A stretch of DNA of 64,000 bases from Microthyrium microscopicum. Lineage: Eukaryota. A program made the position numbers and the translations under genes. Below are positions 1-64,000 of the stretch, in pieces (within the stretch, counting starts at the first letter, position 1; each line of letters opens with the position of its first letter). Location of the stretch: positions 1,213,359 through 1,277,358 of the forward strand of contig MU004241.1 in NCBI GenBank assembly GCA_010405405.1, read 5' to 3'. The notes under the pieces were generated by a model that worked only from the letters and a program-made list of their open reading frames with translations, had not been told where the DNA came from and ran no database searches.

Positions 1-2293
1 CAGTACTCTTGGATCAAGATAGTAGTTGTTGTCGCCATAGAATTTGGCCTTTGGGTGCATCTCTCGTTGTAACTTACGTATCTGTGTCAAGAGCTGCCAG
101 ATACGCCCAGCTAGGAGAAACTCGTTCATATCGAGAAGCATGATGTTCTGGAAAAGCTTCCAAAGCTTCAATACCAACGGTTCAATGGCAGAAAGAACTT
201 CATCTCGAGATATGTGATCCAAGATCGACTCGATGACCACAACAGCCGCGTAAAGTTCAGAGATTGAATCGACATCTTCGCCCAAGGCCGGGCCGTCTCC
301 ATTGATGGTCCCGCCCGACACAGCTTCGATGCCAAATTGGCTAGCCATCTTCTGTACCGGAAGGGTATACTTGTCCAACAAGTCCTGGATTTGAGTTGTG
401 CTTAAACTCTGTGAGACTGCTGACCCTACCATATCAATCAGAGCCGTGTCCAACCAACATATTTGATCGAGAGCATCAGGTGTTAATGTATCAACCGCTT
501 CAGATATTTGTGTGAACCAAAGTCTAATGAATTGATCAAGCTTTCGAGACTCTCGATATGCAGTCATCAACCCAGCAACGATGTCAAGTATGAATTCACT
601 GCGTTTCTGATCGTAATAACTTGGAGACGACTCTGTCGGTTTTTCTACAGATTCCCATCGCACATTCGAAATGTGAGATACAATGGCCTGAGTAAATATA
701 TGAGCTCTCGAGACTTCAGGGGTTTTATCATTAGTGATGGGCTGCTTCCCGGCATCTGCGAACAAACCGCCATCGATTTCCAAGATTATTTTGACCAAGG
801 GCCACCTCACGCGGTAGAGGGACGATTTGTCTTTGATGGGAGCTTGAATGATTCTTGAGTATCGAATCAAAATTTCTCCCAGCATGGCCTGAGAGATCTC
901 CAATTTGTATTCCTTTGCCAGCTTGAGCATGTCCTCGAACGGAACTTTCGTAGTGTATTTGGAGGCGGTCTGCTCCGAGCGACCAAAGAAAGAGTACTCA
1001 ACTTGCTCCGAGAGTTTGCCTCCAGAGCATGCCGCCAAAACCTCAAGGACTGATTCGAGCCAGGGTGCCTCTTCCGATCGTTGTTTCGGTGTTGAGCGAC
1101 GTGATCCTTCGATAGCCAAGCGGTAGAATTGAGGAATACCTGACAGAATCAGGCGAGTTTCAGATAGGAGATCCTGCTGATATAGATACGATAAAGTCTC
1201 TTGGAGTGGCTTCCAGCTTTTTACAAGCAATTGTATCATCTGCTCTCTTGTAGTATCTTCTTCATCCTGGTAGCTGAAGAATGATGCTCTTGCAGGAAGC
1301 AAAAGATGCTCCTTGAATAACGAATCCAATTTCTGTCGTACAGAGTCGGCCCTTACCGCCTTCTCTATATCCTGTGTAAAGTTTAAATCGAGCAATCGGC
1401 CGTAGAGCAATATTGACGGGACAAGACAGTAATCTGAAAAAAGTGCTGTAGACGCTCCAGTTTCATCGTCGGCATTGATTGATCGAAGTTTCCAGATCAC
1501 AAAAATCGATTTAAGAAGCCCCGAGGACTGTTCATCGCCTTGTTGAAGGCATTTGACCGAGGCTGTCAATCCAGCGCTGAGCAGTTCTGCGGCGAATTGA
1601 GCAGGAGTTCTGAGAATGGACCTGAAGTGCTCTGATGATATTTTGGAAGACTCCGAGACATGTGTTTGTGCGCCAGCAATGAGCTTTTCGAGAAAGCATC
1701 CCACAAGTTGATAGACATCTTCGGGGCTAAATATCACGGAAGGCTCCAGGGGTTGCTCCATATTGTCATTGTGTCTCTTTCTCTTTCTTCCTTGCTTTTT
1801 GGACTTTCCGGAATCTGAGGTATACTGTGGAGCCTGACCACTTGCCACAAGCGCAGGCTTCCCAGCCTTTTGTGATGCGACCCATTCACCCAGAGTCTTT
1901 TGGATACTTGAAAGTATATTTGCTGAGTTGAGTAGTCTGGCAGAATGAATTCTAGGGACCAAGTCCAGTAGATGGATCAGCAGTTTCCAGCTGAATGGGC
2001 ATAACCGAAATTTCTTTCCCAGCTCTTCATCTTTGGCTTTCAATTTCTCCAGTAGCCACTTGAGAACCCACTCTGCGCGCGCATGGGTGTATTGTCTGGA
2101 GACTTTGGAATCTGACACAAGTTCCGATATACCCGCAATCTGGGCAGCTTCAGTGAGACGTTTTTCAATGTCGCTTTCCGAGTCCAGTTTTTGAAGCTTC
2201 GCGAGAGAAGCTTGAATGGAGCCCTGCAAGCGTCAGTATTTCCTATTCTTTATAAATCTTTGCGTGATATTATACCCTACTAGATGGTGCCAT
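1..2293 (-). CDS. Urb2/Npa2-like nucleolar ribosome biogenesis protein (5' part; runs off the window start)
   Basis: Not in the ORF track. Candidate ATG at 2293 (MAPSSR), short intron ending CTGAC..GCAG at 2224, then an open frame GSIQASLAKLQKLDSESDIEKRL...HARAEWVLKWLLEKLK...FSWKLL. Family call rests on recalling this motif from fungal Urb2 N-termini. Confidence 0.6.
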
Positions 2294-2652
2294 CGAATCT
2301 TGGAATGTTGGAATTACCGGCGGATATAATGTCTGGACGTTCAAAATTCTGGTGATACTGAATTTCGCGATGCGCCAAAAAAAATATGGAGTTGCAAGAC
2401 ACTAGGCGCGCTTGGCGGCTAAGCGCGCTAATGACATGGTTGTGAGATGATCCTGGTGTCTCTAGCTTTCTTTCCTCGGTTTGCAAGAAATTGACCCGGA
2501 TACACTTCGCCTTTAACCGGACAATACATCTCAACCCCAAATACTATCACCTCCAATTGACGGACAGGTTCTTTGTCGCCTCAATTGAGCTTCCAAGACT
2601 GCCAAGTCGTCCGACCTCTACACAAACAGCGAGCTTCAGACTAGACGCCACG

Positions 2653-3144
2653 ATGGCCGAGGAAGCAAAGTCAACAATTCCGGCACCAATTGCACGCACC
2701 TCGAAGCCCTTGAGCGAGGCATTATTGAATGATAAGGTACGCATACGTGATCTTTAGGTTTGGTGGCTTTGGAACGCTTGGAATCATGGCCACTTTGGCG
2801 GCCACAGCTCCCAGTCGCTGAAGTTATAGACGGATAGTCCTTGTTCTAGTTCTAACATCTTGATAGTGGGACCGCTGTCTCTCTTCTGTCCTCATTCGAT
2901 CCGGCCTCGGTCTTTCATTCGGCGTAATATTCTCTGTCTTGCTATTCAAGCGTAGGGCGTGGCCACTGTGGATAGGAACTGGATTTGGAGCTGGTCGTGC
3001 TGTGGAAGAATGCGACAACGTGAGCTAGCAACACTATGCCATCATAGTTGATGAGACACTAATTGTGAATCTTAATAGTCCTTCAAGCGCGCTGCATCAG
3101 AATCAAAAGATGGTCTCGGTGGTCTCCGGGTTTTGCGACCATGA
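2653..3144 (+). CDS. MIC10: MICOS complex subunit Mic10 (3 exons: 2653-2736, 2867-3019, 3079-3144)
   Basis: Spliced product MAEEAKS...SEALLNDK/WDRCLSSVLIRSGLGLSFGVIFSVLLFKRRAWPLWIGTGFGAGRAVEECDN/SFKRA. Two Gly-motif TM helices flank a KRR loop; GT-AG introns. Confidence 0.93.
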
Positions 3145-3346
3145 ATGCTTTCATAATATTGTAACGATGGGAACGACCTTTGAAAAGGCCACAAAAGCTG
3201 GGATATACAAAACTGGCCGGATCCTAACAACTACTGTATTATAGTGTTGGGCTTTGACACGAGTGGAATCCCCGACTCCCTGATTTTGCGGAAATAAATG
3301 CTCATATGCTTGATTTCGGTACCAGGACTGATTACGACTACCAGTG

Positions 3347-4279
3347 CTATTCCTTTCTCCACTCCTTGTATTCAGCGGCCAAATGGCTGTTGAATGCTGT
3401 CCAGTTGTTTCGAGTCAACTTCTTCTTTTTACATCTCCAGCAGACCATTTCTGGGCTGTAGTTCATGGTTTGAGCTTCCCAGCGAGGATCGTTCTCTGAT
3501 AGAGGAAATTCATCTAGTTGAGCGAGGAAGGAAGTGTTGAAAACTTTATAGTGGTGGCCAGTCTTCATGTACTCTCCCATATTATCCTTCGATATGATAT
3601 GAATGTGGAGGTGCGACATTGATGGAAATGTATGCACTCCAACTTTGAACTCCTTTGTCCAATCGCGTCCTGGCGGCAATTCGTCTGGTAACTCATCTGC
3701 CATCATGGCTTCCATCCGCTCTTTCTCCAATGCACTATGCTCGCAAAGCATTCGACGAAGTTCCGCCGCGGCAGTTACCACAGCTTCCTTCGCCTTCCTC
3801 TTCGCACTCTCTAGAAATTTCTCATCTCTTAGTGCGATGAAGGGATGTGGACGATAATATTGAGGATTACGAGACATTAAAAGAAAGTGAACTTTGCTCT
3901 TTGGGTATGCGTCCTTTAGCAGTACCCAATCATCATCGTAGCTAATCACACGCTGCTCTGGATTGATCTCCGGATGCAGTATATATTGAATCAAAGCGTC
4001 TCTGTAGGTTCTGTTGTAATTGCTTGGAGCAAGATAGTTTGAAAGTGGATGCGTAGGATGATCGACGTATTTGTATTCATTCGCGGAATCCTCTGGGTAG
4101 TATGCGTGAGTTGGAGCGTAAAATGAGTACTTATGGTAGTGCTTACCAGAGGCTTGGATTCTTGCAAAACGCTTTGTAACTGATGTTTCTGCCACTCGAC
4201 GACTTAGAGAGGAAAGGGGTTCAACAGCTTGATCTCCTGGGAATCCATCATCTGGTGCGGAACCTTCTTCTTGATCCAT
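3347..4279 (-). CDS. HNT3: Aprataxin-like HIT family DNA 5'-AMP hydrolase
   Basis: DAYPKSKVHFLL, HIT motif HTFPSMSHLHIHII, C-terminal C2HE zinc finger CWRC...HLAAE. Confidence 0.88.
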   Translation of the reverse strand: MDQEEGSAPDDGFPGDQAVEPLSSLSRRVAETSVTKRFARIQASGKHYHKYSFYAPTHAYYPEDSANEYKYVDHPTHPLSNYLAPSNYNRTYRDALIQYILHPEINPEQRVISYDDDWVLLKDAYPKSKVHFLLMSRNPQYYRPHPFIALRDEKFLESAKRKAKEAVVTAAAELRRMLCEHSALEKERMEAMMADELPDELPPGRDWTKEFKVGVHTFPSMSHLHIHIISKDNMGEYMKTGHHYKVFNTSFLAQLDEFPLSENDPRWEAQTMNYSPEMVCWRCKKKKLTRNNWTAFNSHLAAEYKEWRKE

Positions 4280-4773
4280 GTTGAATCGCGGGTCATGAAA
4301 AAAGAAGAGTCAAGTACTGGCAAACAAGTTCCTAGAGAGATAACCTGATATGAGTTCTAGAGTAAAGATTTACGAGGTAGTACTCTAGGAATGTGAAGGT
4401 TGCTACAGTAAACGGCGCGAAAGGACGTGACTGCCAGTAAGTGGTGTCTACTTTGGCACCTCACAATCACGTATGATCAAATCAAATGATTTTCCAGAGA
4501 CTAAGATCAATGTGGTCGATTAATATTGAATTACGTCAATGTCATTTAATACAAGATGGAGTGGCTGGATGGAGTTTATGATGCATCTGATCTGACGCGC
4601 TCAAGGCTCACATACGGCAAAACCACAACTTTCAGGAAGGAGCCCCACAAATTTGGTCACCTTCTCTTCACCTTTCTCTTCCACAAATATTCTCCCTTCA
4701 GCGCATCGAACCAAGACCCTATGGATAAACTCGATTCATCGTCTATCGCCGCTCTCGTACCCTACGGCACACG

Positions 4774-7700
4774 ATGCCTAACAAGCCTCATGCCCCACGT
4801 GGTGCGCCCAACAAGAAATCCACAACTGCCTCATCCACAAGCGCGAAAGACTCTGCCAAAGCCGACCCAAAAAGTGGAAGCGGCAAGAAAGGCCAGAGCA
4901 GTGCGGTGAAAGAAAAGGATGACAAGAAGAGTTCAGGGAAGAAGCAAGATGGGAAGAGTGGGCAGGCTTCAAAAACAACTGATCCGCCGGAGGAAGCTCC
5001 AAAGAAACCCGATACGAGAACATTGATCGGAGGTGCCTCTTGGACTGGAAAGCTCCCAGTGACCCTGCTGGCGGAACTATGTCAGAAACAGAAATGGAAC
5101 AAGCCCGAATACACAATGTCCCGAATACCCAGCGGTTTCATCTCTGGCGTTATACTCTCCTCTAAAGATATGAAGACAGGCGATACCACGACCCTTCCTA
5201 TCATTGAAATTCCAAGAGATCAGCGAGAGGTAGTAGCAGAGCCGACTGCAGTAGAGGCCAGACATTTTGCCGCTACTTATGCCATGTTTCGAATCACCAG
5301 CATGAAAAACACACACATGATGATGCCGCCAAAGTATAAAGATCTGTGGAAAGGATTGTTCCAAGATCTCAAGAAGCGGGATGTTGAAAGCGGTAAGGCT
5401 TGGACATACGAAGCAGATCCATTTGCCACGGCACGTCAAAGAGAAGAAGACGAGAAAAAACGAATCAAGAAACGAGAGGAGGAGGAACGACTAAAAGCGA
5501 AGAGAGCTCAGGATCCAAAACTGGCGTTCGCTCCCCCTAAAAGCAAAGCTTGGGAGAGAGCCCCGACCGTTGAACTTGGAAAAAGGGTTCGATTAGATGT
5601 TGAAGCACTCGTACAACAGCAGACGGTGTGGAACTCCAAAGGTATCACACCAACCCCGGCACTGAAAAGCCAGGTCATGAACGAATTGTCTAAGCTTGGA
5701 TTCCGACAATCTCATGTGCAAGAAGCCCTTGATATCTGCAAAGACAAAGAGGAGGTGCTAGAGTGGCTTCTAGCACATGTTCCAGAAGACGATCTCCCTC
5801 CGTGGAGTCTTCCTGAGAATTACATCGCTGGAGTATCCATGGCGCGATCAGATTTGAAAGCAGAAGCTGCAATCAGTCGCCTTGCCCTTTCTGGATACTC
5901 GCGAGATTTATGTGAAGAAACTCTGGAAGCAAATAAAGGGAATGAGACCGCCGCAGCGTCCGCTCTCCAGTCACGGCTATTGAACGACACAACATCATCT
6001 GAAGATGATTTTTTGGAGCTGGAGGACGACGGAACTTGGGCTGAAGAATTGGAGGCCGTGTTGTCCGTGTTCAGCGATCGATGTTTCAAAAAGTCCAAGA
6101 CTTGCGTCGAAATCGTTGCTCGACCTGAAAATGTCAAGGCAACTATCAAGATACAGGTAGACAAATCATCAAATTATCCGATGCGAGAACCAATTCTCAG
6201 TATCAAAGCCGACCTGCCCGCTTACATCAGACTAAGTCTAACGAAGCAAGCTTTATTATATGCACGGGAATCACTACTCGGCGATCAAATGATATTCGGT
6301 TTACTTGACTGGGTTGAGCAAAATGCAGCTCATATCATTGCTAATCCTGGACGCTTGAGTGAAGTGTCTGCTGTTGCTGTTGCCGGCGAAGTCAAACCAT
6401 CTATGGCTCGATCCAAAGCTACACATCGCCAGCAAATCCATCCTATAGATTGGACTCGGGGTTCGAAGAAGAGTCAAGACATACTGTCCGCTTACGAACA
6501 AAAGCAATCCAATCCAAAGCATCAGAATCTTCTTTTTGATCGACAAGGCTTACCTGCTTGGCAAGTCAGAGAAGACATTATCAAAGCAGTCAATAAGAAC
6601 AAAGTGACTATAATCTCTGGTGAAACAGGATCTGGCAAGTCAACTCAGTCGGTGCAATTTGTACTGGATGATCTTATCGAACGAGGTTTTGGAGGTGCAG
6701 CAAATATCATCTGCACACAACCTCGACGAATTAGCGCCCTTGGTCTTGCTGATCGAGTGTCCGAAGAGCGTGGAGATACTGTTGGAAATGAAGTTGGATA
6801 CATAATTCGTGGGGATTCCAAAGTCAAGCGCGGTGCCACAAGAATTACCTTTGTCACTACTGGTGTTCTATTGAGAAGATTGCAAACATCTGGGGGCTCA
6901 ACAAAAGATATCGTTGCTGCTTTGGCAGATGTCAGTCATATTTTCATCGATGAAGTCCATGAGCGTGCAGTAGATGCCGATTTTCTCTTGGTACTACTGA
7001 AAGACGTCTTGAGAAGCCGGCAAGATCTAAGGGTCATCCTCATGTCTGCAACGGCAGATGCCGAAGGATTTGAGCGATACTTTTCGGAAATTGGCACTGT
7101 CGGCCGGGTGCATGTCAGAGGACGAACTTTTCCAGTCGTAGACTTTTACAAAGATGATGTTATTCGTATGACTGGATATGGCGGTATGGAAATGGACGAT
7201 GACGATAATGACGAACTGGACCAATTCAAGCTTTCCAAAGCTCTTCAAGCAACTGGTATGAAAATCGACTATGGTTTTATAGCTCGGACAGTTGAGCATA
7301 TCGATCGACAACTTGGCTCACAAGAAGGCGGAATCCTGATATTCCTACCTGGAACTATGGAAATTAATCGAACGCTGGATCGACTCTCCAATTCAAGATT
7401 CTGGGCTCTACCACTTCATGCATCTCTTCCCCCTGGCGAACAACGACGAGTTTTTCCGCCGGCACCTAAAGGAAAACGAAAGGTTATTGCAGCTACAAAC
7501 GTTGCCGAAACATCAATCACTATCCCAGATATTGTGGCTGTTATCGACACTGGACGCGTCAAGGAGACTACGTATGATCCGGATACTTCCACACAGAGAC
7601 TTGTTGAAGCCTGGGCATCTCGCGCGGCTTGTGCCCAACGCCGTGGCAGAGCTGGTCGAGTACAGGAGGGATTCTGCTACAAGCTCTTCACACGCAATGC

Positions 7701-8880
7701 CGAACAGAAAATGCGAGAACGACCTGATCCTGAAATAACTAGAGTGCCACTAGAGCAGCTCTGTCTATCAGTGAAGAGCATGGGAGTGGAGGACGTTTCT
7801 GCATTCTTGGCCTCCGCGCTCACTCCCCCTTCATCACCAGCAGTGAATGCTGCTTTGGAACTCCTCACTCGAGTTGGTGCTTTAGAAGATGGGGAGCTCA
7901 CAGCTCTAGGGAAACACTTGGCCATGATTCCAGCTGATCTGAAGTGTGCAAAACTACTCGTACTGGGCTGTACATTCCAATGTGTTGATGCATGTTTGAC
8001 GATATCAGCGCTACTGGGAGGACGAAGTCCATTTTTCAATACCCTAGACAAGCGAGAGGAAGTCAAAAAGATACGCTACGATTTCGCTCCGGGCCTAGGC
8101 GATCTCATCTCAGACCTGCGAGCATACGAAGCCTGGCAAGAAAACCGACGCCAGCTTTCCCACCGCGATCTGCGCGCCTGGTGTGGCGAGAACTTCCTTA
8201 ATCCGCAAACACTGCGAGATGTCGAATCCAATCGCGCCCAGTTCGTATCTGCTCTCCAAGACATGGGCTTCTTACCATGGAAATACTCTCAATCCAGCGC
8301 CAACAATAACGAATTCAATGCGCAAAACACAAATACACCCCTAATACGTGCTCTGATCGCCGCATCACTGCACCCTAACATCGCATCCATCTCTTTCCCT
8401 GCCACAAAGTTCGCCGCTTCTCACACCGGCGCCCTTGCTCTGGACCCTGAAGCTCGCACCATCAAGTATTTCGCCGCTGATTCGTCCCGCGTCTTCATTC
8501 ATCCCTCTTCTACCACATTCGAAGCCAAAGGTTGGTCTTCGGATTCAAAATTCCTTGCATTTTGGGAGCGATTTGCGTCTGGAGAGGGTGATCGATCCAA
8601 GCCGTATGCTCGTGGTGTAACCCCTGTGAATGTGCTTTCTGTGCTACTGTTCGGTGGTCCGTTGGCAGTGGATACACTGGGTCGTGGAGTAGTGGTCGAT
8701 GGTTGGATTAATGTACGGGGATGGGCTCGCATATTCGTGCTAGTCGGGCGTATGCGGAAGCTGTTGGATGGGGTTCTGGAGCGCCGCGTTGATGCTCCTC
8801 AGGGGCCGCTGGAGGCGCATGAGGTTAAGATTTTGGATGTGGTGAGACGGCTGGTAGAAAAAGATGGACTGGATCGGTAA
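4774..8880 (+). CDS. DEAH-box RNA helicase, DHX57/YLR419W/ucp12-like, with N-terminal dsRBD-like, UBA-like and RWD regions
   Basis: Intronless 1368 aa. Motifs GETGSGKS, TQPRRISA, DEVH, MSAT, TNVAETSITI, QRRGRAGR, followed by HA2/OB-type C-terminus. Confidence 0.92.
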   Translation: MPNKPHAPRGAPNKKSTTASSTSAKDSAKADPKSGSGKKGQSSAVKEKDDKKSSGKKQDGKSGQASKTTDPPEEAPKKPDTRTLIGGASWTGKLPVTLLAELCQKQKWNKPEYTMSRIPSGFISGVILSSKDMKTGDTTTLPIIEIPRDQREVVAEPTAVEARHFAATYAMFRITSMKNTHMMMPPKYKDLWKGLFQDLKKRDVESGKAWTYEADPFATARQREEDEKKRIKKREEEERLKAKRAQDPKLAFAPPKSKAWERAPTVELGKRVRLDVEALVQQQTVWNSKGITPTPALKSQVMNELSKLGFRQSHVQEALDICKDKEEVLEWLLAHVPEDDLPPWSLPENYIAGVSMARSDLKAEAAISRLALSGYSRDLCEETLEANKGNETAAASALQSRLLNDTTSSEDDFLELEDDGTWAEELEAVLSVFSDRCFKKSKTCVEIVARPENVKATIKIQVDKSSNYPMREPILSIKADLPAYIRLSLTKQALLYARESLLGDQMIFGLLDWVEQNAAHIIANPGRLSEVSAVAVAGEVKPSMARSKATHRQQIHPIDWTRGSKKSQDILSAYEQKQSNPKHQNLLFDRQGLPAWQVREDIIKAVNKNKVTIISGETGSGKSTQSVQFVLDDLIERGFGGAANIICTQPRRISALGLADRVSEERGDTVGNEVGYIIRGDSKVKRGATRITFVTTGVLLRRLQTSGGSTKDIVAALADVSHIFIDEVHERAVDADFLLVLLKDVLRSRQDLRVILMSATADAEGFERYFSEIGTVGRVHVRGRTFPVVDFYKDDVIRMTGYGGMEMDDDDNDELDQFKLSKALQATGMKIDYGFIARTVEHIDRQLGSQEGGILIFLPGTMEINRTLDRLSNSRFWALPLHASLPPGEQRRVFPPAPKGKRKVIAATNVAETSITIPDIVAVIDTGRVKETTYDPDTSTQRLVEAWASRAACAQRRGRAGRVQEGFCYKLFTRNAEQKMRERPDPEITRVPLEQLCLSVKSMGVEDVSAFLASALTPPSSPAVNAALELLTRVGALEDGELTALGKHLAMIPADLKCAKLLVLGCTFQCVDACLTISALLGGRSPFFNTLDKREEVKKIRYDFAPGLGDLISDLRAYEAWQENRRQLSHRDLRAWCGENFLNPQTLRDVESNRAQFVSALQDMGFLPWKYSQSSANNNEFNAQNTNTPLIRALIAASLHPNIASISFPATKFAASHTGALALDPEARTIKYFAADSSRVFIHPSSTTFEAKGWSSDSKFLAFWERFASGEGDRSKPYARGVTPVNVLSVLLFGGPLAVDTLGRGVVVDGWINVRGWARIFVLVGRMRKLLDGVLERRVDAPQGPLEAHEVKILDVVRRLVEKDGLDR

Positions 8881-9132
8881 AAGCTTGGCCTATTCCCTCA
8901 TCATTACATACACATGCTCCCTAGATGTTGGCTATAGAATTACATATGACTCGTTATGAATTATCATCATAACTTCCTTCATAAGGCAGCCTGACAAACG
9001 AAATAGCGAGTGGTGCCAATGTGCATGAGCAGGTCAAGAATTCATAACTATCTTGATGTCTCTACTACTTAAATATTTCAAAGCCTTAAACAAGTCATCT
9101 ATATAACGGAATGCTACAAAATAGAAGAACCT

Positions 9133-10854
9133 TCACCAAACAAAATTATCACTCTCCAATGGCTCCGAGTCTCCTTCATGAGACTGTAAGGTGAAATCAC
9201 TCCATCTCGAATGTCGAGCTTCATGGTCATCAACCATCTCCGTCGACGGAATATTAGTGATCAACTCAAGCTTAGCTTTCCATGGTGCTTTCAATCCGCC
9301 TCCTTCGCTGAAGTCAAGAAACGGCTCACTCTCAGTAATAAATTTCGCCCATCTATTGATGCTCTGTACAATGGTTGACAAAGCAACACCACCAACAAAT
9401 TCATGATACTCCGACGACTTTCTCTTACGTGGTTCTCTAGGGACACTCTTTCGGAATGGGCCTAACTCGCAAAGCACCAGTCGCTCTACAAGATAAGGAT
9501 GTCGAACAAGCCCTGCTTTAACATGTGCCAGTATCGTGCTTTGGTAGTACTTGACCCGATTGGCCGGATCGCCTGTTGTATAGCCGATTTTGAATAGGTT
9601 GGTATGAATAGTGTGCCGCAGTATATAAAGACTGCCATCTTTGCTGTCCTTTTTGGGGGTAATACCGTTCTTCAGCCTCTGCTTTAGCTTGGTATGAGTT
9701 GCTTGGGCGTCATCGTTTCTACACGGCTCGAAAGGATAGATTGGATATCGTTGCTGAGCGTCGTAACGCGCATAAGTCTGCATGCTCCATCGCGACGTCC
9801 ACTGCCAGAAATTTCTCAAGTGTGTCCAAAGTAGAAGAGAGATAATCTGAATAATCTGAACGGCTTTTGAAGCTTGTGCCAATGCCGTGGCTGTCGATGA
9901 AAGAGCCGATGCATTACGTGGAGGACTGGTGTTACGTGGCACGTTTATTGATGGTAATGATTCCTCTGAACAAGGGTTGATCTCCGAGTCTTGTATTCTC
10001 GGTCCTCTTCTTGCCGCAAATCGTGCTCTTTGGCTTTCCGAGTTGAGCGGCTCTGATTCATTCCATGGTCTTGGTTGACTCAGCTGCTCAGTCGACAGTA
10101 GTTCCAAGTGCGAGTCTGAATAGTCTTTGCGAAAAAGCGGTTGGTGCTTCGATGATGTTTTCGAGCTGTTGGGGTGCAAATTGGGTGAGGAGAAAGCATA
10201 TCCCGAGACAGCAGGCCGTTTTCCGTCCTTGGGTATCGACAGTCCAAACACAGGAGGGATTCCATACTTATTCTCTCGACTTTCTCGCTCAAATTCCTCG
10301 GCGGCAGAGCGCTTTCCAGACCCAACTGAGCTTTTAGAGAAACCCCTGAAACTTGAGGAAGACTTGCGCCGTATAGAAGCTGGGCTCAGGGGAGGTCGGC
10401 TGCTCAAGCTCCTCAAATAAGAACTTTTGCGAGAAGAAATAGGGGTTGAAATTGGTCGGCGAGGTGTTGACTTAATTCCAGAACTTCTCTGGGAGCGTCC
10501 CTTGGTGCCATAGAGAGAGGTGCGGCTCAGTTTCCTTCGTTGACGTTGCGTGATCTTTGATCGCAAAGCTTGTGGGAGGTGCAGAGGAGAGAGGTGTAGG
10601 TACGGATTTGTACGACGTATTACTTCTAGGCCTTTTGGCGGTATGACCAACAAGAAATTGATTGGTGATATCCATAAATCGTGAGTCGAAATCGTGAGTC
10701 GAAGCTTGCAGACGCTGTAGCGTAACTTATCAAGGGCCAACCAACGATAGGTTGTTTTTCTAACAGAGTTTGGATAGTTTGAATGACCTACAGTTCGTAG
10801 GCAGGTGGAAAGAATGAGCAAGAGCAGAACTTGACACGAAATCGTGTTGTTCAT
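9133..10854 (-). CDS. T5orf172/MUG113 (GIY-YIG-related) domain protein with long Ser/Arg-rich N-terminus; start uncertain
   Basis: C-terminal GSLYILRH...LFKIGYTTGDPANRVK...HPYLVERLVLCEL...EYHEF pattern. 573-aa open frame; the 5' end may be spliced. Confidence 0.65.
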   Translation of the reverse strand: MNNTISCQVLLLLILSTCLRTVGHSNYPNSVRKTTYRWLALDKLRYSVCKLRLTISTHDLWISPINFLLVIPPKGLEVIRRTNPYLHLSPLHLPQALRSKITQRQRRKLSRTSLYGTKGRSQRSSGIKSTPRRPISTPISSRKSSYLRSLSSRPPLSPASIRRKSSSSFRGFSKSSVGSGKRSAAEEFERESRENKYGIPPVFGLSIPKDGKRPAVSGYAFSSPNLHPNSSKTSSKHQPLFRKDYSDSHLELLSTEQLSQPRPWNESEPLNSESQRARFAARRGPRIQDSEINPCSEESLPSINVPRNTSPPRNASALSSTATALAQASKAVQIIQIISLLLWTHLRNFWQWTSRWSMQTYARYDAQQRYPIYPFEPCRNDDAQATHTKLKQRLKNGITPKKDSKDGSLYILRHTIHTNLFKIGYTTGDPANRVKYYQSTILAHVKAGLVRHPYLVERLVLCELGPFRKSVPREPRKRKSSEYHEFVGGVALSTIVQSINRWAKFITESEPFLDFSEGGGLKAPWKAKLELITNIPSTEMVDDHEARHSRWSDFTLQSHEGDSEPLESDNFVW

Positions 10855-11504
10855 AGAGATATAACAGTCTGATGTATGAATGTTGCGACTCGCAACATAC
10901 TAGACGAGCCATACCATATCCTCCATTCCAGAAACGGTAGTGGCTTAGCACAATATAGCCACCAGCCACTGCTTTTCCAAATATTCTAATGGATAGGAGT
11001 AGAAGGAAACAGAAAGATCGTGACATGGGGATCAATCAATGTGTCCCTGAATCATACGCGGTGCTATCAAAACTGTGCGGCGAGGTAGGACCTGACTTGA
11101 ATCCTTTGGTGTCAGTAGGCTGAGCTCGAAGCGCCCACATTATGTTTCTTCACATAATTGGCTGATGCCCAGCTAAAAAATCGTTCTTCAGACAGACTGA
11201 GCATCAAATTTGATAACCCATGCTCTTGCTCAGCCTTGATCAAATCGCGATACCTGTACAATATTTTAAAGGATAAGCTTGACTAGCGAGGATCGAGATC
11301 ATGCTACTCGTAAATTGTCCAAGGGCTTTTTTGACGCTGTAATATTGCTCCAGTACAATGTATAGTTGTCGTAAGGTCTAACACTAATGCATACTCGAAG
11401 CGTCTGGAGCCACCATGGGCAGTGTTGTGACGGACCGATATAAGATTTAATGTAGGTACAGAACTACTTCATATCTTGGTCGAGCAAGACAAAACACCTG
11501 GACA

Positions 11505-12275
11505 TCACCAAACGATTGGTTCTCCAAATCTATCTAGAAACTTTCCGCTGTAAGCTGGACCGAATGCATCGAAAAGCTTGACACAATCTCGAACGCTCTC
11601 CTCTGTACTGATTGCACCGTCCTCCTTCCACGCCACAAGCCCAGTTTCTACACGACCAGGATGTATGATAGTAAAGATTACCTCTGTCACATCCAAGCTG
11701 AAGCTCTTGATCACTGCATTGAGTGCTGCCTTCGACGCCCTATATGCATATCCTCCACCAGCCACATTCGCACCCACACTTCCCATCCTTGATCCCATAA
11801 TGATGCAGCGGGGAGGTGGCGCATTGGCGGCTCTGTCGCTATTATAGTTCAATAGATTTGGGATAAGTGTTCGTATTATGTTGAATGTGCCCAGGCAGTT
11901 GATTTGAAAAGTCTTCATCATGGTCGCGGCATCCATCACTTCCAGCATCTCAGCTGCAGCAACGTCTCCTGAGTTTGACCTCACTATTTCTTGGACAAGT
12001 CCACGAATGCCAGCACAGTGAATCAAGAACAAAACAGGAACGCCCACTATCTCAGAACTGAAAGACGCTAGGCTTGCTGTATCGGTTACGTCCAAAGTGA
12101 GTGTACGAATGGCTGTTGATTTCTCCAGATGTGGTGGCAGTATGATTGGCGCTTGATCAATGGCGATGATTGGCCTTGATGGATCTACAGTCGCATAATG
12201 GCTCAAAAATGCTGCTCCTAGACCAGATGCCGCTCCGGTGATGATGATGGCTGCATTGTTCGCTTGACCCATCAT
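11505..12275 (-). CDS. Short-chain dehydrogenase/reductase (C-factor/CsgA-like)
   Basis: TGAASGLG Rossmann motif, GSRMGS, catalytic YRASK, IHPGRVET. Confidence 0.88.
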   Translation of the reverse strand: MMGQANNAAIIITGAASGLGAAFLSHYATVDPSRPIIAIDQAPIILPPHLEKSTAIRTLTLDVTDTASLASFSSEIVGVPVLFLIHCAGIRGLVQEIVRSNSGDVAAAEMLEVMDAATMMKTFQINCLGTFNIIRTLIPNLLNYNSDRAANAPPPRCIIMGSRMGSVGANVAGGGYAYRASKAALNAVIKSFSLDVTEVIFTIIHPGRVETGLVAWKEDGAISTEESVRDCVKLFDAFGPAYSGKFLDRFGEPIVW

Positions 12276-13400
12276 GACCCCACTTGTCTCCCCTTCGCTT
12301 GGATTGTGTGGAAGTTGAAGATATTAGAATGCCGATGAGAATGTAAGTTGACTATTGGGACGAGCAAGATTGAAACAATCTCAATTTGAATCCAAGAATC
12401 AGGTTCCTAGCAGGTGCCAAATGTTTCAAAGATGTTTATGGTCGAGTGTTATAGCGGGAAGCAAAGTTCACGAGAATCTGAACCTTGTTCTATCACGCCA
12501 CGTTGTTTTCAGTGAGACATCCATTCTAAAATAAAAACTAAACGCCAAGCTCCACAAAGCCGCATCAACCTTTAGACAGGATCGCTAGTTTAGACCGAGT
12601 TGGATATGAACTAATTGAAAGAAAGCAAGAAATTCAACAAGGCAGTGGACCGTATCATTTGATGCGTATATCAGGCCAATAACCACATTAGGACAAGACT
12701 CTAGAAGAGCTTTATTCCCAAAAATGACGCCTTGTCAGACAGTCGAAAAGATTTTGAAGTGAAGGAGCTCAGTGCGTATGCTGGAATCGAGATTTTCCAT
12801 AAGCAGCATCTCAGTGAGCATCAAGACAACCACCATGTACCAACGACGATAACTTACACTCAGTCTACGATTGACCAGTTTCTGTGGGCAGGCCATGACT
12901 GAGACTAAGTGAGCAAGATGCAACCTAGTGAAGCGTAAAGTTTGTATGCTTCTGCTCCGTGTTGCTATATCATTTTCAACTCAGACTCAGATGACGACCA
13001 CCTAGAGCCTTAGATGTAAAGTATCTAGTATGATGGATGGAAATCAGATCGTTAGCATTCCCTTAGACAATCTATCAGTTTTTTATATCTTTTCAGGACA
13101 TGGGCTCAAGAAAGCTTTCATGCGCGTTTGAACCATTTCACATTACCTTGATGACTTTGACGTAAAAGGTACTAAAAAAAAATCGCCAAATTTCTCCTGC
13201 TTACGACTCTGATCACTCTTGTCCAGCGACAAGTTAGCTTAATCTTCACAGAATCCTTACTAACAGGTACTACTTAAAGCGGATGTAAACGTCTCATGGG
13301 ATTTCCAAAACCTGGGAACGTACCTTTACATCCACTCAATCGATATTTCAACAAAAGCAATTGCGCTATAAAAATCTCCCATATGCATTCTCCCAATATA

Positions 13401-14229
13401 ATGTCCGGTCCCAAACTCAAACCAAGCATCATCTGGGTCCCGGGTGCTTGTCATCTCCCCAGTCACTACAAGCCATGCACGGACATTCTGAAGTCCAAAG
13501 GCTATCGGACAATTACCGTCAGAACAGCGTCAGTCCGCCAAACAGGGCCCTATCCGAATGGTTTTTCTCAAGATCTAGGAGCCATCGTCTCAGCCATTCT
13601 GACTGAGCTTGATGAAGGCCATGACGTGATTCTTGTGATGCATTCGTACGGTGGTATGCCTGGAAGTGCTGCCGTAGAGGGTTTACTCAAAAGTGACCGT
13701 GAACTCAATGGGCTAGCAGGTGGTGTGATAGGGCTCATCTATATCAGCAGTTATGTAGTCGATGTTGGCGTGAATCCGATGGCGAACGGAATGGGAGCAC
13801 CAGAGGAAGACCAAAAGTCTTTGGTTAAGATTGATGAGGTAAGGAGTGAAACTGTCAATGGTTATAGTCGACTGAATACTAACACTGCATTCGCAGGAAG
13901 GAATGTTGCTGTTTGTTGATCCAGTAGCAGGATTCTATCACGACGTGCAAAAGGACGCTGCTCAAAAAGCGGCCGAGAGTCTTCAGCCTTTTGCAGCGAT
14001 GACACTGAACAAGGAGCAGACATATGCACCTTGGAAACATCTACCCTCCATCTACATCATCTGTGAGGACGACAAGATTCTACTGCCGGCTCATCAGGAA
14101 GCCATGGCAAGCCAAGAAGGTGGATTGTGGACCGTTGTTCGGATGAAAAGTGGTCATTCCCCATTCTTGAGTCAACCAAATGAGCTTGCAGCAGTCATTG
14201 AGCAGGCTGTGCAGAACTTTACAAAATAG
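13401..14229 (+). CDS. Alpha/beta hydrolase (Abhydrolase_6, methylesterase-like), one intron ~13839-13896
   Basis: VPGACH oxyanion loop, HSYGG nucleophile, EDDKIL acid, SGHSPF His. A GTAAGG...CTAAC...GCAG intron joins the two ORF-track fragments. Confidence 0.85.
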
Positions 14230-14415
14230 TAACGAGGGTTGATAAGCGCTCAAAGATGTGATCATAATACGTAGTAATTTCATTAGCTAAAAGTTCTCCA
14301 ATGCCATGTCGCGTCCGGGGTATCCAAGGTATCAAAGCATTACTCATGCAATACGCGGCTACGCATAAAGCCAACGTCAATCGCCAATGAACGTAATATC
14401 GAAAGCAAGATTGCT

Positions 14416-16277
14416 CTATGCTCTCCTGAAATGGTCAGTCATACTACTCTCCGTCGAATCCTCTGCAAGAGATGGGCTGAGAACTAGAATGTTTCTGTGG
14501 CGATCACTCCGCTGTGCTTGTTGAGCGAATGGATTCCTTCTAATCTCTACTCGAGAATATTGGTCTTCCGCCGTGGATGGCCGGCGGGCTGGAGATATTA
14601 TAGAGTCTTGAAGCGGCCACGCATCTGGATCCGGACTTTGCACCCTGGAGTCATTATACCCCATCGGCGAGTTTAGATTCCTGGACCTGGATCCATCGTC
14701 ATGTCGTAAAGGATGCTGTGGTAGATTGGCTGCAGTCTGAGCCGCAAGACTGTTCTCGTGACTCGTTTCGGACTGCCCACTTGAATTACTGCTAATCCAA
14801 CGTGTGAATACATGGCTCATGCTACTGCGGCTCCGAGTTTGCTCTCGAGAGGACCCCATTATTGGACTCATGAAACCACGAACAGGTGCGAGGCCAGGCA
14901 ATTGCGGAGCGGCATCTGTTACAAAAGGCGGCTGTCTTGGGGTATGTTTGACTTCGTATGTAGTCCGGTGGAAGATTTGCAAATCTCTACCTCTTGGGGC
15001 AGCTGAGCCAACGGTGGCAGGTCGCTGAATAGCCTCCATCTTTTCCATGGGTGAGAGCGGATAGGGCGATTTCTCAGAGTCCATACTATACATCTTTCGG
15101 GATAGAGGTTCTGTAACATTGGTGGAATGACCTGAAGTTGTGTTCGCCGTGCCTCGAGAGCGGAATGAATCGAACCTGTCACTGAGTGCAGAAAGTGGGT
15201 TTCGTAGCGATGGATAATAGAAAGCGACCAAAGCTCGTAGCGGCGGTATGCTGGCCGTGATTACACCAAGCTCCACTTCAACTGCAGCAGAAATCCATAG
15301 TGGGTATGAGTACCAAGTCTCATCATATGTTCCAATGAGAGCTTTCCAGATAAAGTATGTCCTGTCAAGTATCAGCACACTTTTCTTGAAAATGGTGTGA
15401 GGCTTACCTGATAACGCCAGCTACTGTCACCGTCAATCCCAAACTCAAGAGGAACGAAACTCCGATTCGTGAACCCATGGGCATATTGAGGCGCATGACC
15501 ATCGGAATCGGGAGAAGAGTCGTTAACAAATCTGCAATACAGTTGATGACCCCAGAGCCTAGTGTGACTCGCCCTTCATTTAGACATTTGTCGCTTTCTC
15601 CAAGAGTCCAATACGCAGCGATTGGTCTAGACAGCCAATTAGTTCCAGCTCGTATATTGAGTGGTGCAGTAACTTACTGGCACTGAAAGATCGACAGCAG
15701 AGTAAAAGCAATAAAGATGGCAATGTTGAACGCCATCGCGCTATGTATTACCCATTTGAACCAGTTCATACCGGTGTTTTTGACGAGACGGTAGTAAAAT
15801 AATAGAAGCGCCATGCGTATAAATGTCACAGCCACAGTGAAGAGGACCTTCGCAGCCATTGCAGTCTTTCCCAGGCCTAGGCGATTCTTAGTTCCTCGTC
15901 GTAAACGATGATAGTACTCATAACTTACTGTGAACAGAAGTCAAAGGAATATCCCAAATGTGTCGATTCCTATTCACCAGTTAGCATGACTGCCATATTC
16001 CGAGAACTCAAAAGGCTCACCAGTAATAGACATTATTGGCCAGCATAACGTTAGCAGCCAGGCCCACGGCAAAAATATAGCCCAAAAGAAGCGATAAGTC
16101 GTCCCATCCTAGCGATCTCTTGATGAATGTGCGACTATAGAACCGCAGAAGCACGAAAATCGTGCATATGACAAGCAGAACTCCATTAACATATAATATC
16201 GCTGGTCCTCGAGTTACTGGATTGGTGTAATTAGGCGGCGGGAATGAGAGAATGACGCTGATAGGAATATCTCTCAT
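14416..16277 (-). CDS. PTH11-like (fungal rhodopsin-domain) GPCR-type membrane protein without CFEM domain; multi-exon, long cytoplasmic tail
   Basis: FPPPNYTNPVTRG, LRFYSR..LGWDD, RHIWD, LLFYYRL, IFQC, DLLTTLLPIP, EVELGVITASIPPLR motifs across GT-AG-separated exons. Confidence 0.85.
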
Positions 16278-18451
16278 GGTTGCGAGTTTTCTAGTGAATC
16301 GAGCAAAAAGCTGCGAGAAACGCGAAGAGTCGGTAGGTATTATCGGAAGCACATTTCCTGATCGCAAGGGCTTATGATAGTGATATCACAAGGCTGGAGT
16401 CTTCTTTCGGAGGTAGGCTGTGGCGAACGACAGTTTTCGAAACAGTAGAAACAACGCGACCTGCAATCCAATGGTGAGAGGAATGATTAACAGTAGGTGC
16501 AAAACGCATGAAGCACAGGTACCGCAGTCGTCTTATTCATTCTCCACATCTGGAGCGCATTGGCCTGCAGATTCTGCGAACAGTTTCCAGCCCATCGAAG
16601 CCACTCACTATACTCTTAAGAGCTTAGTGGTGGTTGGTTCAAAAAGTCAACTTTCGGAACAAGCCATAGTTTTCAATAAGTCTCCAGACATTCCATTGGC
16701 TGCTTATTGTTCTGACATGGCCTTTTTCGTGCGATATATCAGCTGCGATATGAGGGCAAACACCAGAGGCTACGCCATGGAAAGATGCTTGCTTGTTATT
16801 GGTGTTTATATTACTTTGGCGGGGAGCGGACGTGTTCGTGAACTGTTGAGAGGACGATCTTGCGTGTGTCCTAGCTTTAGCAGCTTGGCTTAATCAAATG
16901 AAGCCAAGCGGCTGTTGTGGCGTTGTATAGTATCGTTAATCCCACATCCGATCCTTCGGTTTCACCCAGCCTTTGATATTGATTAACCTGACTTCGCGCC
17001 CTCAGCAATCCTTCGAAGCACATCGTTCGAGGCCATTTGCTTGACACCAGATCCGAACACTTGTCATCCCACTACGGAGTACGGCATCACCAACTGCCAG
17101 TACATGTGATATAGCTGTTGATGTACGCTGCTCCCCGTACCAATGCGTGATCTTCACAGGGTCCCTAAACTTCAGGCAAGGGACCTCAGTGTTCCGAGCT
17201 CATCAAACATTCCGTCCAAAACAATGGTGATGTTAAGAGTCTTCTAGAAAGTGTTTGCACTCACAAATGGCAGCTGCAGCCGCCCGCAGCTTCATCATCG
17301 AGTCAGTGCTTGAAGGGGGTACTCTAGAGCACCCTTAGCCCGACTTTGTACTCTAGCTTACAAACGGCCCGTAACAACGTGAGGGGAAAAGGCACATTAC
17401 CTTAGAGTACCATATTCCCTAAATCTCCTCAAGCTAGGAAACAATCAACGTGCGTAAAGCTGTAAGTTACGGGACCGTAGAAATTGATGGTCAGAATTGT
17501 AGTGTTGACAGTTTCGATTTTTATGTGTGATGCCTGGACCGCCCAGAGTCTTCACGCTGATGTCCAAAGTGTCTTGGTTCTAGCCACTGTACATGACAGC
17601 TTTCATCCGCTTTCAAGTCAGGCCCTTTCGAATCCAAGGTGCTAGCTAATGTAAGCCACAGGATTTGATAGAGTACTAGTGAGTTCTCTGACAAGTTTGA
17701 CAAGTTGGCATTAAATGCTCAATGCGCTGACAAGTTTGTAAGCCTGTCAGTGTCGCTAACGCATGCAACAGCACTGGCGCTTTGTGAATACCGCGAGTCA
17801 ACCATTGCAAGAGGAGGTAGGAGACCTTTGATGAGTATCGTTTTGTTATCCCAGAATCAAGATGGAAAGAGTGTAGTTAGTAAAAGGTGGTTACACAAAT
17901 CGATGGGCGCCTGAGATATTCATGGGTACACGGTATCGTCATGCAGTTCTTGCCGGTAATTTTACATCGCAAAAATTCTCCGAGTGGTTCACCAGCACTC
18001 GCAGGATCCGCATGGTTTTTGTTTCTTGTGAGCGGATCGGAGCACTACCCGATCGATCGTTCGTATATCGTAATTTTCTGGCTTGCGAACCATATTGACA
18101 GCAAATAAGCCAGGGTTTCAGCCAATTATGCTAGTTGTTTTGCCAAAAATCACGATTACTTCATGTCATACCTGTGTAGAAAAAGCTATTACGGGTTAAG
18201 TACATTAGGTCCTTTTTTTGGTCGCTTCTAAACGTTTAACGTGCTATACTAGAGATTAGAAGCAGAAATGCGGTCTTGTCCTGTCGAATTTGTGTCGGTA
18301 ATTTCGTCAATTCGTCGATCTGGAGCGCCAATAGCCAACTCTAGCAGAATCTCGAGCCAATCTGCAGTATTACTCTTTCACAAACCCAGTCTCAATTTTA
18401 CCATACTCATGAAGTATTGGGGTTTCAGGTTACTGTCGGAGGAGTGCAAGC

Positions 18452-20340
18452 TCACTCGCCTGAAAGACCAAGATCCATGCTGGCTTCGACCACACGAAGA
18501 GTGTTGGTGTGGCCCATACCTCCGCGCCAACCTTGAACGCAGATGACAGGGTCGCCCTTCTTTAAGACGCCGAGTTTGATCGCATTCATAATGCCCCAAG
18601 TGAGACGGCGATCAACGTCCTCCTGCCATGGGACTTCAGTGAAATCGGGCTTCTCCTCTGGGAAGAGGAACGGATACACGCCACGATACAAATGAGAGTA
18701 CTAGCCTGATGTTAATTGATGCATTTTTTGGGCAATGGGAAGCTACTTACTCTTGCAGCGCGGTCATTTCGAGTGACCATGATGATGGGGCAAACTGGTC
18801 TGTATTTGGAGACAAGTCGAGCGGTGGAGCCACTATTGTCGTGTTATTAGCAGTTGAGCGACTAAGTTTGCGTTCCTTCTTACCTGGTGGTCAGCACAAG
18901 AATGCAGCCAGCATTCTGTTCTAGACTTGCGCTAACAGCAGCCATGGCACAGGTCTCTGTAGTCTTGACAGGCACTGGTGCAACACGTCTCAATTCATCA
19001 AAGTGACTGATGTATGGAATTGCAACTTCTGCCAACAGACATGTCTCGTGCATCATGCTTACAGCCTCATTTGGATAGTTTCCTTTGGCAGTCTCACCTG
19101 AAAGCATGACACAATCCGCGCCATCGAGAACGGCATTTCCGACATCGCTGACTTCAGCGCGAGTTGGTCGAGGGTTGTAAGTCATAGACTCCAACATCTG
19201 GGTAGCGCAGATGACTGGCTTGCCAGCAACATTGCACTTGGTGATCATCATTTTTTGGGCAATGAACACATGTGCTGGAGGGATTTCGATACCCAGATCA
19301 CCTCGAGCAACCATGACACCGTCAGTTGCAGCCAGAATCTCATCAAAGTTGTTTACTCCCTGTTGGTTCTCGATTTTTGCGATGATTTGAACGTCCTTGC
19401 CATCTTCGCCGAGAACTTCACGAATTGCCGTAATGTCGCTAGCTTGTCGAATGAAAGATGCAAACACCATGTCAACCTTGTTCTTGACACCAAATCGAAG
19501 ATCTGCTTTGTCCTTCTCGGAAAGGGGTGGAAGGTCTACATCGGTTTTGGGGAGGTTGACACCCTTTCGCGAAGCAATGTTTCCATTGTTGACAGCACGT
19601 ACGCGAATCGTCTTATCGTCGACAACATCTAGAACCTCAAATGAGAGTACACCATCATCGACAAAGATGACACGACCCTTGGTGATCACCTTGGTAATGT
19701 TCTTATAGTCGACATACCTAATCACAAGTCAGTGTCGAAGATATAGATAAGGGATGAGGTTCGTACATGTTGTCGCCATCGCAGGCAGCCGCATACTTGT
19801 CGTCCGTGGTAATGTTTAGCTCGTGGCCGGCCTTGATAGGAATGTCCTTATCATCGGCAGTTTGTCCAGTTCGAATCTCTGGTCCTTTCTGATCTTTTAT
19901 CAGCAATTGGATTTGAACAAAAGAGCGGCATGACATACGGTATCAAGAGCAATGGCAATAGGACGACCAGGCATCTCCTTTTCGGCATTGCGAGCGTTAT
20001 CAATGACAGATTGATGGTACTATTTGTGTTTGGTCAGTCGACTTCAAACTATACAAGTGCAACAAGACATGCCTCGTAACTTCCATGGGAGAAGTTCATG
20101 CGAACAACGTTCAATCCATGTTTTCGCAGCTCGTTGATTGCCTTGACAGAGTTTGTTTTCGGGCCTAATTAGTGAGTTAGGCCAAGGGCAGTATATCACT
20201 CAAGTCCGACATAACTGACCAATTGTGCAGATAATAGAGGTACGGCGATAGTTTCTTGCGGGCTGATACTCAGTATTTAGCTGAGACAGCCACTCGACTC
20301 GAGTCCGACCGGCGTTCAAATGATCCAATGCGTTGGCCAT
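18452..20340 (-). CDS. PYK1: Pyruvate kinase, six introns inferred
   Basis: [81 protein letters not shown]. Confidence 0.97.
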
Positions 20341-21112
20341 GGTGAAGAATGTCGATTGCGGATTAGAAGTTGGGAGCAGAAAGTCTTGGTAGTGGAGTCG
20401 GTGAGTGAAGCAGGAGGCAGAGTTTTTATACTCTGGAGTGGGTATCCCAGAAGCTGAAAGGTTTGTAGTTCGTAGAGAAGAAGAAGAGAGGTAATGGGAG
20501 GATTGCAAGACAAGAAATCGCGCAGAGAGGCTACAGTACCGTACAATCAGTGGAAAGAGGAAATGTCTCGTCCAAGTCGAGTTACCTTACGTCAAGGCTG
20601 AAGATATCGCCCTGGTCAAGGAGGGGTGGATTTAAGCAGCGCTGCAGCTTTTACAGGGAAGCTTTCCTCACCAAAGCTCCACAGCTCTTTCAATCCACCA
20701 AAAAATATGCGGAATTACCCCCACTTGCTAATTATTTCCTCACGCCTGAGGGCAATTGGTCGCTGCCATCGTTGTGGGTTCACTGTTGCTCTTTCCTTGT
20801 TGAGTCACCCCACTCGCGTGGCTAGTGAGATGTGGCACGAAAAGCGCGATCAATTGTGGCGCTAGTAAATTTCCAAGGTTCCTCTAGTTCTGACTGGAGA
20901 GGGTCGGCAGCCAAATTCCTAGGATTTCGACTCTATATTTACTACAGATTTTCACTGTAGATCTACGCTAGAATTAGCCTAGCCCCTAACATCTTCTAAT
21001 ATTAAATTATAGAAACTACCCTTATAGTAATTACCCCTATAAACGTTTTTATGCTATAACTTTATAGTATTTCTATTAATAATCTACGCCCTAAAGCTAA
21101 AAATAGTCTAAA

Positions 21113-21875
21113 ATAGACGCTAATAAGAAGGTTCTAATCGTAGAAGTAGTAGTAATACTAATCTTAGTATTAGGGTATTATATTATAGTAGGATTCTTAT
21201 ACTAATATATATCTAGGCTCCCTATTAAATATATAAAGTTTAATTAGAGTCTTAAAAATATATTAGAGTCTAAAATATAGTTATAATATTAATATACTAA
21301 GAATTAGTATTAAAGAATACCTATAGTACTAATTAGTATATAATAGCTTTTTAAAGCATAAAATTAAGATATTATCTTACTTAATAAATCTTAATAATCT
21401 AGAGCTACTAAAGTAATATAATCCTTTAGAGAAAGGTTACTTCTTATTATATTTAGTCCTAATATAGCTATTCTAGAATTACTATTATTTTAATATTTAT
21501 AAACGCTTTAGTAGAAGTATAATATACCTAAAGGATTACTTTAATAAGACTATTAAATATCTTAACTTTAGATATTCTAAGTATCTAAAATTCTACCTCC
21601 TAATTACGCCTAAGCGCTACTAATAGTACTCTAAGATAATCTATTATAATAGCGATTAGGATATCTTTTAGAGTTATATTAATAGTACCTATATTAATAT
21701 TTTAAAGCTAAAGAGTTAAATCTAGAGATATTTATATAAGGGATATAAAGAGAAGCATAATTTAAAGTTCTAAGTAGTCTATTCTCTTAATAGAATAATA
21801 CTTACTATTAATAGTCTTTATCTAGGTATAATAAACAATCCTAGAATATTAATTTAATTAGACTTATTAAATTAT
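21113..21875 (+). pseudogene. Harbinger transposase, 5' part (RIP-mutated)
   Basis: Reversing C>T/G>A changes at 21663-21875 gives IFWGYIDGTHIDI.KP...QRHLYKGYKEKH.LKFQAVCSPDG...V.GPYPG..ND..ML..S.L, the Harbinger/DDE_Tnp_4 core. Confidence 0.8.
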
Positions 21876-22193
21876 TATTACGAACTCTTACAGACTTGCT
21901 ATAAAGGCGTAGATATCTTGCTATTTCCTTACTCTTTCTACTCTTATAGTACGTTATAGGAAGGCTTTTTGCTAGTAAACTACTAGGTTAATATAGATAG
22001 TACTTACTTTCTACTATAATAAGATAAAGTTAAATATAGCTAAGGATAAGAAGGAGAGGTAGCCTTATTAAAGAGAAGATAAAAAGGAGTATAAATAAAG
22101 GAGTAGACTTAATTTCTAAGAAGATTAAGTATTAATCTTATCTTAATACTAGTTTTTAAAATCTATTTTCTTTATTTTAAACTATCTTTTATA
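21876..22193 (+). repeat. 5' LTR of Ty3 element A
   Basis: Colinear with 37885-38202; the differences seen are transitions. TATA-like TATAAATA at 22090. Confidence 0.88.
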
Positions 22194-25100
22194 ATTCTAA
22201 TACTTCTTAACGTACTATATAATTATAAGCCTAATAGATTCTTGTAATAATAAGGAGTATAAGGAACTTTAATAGAAGCTAAGACTAAAATAATAAAGAT
22301 AAAGACTTAGATAATAATAATAATAATAACTTAAGTTAATATAATAGCTTACTACTACTAATAGACTTAGAAGCTACCTTAGTTACTCTTTATATAGTAA
22401 TAGCTTAAATTAACGAATAAGAATAAGTATATATAGCTAAGATATAATAGCTTTATAATAAGATTATAATTTTGTTATAAGCCTTATAATAGAATCTTTC
22501 TCCTTTTTTTTAACTAAGAGAACTAAAACTTACTAACCTTATAGTTCTTTAATATAAAATTTAATAAGAACTTATTAACTAGACTATAGGTATAAAAAAC
22601 GCTTTTTATCTAGCGCCTTCTTAATTTACTATATAAGAGAGCTATATCTAATAGGCTAGCTAGTTTATAAGCCCTAACTTATAAATATAATAGAACCTAA
22701 AGAAGAAAAAGATTAAGCTACTAATATAGACTTAGAAGAAGTTTATAAAATAGCTTTAATATTAATATACTTACCTTACTATAGTAAAACTTTTAGTTAC
22801 TAAGAAACTTAAAGAAGCTAAGTAGTATTCTATTTAGACTTTTATAGAGTTTAATACCTACTTAGACTTACTAAAGACTTAACTTAGTATTAATATAACT
22901 TATAAAGGAGATAAATAGTACTTAAAATTCTTTATTAAGCTAATTCTAAAACTATAGAAATAGATTAAATTAATAGAGTATATCTTAACTATTAGGCTTA
23001 ATATAGTTAATACTATTAAACGCTTTTAGTAAATTACTTATAAGCGTTTATAAGAAAACCTAATAAGTAATAGTAATACTTAACCTTTATAATTAAATTA
23101 TAATCTATAAAGTAGCTAAGGTAAACGACGAAGTTATAAAAATTATATAAAATATATACTATTAACTTATTTACTAGTAAGTATAAAGCTTAGGAAGAAT
23201 AATAAAATATATAAGAAAATTACTTATTATAATTATAATCTATTTAGATATTATATAAATAAGTATAATAAGCTTCTAAGAAGCTTTTAGGCTACTTAAG
23301 GGTAGGAAAGTTTTTTAAGATAGAGAGGTTACTTAGAATATAAAGGCTAAAGAAGGAACCTAAATACTATTTTTTTTTTATTAGGATTTAGAATTAATCT
23401 AAGAAAAGAGTAAGTATTATAAAGGTTAAGAACTCTATCTTTATAATACTAGATTAGACTATAGGAATATAGATTTAGATAATAGCTAATCTTCTTCTTA
23501 CTATAGGAAACTAATCTATAAATATTTTTTTAGATACTAGTAGTTAAATTAATATTATTAATAAATAACTTACGTAATGCTATAGACTTAAGAAAGTAAT
23601 TATAGAAAGTATTTAAGCTATAGGTTTTATTAACAATATAATAAGAAGTAAATATTATAGTATATACTAGTTATATTTTTATTATAAAGACTTCTTTAAT
23701 ATCTATAAAAACGTTAAATACTATTTCTTTTCTTTTAATTAGACTAAATATACTTATCTTATAATATAAGGGACTCCTTTATAAAAAAAATATAATATCT
23801 TTATCTACCTAGGGTAGAAGAAGTAGCTATTTAAGAAAGAGAAGCTAAAATATAAGATTATAAACTAAAATATATTTAAGGAAAGGCTATAAGAATATAG
23901 TAAAGTATTTAAACTAACTATAAAATTTAATAAGTACTTATACTTAAATAGTAGAAAGATAGAGATCTCTAGTATTAGCTTTAAACTAAGTTTATAGGCA
24001 AATATTAACTTAGAAAATAGGCTACTATAAGAGCTATAGAATCTAGTCTCTTAAGTTAAAGCTAGGGATAAGAATAAACTTATTTTTAAAGGTATTAAAT
24101 ATACTATTAAGATAATTAAGAACCTTTCTTTTAGACTTATCTATAACTTATTAGTAATAAAACTTAAAGTATTATAGAAATATCTTAAGTTAGCCTTTAA
24201 AAAAGGCTAGATTTAGGAATTAACTAGCCTAGCTAAAGTATTTATACTTTTTATACCTAAAAAGGATAAGGAATTACGACTTTATATAGACTATTACTTA
24301 CTTAATATAGTTACTATTAAGAATTATTACTTACTTTCCTTAATTAGTAAGATATTAAATTAACTTAGTAGAGTAGTATACTATACTAAGATAAACCTTA
24401 AGGACGCTTATATTTAGATATTTATTAAAGAATAAAATTAATAGAAGATAGTATTCTATACCTAGTATAAATATTATAAATACTAGGTTATATTTTTTAG
24501 ACTTACTAATACTTTAGCTACTTTTTAAGCCTATATCTATAAAGTATTAGTAAGACTCTTAGATATTATTTATATTATTTACCTTAATAATATTCTTATC
24601 TTTTTAAAAATATATAAAGATTATATTTATAATATATATACTATATTAAAATACTTACTAGCTACTAAGCTTTATATTGATTCTAAGAAGTACTAATTCT
24701 TTATTAATAAAATAGAATTTCTTAGGTTTATAGTTTTTATAAAAGGAGTAAAAATAGATTTTAGCTAAGTTAAGTTTATTATAAAGTAGCTAGAGCTTAG
24801 GAGCTATAATAATATATAAGTATTTATTAGCTTTATAAATTTCTACTATAGGTTTATTAAAAGCTACTTAAAAATAGTAAAATTCTTAACTAATTTACTT
24901 AAGGATATATAACTTAGAAAGAAATATAGACTTTTTATATAAATAAAGGAGATAGTATAAGTATTTTATATACTTTACGTAGTTTTTAGTAAAGTTCTTA
25001 TTTTTATATATTTTAACCTAAAAAAAAGGATCTATTTTAAAATAGATACGTTCTAATATACTATTATAAGTATCCTTTTCTAGCTATAGAAAGATAGCTA

Positions 25101-27891
25101 ATAGTACCTTATTACGTTTTAGTTAAGAAAATTAATAAAGGCTAAGATTAACTATTAAATCTATAACTAAGAGTTTTTTACTATTATTAAGGCTATAGAA
25201 TATTAGTAATATTATCTTAAAGATAATTACTACTCTATTAAGATTCTAACTAATTATAATAACTTAGTAAAGTTTATAAAGTAAAAGAATTTAAATAAGT
25301 ATTAAGTATACTAAGTAATTATATTAGTAAAGTATAACTTCTATATTAAGTATTAAAGTAAGAAAATAAATTCTATAAATACGTTATTAAAATAACTTAA
25401 CTATACTACTATAGAGTAAACTATAAATAACTTATTACTTACTCTTTAGAAAAAGTTAGGACTCTTTTTAGAAAAGAAATAAAAATAGTTAGTCTTTATA
25501 AATAGTCTTAAGTTAATAAAGTAACTTATAAGTAAAATACTAATAATAAATAAGTATAATCTTATAAATAAGATATTTAATATTAAGTATTACTTAATAC
25601 TAATAGTATTAAGGATAGGTAAGATACCTTATAAGTAGATTAGTAGCTAAAAAGTTATAAGTAAAAAGAATAAAGACTCTCTTAGCTTTTAGAAAGTAGT
25701 TACTATACTAGATTATATCTATATTTTAAGAGCTATAGTAAAAGAAGTAATAAAAGACCTATATATTATAAATAAAGAAGCCTTAGATATACTAATTATC
25801 TTAGTCTAAGTTGCTTAGGATAGTAATAAAGAACTTAAGCATATCTAGGAAGTACTTAATATATAGTTAGAGTTTAAAAAAACTTAATAGCTAAAGAATA
25901 CTTAGTTAGTCTAAAGAGACTACTTTTACTATAAAAGCTAACTATATATACCTTATAAGCCTATTTTAAGAGATAAACTCTTAGTAATATATTATAATAA
26001 CTTACTAGTAAGATACTTAGGGGTTTAAGGCACTATAAAGCTATTTTATAAGTAGTTTTATTAGTTAAAGATAGAAAAGAATATATAGGCGTACATAAAG
26101 ACTTACTTAGTCTACTAAAGAATAAAAGTAAGATAATATTAACTCTATAGTAAGTTAAAATCTCTACCTTAACTAATTTAACTATAGTAAGAAATTATTA
26201 TAAACTTTATTATAAGTCTATTATTTTATAAATATAGACTTATAATGTTTAATACTATATTAGTAATTATAAATTAATATACTAAATAAATAAGGTATAT
26301 TAAAACTATAAAAAATATAACTACTAAAAAGCTAGTAAAACTTATAAAAAAAAGAGTCTTTTTAGAGAAGGATTTACTAGTAAGTATTATATTAGATAGA
26401 GGATTTATTTTTATAAGTAAATTTTAGATTAAACTATACTAGGTAAGAAAAGTAAAATATAAGCTATCTATAGCTTAGTATTTATAAACTAATAGCTAGA
26501 CTAAATAGTAAAACTTAGTACTAAGATATTATTTATAAGCCTTTATAACTAAAAACTAGATAAACTAGTTAAGCTTCTTATTTATAGTATAATAAGTAAT
26601 AAATATATTTTATAATAAGACGCTTAACTATATTCTAAATATAGCTAAAATAGGATATAAACTAATTTTCTTAATAGACTTTTTTATAAACTCTAAGGAT
26701 AAGCTTAAAGAAGAGGAAAGTAAGATAGTAATAGTAAAGTAAAGAGTAGTAAGAATAGAATAAGACTAAGAAAAGATAGTAGAATATTAAGGAAAAGTAA
26801 TAGAATACTAAGTTAAGTTCTATAATAAGAAGTATACTTTAATATTATTCTATATAAGAGATAAAGTCTTATTATTAATAGAGAATATTAAACTTAAATT
26901 ACTAAGTAAAAAGCTAGCCCTTTGCTATATAGGACTATTTAGTATTTAAGACGTAGTTAAAGAATAAGCTTACTAACTAAATCTCTTAATAAGTTATTAA
27001 ATCTATAATATTTTCTATATATCTAAACTTAAGCCTTATTATTAAAAAGAAAGTTAAGAAGAACTAGAGCTTTCTATAGCTATTAAGCTAAAAGATAAAG
27101 AAAAATAGGAAGTAAGAGCTATTTTAAATAAGAGGAAATAGAAAGGAAAAGTTAAATACTTTATTTATTAGTAAAGCTACTTTTTAATCTATAACTTTTA
27201 AAAATAAGAATAAGACTATAAAAACGTATAAGACTTAATTAAAGTTTTTAAAAAAGCTAGTAGACTTAAGTTTACTATTATAAAGAAAAGAAAAAGAGAA
27301 GAATAAAACTATAAAGAAAGGCGTTATAAGAAAGAGGAGATTTTTATATACTTTTTATTTATTATAGAAAAGTAACTAACTAGTAGGATAAAAAATAGAA
27401 AACTAAAAATAGAAATAGTAAAAATTATAGCTAAGTAAACTATTAGTAAGATATAAATAAAACCTAAATAAAATTAAGGAGTTTTATAAAAGACTAGTAG
27501 GCTAGTACTATAAAAAAAAGAATTCTTTTCTATAAAAATAGAAAGAGTAGACTATTAGTAAATATAATAAAAAATAAGAATTTTTCCTAAACGTTATAAT
27601 TATAAATAGTAAGTTAATAAAAAGGCTAGTCTTAAAAGATATTAAGACTAGTAACTTATATCTAAAGAAATAAAGAAATATAGTATTTATATAACTAAAA
27701 TATAACTTAATTACTAGACTTTAACTTTATATATTAGAATATTATAACTTTAAAAATAGGTAAGTAATAGTATTAGTTACTTTAGAACTACTAAGAAAAA
27801 AGTACGTAATAGATATAGCTAAAGTAATTAGTATACTATTAATAAATAAGTAAATAGGTAAAGGAATATTATAAGTTATAGATACTATAGG

Positions 27892-28053
27892 TGTTAGGGG
27901 TTAAACCCCCTAAAGCTATGCCTATTTAGGCTATCTCTATTATATATAAACACCTTAATTAAAGAGTTTCTTAACTCTTCTTTCTTTCTAAGTTATCTTC
28001 CTATTTAGTAGGCTTATAATATAACTTATCTTTTTATTATCTAACCTATAATA
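27892..28053 (+). repeat. 5' LTR of Ty3 element B
   Basis: Ungapped match to 35289-35450 with about 14 differences, all C/T or G/A. Confidence 0.92.
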
Positions 28054-31000
28054 TTAAGTAACTTTAAAACTAACTCCTTTTTTTACTTACTCTCTCTTTA
28101 TTTATTAATAAATAGCTAGAATAGTAGACTAAGATCCTTTTTACTTAACGATTACTAAATAGGATAAAGAAACGTCCTCTAAGGGCTTTACTTATAAGAA
28201 CGTAGAAGTATACTTTACGTATATTAACTAATAATAGATAAAGCTATAGAGATACTTAGACGTATCCTAAGAGGCAACTAATAATAGCTTATAATAAGTA
28301 ATAAATAGTATTTTACTACTTAGTAATATACTAAGTTTATCTATCTTATAGTTACGTATAACTATTACTAGTTATAAATAAGCTCTTAAGTAGTTAAATA
28401 CTTTAAATAGTAAAATTTATATATAATTAAATAAGAATACGTAATAGATTATAATAGTCTATACTAAACTCTAAGCCTAAGTTAATAGCTAGAATAAATA
28501 ACTTACTAATATCTATACTAGTAATAAAATCCTTACGTAATAAATAAATAATACTACTTATAATATATTATCTTAATAGTAATAATAGGAATAAGAATAA
28601 CTTTAAAAAGAATCTATAATACTTAGTATAACTCTTTCTTTAATACTAGCTATACCTTTTACTAAAGAGACTTCTAATTATAGCTACTACCCTTCTTTAA
28701 TTTTAAAAGCTAATTTTTCTTAAACTCTAATTATAATAGCTAGACTAGTAGGCCTTCCTCTACCTTTTCTAATAAATCCTCTAGCTATTTAGTATAAGCT
28801 ATTTTAACTATTATTATAAAACCTCTAATTAGCTCTTCTAAACTTAGAATAATATTTTTATAAGGATCTAATCCTCTACCCTAGCTTTTACTAAATAATT
28901 AAAGTAAAATTATATATTAATAGATAGATTTATATAAATAACTATACCTAAATCTATTATATATTTAGCTAGTTAATTAGAGACGTTACTTAATAAGTTC
29001 TTCCTTAGATCTAGAATCCTACTAGCTATAGTATTATAAGTTTTAGTAAGTTTATAAAATAGATAAATCTTCTCTTCTATAACCTATATAAAGAAATAAA
29101 AGCTTTAGTAAACTTCTAAGGAATTTAGTAAAAAGGTAGAAAATAAAGAATATTTTAAGCTAAGTTTTAGTAGTATTTTATCTATACTAGAGTATAATTC
29201 TAGGCTACCTTTATCTAGATATAGTTCTTAAAAAATACTATAAATTTAAGCCTTAGAATAGCTCTAATTACTTACTTTTAGCCTAATAACTTAAATACCT
29301 TTATTTAAGAAGCTTTAGAAACCTAAGATTAAATAGTTTAAGCCTATATAAGCTATTATAGCCTAAGAGGCTTAAGCGCTAAAATAAGTACTTAATAAAC
29401 TTAGCTATTTAGGAATTAGGACCTAGATATAATAAAAGGCGTTTAGGTTAGAGCTAGCTAAGCTTAGCATAACTACTATAAGTAAAATAACTTTTATTTT
29501 TACTATAGCTTAGCTAATTATAGAATTTAGGATTATAAATAGGTACTTTAAACGTTATCTAGAAGTTAGAATTCCTTCTATAGCTAGGCTAGCTATAAAT
29601 AAGAATAAGGTAAAGAAAGTACTACTAAAGGTAGATACCTATAAAATAATATTAGTAGATTCTAAGCTAGTACTACTAATACTCTAGATACTTCTTAAAG
29701 TAATTAACTAGTAAGAGCTACTATTACTTAGCTAAGAAATAATAATCTTTATAATAATCTATATAATATTACTAACATAGAATTAGAAAACTAGTAAGCT
29801 TAAATTAAAGACGTAATACTAAGCTAGAAAATTATAAAAATATTATTTTAAAATAGCGTTAAAAGTTTTTTACTTAAAATATAGTTATAAAGCCCTTTTT
29901 AATACCTTTAATAGTAAATTAACTTTCTTTATATATAGGCTTTATTAATAGTAGCTACTTAATCTATTCCTTTATAAGTCTTTATTTTATCTAAAGATAT
30001 AAACTTAAACGTATATTATTACCTTAAGTAATTCCTATTAAAGAGATAAATAGTAAGGCTAAAGAAATTTATAAAATAGTAATTATAAAGATTAATATTA
30101 AAGGCTATAAAGAAACTATTTAAGCCTTTATAGTAAAAGAGACCCTAAGCTATAATATAATTCTTAGCCTACCTTAAATAAAGAAATAAAATATTATTCT
30201 TTATATAAAATCTAAGAAGCTAGTCTTTAATAAAATAGGTTATATAATTATAAATCTAAAGACTCCTTAAAAGAAGTATAACTATATAGTAATTAGAGCT
30301 ATAGTATTTAAGATACTTACCTAATAAGCTAGAAAGTAGATAAAATAATCTTAAGAAGGCTTAATATTAATTATATAAGTCTTTATTATAAGTCTTTATA
30401 ACTTATAAAAAGCCTTTACTCTAAAGAAGTATATTAACTCTTATAAAAAGCTTCCTAAATAATATTTAGATTATCTTAACCTTTTTTAAAGAGAGCTAGC
30501 TAATAAGTAGCTACCTATTTAAAGTCTTTCTATAAACTATAAGATTAACCTAATTTTAGACGCTAATAGAAAAGAACCTTAGTTATTCTAGTAGGTATTA
30601 TATTTTATAAATTAGGATAAATTACTAGCTTTTAGAAGAATCCTTAATAATCTATTAGAAAGTAGGTTTATTTAAGTAAGTAACTTATTTACTAAAGTAC
30701 TAGTTCTTTTTATTTATAAAGTAAATAGATTAATTTAGTTTTATTATAACTACTAGGTATTAAATAAGTTAACTATAAAGGACTATTACTTCTTACTACT
30801 TATCTATAAGATACTAAATACCTTAAGAAAGGTATAATAATTTACTAAACTAAATATATCTTAAGTATTCTATAAAATTTAGATATATAAGGGTAATAAA
30901 TAAAAGATAGCCTTTTAAATATAATATAGCTTATTTAAATAGATAGTAATACTATTTAGGTTATTAAATACTCTAAGTACTTTTTAGAGGTTTATTAACT

Positions 31001-34000
31001 CTATTTTTTAAAATATCTTAGATAATTACGTTTCTATATACTTAGATAATATCTTAATTTTTAGCTTAAGTACTAAGAAGTAATATAAGGCCTACGTTTA
31101 TAAAGTCCTTAAATAGCTATAAAAAGTAGAACTCTACTTTAATATCTAAAAGTATAAATTTATAACTACTTAAATAATATATCTAAGCTATATTATTAAG
31201 GCTAAATAAGAAATCTTAATAAATCTAGCTAAAGTTAAAGTAATTTAAGAATAAGAGACTTTTAAGAACGTTTATAGAGTTTAAGCTTTTCTTAACTTTA
31301 CTAATTTCTATTATAGGTTTATACTAAACTTTTAAATAATTATAGAACCTCTTATTTAACTTACCTAAAAGGACGTTCTCTTCTTATTTAAAAACTTAAA
31401 AAGAGCTATATTTAAGAAGCTAAAATAGTTCTTTATTACTAACTAAATACTAGCCCTATTTAACTATAATAAAGAAACTCTTATTTATACTAACTCTTTT
31501 AGTTACTCTTTAAGAGCTATACTAGTATAAAAAGATAAGATAAGTAAGTTTTAACTAATAGCTTATTTCTCTAAAAAGTATAACTTTACTTAAAGTAACT
31601 ACTTAATTTATAATAAAGAAATATTTATAATTATACTTACTCTAAAAGAATAAAACTTAGAGCTATAAGTAATAAAGAAGTTTAAAATAATATCTAATTA
31701 TAAGAACCTAGAGTATTTTATAAAACTATAGAAGCTTATAGAAAGGCATATCTAATAGTCTATTAAACTTATAAAGTATAATATAATAATTAAGTACTAA
31801 CTAGACCTATAGAATAGCATAGTAAATAGTCTCTTTTATTATAAATAAAATATACTTTAAGACGTAGCTAATAAGAAGATTTAAGCTAGAACTTTCTAAC
31901 TACTTTATACCTAAAAAGATTAATTACTTAAATTACTATAAGCCTTATTTATCTATATTATTACTCTTTTTATAGTAGTTAAAGATAAATTAGTAAAGAC
32001 TCTACTAACTAATAAAGCTTTAATTCCTAGCTTACTACTACTAATACTAAACGTCTCTAAACTATTAGTAATCTAGTAGAATAAGGTAGTATAAGCTAAT
32101 AATACCTATTAAGTAGCTTATTAAATAATTAAGGTTAGTAAATAGAAGTTTTCTCTATTAATTATAGGTATTAAAATCTTTATCTTTAACTACTTAATTA
32201 ATAGTAAGAATTATCTTTACTAAAAAGGATAACTATAGATTCTAAACTTAGAACCTTTATAGATAGTAATATTATAAGTAGCTTATATATCCTTAACTTA
32301 AAGCTATTCTAGCTATAAAGAAACTTACTAAGCTCTATAGCTATACTTCTTCTAGCTTAGAATTATAGCTAATATAAGACGTTTTATAAAAAATTATAAT
32401 ATATATAGCTAATTAAAGGTTAGTTATAAGTAGAAAAGAGGCTTCCTAAAGCTTCTACTTATCTTAAGCTAATAATAATAAGAACTATTTATAAATTTTA
32501 TAATAAACCTCCTTTTATTAAATAAATATATAATCTTAATAGTTATTACTAATTAGCTAAGTAAAGGAGTAATTCTAATTCCTTTTATTTAAAAAGAAGC
32601 TAAAGACGTTATAGCTATTTTTTTATAACGCGTTTATTTCCTTTATAGTATTTCTAACGTAATTATTTATAATTATAACTTAGTATTTATAAGAGACTTT
32701 TAGATAAGGTTTTATATACTACTATAGATAGAGCTATAGCTATTAATTATATTTTACTTTTAAATAAATAGCTTTATAAAATAGTAGAACTTAGATATTA
32801 AAGCTAAAATATAAATATATATAAATTATATATAATTAAACTAGTTCTTACTAATACTAATACTTTAACTTATACTTAACTTATAACGCTTATTTATAAT
32901 AAAATTCTTATCCTTTTTTTTATCTTATAGCTTTAAAAACTCTACTTTCCTAGACTTTTCTAAGTAAGCTCTTTTATTTAAATAAAAGGATACTTTAAAA
33001 GAGAGAGAAAAAGAAGCTACTTATATAATTTTAAAAGCTACAAAATAGACTTAAGATATTATAATCCTTACCTAAGAAAAGATATAAGAATAAGCTAACT
33101 AAATAAGAATCTAAACGTCTAAGTATAAAGTTAGTAATTAGGTTTAGCTAAACCTAAAGAATACTAAGACTAAATAAGTAAAGAAGAAGTTTAATTACTA
33201 TTACTCTAAGTTTTAAGTTATAAAGATAGTAAGCTTATATATAATTATACTAAATATACTATAAAAAACTAAGAAATTCTATATTAACCTACTTAGACTA
33301 ATAATAAATAACCTATTCCTAAGTTAAAATGCTAATAATTCTTATCTACTACTAATCTTAGTTAAGAACTTAGATAAAGAAAAATAAAAGAAGTAGCTAG
33401 TAGAAAAGATTATAGCTAAAAAATATAAGAAAATAATAAAGAGTAAATTCTATATAGTTTACGTTATTAAATAAATAAGTTATTTAGATATAATAAAAGA
33501 ATTAATTAACTTTATTAAATAGTTAGAAGCCTATATAAAGTAGATAAAGAAGATAAAGTATATATAAGATAATTATAAAAGATTAGTACTAAACTAATTT
33601 ATTCTTTAAATATAACTAAGATTAAAAACTAGCTTTCCTATTATAATAATTAACTCTATAGAGATATAATTAAAAGTACTATTTATAATTTACGTATAGA
33701 AATACTTTTCTTTTATTTATATTAAAACTCTCTTTCCTACTAAATAAAATTAAAAAATTATAAAAATATAAGAAAACTAAAGAAATAAGATATACCTAAT
33801 AAACTTCTACTATTAAGAAAGAAAAATCTAAGTAGTGCCTTAAGGTATAGAAAAACTAAAGTAAATAGTTAATAGTAGAAGATTCTTATTTTCCTTAGTA
33901 ACTTCCTCTTTATTATTATAAGGATACTTCTTACCTAAGCTAATATTATTATTATAGATATAGTTTAAATATATATTATTATAAAATCCTAGAAGCTAAA

Positions 34001-35288
34001 TATAACTAATATACTATAGCTAATTCTTAGAATTAGAATAGCTAATATAGTAAGTATAATACTACTTTTTATAAGCTTTAGTCTCTTTAAGTTATAGGAT
34101 ACTTATATAATAAATACTTAAGGCCTTAAGATAACTAGCTTAGCTACTAGTTAATTAAATCGTAGTAAAGATACTCTAATAAATTATAATACTATAAATA
34201 TTAAGCTACGAACTATTAGTAAATCCTTTAGAGAAAGCGTTTAATAAGTTAAGATAATTATTAGAGGAATTAGAAGGATAGTTAGCTATAGTATAAATAG
34301 CTTTACTCTATAAATATATTAATATAAATTAAGAAAAATAAAAGAAATATATATAGTCTAGTTAATATAAAGTACCTTAAATAAAGCATAGTTTTATAGA
34401 TTATAATAGTTAATAACTATATATACCTTCTTATAAATAAGAGTAATTAATAGATAAGGACTTAGATTATAAATAATATTATTTTAGTAATAAAGTAAGA
34501 CTTAAATAAAAGTATAAAAGCCTTTATTTATATTATTCTAGTAAGCTTTATATATAGCTACCTTATATATAGTAAGTAAATAAGGTTAAGGAGCATTATA
34601 ATTAGTAACGTATATATAAAGAGAAGCAATAGTAATAAGAATATAACTATTAAAGCTAATAGTATTATTAAAAGCGTTAATAATTAGGGTAGCTATCTTT
34701 ATATAGTTAGTAAGGCTATAGCTATTATAATAAATAACTTACTTAATTAATTAATTAATTAATAGATTAATTAATTAGGTAAGAAAAAAGAAACTTAATA
34801 AGGACTAATTAGAAGAGAAGAAGCTTATTTAAAGTATAATAAAGAAAGAATAGTTAACTTTATAGAATAATATTACTTTATACTCTCTAAATATATAAGT
34901 AGAAGTATAGTAACTTAACTATAGTTACGTTCTTTTAATCTTATTCCTTAATATTATAATAGAGCTCTAACTAAGTATAAATAAGACGACCTACTAATTA
35001 AGTAACCTTTATAGAATTATAACTAAAAAGAATTAATATTATATGCTAAGAAAGGAGCCTTATACCTAGAATTTAGTCTAAAATAGGTAAAATATTAGTA
35101 TAGAACTAATAGTTAATAACCTAAGCTTTATATTTTATACCTAAAAGTAAACGTATAAATCTATACGTTATAAATAGAAGCTTTATTATAAACTATAAGA
35201 ATAGTAAGCGTTAGACATAGCTAGATAAGATTAGAATCTTATAATTAACTTAGTATTTTAGCTAGAATTTTTTAGATAAAGGAGATAA

Positions 35289-35450
35289 TATTAGGGGTTA
35301 AACCTCCTAAAGCTATACTTATTTAGGCTACCCCTATTATATATAAATACTTTGATTAAAGAGTTTCTTAACTCTTCTTTCTCTCTAAGTTACCTTCCTA
35401 TTTAGTAGGCTTATAATATAACTTATCTCTTCGTTATCTAACCTATAATA
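35289..35450 (+). repeat. 3' LTR of Ty3 element B
   Basis: Matches 27892-28053; purine tract AGATAAAGGAGATAA upstream, TSD ATAGG downstream. Confidence 0.92.
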
Positions 35451-37884
35451 ATAGGTATAAAAAAAGAATAAAGATAGCTAGGATTAGTATTAATAAAATT
35501 AATACTACTATCTAGATTATAATAAGTAGTTATTCTATTAGTAGTATAATGCTACTAGAATTAGTAAAGAGAGTAAGCTACCTTATTAAAATATTAAGCT
35601 TAAGCCTAAGTAGCTAGTAATAAGCTATAGAATAGTAATACTATCTTATTATTAGACTATTTAGTCTATATACTACTTGCCTCTTTATTCTTAATTTTCT
35701 TTATAATAAATAGATATACTATAGAACGTAAAGTACTAATATTTAGAATAAATTTAAAAGATACGTAGGTTCTAGATATAGTAATATCCTTCTTATTTTA
35801 GACTAAAAGAGATAAGAAGTAGATATAAGAATAATTACTTTATATAAGTAGACTACTAGTAGATAAAGATAATAAAGGGTTATTAGTAGTAAGACTTAGC
35901 TCCTAGTAAAGATTAAGTAGTTTAAAGCTTTCTAGGTAGATTCCTATAGGCTAGATAAGTGCTTAAATTTATAACTAAGTATAGAATATAGATAGAAAAT
36001 AATTCTAAGAATAATAGTTAATAAAAGTATAACTTATAGATAAAACGCAAAAGAACTTATACTAAGACGCTAGATATTATTAGCTTACTCTAGCATATTT
36101 TTAATATAACTAAGTATAGTATAAATATAGAATACTATATCTAAGGCTATAAGATAGCTATAGCCTTTTAAGTAACTCTCTATATAATGCTAAGCTATAA
36201 TAGAAGTATTATACGTTTATTAATAATATATTAACTCTTTATTATAGATATAGTATATATTATTATACTAATAAAACTTAATAAAGAAACCTAAAGACGT
36301 AATAACTATAATAAAACTTATAGAATTAAGAGATATAAAATAGACGTATAAGTAGATTAAGTTATTTATAACTTTATTAAAGACTATAGGTACTTAAATA
36401 GAAGTTAGTACGTAAGCTATATCTAAGTTATTAATAAGATACTTATAATATTATAATAATACTTCTAGTAGGTATAGTAATAGTATTTAGTAAAGTTATT
36501 CTTATAACTATATATAGTATTTTATAGAATATAGCTATTATTAAGATAATAATAGACTATATTATTAATAATATTTTATAAATATTAGAAATAATATAAG
36601 AAGAGAAATAAAGTAGATATAGCTTAAGAGTAAGATATAATCTAAGTAATATTCTATAAAGGTATAAGTTAGTAAAAGAATTAGGCAAGTTACTTATAAT
36701 ATACTTACTACAAAGGCTTATTACTAAGTAGTTTAAGTTATAGAACCTAGATCTATATTTCTTAGCTTATTAAGTAAGTTATCTAACTTAGACTCCTTAT
36801 TCTCTAGAGATAATATATAAGGCAGCATAGAAGTACTTTAGTAAATAGTTTACTTCTTAATTATAAGATAAGTAGTAAGTAACTATAAAGGTTCTAGTAA
36901 TAGAGTATCCTTACGATAATGTTTTTTATTAGCCTAAGAAGTATAGGCTAGCTATAGAGTAGGTTTAGTAGTTAAGTTAACTATTATAATACTAGTAGGT
37001 ACTTAAATAAGGTAAATAAAGCTATTTATATTACGTTAGGCTAAATAAGAAATAAATAGTAGATTAATATTAGTAATAATATAACCTAAGAATAATAAAA
37101 CGTAAAGAGTTAATAAGCCTCTTTAAGGCTCTAAGAGGGTTATCTAGTTAGTAAGTTAGACTAAGTTATAATTATATAACTTAAGCCTCTTAAGGACACG
37201 CTAAAGACTTTATAAAGTATAAAGAGTAGTAGAATACTAGCAAGTTATATATTTAGAAGGTTAGCTATTTCGCTACTAAGACTATTAGAATTCTTAAAAA
37301 GTATAATATATTTCTAAGAAATAATTACCTAAGTTAAGATTAATTAACTACTTACTTTTCTACGAATTACTATTATTAATAAAGTTGTTATTATTAAAGG
37401 AATTAATATTAATAGGGTCTTAATAAAACGAACTACTACTATACGAACTACTAGAATAATAATAAGAAAATATTATAGAAGAATAATTAAAATACTATTA
37501 GAACGTATATTAAAAAGCTAAAAGTATTAAAGATAAGTAAAAAGAATATAAATAGAGTATAGAAAGAGTATAAGTTAAATTAAGAACTCTAGAAAGACGT
37601 AATTTTTAAAACTTTTAAAATTTTAAGTAAGTAATATATTTATAGATTGCTTATAAGAAGAAAAGGTTATAGTATTAAAGAAATAGAGTATTATAGTTTT
37701 AAAATATTTTAGTATTATATATATATATAATACTATTATAATAAATAGAGTTATTATTACTTATATAGTAAGTATTATAGTAACTTTAGAAGTAGGAATA
37801 CTATAGATTAAAACTATATCTACTAAAAAAGAAAGGCATAATAACTAAGTTATTAAGGGCGACTTTCTTTAGAAAAAAAGGCTT

Positions 37885-38202
37885 TATTATAAACCTTTAT
37901 AGACTTACTATAAAGGTATAGATATTTTATTATCTTCTTATTTTCTTTACTCTTATAGTACGCTATAGGAAAGCTCTTTATTAATAAACTACTAGGTTAA
38001 TATAGATAGTACCTATCTTTTATTATAATAAGACAAAGCTAAATATAGCTAAGAATAAGAAGAAGAGGTAACCTTACTAAAAAGAAAATAGAAAGAAGTA
38101 TAAGTAAAGAAGTAGACTTAATCTTTAGAGAGATTAAGTATTAGTTTTATCTTAATACTAGTTCTTAGAATCTATTTCCCTTACTTTAAACTATTCTTTA
38201 TA
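37885..38202 (+). repeat. 3' LTR of Ty3 element A
   Basis: Matches 21876-22193; preceded by purine tract AGAAAAAAAGG and followed by TSD ATTAT. Confidence 0.88.
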
Positions 38203-38207
38203 ATTAT

Positions 38208-38630
38208 ATTTAAATAATTAGTTAAAGTTATAAAATTATAAAGTTATTATAATATACTAACTTAGAATATAAATATTTAGTAACTACTAAAAATATATAC
38301 TTTATAGTAATGCTACTTATTCTTTAAATAAGCTAATAATAAGTCTATACTAAGGGAACCTTTTACTATACTAAAGGGATTTTAATAAAATAGCTACTAA
38401 AAAGTAAGTATTAATTAAGTAATATTTTAGTAAGATAAAAGGTTTATTTAAGAGAGGTACCTCTAATTATTATTTTAGTCTATAAATAAAATTAATGCTA
38501 GTTAGAGTATATATAATAGTATTATTCTTACTTATTAACTATATAATCTATTTTTATAAAAATATTATTAGTATATAATTTAAAATTAATTTACTAATAA
38601 TATATTAATATTTATATCCTAATAATATTA
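38208..38630 (+). pseudogene. Harbinger transposase, 3' part (continues after the outer Ty3 insertion)
   Basis: De-RIP reading LYGDAAY (GDAAY 38306-38320)...SPY.GNL...QRDFNK....KRVSIEQYFG..KGLF (E codon 38417-38419). Confidence 0.8.
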
Positions 38631-38884
38631 TACTACCTATATATTATTTAGAAGAGTATAGTTTAAATAATATAAAATAGTTATAGTATTTATTAAAGAT
38701 ATTAAAGTTATAGAGTAAAATTAAATATTCTTACTAAAGGAAGAAAAGTTAATAGAGTAGAGTTAGCTAATTATTTAATCTTTCTATATACTTTTAAAGC
38801 TTTTAGTATTTATTATAAGATTTATATAAAAACTATATTCTAACGCTACTACTAAATTATATAAAGAATATTAAAATACTCTTA

Positions 38885-38988
38885 CTAACGTCTATTACCT
38901 ATAAGACTCTTTAATAACTCCTTTATCTTTATTATCTTTAAGTATAATCTATTTACCTCTTTCCTTAAGCCTATAACTTTACCTTCTT

Positions 38989-39065
<77 letters not shown>

Positions 39066-39900
39066 ATATTATTATTATTTATAATACGCTATTTAATATT
39101 ATCTCTTTACCTAATCTTTTTATTAATATTAGCTAATATATTTATAGCTAAAGATATAATATTTATTATAGTCTTCTTCTTTATAAAGTAATTTTAAGTT
39201 CTATAGACTTAAACTAATTAATTATAAGCCTCTACTACTACTACTATATTATTAGTAGTAATTATAGGTTTAAAGGTTATTAGTAGAGTAAGTATTTATA
39301 CTAAAAGAGGAATTTCTTTAATATTTTTATTAGGCTAAGCTATATCTTTAGCCTAATTAGTTTATTCTTCCTTAAGACTATTAAAATTAATAACTAATTT
39401 ATTAGTAGGCTTTACTTCTACTATTTTATTCTTATTAATAATAATAAGAATATTAGTAAGAGTAGCTAGGAAGCGCTTCTTCTTACTTATTCCTATTGCT
39501 AAAGCGTCCTTTACCTATAAGGATTCTAAATAACCTACTTTAAGCTTCTCTTTAATAGCTTTTCTCTTCTTTAAATATGCTTTATAACTATTCTATACCT
39601 TAATAAAGCTATCTAAAGCTTATTAAGTTTTATTATATAGAATAGTATAGCCTAAGTATTTATTAATAACTTTATCTTACTATTACTTTATAACCTTATT
39701 AATAGCGCGCTTTAAAGTACCTTAAGAGAGTCTTTTATTAGGCTAAATACTAATTATAGTATAGAAGACTAAAATAGTTTAAATCTAAAATCTATCTATT
39801 TAATTTAATAATTAATTACTACTAGTATTACTATAAATATTATAGTTCTAAAGAGTATAATTTACTACTATATAAAAATTATCTTCTATCTATTTAATCT
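38885..39900 (-). pseudogene. Harbinger second ORF, putative Myb/SANT-like DNA-binding accessory protein (RIP-mutated, limits approximate)
   Basis: De-RIP frame FW..(n)..LKRAVDKVVK......E.SG......QQALDSFIEVW, ending in a coiled-coil-like LRKEVDGL...ELLKSL. Convergent to the transposase, inside the TIRs. Confidence 0.5.
38989..39063. repeat. (TAC)25 microsatellite inside the Harbinger second ORF
   Basis: Uninterrupted TAC run, read directly. Confidence 0.92.
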
Positions 39901-40826
39901 TATATCTTTAACTTATAGTTAAAGTATTAAATATAGCTAAAGCGTATTCTATACTAAGAAGTAATATATATATATTTTAAATAATAAGATATTAATAAGA
40001 GTAGAATTAAGCTATTAATATTAAGATACCTAAATAATTACTTATTAGCGCTAATTCTTAAAGTAATTCCTAGTACTAATCTTTAAAAAGCTAAGATTCC
40101 TTAACCTACTAGTTTTAAGTATATTATAAGTAATTCTAAGTTAATTCTTAATTCTAAGCTTCTTAAATTTACGTACTAGTTATTACTATATTACTTTAAG
40201 ATTTTTTAAAAGATTCTAATAGTAATAAAGAGAATAATATTAATTTTATTAGTAACTCTATTAGTATAGAATTAATATTAGCGTAAGCTATTAAATATAT
40301 ATATAGAAATTAAGTAATTTAGGTTCTTAGTATCTTTACTAATAAAAGATATAGATTTAAATAGTATAATATTATTATATTTAGAAAAATAAGAATATAT
40401 AGTCCTTTAATATCTATAATATTTATAATAACTTAATATTAACTTAACCTTAGCGCTATTCTAAAATAAGTTAATTATAAGTTAAGATAAGAAGTAAAAG
40501 TAGAGTATAAGTTAATTTTACTTAGTAAAAATAACTTTTACTCTTTTGCGCGCTATTCCTATTTAAGGAGTAAAAACGCCTTCTGAGTACCCTTGGATCG
40601 CGATCCGAGGGTACTCCAAATGGCCTGCCGACCCTCTCCACTAGAAGGTGCGGGACACATCTGGGTCATTCTCAACACCAACCACTTCACCAACTCCAAA
40701 TTCTCTCCATATATATCTCCAGCTTGGGCTCATTCAAGTAACACTCCATTTCCTACACACAATTTGAACCCTATACCAATCCGCAACCCTTATTACTCCA
40801 GTCACATAGAGCACAAACCCTTAAGC

Positions 40827-41393
40827 ATGGCTGCCCCTCCCAAGGATTTTGATGCCGAAAATGCCGACAACTTCGAGGATGTTAGTCAAAGTTCCCAATA
40901 AGTCAATGTGTCTCCCGGTACTAACAGATCATAGATCGAGAAGCAGTTTGCTGTCAAGACCGTCCAGCACATGATGACCTACTGGCAACTACTCGAGAAC
41001 ATCCCAGGCTCCAAGCTACGACTTACCAAGTTTGATGACGAGATTCACGAGCACCTCAAGACCGCCTTCCCCGACTTTGACCCTGCGGCTACAATCGACG
41101 AAGACAAGATGAAGAGCAAGGGGGGCAAAGAGCTATGGCGGAACTTCATGAACGAATACGAGAATAAGATCGAGGATTACAACTTTGGAACTATGCTGAG
41201 ATCCAACGCCAAGTTCGAGTATGGCGAGAAGGAAACGATATTCGGTGAGAAACCCCGTGAATCGAATTAGCGATCAAAGCTAACCGGTTCTAAAGCTATG
41301 CGGATGCAATTTTATGCCATTGAAATTGCGCGGAACAAACTCGGCCTCAACGACTGGATATACGAGAAGAACCAAGCAGACAAAAAGAGCTAA
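40827..41393 (+). CDS. PBDC1/YPL225W-like (DUF757) protein, 3 exons
   Basis: FDAENADNFED/IEKQFAVKTVQH...LRLTKFDDEI...MKSKGGKELWRNF...IEDYNFGTMLR...ETIF/AMRMQFYAIEIARNKLGLND; introns 40881-40934 and 41245-41295. Confidence 0.88.
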
Positions 41394-41748
41394 CTGAGCT
41401 CTTCTAGTTCGCCAAAGCTCAATCTTCCCCTTCTTCCATGTCTATTTTAATAATACAGCCCATGTGGTGGGCGAATACCCAAGGAATGCGATGTCATGTA
41501 GAGAACAATATCAAGCCTGTACGATGAACAATAGGAGTTGTGTGACATGACTTATGATACTATGGTTTTCAATGGTCTATTTACTCTGTATTTTTATTTT
41601 GCGTCTATACTTTGTTTCTGAGGTGATACCTGTTTATTATTCTGTGCCCCTCAGACTCCACGCGCAGTTTTCGTGGTGGTGGGCTTTCATCTATATTCGA
41701 ATCCCCAGTCCCATCACAACTCACGCTCAACTTCTCTTAGAGGTCACG

Positions 41749-44700
41749 ATGAGACGAAATGGCGACTCTGCTTCTAACCCACCGATCTCATCCCGGCGCA
41801 AGTCTGCGATTTCCAGGACATCTGCAAACACAATGTCGAAAGCCTCTCGGACACAGTCAGTGGATTCCTCTGCCAAATCCCAACAACCGAAATGGAAAGC
41901 GCTCTTCAACTTCACCACACGCAAGCACCTACCTTTTCTCATACTTGCCGTCATCAGCTCTGCAGCGGCTGGAGCTGCTGTACCACTCAACTCCTACCTC
42001 ATTGGAAAGGTGTTTGGTGCCTTCACAAGCTTTGCCGCCGGGCAAATTGAAAAAGATGCCTTCAAGCATAACATTGCGACTTATAACATCTATATCGTCA
42101 TCATCGCTGCATCAAACTGGCTCTTCGCGTCCTTTGCGTTCTTCCTATGGCACACCTTTGGTGATCTACAGGCTCGAAGTGCAAGAGAGAGGCTGTTTAA
42201 TGCACTTTTGGTACGGCAGGTGGAATGGTTCGATCGAAGAAGAGACGGCGTGGGTGCTTTGACTACAAGAATACTTGGGTATGATCTATCGATGTTCACT
42301 TTTCTTTTCTAATCAAACTGCTCAGTTATATTCAAGAGCTGCGAACAGCGACATCGCATCCACTCAACTTGACCACGCAATATCTGGGAACCACCATTGG
42401 ATCATTCATCTTGGCTTTCTATCTCTCCTGGAAACTCACCTTGGTGATAATTGCCGGTATCCCATTGATCATCGTTCTAGTACCAGTCTTTTCAGCTCGA
42501 GTACAGCCAAACATAACAGCTCAAGCCTCCAAACTCAGTGAAGCTTCCAAACATACCGGCAACGCGATTGGCTCCATTGAGACCGTCAAGTGCTGCAATG
42601 GTGAGGCATATGAACTACGAAATTACACAGATGCGCTACGCGCTGCCGCGGTTTTCTTCAATCGACAAGTTGCCTGGAATGCGCTCCAAAATTCAATCAT
42701 TCGATTTCTCTCCCTCACCATGTTCGTTCAAGGCTTTTGGTTTGGCACTATACTGCTAGATAAAGGTCAAATCAGCGCAGCCGAAATTGTCAGTGCATTT
42801 TGGGGCGCGAGTCTGGCAGTGCAATCTTTGATGCAGGTGATGCCTCAGCTCGTGATGCTTGAGAAGGGAAAGGCTGCTGGACATAGACTTCGGGCCGCCA
42901 TGGCATATATGGAACTCAATGCTAGTGACATTGATCCAAACGTTGCAAAGCAGCCGGAGATATGTGCGGGCGATATCACATTCAAACAGGTATGTACCCA
43001 CCCATAGTCTTGCACACTTTACTAATACAGTCATCAGGTGTCTTTTGCGTATCCTTCTCGCGCCTCCCAGCCTGTGCTCAGAAATGTAGATATGTTCTTT
43101 GCCGCAGGAGAAACTACATTTGTGGTTGGTAAAAGTGGTTCTGGGAAGAGTACCATCGGACAACTACTTCTCAAATTCTACAAACCGTCGAGTGGAGATA
43201 TCGACCTGGACGGCAACTCTATTCTACCAGTGGACCCAGCATGGCTACGACGCAAAATCCTCCTCGTTGAGCAGCAAAGTACTTTGTTTGCCACGTCAAT
43301 TCGCGAAAATATTGCTCTAGGCAGATATCCTCAACGATCGGATGCTTTTGAGGTGTTTGACGCAGCAAAATTTGCCAAGGTCAAGGAGGCCATTGACGAC
43401 CTACCGAATGGCTTCAAAACACGACTCACAAGTAAAGGACAGTCGTTGAGTGGCGGCCAGCGTCAGAGAGTTGCAATTGCACGAGCGTTCATTCGAGACC
43501 CTCCTATACTGATTCTCGATGAGTCTACAAGTGCTCTCGACTCCATAAACCGGACACAAGTCCTCGAGGCCATTCGACGTTGGCGTAAAGGCAAGACTAC
43601 CCTAATAATTGCTCATGATATCACTCAGATTGAAGAGGAAGACTTTGTGTACGTGATGAGAGACGGCAAAGTGGTACAAGAAGGTTTTCGCAAAGCCATT
43701 GAAGTGATAGAAGGCGGCGCTTTTCACGACCTTTTATCTTCACTTGATGAAGAGGAGGACGACATGCCAAATCTCCCAGGAGAACCCGATCCTCAAATCG
43801 ATGCTTTTGAAGAATTTCGCCTGAATTCGCAGCGACATACTTCAACCTTTGACGATCTCTTCGACTTGTACCTGGACGAAGAAACTGACCCAAAGAGTCC
43901 CTACATCCCGACTGTCTTTGGTGGCGGACAAAGCACAGTCGGCAAGCATCATTCAGTCATGGGAACAGTATCATTTGCAGCACCTTTATGGAGAATGGGT
44001 CCGGTTTCGCCTGCATCGAAGAGAAAGGCTATCATTGAATTAGATGATGAGGATGACGCTGGATCACTGACTGAATCCGAAGATTCGGCCAAAAAGATCC
44101 TGGATAGGGTGCGAGACATCACAACCATGAAACCCATGGCTCGAAGAGCCTCTTTATACCTTGAGCAAATCGTAACAAGAAAGTCAGATAGACGATCGAG
44201 ATTGCTTTCAAACTTCGAAGAGTTTGAAATAGATGCTCTACCAAAACCGAAAAGGCGTAGAAAAAAGAAAAAGAACATCGCAGAGTCTGGTATATCCGTG
44301 GCTTTAGGCATGAGAGAGATCATATACTCTATATGGCCTCAGTTCAGTGGCAGAGAACGCTGGTATATACTGGTGGCAACTGTAAGCTGTATTATCATAG
44401 CAGTTTCGACTCCGCTCTTCTCTTTCGTCTTGGCCAAGCTCCTATCGACATTTTCTGTCCCTGAAGGTCGCAAAACCAAAGCTGCTCACTACTCATTAGC
44501 TATCCTAGGGATTGCTGTTGTTGATACGATATCGACTTTTCTACTGAACATGGGCATGTTTGGAGCCGGCCAGCTATGGGCTAACAAACTTCGAATTCAG
44601 GCACTTGGATCGGTCTTGGCTCAGCCACGAGAGTTCTTTGACGATGAGAAGAATAGCGCTTCCAACATTTCAGAAACCCTAGACAACCATGGCGAGTCTA

Positions 44701-46190
44701 TGCAACGGGTTGTCAATGTTTTCTTAGGTTCAGTGCTCAGTGTCACCGTCATGTGTAGCACCGCAATCATCTGGAGTCTTGTTACATGCTGGAAGCTTAC
44801 TCTTGTTTTGCTTGCTTGTTCTCCCATAATATGGGCAATATCTCACGCTATGCAAACAGTAAGTGGAAAATTGGACGAGCAGTATGCTTCAGCGGCTGAA
44901 AAGTCCGGGTCCATTTTCACAGAAACTTTCACCAGTATCAAAACCGTCCGTTCGCTGACACTGGAGAATTACTTCCGCAACAAACACCAAGAGGCCTCCC
45001 AAAACGTCCTGAGCATAGGCATTCAACGGGCAGTATACTGTGGTGTTATATTTGGGCTATCGGAAAGCACTGTTACCTTCCTAACCGCCCTCATCTTTTA
45101 CTATGGTGGTGTCCTTCTTGTCTCCGGCGACTTCTCGCTCAGCCAAATCTTCCAGGTTTTTGCCCTCCTGCTTTTCAGCGTCTCCAACTCTGCTATGATC
45201 ATGGCCTCCCTCCCGCAAATGAGCGTCTCTCGTGACGCCGCCAATCGCGTCCTCCGCCTTGCATACCTCCCACACGAAAGTCATGAGAAGTCCGGCACCG
45301 CTCAGCCCACGTCCGTCGGCAATATCGAGCTACACAACGTCTCCTTCGCCTACCCATCACGTCCTCTCGCTCAAGTCCTCAAGAACATCTCCCTCACAAT
45401 CCCTCAAGGCCACTGCGTCGCCCTCGTCGGCCTTAGCGGCAGCGGCAAAAGCACAATCACTAACCTCCTCCTCAAACTCTACCCAACTGCCAATATCTCC
45501 ACCGATGACACTGACAATACAATCACACTGGCCCACCAACCACTGAGTGACATTCATACGCCTCACCTCCGCACCCTCATCTCCATCGTCTCTCAAACTC
45601 CCATCATCTTCCCCGCAACTGTCGCCGCCAACATCGCCTACGGCCTACCCGCAAGTTCCCCACTCGCTAGCATATCTTCCATAACCGCCGCTGCAACTGC
45701 CGCTGGCGCACACGAGTTCATAGTTAGCCTTCCTCACGGCTACGACACGCTTCTCGGCGACGGCGGAACAGGATTAAGCGGTGGTCAGGCACAGCGTATT
45801 GCTGTCGCACGCGCGTTGGTTCGGCAGCCGCAAGTACTCGTCCTTGACGAAGCAACATCAGCTCTCGACAATGAATCGGCGGCACAGATCCGAGATACCC
45901 TCAGGCGGCTGCTGAGTGCTGATCGAGCGGGCGAGAAACGGCGGTTGACGGTGCTGATTGTGACGCATAGCAAGGAGATGATGCGGGTAGCGGACTGGGT
46001 GTGTATGATGGAGCGTGGACGTATAGTGGAGATGGGTGAATGGGACGAGTTGATCAGCCAGCAAGGCCGATTTGCTGAATTGGTACGAGGGAGAGCGTTT
46101 GAGAAAGATGAAGCGCGCGTGCGAAGAAGAAGTATGTTGGCTATGTCCAAGGTTGGAGGTATTGTACCGAATTGGGAGATGGGTGGGTAG
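41749..46190 (+). CDS. Full-length ABCB transporter, STE6/HST6-like pheromone exporter (2 introns)
   Basis: TMD-NBD-TMD-NBD layout. Walker A GKSGSGKS and GLSGSGKS, two LSGGQ, Walker B ILDEST and VLDEAT; N-terminal WKALFNFTTRKH. Introns ~42279-42325 and 42990-43037. Confidence 0.85.
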
Positions 46191-46348
46191 TTTTGTATTA
46201 TTGTTGGAGTATGTACTAATAGAAGGTTCTGGCGTTCAAAATCGCTACATGTGTCGTCCCGTTCGTCATAACTCCTCTTCTATGCCTTTTTATATCATAC
46301 AATATCTTCCCCATCCACAATCCCATACCAACCACCCAATCTCACCCA

Positions 46349-47037
46349 TCACCGCTCCCCCTCCCAATCCCTAACAACATCAACAACCTCCGTCCTCCCA
46401 ATCCTCCCCACCACACCACCCTCCAACCCAAACCTCTTCTCAATCTCCCCACTCCCAACCCCCGCCCCCTTCATCCTCACCGCCTCCCTCAACGTCCCCA
46501 CATCCACAAACCTTCTCCCCCTGAACCCCGCGCGCGCAATCCCCTCCTCCTGCTCCTCATGCTGTCTCTGCAACTGCGCGCGCGCCCGTAGTACCAACAA
46601 CGCTGGATTATTCGTCGCCGCTTCCGCCCAGTCTTCCTGTGGTGTCGAGGAGGGTGTGGAGGAGGACGGGTGGTAGTCGCGTGGTTGCGTTTGGATGGGG
46701 GAGGGTGAGGATTGCGCGGAGAGGGGGATGAAGGGGTTGGGGGGGACGACGCCGAGACTATGCAGACGGGCGGCGAAGGCGGGGTCGCGGAGATCAGAGG
46801 ATATGTCTGGAGACTTTGTTAGAATGGGTTTTGGAGGGAGGGGAGGGGGTGCTGACTTGGGGGTTTGGTGGTGCTGGGTGGAGGTTGTTGTTGCGATGGT
46901 GGTGATGGGGGTGTTGGTGGTTGTTGCTGGCGCGGTGGGAGTTGGGTGCGGACGGCGGGCGAGGGGGTGGATGGGAATGTTCGGACGCGGGGAGTGTGTG
47001 TTTTTGGTTTGGCGATTTTGGATTTAGAGGCGCCCAT
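46349..47037 (-). CDS. Small fungal protein, Pro-rich N-terminus and C-terminal HTH-like segment (one intron ~46808-46856)
   Basis: MGASKSK start (possible N-myristoylation), DPAFAARLHSLG, NPALLVLRAR, GRRFVDVGTLREAVRMK..GVGSGEIEKRFGL. Confidence 0.65.
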
Positions 47038-47393
47038 TGCTGAGGAATTTGTAGGGGCGGAGTTGTGGAAGATTGAAGTTGGTGGTGATGCAGGTCGAAG
47101 CTTTGTCAAAATTTTGATGTCATTGATTTTTTTGTCCACCCAACGGAAACCATCATACTGCCAGTGTCATATTTTGTTGGGTTCTTTTTGAATCTGAGCA
47201 AGAGTCTAGGCTATTCAGCTGAAGATAATTGGTCATATTTTGGAACTCCTGAGCCTTTCTATAATACAATTGTGAACGACTATCCCTCAAGCGCCATTCA
47301 TAACGCGACCTTCTGATACATAATCAACAGCTCCTGCCAACACCATTGCACACATATTCAAAATATACACTGCTCGACTTGATCCTATACAGC

Positions 47394-48337
47394 CTATCGC
47401 TCGCCGTTTAGTCTACGTTCTTGTACCTCGGTCAAAGCACCACTTCCACTCAGGAAGGCGATCACACCGAATACACCTGCTACAGGCAACATGGTGAATA
47501 GCCGCCAGCTAACATAGTATTGCCAAAATACCCATTCCATGCCGATAATACTTCCGAAAAAAAGAGCATGGCTGACTGGTGCAGCTCCAAGCGCCTTTTG
47601 AAGGTGGTTCATATTTGCACCTAGCATTCCCCATGCGATCAACAAAACCGGTAGGCACGCAAGGACACCAAATGTGAAGACCAATGATAGAATCTTTGCT
47701 GGAGATTTGGGATCGTCCTTGAAGATATGGTGAATCTCTGGCTGGGCAGTGTAACGCGTGGGAGGAGATGCGGTTGCGGATGCTTCAGAAGGTGCGGCAA
47801 AGGAGAATGCGGTAGCTCGGAGAGCCTTTGAAGAGCCAAAGCTGCCGATGACAATGGAAGCTTCGAGAGATTTGTTGAGAAGGGCAGATGGGATGTCGGC
47901 GAATTTCTAGTCATTGTCAGTATGCATCCTTCCAAGTCAGATTGTCGCAACGGTTTTGACGTACAACATCAAGCTTGGCTTTTCCATCTTTGTCAACCTT
48001 CATAGGAAATGATTCTTCAAGACCAGAAGCTGGGCTCTTGATCGCAACGAAGGCTTGATGCGGCTGTCGTGGTTTTCCGCCGTTTGTAATGGTTAAAGCG
48101 ACTCTTATGAAACCCGTTGATTTTAGTTCGAGTTCTTTTGTGATAGCCTTGTCTGCAGAGAATCTTGAATCCGAATTAGTCGTCTGTTCGTGCAAACTAT
48201 ATGTGTCAAGCTTACTTTGTCTTAGAGCCAGCTTCACCCCTTGATTCTTGGACTTGTACTGTAGCATCTTCAAAGCTCCAATTTGCAGCCGAAGCAAGGC
48301 CAGCGGCCAGGAGGCCGGCGATAACAGCAAATCGCAT
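47394..48337 (-). CDS. SWP1: Oligosaccharyltransferase delta subunit (ribophorin II), 2 introns
   Basis: Signal peptide MRFAVIAGLLAAGLASA, PHQAFV, PEIHHIFKDDPKSP, three C-terminal TM helices, FLSGSGALTEVQERR. Confidence 0.88.
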
Positions 48338-48681
48338 AGTTATTATGTTCGTAAGGATTATTGCGGGATGGGAGGTACTTGTCGATTATTTTGGAGAAGT
48401 GACAAGTGTTTCTAACATTGAAGATGAAGCACGGACATTTATGCCAAGACAAAGATGATCCGATAAGATTGGTGATGCGTTGTCCAGACAACCATTTCTG
48501 CACATGATATTTCGTCAACAAGGGCCCTCAACTCAGCTCCAACTTCTAAACATCTCCCCACACCACTTTACTTTCTACCCAAACAATTCCACACCAAGTT
48601 CGCCAACTTTATTCTCGAAAACGCTCCAAATCGCGTAAGATCGCGCCAATTCATCCAAAGCTTGCTGAATCTCGAATAATC

Positions 48682-51596
48682 ATGGTTCAAACACGCTCCC
48701 GATCCAAACCTAATCCGCCTGCTGCGGCAGAGCCACCCAAACCAAAACGAGGCGCGAAAGCCTCTGGCGCGACAGCTGCATCCGCCGCAAAAACCAAGAC
48801 AGCATCAAAGAAGAAGAAGGAAGAGAACGTTCAAGAGCCGGAAGTTGCAGTTCAGCTTGAGGAGTCGAAACCGGATAATGCCTCATCTAGAGCCAAGCCG
48901 AAAGTCACCGCTGCTAAGCCTGCTCCAAAGACATCATCAAAACGCAAGGCAGTCGACCCGGTGGAAGATGAGCCGAAAGCTACACGCATGCGAAAAACTT
49001 CCGCAACAACTAAAGCTCCAGTGGTTGACGAACCCAAAACTACACGCGCCCGAAAAGTCTCTGCAACTGCTAAAGCATCTTCTCTGAAACCTGCTACCAA
49101 AACAACTGCCAAGGCAGACACTGCACCAGCAAAACCCACTCGCGCCCGAAAAGTAGTTCAATTTGCCGAAGAAACCATTGCCGATGAGGAAGAGAAGCCT
49201 GCTCCAACTATTACTCGTTCTACTCGTGGCCGAAAGCCTTCAGCAACGGTGAAACCCATTGAAAAGCCGGCACCAGCCAAAGCTGTTGCAAAGCCAGCTG
49301 CGAAGCAAGCTACAAAGCCAACCGCTAAGCCAGTTGCTAAGTCAATTCCCAAACCAGCTGCTAAACCAGCGGCAAAGGTCTCAACCCTCAAGTCCTCAAC
49401 TCTAGGCAAGCCCATTCGAGGCCGCAAGCCAGGAGCTAAATCAGCAACCATTCCAACTGCATCTGTTTCAAATGCACCAACCGCCATCCCTACAGTACTC
49501 GAGCCAGTACTAGAGCCTACTGCTCCAGCATCACCGCTTAAGGTATCTCCCATCAAGCCAGGACCCAACTTTGCTCTGAGTGTCCCAACACCAGCCATTC
49601 TCGCCCCATCTCTACTATCCACTCAGGCCTCTCCCTTCAAATCTCTTGGTAGTCCTATGCGACCACCACCAAAATCACCATTCCTTAGGCATGGCGCTAC
49701 ACCACTCCATGCATCTAGCCCAACGGGCACTAAACCAAACCTCCAAGCCATCAACTTCAATCCACTCCTCACATCCCCCATGCGCTCGGCCAAGAAACCA
49801 ACTCACTCCAACGACAAGCCCGATCTCCCGGCTGCAGATTACAATCCCCTCCAAACCTCGCCAGTACGCTCGGCTAAAAAGCCAGCACCATCAACTGACT
49901 CACCTTCACAACTGACTCCCGCTCTTTTCCGATCCATGGGAACACCTATCCGTCGAAACCTCGCACATAAGATGCTGAGCATGACGCAGGGTCCGTCGAA
50001 GCGTAAGCTTGAAGACCCATCTGGCCCACAGAGCGCAATTGGTCCTAAGCGCGTCAAAATGACAGATACACCAACTCGCCCTGGTACTGGAGAAGTTGAC
50101 TTCAACCTTGGCGCGAGATTGAGTGCTCTACGTCGTCCACTACGACTTGGTAGTGTGAAGAAAGCTGTCACATTCAAGAGTCCTACTATCGAGAGCGAGG
50201 AAGAGGTCGGTATCGAAGAACCTAGTCCATCTCGCAAGAGCCATGTGTTCCATCGTATCTCGGCCGTAACTGAAGTTACTGAGCCCGAAGATGAAGATGT
50301 TGTTATGGCTGATGGGTTCATGGAGTTCGATGAGAGCGTTGTGATTCAGCAAGAACAGAGCGATGATGCAGTCTTGGTTGAAGAAACTGTTGTCGAGACT
50401 GAGCAGACTGCTATTGCTGCTCGTATCGAAGACGCTACTTTCCAACCTACTGCACATGATGCAGGGTTCGAAGACGCCATTCAAGATGAATTTGATCGTA
50501 TGGAAGTTGAAGAGGCGGCCATCGATAATCATGAAGAAGAGGATATGGCGATACAGGTTGAAGATTCGCTCTTTGACGAACCCGAAGTGGCTGAAGTCTC
50601 AGCCATGGATATCGGAGACGCGATTCTCGCCGTTTCTGAAGCCGCATCCCAAGCCCCTGTTGTAGTGGAGGAATCGCCTGAAGTGTTGTTTATAGCACCA
50701 TCTCCAACGAAGCCACAGACTGAAGCTGATGCTCAAGCTAATGCCTTGAACAAAACCTTCATGACCACCACTACAGATATCGACCCTGATAATGAAGAGG
50801 CGGCACGTATCGCCATGGAAATGATTGCTGAGGAGCAAGAAGAAGACGAGATTGAAGCTCGCGAGCATCTGGTTGCAGCGCTTAATGAGCCCATGCAGCT
50901 TACGATCCTCAACGGCATGGTCTTCTATGTTGATGTCTGGAGCGCTGATGGCACCAATGCTAATGAGTGGTTCGTGCCACTTCTCCAAGAGCTCGGTGCC
51001 ACTGTTGTTACAGAATGGACTGAAGCCATCACTCACGTTCTGGTCAAGGACGCTACGGAAGAGACTTTACAAAAAGTCATGGAGACTGAGGGCGCAGTGA
51101 AATGCCTCAATGTAGCATGGGCTGTCGAGTAAGCTCTACCCTCACCATTTGCAAACATAAGTACTAACAATACAATAGCTGTGAACGGTTCTTGACTCGT
51201 ATGCCAGAAGACCGATATGAGGTACTAGTTCCTCAGGACACCCTCTCATCTCCGCGTACTCCATTGCGTGCAGTCAATGGCAACACTCGCAATGCGACTC
51301 CTACAACTCGGAATCGTAAGTCGATGGCCAAGACTCCAGGCACAGTGAAGTTTCGCAAGGAGCTCCAGGAACTCATGTTCCAAACACCAGATTTCTCCAA
51401 GTTGGCCAAGGACGCTGATATGTTGAACGGTATTGAGAACAGCCCAATGACACAGGCATCTCCAACTCCTTTAGTGCAAAAAACTTGTCCACCAAAACAG
51501 ACTAATCAGTCGTTGCTGGATTCAGCGGGAGAGGAGAAGCGAAAGTTGTTCAAGGCTTCGCGAAAGAGTTTGGGTGCTGAATTGACGTTCCATTGA
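48682..51596 (+). CDS. Large disordered protein with a single C-terminal BRCT domain (intron ~51129-51178)
   Basis: LNGMVFYVDVWSADG...FVPLLQELGATVV.EW...ITHVLVK...CLNVAWAVD/CE BRCT pattern. K/A/P-rich N-terminus and acidic middle. Confidence 0.75.
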
Positions 51597-52062
51597 GGAT
51601 GGAGCTGGGGTAAGAAGGATGATGATGGTGTTTTACGATTGTGTGTTATGATTGTGTTTATGATTGATGTTTGGATGACTGGAAAGGGACTGATAAATTG
51701 TTGATTGTACTATGGGAAGTTTGAAATTGCACGATACCCATTGAAAGGCAGGGGCGTTGGGACATCAAAATGTTTGAGTCTACACTTGGTACTAGCAATA
51801 ATAATGATAAGTCTTGTACCATCAAGTATCTTTTCTTGCGATTGGCTCTGAATGCCTCCGTTAAGAGTCACAATGGGCATGGTTCAAGGATACAAGTGTT
51901 GCTTTTTAATATCCCGAATCGTCTCATCGTCCGCCAAACGCGTCCAACAGGCTCCAGTTTCAGGAACGCGTTATTAGATAAACTCGAGTCCCACTTTGGT
52001 TGTATGCGTGATTTGATCCGATCTATATATTCAATTCTGAACATTGATAACTTTACAAAATC

Positions 52063-52950
52063 ATGGCTGCCGAAATGATCGAAATCCCCAAGAAACGAGG
52101 ACGGCCAAAGAAAGCGGAAGCATCTCCGTCAATTGAGATCAAGATGCCAAAACCGACCCCCAAGAAAGCTCCAGTCAAGCCAACAATCGAGTCCAAAAAG
52201 ACCACAACCCCCAAAATCAAGACCAAAGAAGTCAAAATCACAAAACCACCACCAAAATCAATCTCACCAACTCCAAAACCAACCACAACTCCCAAGCCAA
52301 CTCCATCCCCCTCAACACCAAAAAAGCCCGGACCACCCGCAATAAACTCCATCACCACGACACCACAACCACCACCCAAACCCACCCACAAATCCTCACC
52401 ACCACCAATCTTCCCCACCCCATCACCACCCTCCCATCTCGTCCGTCCCCTCTACCTATCCCTCCCCCGCTCGCTCCCAACCCTGCACGCAAACATGTCA
52501 ACCTCCTCAACACCACCCTCAAAACCCACCCCCAAACCACACCCAGACCCGCGCCAACCAATCACCCTCCGCACCCTCAACGCCACCGCCGTAGATACAT
52601 CAAAACACCAACTCCGCAACGTCCTCTCAGCCACTGGCCTCAAAGTCCCCAGCACACCAGGTGTCGGGCGCGCACATCCAGGGTATAACCGCGCGCTATG
52701 GCGGTGGACGACGATAATAGCGAGTATACCGCTCTTTTTGGCGAGTAGTTGGTGGTTATATGAGCGAGGTATGAAGAATCCACCTGTCTTTTATGTAGAG
52801 CGTGCGCAGGAGCGGAGGGCGCAGTTGGTGGCCAGCGCAAAGGAGGGGAAAGTACAGGTTGTGAATGTTTTGGAGGGTGGGGTTGAGACGGTGAAGGGGC
52901 ATGTTAGTGGGCTTTGGGATGGGATGGGGAGGATGGTGAGGGGAGGTTGA
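52063..52950 (+). CDS. Hypothetical Pro/Lys/Thr-rich protein with N-terminal AT-hook and one C-terminal TM helix
   Basis: KKRGRPKK; YNRALWRWTTIIASIPLFLASSWWLYER hydrophobic segment. Confidence 0.55.
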   Translation: MAAEMIEIPKKRGRPKKAEASPSIEIKMPKPTPKKAPVKPTIESKKTTTPKIKTKEVKITKPPPKSISPTPKPTTTPKPTPSPSTPKKPGPPAINSITTTPQPPPKPTHKSSPPPIFPTPSPPSHLVRPLYLSLPRSLPTLHANMSTSSTPPSKPTPKPHPDPRQPITLRTLNATAVDTSKHQLRNVLSATGLKVPSTPGVGRAHPGYNRALWRWTTIIASIPLFLASSWWLYERGMKNPPVFYVERAQERRAQLVASAKEGKVQVVNVLEGGVETVKGHVSGLWDGMGRMVRGG

Positions 52951-53421
52951 GATGGTTGATTTGTGCGGTTGATGTGTTATGATTTTTGATGTGTTATGAG
53001 TTATGGTTGGATGATGAGGCTGACTGACTTGATATAGTGGAGTTGGGGAAGATGCAGAAGGAACATCCGGCTGTGAGGGCGGCGAGGGCACAGGCGGCTG
53101 CTGAGGAGGCGGAGAGGAAGGGCGGTAGTGAGAGTGCTGGATGAGTGAGAATGAGGAAGGGGAAGAGAGTGTGTATAGGTGTAAGATTCTTGTATAATTC
53201 CATCTCTACTACAAATAGGTCTCACCAGGCATCGGTGCCGTATACTCTACATCCATCATAATGCTATATAACTACAACGAGTCATTCTATCGTGGGGCGG
53301 ACAATTGTCAACGCTATGCTTTACGTCTCTGGTATCATGCAAAACCCAACCCACGCCAACGCCAAATCCAATCATACAGTCGATCAACATACTCTCAAGT
53401 TCCAAATGTGAAGGCCTTGTC

Positions 53422-55856
53422 CTACAGGCCAGTGCTCTTCTTGCGTAGCAACATGCCTCTCGTCCCGCTAATGTCAGCCTCCGGTGATGCAGAGGGAATG
53501 CTCGTGCGATGAAAATGTCGTTTATAACGTCGCTCAGCCTCGCTCATTACCCCTTGAGCCGCGGCCGGCTGCTCGGCGACCATGGACGTACTCATAGTAA
53601 GACTAGGCAGTGCTGCGTCCGCGGGCGTAAACGACCATGCCGACATGCGACGGCTGCTAGCGAGCGGAGTTGTTGGCTGACTCTTAAAGGGAAACAACGA
53701 CCTGCTCGGCCAAAGCTCTGGGGCAGCAGGAGGATCAGGAGACTCGAGATCCGACGGCGAGTAAGATCGCGGATTTGAGCCGCTCGAGTCGTACGCTGGC
53801 TCTTGAGGCCTGGTGCGACGTCTCTTTGGTCTTCTAAGACTCAGATAGTCATCATCTTGCTCTTCACCTTCCGATTCGCCGCCAGTAACGGTGACGGAGG
53901 AGTCTGTGTCGGGAAGCTGTTCCTCAAGTCGATAATGCGAGGAAAAACTTGGCTTGTCGCTACGAGGGTCTACACACCATGATTTCGTCTTTGTTCCCCT
54001 CTGTTGGATAGTTTTTGAGCGCAGTGACAGTCCATTGTGTGTAGATGGCTCAAGGGACAGGAGGCGTAGATCCACTTGACTTGGACTGAAGGCAATATGC
54101 GCTCTTAACTTTTGAACCGCACTGTCAAGAGCTAATTCGATTGCGCAATGATTTTGAATGCGTGATAATTTTGGCCATGTCGCTCTCTGTCCGCACAGCA
54201 CTGCTTTCATCATAAACTCTGGTGTTGGATTCGTGAGAATTTTGGGTAATTGCGAGTACGAAATCTCTGGAAGAATGGTGATGTCTCCAGAATACTTTTG
54301 ACTGAGAACTGATCGTAGTTTTGTAAGGTAGTTTGGAAGAACACCAAGCTCCGTCAAAACGTGCATTCTATGCAAAGCCTCACTTTTTGCCAAACCTGCA
54401 AGTGTACTAAACCAACCAACAGTAGGTCCTGTCATGTCGCTGGATGCCTCCTTAGTGGCACTCTCCGCCATAGTTTCTTCTCCAATAAGGAAGGGAACAA
54501 CATGAGGGTTGACTTGTGATACGAGAAAGTGGTTGACGTTGAACATTTCAGCCAGTCTGGTCATGGGAAGATCATTGTCAACAGAGCCATCAATCCAAAG
54601 TTGCTCTGAAGGGTTCCAGCGGACCTCAGATCCATCACGAGGGTCCTTGGCAAGTATTGTAGCGGGAGAAAAGACCAGGGGTACCGAACATGATGCTGCG
54701 ACAGCTGACCAAATTATGACATTGGGGGCAGTAATGTAGTTGAGTAGCCTGGGTAGTTCATGCAGACTCGCTGTGCTGACAGAAATGTTTAAAATTCTCC
54801 TCGTCCGATTGTATGCTTCTTGGAAAGTAAGGTCACCCAATAAGTCCTTGAGAACCTTTGTTAGATGCTGAATGTCGAATAAAGCTCCGTATTTGGCAAA
54901 TCTCGCTGCTTTCTGAAGCACAGTCTCCTTAGCGCCGGTCTTCTCGAAAACGTCAAAGTCTGCATAGCAAAGCTCTCTGATAGTATCAGGGATCTCTGCA
55001 TCGGTTTTCGCGCAGAGTACTGCAGAAATAATGGACCCTGCTGAAGCACCGCACACAATTCGTGGTAACAGGTCCCTTTCCCAAAGAGTTTTGACTACAC
55101 CAATATGTGTCATTCCAAAAGTGGCTCCACCGGACAATAGCAAAGCACTTCTACCAAAGGATTGGCGAGTTGCTAGGAGTTGATCAAGTGCATTTCGACA
55201 GTCGTATTCTGACTCTTTTGCGGTCGCAATTGACTTGAGCAGGGCGTCTAGCGTATTGCACGCAGTCGAAATATAATCTTCTATCAAGGATTTGGTACCA
55301 ACATGGGAGTACTTGTACAAGTGTAGATCTCCCATATTACCGAGCGATCGAGTGAGCGAAGTCCGAAGCAAGAACAGAATGCGCCTAGGGTCGCCGGATA
55401 TTCTTGCATCTTCGAGTTGGTTCAAACGCGCTTGTAAGAGATTGTAATCATAGAACGGAGACGCTGGATTGGATTTCCAGGCATCATTTCCTTCTAGGCG
55501 GTCTAGTTCGAGGGCAGTCTCATGCCATGTAGAGTAGTCTTCAGCCTATATCCCAGTTAGCGTCACATGTCGAAAAGCTTCGGAGTTCTTACATCTTTCA
55601 TGCGATGCTCCAGTAGTAGCTTTCTGCCTTGGAAGTCGCTAGTTGTGGTTTCTGATAACACGTTCTTGTTGGCGCCGACCCAGAAGCTTTCCAAAGCCTC
55701 CTCAATTGAACCAGCTGGATCGCGGACCAGCCGCAACAAGGGTGCTACAAAGCTAGCATGGCTCTGAGCTTTCCTGAGCCTTTTATCTGGCTTTAAAATG
55801 CCTTTCTTGGGATGTGTGGTTGAGGAGGATAGCAGAGCATTTGATTGTAGTGGCAT
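53422..55856 (-). CDS. Patatin-domain triacylglycerol lipase, Tgl4/Tgl5-like (intron ~55546-55592)
   Basis: ALLLSGGATFG, GASAG nucleophile, WIDGS catalytic Asp, NVNHFLVSQVNPH; N-terminal AEDYSTWHETALELDRLEGN. Confidence 0.9.
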
Positions 55857-57088
55857 TGCCACAAAGGCGCCATGCGTTATGGGCAAGTGTAATTGGCGGT
55901 GATATCATGCGCACACAGGGGTTTCGCCAGGTACAGCGTAAGGTTTGGCCGAGGTCGCAATGCGGGAGGTATAGAGGCGTGTAGTAGTTATAAGGGTATG
56001 TATTGAACGCGGTGAGGATGGAAAGAGGAAGACTGAGGACTCTTGTTGGTATATGTGGAGGGTAGGAATATGTAGCAGCTGATAGCTCGGGTAGAGAGGG
56101 TGGAGAGGGTATATGGAGAACAGGTAGGATAATAAGGGACGAAAGAAATGGCGGGATAAGAATCATAAGATACAGTACGTAGAGTTGACATGGGATTCAG
56201 CAACCAGTAAGGGGAGGGCAGTCGCCAGTTGAGAGGTTAGGGAGGGATGATGATGTTGGCGCGGGTGTCACGCGCAGTGATGAAAGAAACAATCGGCACT
56301 CTGACAACCAACACAATCTCCAACTTGGCTATATTCGGTTTAAAAGATCTTCTACAATCTTTATCAAACGACTTTGCATCTTCGATTCACTGTTGGGCCT
56401 ATAAATCCGCAGTCGGAGTACCATCTCCGCCAGCATCACTCTCAACATAGCGTGTAGCCGGCGGAGCCGCATATCATGATTCAATTAGAATCGTGGCCAA
56501 ATTCCGCGGTCAACGGTACCTGTGACACCGCCCTGCCAGTTCTTAGAGTCCAGAGCAATGGGTCCGGTCCATGTGGTCTGACTACCCTCATCCATGCCCA
56601 GATACCTACTCGGCCGGTGGTAGCAAGTCACTAGTACTGCCGGCTTTCATTCTACAGTCGCTGCCGACATTGCTTTCTCCCCGGATGACCACATTGACTC
56701 GAGCGAGACGTCAAATAAAGAAGCCAAGGACGATATTCCTCTTTCAAATGCTTCAGACTCCAGAGAAACTGTGGAAAATACTCAAAGTCCCGCGTTAGGC
56801 GACTTGCCGAAGTCCTTTAGCTCTCCATGTGGCGTTGACCATGTTCACGCGACACTGCGACAGTACGGATACGCCAACGGCAGTTTTGTTCCCGTTTAAC
56901 TGTCGGTACAGGACTACAGGTTAAGTATAGACATGAAAGTACTAAAGTAGTAATATACACCATTATACACCAAGCGCTTGTTTTAGCGTCGTGTCAGATC
57001 TGTCAAAATCCCCTTCTGTCTCAACTTCACATGCTTACAGAAATACCACCACCTGGGCTCATGACCTTCTTCACACCACCAATATCAA

Positions 57089-59059
57089 TCACATCTTTTC
57101 TCCAGATTTGAAAGAATATCCCGGTGGCTTACGCTCAAACCCATCAAGTTCCACTCGTTCATTGTAATCAGTCGGCATCTCTATTGGCGAATCACTCTCC
57201 AGTTCCGGAATGGGACTTTGCAGCTCTGTGATGGGACTGCCCTCAATCTCGACCTTTTCATAAGCCATAGCTTTGCCTTTCTCCCAGAAACCGCTATTGC
57301 TGTCTGGCATTTCCACTATAGTCGAATTGGACGTCTCATCTCCCTTTTCCAATGGTCCTGCCGCGGCTGCTGCTCTCTTCCTTCCATGGAGCCAGAATAT
57401 GCATCCGCCGATTATCATCAGTACCAAACTCATCACGCCCACCGCAATGCCTATTTTAGCACCCATGGTCAAGCCTGCTGAGCCATTTTCAGTTGGGTAT
57501 CGCGGTCGTGGGCTTGCGGTGATAGCCCCTATTCCTAGCGGGCCGGCCATCTCAAGCAAATCTTTGCAGTCATCTGGAAGATGTTGCGGTGTTCTGACCA
57601 AGCCCTTTGATGCTTGGCAGACCTCTGCGTCATGCTTTGCTTTGTATTGCTGATTGATTATCCAGGAGCCGCGTTCGGTGGAGTTGCATCCGCTGAAAGT
57701 GCCGTATTCTCCTTTGAGCGTGTCGCCCTGTGCTCCTAGACACCATGTCGCATTTTGAGGGCAGACGGATTGTACGATATGACGCTCCTCTGGATTCGTA
57801 ATGTCTTTTCTTACCGAACTATCTGGCTTGTATTCGTATCCGCGATTAAAGCTGTGTGCTGCACTGCATTCCAGTGATCTCATAAGGCATCTACAGAGTC
57901 TCTGGTCTGGCGTTGGAGGAAGATTCGTCGCGAACTGGATGGTTTCTATAGTTTTCAAGACTCCTGCTACTGTCGTTCGCGTCGGTATGGGTATCGTCGT
58001 GGCGCACGCTGACCGTGAAAATTTGGGCGGGGAATATTCTCCCATACTGGGTTCATCACTTGTCTGGTTGGCTTTTATCAAGATATCGTTGGTAAGGCTC
58101 GTGAACTCTGGGCGTAGTTTGACTGTGTTTCCGCTGATTTCGACCAGGCCTGTATCACTGTTAGTTCAAAAGCAGAACCAAGTGGTATCAGTGATCCTTA
58201 CCAGTGATGTTATCTCGATTATCATCAAAGTACTCAAAAAGAAAGCCTCCAGACATGCCCTTCTTCCCTTCCGGTGTTGCGAGAGCATGCATCAACTCGA
58301 TATTGGTTTTATTTCTGGCGTTGCAATTTGCGCCATATGCAAACATCGGCACCGGATAGTCTGCATTCTGCCTTACTACATCCTGGATAGATTGCTCCCG
58401 TTCTGACGTGCCTTCACACACCGTGTTGATATTGAGCGCCAGAAAATCTATAGAGGCTTTGGGCTCTCCACAGACAAGATTCTGGTAGAACTCCGCCCCA
58501 TAGTTCTTTGTCAGATATCCGATAGGAACTCGTCCCCTTGGTGAGTCCTTCAGATGTTGTTTCAAATCGCGAATCGCGGCTTTGACGTATGGCAGGGTAG
58601 CCGGACTACCAGTGATGAAGAATCCCAATAGGTTCGTAAAGCCTTTCAGATTGTCGACGACTGCGGCGTATCGCGAATACATGTCCCGGTCCCATGTGTG
58701 CGTGTGGTATATCTGTTCATTCGGTCGCATCAGTCCTGCCAGCACGTATATTCCCGCCTCTTGTAATTGTTGCATGCATGGTGAGTGATCTGCTTCCGGT
58801 CGGAGCCATTGGACTATTATGCTGTTGATGCCGAGTTTCTTGAGATATTCGACATCGCGCGCGCACTGCGGCGCATCGTCGAGGGTATCTGTGTATGCGA
58901 GACTGTTTGCGAGGGAGAGTCTATCGTCCTGGTACTCTATGCCTTTGATAAAGAATCGTTTGCCCGACTTTTCGTAGAAAAATTGGGAGCCCTGTATCCG
59001 TTAATTGCCAGTTCAAGCGTTGAGTTTTCCCATAGTACCTTGATAAGTATAGGCTCCAT
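57089..59059 (-). CDS. GH72 (Gas/Gel)-like protein with X8/CBM43 domain, TM helix and cytoplasmic tail; catalytic Glu residues absent (2 introns)
   Basis: MEPILIK/GSQFFYEKSGKRFFIKGIEYQ, CARDVEYLKKLGIN, DHSPCMQQLQEAGIYV, MSGGFLFEY, GLVEI, Cys-rich X8 (LCRCLMRSLEC...GEYGTFSGCN), TM GAKIGIAVGVMSLVLMIIGGCIFWL. Confidence 0.8.
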
Positions 59060-59836
59060 AACATGTTTTTATCGAATGGCGTGCTGTAAGTGTTCATTCA
59101 TGTATTCATATCCTTAGCCTGGGGGTAGTTGCTCATGGTGGGATTTGCGCTAATGATGCTCAGGCTTTTTGGAAAGGACGGGCTTCATCATCATATCTAG
59201 GTGGTTGGTTCTCGCCGCATTGATGATCACGATCCTCGTTCAGATATTAACTTAATATAGCACGCCATGTTCCTGCCACGCATTACTCGGTTTGGATTAA
59301 TGAGCTGTACCCCACTCTGGATTCGCCCGACCTTTTGTTGCGACGGTTTTATCCTGGTTTTATTACTTGTCACCGCCTGTGTATATCTGGGGAACTGGTG
59401 CTCCGTTCCTGGTAACTTGGCGAGAGGGCAAAACGCGCACATTTCACTGCTCATTCATCATCTGTATCGACTGCATATGTTCTGTGAGAAAGGCTTCATT
59501 CGATTCGGAAATAGTTTGGTCGTTCACGAGTTAGCTCTAATGGTGAGCTACAGAAACTTGATCAGAACCTAGTCACTGCAATATAAAATCTAAGATATGC
59601 ACGCATGATGTCTGTTTTCGGACTTTATTATAGCGTAGTTCCTACTATAACTGGCTGCTCCGTGAAATTGCACTTTTACTCACTCGTATTGATTATAAGT
59701 CTCCGTAAAGTCAAGAATAGTATAAGTGCCTAAAAATTGCTTTGCGGCCACCAACGAGGATTTAGAATTATTATGCTTAATGCTGAATGCGTTTAAGGAA
59801 TTAGGATTTGTAGCAGTCGTTTCACTTGAAGAATGG

Positions 59837-60871
59837 CTAGTAGCCATCATAATAATAGTTTCTTCCTCCATCTCGCCTCCCATTGTCGTTGTGTCTACCA
59901 GATCCATCTCGTCTTCCTTCATCACGTCTGCCAGAGCCATCTCTTCTTCCTTCGTCCCGTCTGCCAGATACATCTCGTCCCCCTCGATCGTCTCTGGCAC
60001 CGTGTCTATTGTCTGATTCATGCGAGCGACAACGATCATCTTCTCTCCGTCTGCTAGGTGACAAACCTTCACAGTACGAACGAGCGCACGCAGGATCGCG
60101 AGCCTGCTCCCTCGAAGATTTGCTATCACAGCTCCCGCTTTGGTAACCGCCGGATCCACGACTTCCGCCACTGCTGGATGGTCCTTGGCCTCGAGTACCA
60201 CCACCGTTACTTCCTTGACCACGGTCCCCACTTCCACTTGCAGGTGCATGGGGATTACCCTGTGCCTTGGGCAGTTGGGTTGAAGGCTGTTTGGGTCCTG
60301 CGGTTATACATGATTTTATGTCGCAATCGCCTTGCGCTGCAGGCTGCTTGCCGCCCATAGTCCTTGGAGTTGCAGCTTCCTTGGGTCCATGGGTTCCTTT
60401 GGCCCTAGGCAACGGGCTGGCCTGTGGTGATGAAGTGGGCTGCGACCCTCGAGGTGGTGGAGGTTGGTCTGCGCTGGACTCGATACGACTTAACGCTTGT
60501 TTTTCCTTTACAGCTGGAGCTTCCTTTTCTTGAACCGATTGTTGCTCCGTCACTACTGATCGCCTCCTATCGATAGCATTGTTCCCTTTCGTTGCTTTCG
60601 GTCGGCAAGATTTTATATCGCAATCGTCCAGTGCGTTTGGTGATTTCGCTCCTTCCTTCTTTGAGCTGGTGGACTTTGGACCCGGTAAACTGGTACTTTT
60701 AGGAGATGTGTGGCTGATTCCCTTCGGTGGAGGCAATTCGACTCGACTCGATTTATGTTTCGGCTCGTCTATTTTCCATTGCTCTAATATGCCCCTATCC
60801 TTCACAGAAGCAACGCCAATCACTGCGCCAGTAATGACTGAAGGAAGCAGAAACCACAATAGCGACCGCAT
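59837..60871 (-). CDS. Putative secreted low-complexity protein with repeated DCDIKSC motifs and R/D/G repeats
   Basis: Signal-peptide-like MRSLLWFLLPSVITGAVIG in a long uninterrupted frame with internal repeats. Confidence 0.6.
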   Translation of the reverse strand: MRSLLWFLLPSVITGAVIGVASVKDRGILEQWKIDEPKHKSSRVELPPPKGISHTSPKSTSLPGPKSTSSKKEGAKSPNALDDCDIKSCRPKATKGNNAIDRRRSVVTEQQSVQEKEAPAVKEKQALSRIESSADQPPPPRGSQPTSSPQASPLPRAKGTHGPKEAATPRTMGGKQPAAQGDCDIKSCITAGPKQPSTQLPKAQGNPHAPASGSGDRGQGSNGGGTRGQGPSSSGGSRGSGGYQSGSCDSKSSREQARDPACARSYCEGLSPSRRREDDRCRSHESDNRHGARDDRGGRDVSGRRDEGRRDGSGRRDEGRRDGSGRHNDNGRRDGGRNYYYDGY

Positions 60872-63237
60872 GGTGAAGTTACACAACCTCGGAAAATAAA
60901 CGAATGATGTAAAGATTACTATTTCATACCGCCCCCAAAGCAGCGTGGCATCCAAGTTTAAGTTCTCGTGGGCCCATCTCGTCGGTCAACAAGCCTAGGA
61001 TCACCTGGCCGGAATTTTCCCCGGCTGAAGTGGCCAATTTAAAAGAATGAGGATTTGCTCTCGGTTCCCCATATGCGTGGTCGATGGGTGGGATAGATTA
61101 CTCCTCAATCCGCCCTGACATATATTAAGGTACGTACCCCTAGAGAATTTCCTTAAGATACAATCATTAAGATTCTTTTTTTGTAAATGCGGGGAAAGAG
61201 ATACAACACAAAAATAGTACAGATAGTATGTTTGAAGTATGGGGTTCTCGACCAACGTATAGGCCTACTTGCTGCTGTCAATCTTCATACCGAAAGCTGG
61301 CAGTATCTGTCTGCTCTAGCCTCTACATAGCACCCATAGTAAGCATCGAAGATTCAGGCAAGATGCTAAGCAATGCTGCTATCTATTTGATTAACAAATA
61401 ACGGAAGATTACGAAAGTATCCAGACACCGCGTCTGTACGAGCAGGCAGATGGTTTCTGAGAATACTACAAGGTACAAAGCTTGAGTTTACTTCGATTAA
61501 TGAATTACATGCAGTGAAGATTGGCCACGTTCGGGTTATCCATTTTCGTAGATTCAAGTTCACCGTCAGCCATACTTCACAAAGTTGTCATTGGTATATT
61601 CAGATCAACGACTGTTCACTGATTTGGGAAGCGAGAAGGCTTTGACCACATACCATCATGTAAAGATTAGGTCTCTATCTCTTCTACCATCTACTGAAAT
61701 CAGATATCGATTGCTGAACACCTAGAAGTATACCTTAAAGTACATACAGAGAGAAATTCTGATTGGATACCAGTGTTATACGACAAAAGCTTGGGTAAAG
61801 TAATTTCCGGACGATCAGACCTGTAAAATGGACTCGGTATCGATTTTGGTCACTGAGCGAAAGCTTGGATCTTTGTCGATCTACAGGCTACTCGTGGTGC
61901 ATTCCATAGCAGTCCAAATGTTGATTGGAAGCGGGAACTGGTATCATTTCTTTATCAACTGAATGGCATATGTCCTTGCTTCTAGGCCTCCTCCTGATTT
62001 TCACGGCAGAAGTTCGAAGCGTTGAAAAGCTTGACGGACTGTGTTCGCATGATCACTGCAGCTTGTAGTCCTTTGTGACGATGTGACCCGTGAGTACAGA
62101 AAAGGCGAATAAACCACATGGTTCAAGCGTACCTGGGTATGGTGGCAGGTCGGGGGCGCATAGAACTACCACGCTATCGGATGCACCACGTTATGTCTAG
62201 TTTTGTGTTATGAAAGCAAATCCATAAAATGAGATCTTAATGATATAAAGTCATGCTTGCTTGCAAACATTGACTCTTTCGTGGTGCTTTCTACTATATC
62301 AGACAAGTGTTATGCTTGTCTGAAGCCTGAGCATTTGACAGCTATTGCATAATGCGTATTTACCCAAAGCTCAAATATTCTCAGTACGCTTTCACTTTGT
62401 TGTGTTTTCCTCAGCAGAACTTCTGGACTCTGATCTTCGCATCTTTGTGATGATGACATCCGGTCAATAGTCTGCATTCCATACGCCTTACTTACTATTG
62501 CTTGATCCCGATACTAGACATGCTAGTCAGTATTTTCATGCTGACCGAACTAAACCTAATAGCTTTGCTGATCTTGAGACCTTTTTGCTCCCTTTTCTGA
62601 GCTCTAGTTGGTGGATTAGCGAGGGAATAATTTTCCAATTGGACACGTCACAGAGGACTTTCCATTCAAGGATGATATGTAGCTTCAGGTACTTGCTGCG
62701 CGCCTTTTTGAGGATGTCTGAGTAAATAGAAGCTTTGTGGCCATCTCAACAACTTTCAATATCATGATACGGGATACTGAGGAAAAGATACATCTGATGG
62801 TCCTGCAAGCCTCTGTTCTCTCATCAGTTTATGTTCTCAAACAAGCCCCAGGCCATGTATACCGATGACTTCACATACCAGAATGCACTTATTCCTCATT
62901 ATCGGAGTGTCATGTGTATCGTGATACTTGTAACTTGGAGTAGGCCTGCCACATGGCTTCAAGCTTCAATGCAACTGCCTTCCCTAGATCACAAAGTGGT
63001 TAGAGCAACTTGAACACTTGCAAACTAGTAGACGCGCTGCTTCCATGCGACAGACTCGTGGTTTAATAGAAGGCACGAACGAGTTTTAGTTGCAAGCTGA
63101 ACATGCTCCCAATCATGTTTCCTTCAACTAGCCATCCTGCATCCTCTAGAATACATCACTCGCGAAATCAAATTTCATCCTAAACGACCTTGACCATACC
63201 TATTCCATCCACTGAAAAGCCTTTATACTCAACAATC

Positions 63238-63895
63238 ATGTCTAAACTTACCTTCATCATGGCTACCCTTCTTCTCTTCCACGACACACTCACTCAAAAC
63301 CTACGCATCAACATCAACAGAGTCCTCCCATCCGTCACGCTGTATCTGCTGCCTAAGATCCAAACGTCAGCATCTGATGGGAAGTCCGGAGTAGGCGTAA
63401 GTGCTTCAGAGAACGTTTTCGTTCCCAATCAACCCCTTCGATATTCGTCTCTGACAAATATGCTTAGGTATACGCTTGTGATGGCCAAGGCTTCACTGGC
63501 AATTGCAACTGGCACCGAATCACAGGATCCAACGACAACAATGATTGGAAGCAGGACATTGGCAAGTGCTTCCAGATTGGCGATTCGCTTGGTTCTCTCG
63601 GTCCAGATGAAGGCGTCTACTGCGCTGCGTTCCAGTAAGCAAACAGCTCTCTTTTTTCTGATGAAGATTCTGACAGAGAGCTACCAGTACCGTCAACGAT
63701 TGCAAATTCTACTCTGGCGAACAGCGAAGCCCAGTTCCAGGCATGACCAGCATTTCTGTGGCAGCTACATATCCAGGCGTGTCCAATGTGACCGACCAAG
63801 GATTCGTGGGCGGTGGCGGCGTGTGGGCTTATTGTTTCCGAGGGGACAGTATCAACAATCATTGTTTGAGTGCTTGGGGGACTTGGTGTCCTTGA
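63238..63895 (+). CDS. Small secreted Cys-rich protein, beta/gamma-crystallin-like (exons 63238-63396, 63468-63634, 63688-63895)
   Basis: GTAAGT..CTGAC..TAG and GTAAGC..CTGAC..CAG introns give MSKLTFIMATLLLF...GVG/VYACDGQGFTGNCNW...KC...LGSLGPDEGVYCAAF/HTVNDC...TYPG...YC...HC...WCP*, with 8 Cys. The ORF-track translation ignores the introns. Confidence 0.65.
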
Positions 63896-64000
63896 GCTAT
63901 GGGGGAGGGGATAGCAGTACCTAGTAGATACCGAGCATAACCTGAAATAACACCTGTTGATGAGCAATGAAGCCATCAAGTATTGATTGTGCGAATAACA

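What the first reader, a model, noticed from the sequence alone, without database searches (positions are those of the whole stretch)
57089..59059. Catalytically dead GH72-X8 protein rebuilt as a transmembrane receptor-like molecule (candidate beta-1,3-glucan sensor)
Established: GH72 glucanosyltransferases use two glutamates, in GFFAGNEV and FSEYGC, and are usually GPI-anchored. Seen: the first motif reads GFFITGSP (~58601-58626) with the following loop shortened, and the second reads MFAYGANC (~58320-58345), so both Glu are lost. The barrel motifs, X8 cysteines, splice sites and frame are intact. Instead of a GPI signal there is a TM helix, a basic stop-transfer (HGRKR) and a ~100-aa acidic cytoplasmic tail with repeated E-L/M motifs (ELQS, ELES, EMPT, ELDG) and a terminal PPGY. 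Inference: a pseudoenzyme that binds wall or host glucan and signals inward.
Basis: partly seen in the sequence, partly recalled or inferred. Interest (0 to 1): 0.72.

Follow-up and report, generated by a model that had tools for sequence, protein, structure and literature searches.

The report
Dead membrane-anchored GH72, leaderless copy
This fungal gene encodes a copy of a cell-wall glucan-remodelling enzyme that has lost its catalytic and sugar-gripping residues and carries a membrane helix with an inner tail, a form shared by many sac fungi, but this copy has no export signal and was covered by an opposite-strand RNA, so its role as a glucan sensor is doubtful.

Summary
A three-exon, 623-codon minus-strand gene encodes a GH72 barrel plus X8 domain, one transmembrane helix and a 99-residue acidic tail; both catalytic glutamates are gone. 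It is no one-off. Of 33 membrane-anchored GH72 relatives, 24 have neither Glu, 5 have one and 4 have both. This genome holds five such genes, one with both Glu. Trees favour membrane anchor first, catalytic loss afterwards and more than once (AU p=0.0035).

(1) The sugar-binding groove is eroded too: this copy keeps 1 of 12 groove positions but 14 of 14 cysteines. (2) Similar acidic E-L tails sit on unrelated membrane proteins in this genome. (3) This copy has no signal peptide, and the one RNA run shows a spliced antisense transcript across it with the sense introns unspliced.

Best reading: a non-catalytic wall-membrane tether or receptor-like family that I did not find described; this copy is silent in the sampled condition or recently disabled. 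Ligand and signalling are untested.

The parts
59039..59059 (-). Exon 1 (MEPILIK), matching the 'DPIxIK' that follows the signal peptide in relatives; no signal peptide in front; in-frame stop five codons upstream
58992..59038 (-). Intron 1, 47 nt, GT..AG, at the IK|G position also used by the C1 and C10 paralogs and by L028; not spliced in the RNA contig
58202..58991 (-). Exon 2: GH72 (beta/alpha)8 barrel
   Evidence: Pfam PF03198 178.6 bits; Foldseek to Gel4 8pe1, TM 0.85 by target
58602..58625 (-). Degenerate acid/base motif GFFITGSP; Asn-Glu pair lost, following loop about 7 residues shorter
58323..58346 (-). Degenerate nucleophile motif MFAYGANC; Glu replaced by Gly, Cys kept
58150..58201 (-). 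Intron 2, 52 nt, GT..AG; not spliced in the RNA contig
57614..57811 (-). X8/CBM43 domain (Pfam stretch); cysteines intact
   Evidence: PF07983 29 bits; 14 of 14 conserved Cys kept over barrel, linker and X8
57389..57460 (-). Single transmembrane helix, followed by HGRKR
   Evidence: hydropathy 2.55; helix 796-830 in the AlphaFold model of P0001; coordinates
57089..57388 (-). 99-aa acidic, predicted disordered tail with family motifs (VEMPD for KAELPD; EIEG; EMPTDYNERVELD for ELPTxxNEPVEL) and the stop codon
57065..59579 (+). Spliced antisense RNA across the whole gene; introns 58092-58147, 59086-59163 and 59204-59260; longest ATG frame 116 aa; its contig begins 106 bp from the end of the patatin-gene contig
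   Evidence: joints GT..AG on the + strand, depth about 150, in run X1; splice signals and frames
59837..60871 (-). Separate upstream ORF (344 aa; signal-peptide-like start, P/S/G-rich, then R/D-rich repeats) that the public gene model P0001 fuses to the GH72 gene through 61-nt and 907-nt introns; fusion not seen in RNA

Best explanation
The gene belongs to a lineage of GH72+ (barrel plus CBM43) proteins of filamentous ascomycetes that first swapped the GPI anchor for a transmembrane helix and an acidic E-L-repeat tail while still enzymes. Duplicated copies then lost catalysis, on several occasions. SHOWN: architecture, loss of both Glu and of the surrounding groove residues, intact fold and disulfide pattern, conserved tail motifs, Glu-retaining membrane-anchored relatives. 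INFERRED: family members work as non-catalytic type I membrane proteins. The disulfide-locked ectodomain sits in the wall as a binding or tethering module, and the tail handles sorting or contact with the cell interior. If glucan is bound, the CBM43 part is the likelier site than the old groove. For this copy: it was under selection for most of its history, but now has no signal peptide and is overlaid by antisense RNA, probably from the neighbouring patatin promoter. It is therefore either switched off in the sampled condition or recently disabled. My odds: no catalytic activity 0.95; family functional as non-catalytic membrane proteins 0.8; this copy reaches the cell surface 0.35.
For: Both Glu are lost with no acidic substitute at the aligned columns, whereas 35 of 35 GPI-type controls keep both. 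In 29 Glu-deficient membrane forms, 12 groove positions are kept at a mean of 0.12 against 0.64 for 98 other conserved columns; this copy keeps 1 of 12, 67 of 98 and 14 of 14 Cys. The barrel plus X8 folds confidently (370 residues at pLDDT 90 or more) and matches Gel4/Gas2. 128 of 150 listed exon-3 relatives have a TM helix and a tail of 40 aa or more; 95 of these 128 carry the K-x-E-L type motif (alignment). Named full-length members come from Pleosporales, Venturiales, Helotiales and others, with up to four in one species. Membrane-anchored forms with both Glu exist: P0187, P0009, P0090, P0163 and a C2 gene in this genome. This copy's 9-member dead clade (100/99) is sister to P0187+P0097 (88/96). 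One clade for 22 Glu-deficient rows is rejected, p-AU 0.0035. 14 membrane-type database proteins that include the first exon have a signal-peptide-like start, as do L028 and the C1 paralog.
Against: No binding, localisation or knockout data exist. The tail is not specific to this family: similar E-L-rich tails follow the TM helix in most of 11 other loci read from this genome, so it does not show signalling. The tree backbone is weak (81/44 for the wider membrane-type group, which also holds one GPI row) and branches are long. P0097 is C-terminally partial, so its anchor is unknown. The RNA evidence is one run, kept as contigs that drop rare forms. Leaderless starts also occur in P0021, P0009, P0138, P0168 and the C17 paralog, which a purely 'recent damage' view of this copy does not explain well.
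Confidence: 0.55

Rival explanations
1. One reading: the protein binds beta-1,3-glucan in the old active-site groove and signals inward as a wall or host-glucan sensor.
For: Type I membrane layout with basic stop-transfer and a conserved tail; intact barrel and CBM43. Wall sensors of the Wsc/Mid/Mtl kind are type I membrane proteins (PMC5753161, passage seen).
Against: The tyrosine triad, the Asn before the acid/base Glu and the lining arginines named for Phr2 in PMC5753161 are lost here and vary freely in the family. No signal peptide. No Mid2/Wsc-type tail match of weight: Mid2 hit 1 of 20 members at E 0.23; Atlas hits for TM plus tail were all under 0.9. No sense transcript seen.
Confidence: 0.15
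2. This copy is a young pseudogene: it lost its signal-peptide sequence, is shut off by antisense transcription and has not yet gathered stops. The family at large may still work.
For: No route to a signal peptide through exon 1, because of an in-frame stop five codons upstream. An out-of-frame ATG lies 5 nt upstream of the start. Only antisense-spliced RNA was seen. The C1 paralog is frame-broken and the C17 paralog has a stop two codons before its VENIIIK, so turnover of copies is real.
Against: The open frame, 14 of 14 Cys and the tail motifs are kept over a terminal branch of about 1.0 change per site. Retention of conserved columns (0.66) lies within the family range 0.51-0.86. The C10 paralog shares the same MEPI start. 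Antisense RNAs over working genes are common in filamentous fungi (PMC6094484, passages).
Confidence: 0.3
3. The leaderless start is old and functional: this subclade lost the signal peptide long ago and still reaches an oxidising compartment by another route, or works in an inverted topology.
For: MEPILIK here and MEPITIK in the C10 paralog both follow an in-frame stop five codons upstream, although the two are over 2 changes per site apart by path. Both have long branches, and this copy keeps all 14 conserved Cys. Two Helotiales models also start without a signal peptide.
Against: From general knowledge (recalled), a 500-residue N-terminal domain is not normally translocated by a late signal-anchor. 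The Helotiales and Patellaria starts may be incomplete gene models. Hydrophobic short frames lie upstream of the C10 and C17 paralogs and could be missed exons. The 5' ends of the closest outside relatives are not available (P0027 and P0020-P0034 are unspliced gene calls).
Confidence: 0.12
4. The public 920-aa model (P0001) is right: the upstream ORF supplies a signal peptide and a 300-aa low-complexity stalk, giving a signalling-mucin-like receptor.
For: It would supply the missing signal peptide. The model is in NCBI/UniRef and is reproduced exactly from GT..AG joins.
Against: It needs a 907-nt intron from a weak GTAGAC donor and skips the homologous MEPILIK exon. RNA contigs run unspliced through its first intron (59927-60893, no gap) and across its second donor (59791-59951), at depth 2-6. 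The upstream ORF is open to its own stop, has no paralog in the genome, and no listed relative has such an extension.
Confidence: 0.06
5. The protein is still an enzyme, using relocated acidic residues.
For: Acidic residues exist elsewhere in the barrel. I could not inspect the model's coordinates to exclude one entering the cleft.
Against: Even Glu-to-Gln changes abolish activity in this family (PMC5753161). Eleven of 12 groove positions are changed and no replacement is shared in the family.
Confidence: 0.03

Closest known systems
GH72+ beta-1,3-glucanosyltransferases: A. fumigatus Gel4 (PDB 8pe1/8pe2), S. cerevisiae Gas2 (2w62, 5fih), C. albicans Phr1/Phr2
   Same: Barrel plus linker plus CBM43/X8 fold (TM 0.78-0.86 by target), disulfide pattern (14 of 14 Cys), 24-28% structural identity.
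   Different: Both catalytic Glu, the tyrosine triad and lining Arg/Asn are lost; TM helix and 99-aa tail in place of a GPI signal; no signal peptide in this copy.
Inactive or anomalous GH72 members of yeasts (S. cerevisiae Gas3; C. albicans Phr3, Pga5), as reviewed in PMC5753161 (passages and a reference title seen)
   Same: GH72 proteins reported as inactive or without phenotype.
   Different: In the passages seen they are not described as Glu-less single-pass membrane proteins with a cytoplasmic tail.
Wsc/Mid2/Mtl1 wall sensors (PMC5753161 passage) and Msb2-type signalling mucins (recalled)
   Same: Type I membrane layout: outer wall-facing part, one helix, short acidic inner tail.
   Different: The ectodomain is a folded dead enzyme rather than a Ser/Thr-rich rod or WSC domain; no significant tail homology; no link to Rom2/Rho1 or MAPK tested.
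Membrane-anchored GH72+ with both Glu (P0187, P0009, P0090, C2 gene of this genome)
   Same: Same TM plus E-L tail layout; P0187 is in the sister group of this copy's clade.
   Different: They keep the catalytic pair and evolve more slowly (P0187 end branch 0.3 against 1.0 here).

Membership tests
GH72+ glucanosyltransferases (Gas/Gel/Phr) | GH72 (beta/alpha)8 domain | tested here: met
   PF03198 178.6 bits; Foldseek E 1.8e-35 to Gel4
GH72+ glucanosyltransferases (Gas/Gel/Phr) | CBM43/X8 domain and conserved cysteines | tested here: met
   PF07983 29 bits; 14 of 14 Cys
GH72+ glucanosyltransferases (Gas/Gel/Phr) | Two catalytic glutamates | tested here: not met
GH72+ glucanosyltransferases (Gas/Gel/Phr) | Three conserved active-site tyrosines (PMC5753161) | tested here: not met
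   Gln, Asn and Phe at the three columns
GH72+ glucanosyltransferases (Gas/Gel/Phr) | N-terminal signal peptide | tested here: not met
   hydropathy and upstream-exon enumeration; no dedicated predictor was available
GH72+ glucanosyltransferases (Gas/Gel/Phr) | C-terminal GPI signal | tested here: not met
   hydrophobic helix followed by about 100 polar residues
GH72+ glucanosyltransferases (Gas/Gel/Phr) | Transglycosylase activity | not testable with these tools
   needs an assay
Wsc/Mid2-type wall sensors | Single TM helix with cytoplasmic tail | tested here: met
   (topology inferred from the basic HGRKR)
Wsc/Mid2-type wall sensors | WSC domain or Ser/Thr-rich rod; Mid2/Wsc tail homology | tested here: not met
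   no such Pfam match in this protein; Mid2 in 1 of 20 relatives at E 0.23; Atlas leads under 0.9
Wsc/Mid2-type wall sensors | Signalling to the cell-wall-integrity pathway | not testable with these tools
   needs genetics
Membrane-anchored Glu-deficient GH72+ group (no description found) | GH72+X8, TM helix, K-x-E-L / E-L-P-T tail, Glu loss | tested here: met
Membrane-anchored Glu-deficient GH72+ group (no description found) | Single origin of the dead state | tested here: not met
   0% of 200 bootstrap trees with one change; p-AU 0.0035
Membrane-anchored Glu-deficient GH72+ group (no description found) | Expressed, spliced sense mRNA for this copy | tested here: inconclusive
   one RNA run as contigs: antisense splicing only

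The most novel reading that the evidence does not exclude
Filamentous ascomycetes repeatedly turn a membrane-anchored glucan transglycosylase into a fast-diversifying set of receptor-like pseudoenzymes. Each paralog has its own rebuilt groove on a fixed disulfide scaffold and a shared acidic tail, so they could form a variable surface-recognition family for wall damage, host or non-self ligands. This copy would be held off by a spliced antisense RNA until needed, and its subclade may reach the surface without a classical signal peptide.
Probability: 0.17. Interest if true: 0.8.

Novelty: new variant of a known kind. Interest (0 to 1): 0.5.

Why it matters
These proteins are annotated in public databases as active 1,3-beta-glucanosyltransferases, so GH72 counts in many Dothideomycete and Leotiomycete genomes are probably inflated. 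If the group is functional, it adds a class of wall-facing single-pass proteins beyond Wsc, Mid2 and Msb2. It also offers a graded series (both Glu, one Glu, none) for studying how an enzyme becomes a binding or tethering protein. This copy is a poor model for experiments; a signal-peptide-bearing member is better.

Tried and rejected
Literature. Five searches for such a protein found no description: 6 papers, 5 listed; 0; 36, 15 listed; 0; 3, 2 listed. For these I saw listings and abstract starts only; the library lacks most subscription papers, so absence is weak. Searches did not return the Gas2 or Gel4 structure papers, so some groove positions (R105, D132, D217, W246, Gas2 numbering) are my choice from column conservation and recall. 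One search (species name; 22 papers, 15 listed) showed nothing on this gene by title or abstract start. PMC5753161 and PMC6094484: search passages only.

RNA and loci. One search listed no holder on record as RNA; the single run proved to be RNA by its splice joints. The metagenome scan gave 13 loci from 158 candidate stretches; only L028 matched into the TM/tail region and it is not a close relative, so the 5' end of close orthologs stays unknown. The bacterial promoter scan is irrelevant to a fungus and was not used.

Sequence and structure. The second protein search with alignment A1 returned mostly ordinary GH72. dN/dS was not computed because no relative is closer than 39% identity. No complex prediction was run.

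Rows left out. P0001, P0008, P0170 and P0171 from the 161-row set; P0018 from the TM count (a near-copy of GPI-type P0015, probably a read-through model); 29 of the 70 rows from the 41-row careful tree, for run time, among them the longest branches. P0148 counts as 'both Glu' in the fast alignment but 'one Glu' in the accurate one; I use the latter. The AU group was defined by residues, but after I had seen two earlier trees.

Full report
Observation. The minus strand carries a three-exon gene, 59059-57089, with GT..AG introns of 47 and 52 nt and an open frame of 623 codons. Exon 2 matches Pfam GH72 at 178.6 bits and exon 3 matches X8 at 29 bits. Against Gel4 and Gas2, GNEV has become TGSP with about seven residues deleted after it, and SEYGC has become YGANC. 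One hydrophobic helix (residues 503-521) is followed by HGRKR and a 99-residue acidic tail. The gene sits in ordinary 45-50% GC sequence without a RIP signature. A named database protein, P0001 from Microthyrium microscopicum, is 100% identical over exon 2.

Fold. AlphaFold2 on P0001 with a 141-row alignment gave 370 residues at pLDDT 90 or more, in the barrel and X8 region, a helix at the TM segment and a disordered tail. Foldseek ranks Gel4 first (E 1.8e-35, TM 0.85 by target), then Gas2. I could not read the coordinates, so the absence of a substitute carboxylate rests on alignment.

It is a family. Exon 3 finds 226 representatives at E 0.001 or better. Of the 150 listed, 128 have a TM helix and a tail of 40 or more residues, and 95 of those 128 have a K-x-E-L type motif. 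The tail motifs KAELPD, EIxG and ELPTxxNEPVEL are conserved, and this copy keeps recognisable versions. Among 161 GH72 proteins of 440 aa or more, 34 have TM plus tail; 124 of the other 127 keep both Glu. In the accurate alignment, 33 membrane-type rows split into 4 with both Glu, 5 with one and 24 with none. Named members include Lophiotrema (4), Amniculicola (2), Dendryphion (2), Zopfia, Trematosphaeria, Karstenula, Lojkania, Macrophomina, Aulographum, Tothia, Rhexocercosporidium and Cadophora, many labelled as glucanosyltransferases. This genome has 12 GH72 loci by my grouping of 21 matches. Five are membrane-type: this one, C10, C17, C1 (frame-broken) and C2, the last with both Glu.

Order of events. 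In the careful IQ-TREE tree (41 rows, 448 columns) this copy groups with the C10 and C17 paralogs and P0027 (100/99), inside a nine-member dead clade (100/99) that includes Tothia. Its sister is Glu-retaining P0187 plus the partial Rhizodiscina P0097 (88/96). The Pleosporales dead forms are a separate clade (99/97). No bootstrap tree of 200 makes the Glu-deficient rows one group, and the AU test rejects it (p 0.0035). The C2 gene joins P0187+P0097 with modest support (86). Different members lost different Glu first. The inference is membrane anchor first, repeated loss of catalysis later. The backbone is weakly supported and branches are long, so a single origin of the anchor is not shown.

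Against the glucan-sensor reading, first point. PMC5753161 (passages) names two Glu, a tyrosine triad, an Asn and lining Arg/Asn residues at the GH72 active site. At 12 such positions the 29 Glu-deficient membrane forms keep the residue at a mean of 0.12, against 0.64 for 98 other conserved columns (Mann-Whitney p 2.8e-6; columns and rows are not independent). No replacement is shared: the commonest substitute at any of the 12 is found in at most 6 of 29. This copy keeps 1 of 12, but 67 of 98 others and 14 of 14 cysteines. A lectin that kept its old ligand would be expected to keep the groove; here the scaffold is kept and the groove is free. That fits either relaxed constraint or diversifying ligands.

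Second point. A search of the genome with the TM and tail returned 15 other places at E 0.1 or better. Of 11 read, most are unrelated single-pass proteins (aspartyl-protease-like, CFEM-like, small Cys-rich; labels by eye, not from a call) with similar acidic E-L tails; 8 of 11 have three or more E-L/M motifs in their last 200 residues. The tail is a general module whose role is unknown. Pfam and the Atlas give no real match for it.

Third point, specific to this copy: no signal peptide. The start Met sits where relatives' mature chains begin, an in-frame stop lies five codons upstream, and no upstream acceptor can join a leader to exon 1 except through a rare GAG. Fourteen membrane-type database proteins with a complete first exon have a signal-peptide-like start; P0021, P0009, P0138 and P0168 do not. 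The C10 paralog starts MEPITIK after the same kind of stop, and C17 has a stop two codons before VENIIIK. The public model solves this by fusing an upstream ORF through introns of 61 and 907 nt. RNA contigs run unspliced through the first of these introns and across the donor of the second, so I reject it.

RNA. One public run covers the region. It is RNA: the patatin neighbour's intron is skipped with CT..AC ends at depth 652. Over our gene, at depth about 150, the joints are GT..AG on the plus strand (58090/58147, 59085/59164, 59202/59260), and neither sense intron is skipped. The skipped pieces have proper plus-strand donors, branch-like sites and acceptors; one removes 56 nt of sense coding sequence; the spliced RNA has no ATG frame over 116 aa. 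Its contig starts at 57065, 106 bp from the end of the patatin contig at 56959, which suggests a bidirectional promoter. Antisense and divergent lncRNAs are common in Fusarium (PMC6094484, passages). Contigs drop rare forms and this is one condition, so sense expression is neither shown nor excluded.

Is it decaying? A neutral frame of this length stays open in 4.3% of simulations at 5% divergence and 0.15% at 10%, yet the terminal branch is about 1.0 change per site. Retention of conserved columns is typical of the family. Selection acted for most of that branch; if the gene is dead, it died recently.

Verdict. The anatomy is real and belongs to a multi-species group for which five literature searches found no description (open-access library only). 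Earlier notes of this scan already flagged two other such genes of this genome and a lichen gene; those are leads, not support. New here are the order of events, the eroded groove, the generic tail, the missing leader and the antisense RNA. Most likely the family acts as non-catalytic wall-membrane tethers or receptor-like proteins (0.55 for the full statement). This copy being a young pseudogene 0.3; groove-based glucan sensing 0.15; old functional leaderless form 0.12; fused model 0.06; active enzyme 0.03. These overlap in part and do not sum to one. Novelty: new variant of a known kind. Interest 0.5.

Noticed in passing
window 57065-59579, + strand: Spliced antisense RNA with three introns over the whole GH72 gene, apparently diverging from the patatin gene's promoter region.
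   Followed up: yes
window 53036-56959, - strand: Patatin/DUF3336 lipase gene. Its RNA contig reaches about 1.1 kb upstream of the likely ATG at 55856 and that leader holds several upstream ATG frames.
   Followed up: no
window 59837-60871, - strand: 344-aa ORF with a signal-peptide-like start, DCDIKSC repeats and an R/D-rich repeat end; no Pfam hit, single copy in the genome, weakly covered by RNA; fused to the GH72 gene in the public annotation.
   Followed up: partly
window about 21000-40500: 19.5-kb block of about 20% GC with extreme RIP-type dinucleotide indices; probably a dead repeat island between the pyruvate kinase and ABC transporter genes.
   Followed up: no
L041:1249-3338 (G000 C2): Membrane-anchored GH72+ gene with both catalytic Glu and an acidic E-L tail; the likely enzyme-like counterpart of the dead paralogs.
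   Followed up: partly
L009:201-932 and 1333-3436 (G000 C17): The C17 dead paralog lies directly downstream of what reads like a chitin synthase C-terminus (by eye).
   Followed up: no
L016:3115-4195 (G000 C1): The C1 paralog has a signal peptide but changes frame within the linker.
   Followed up: partly
L013:2245-2783 (G000 C14, about 932 kb): A further GH72 locus appears fragmented: short open pieces with the nucleophile motif kept.
   Followed up: no
L017-L027: Many unrelated single-pass proteins of this genome, including several aspartyl-protease-like ones, end in acidic tails with repeated E-L motifs; the motif's function is unknown to me.
   Followed up: partly
window 9133-10899, - strand: T5orf172/MUG113-domain protein next to a DHX29-like helicase gene.
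   Followed up: no
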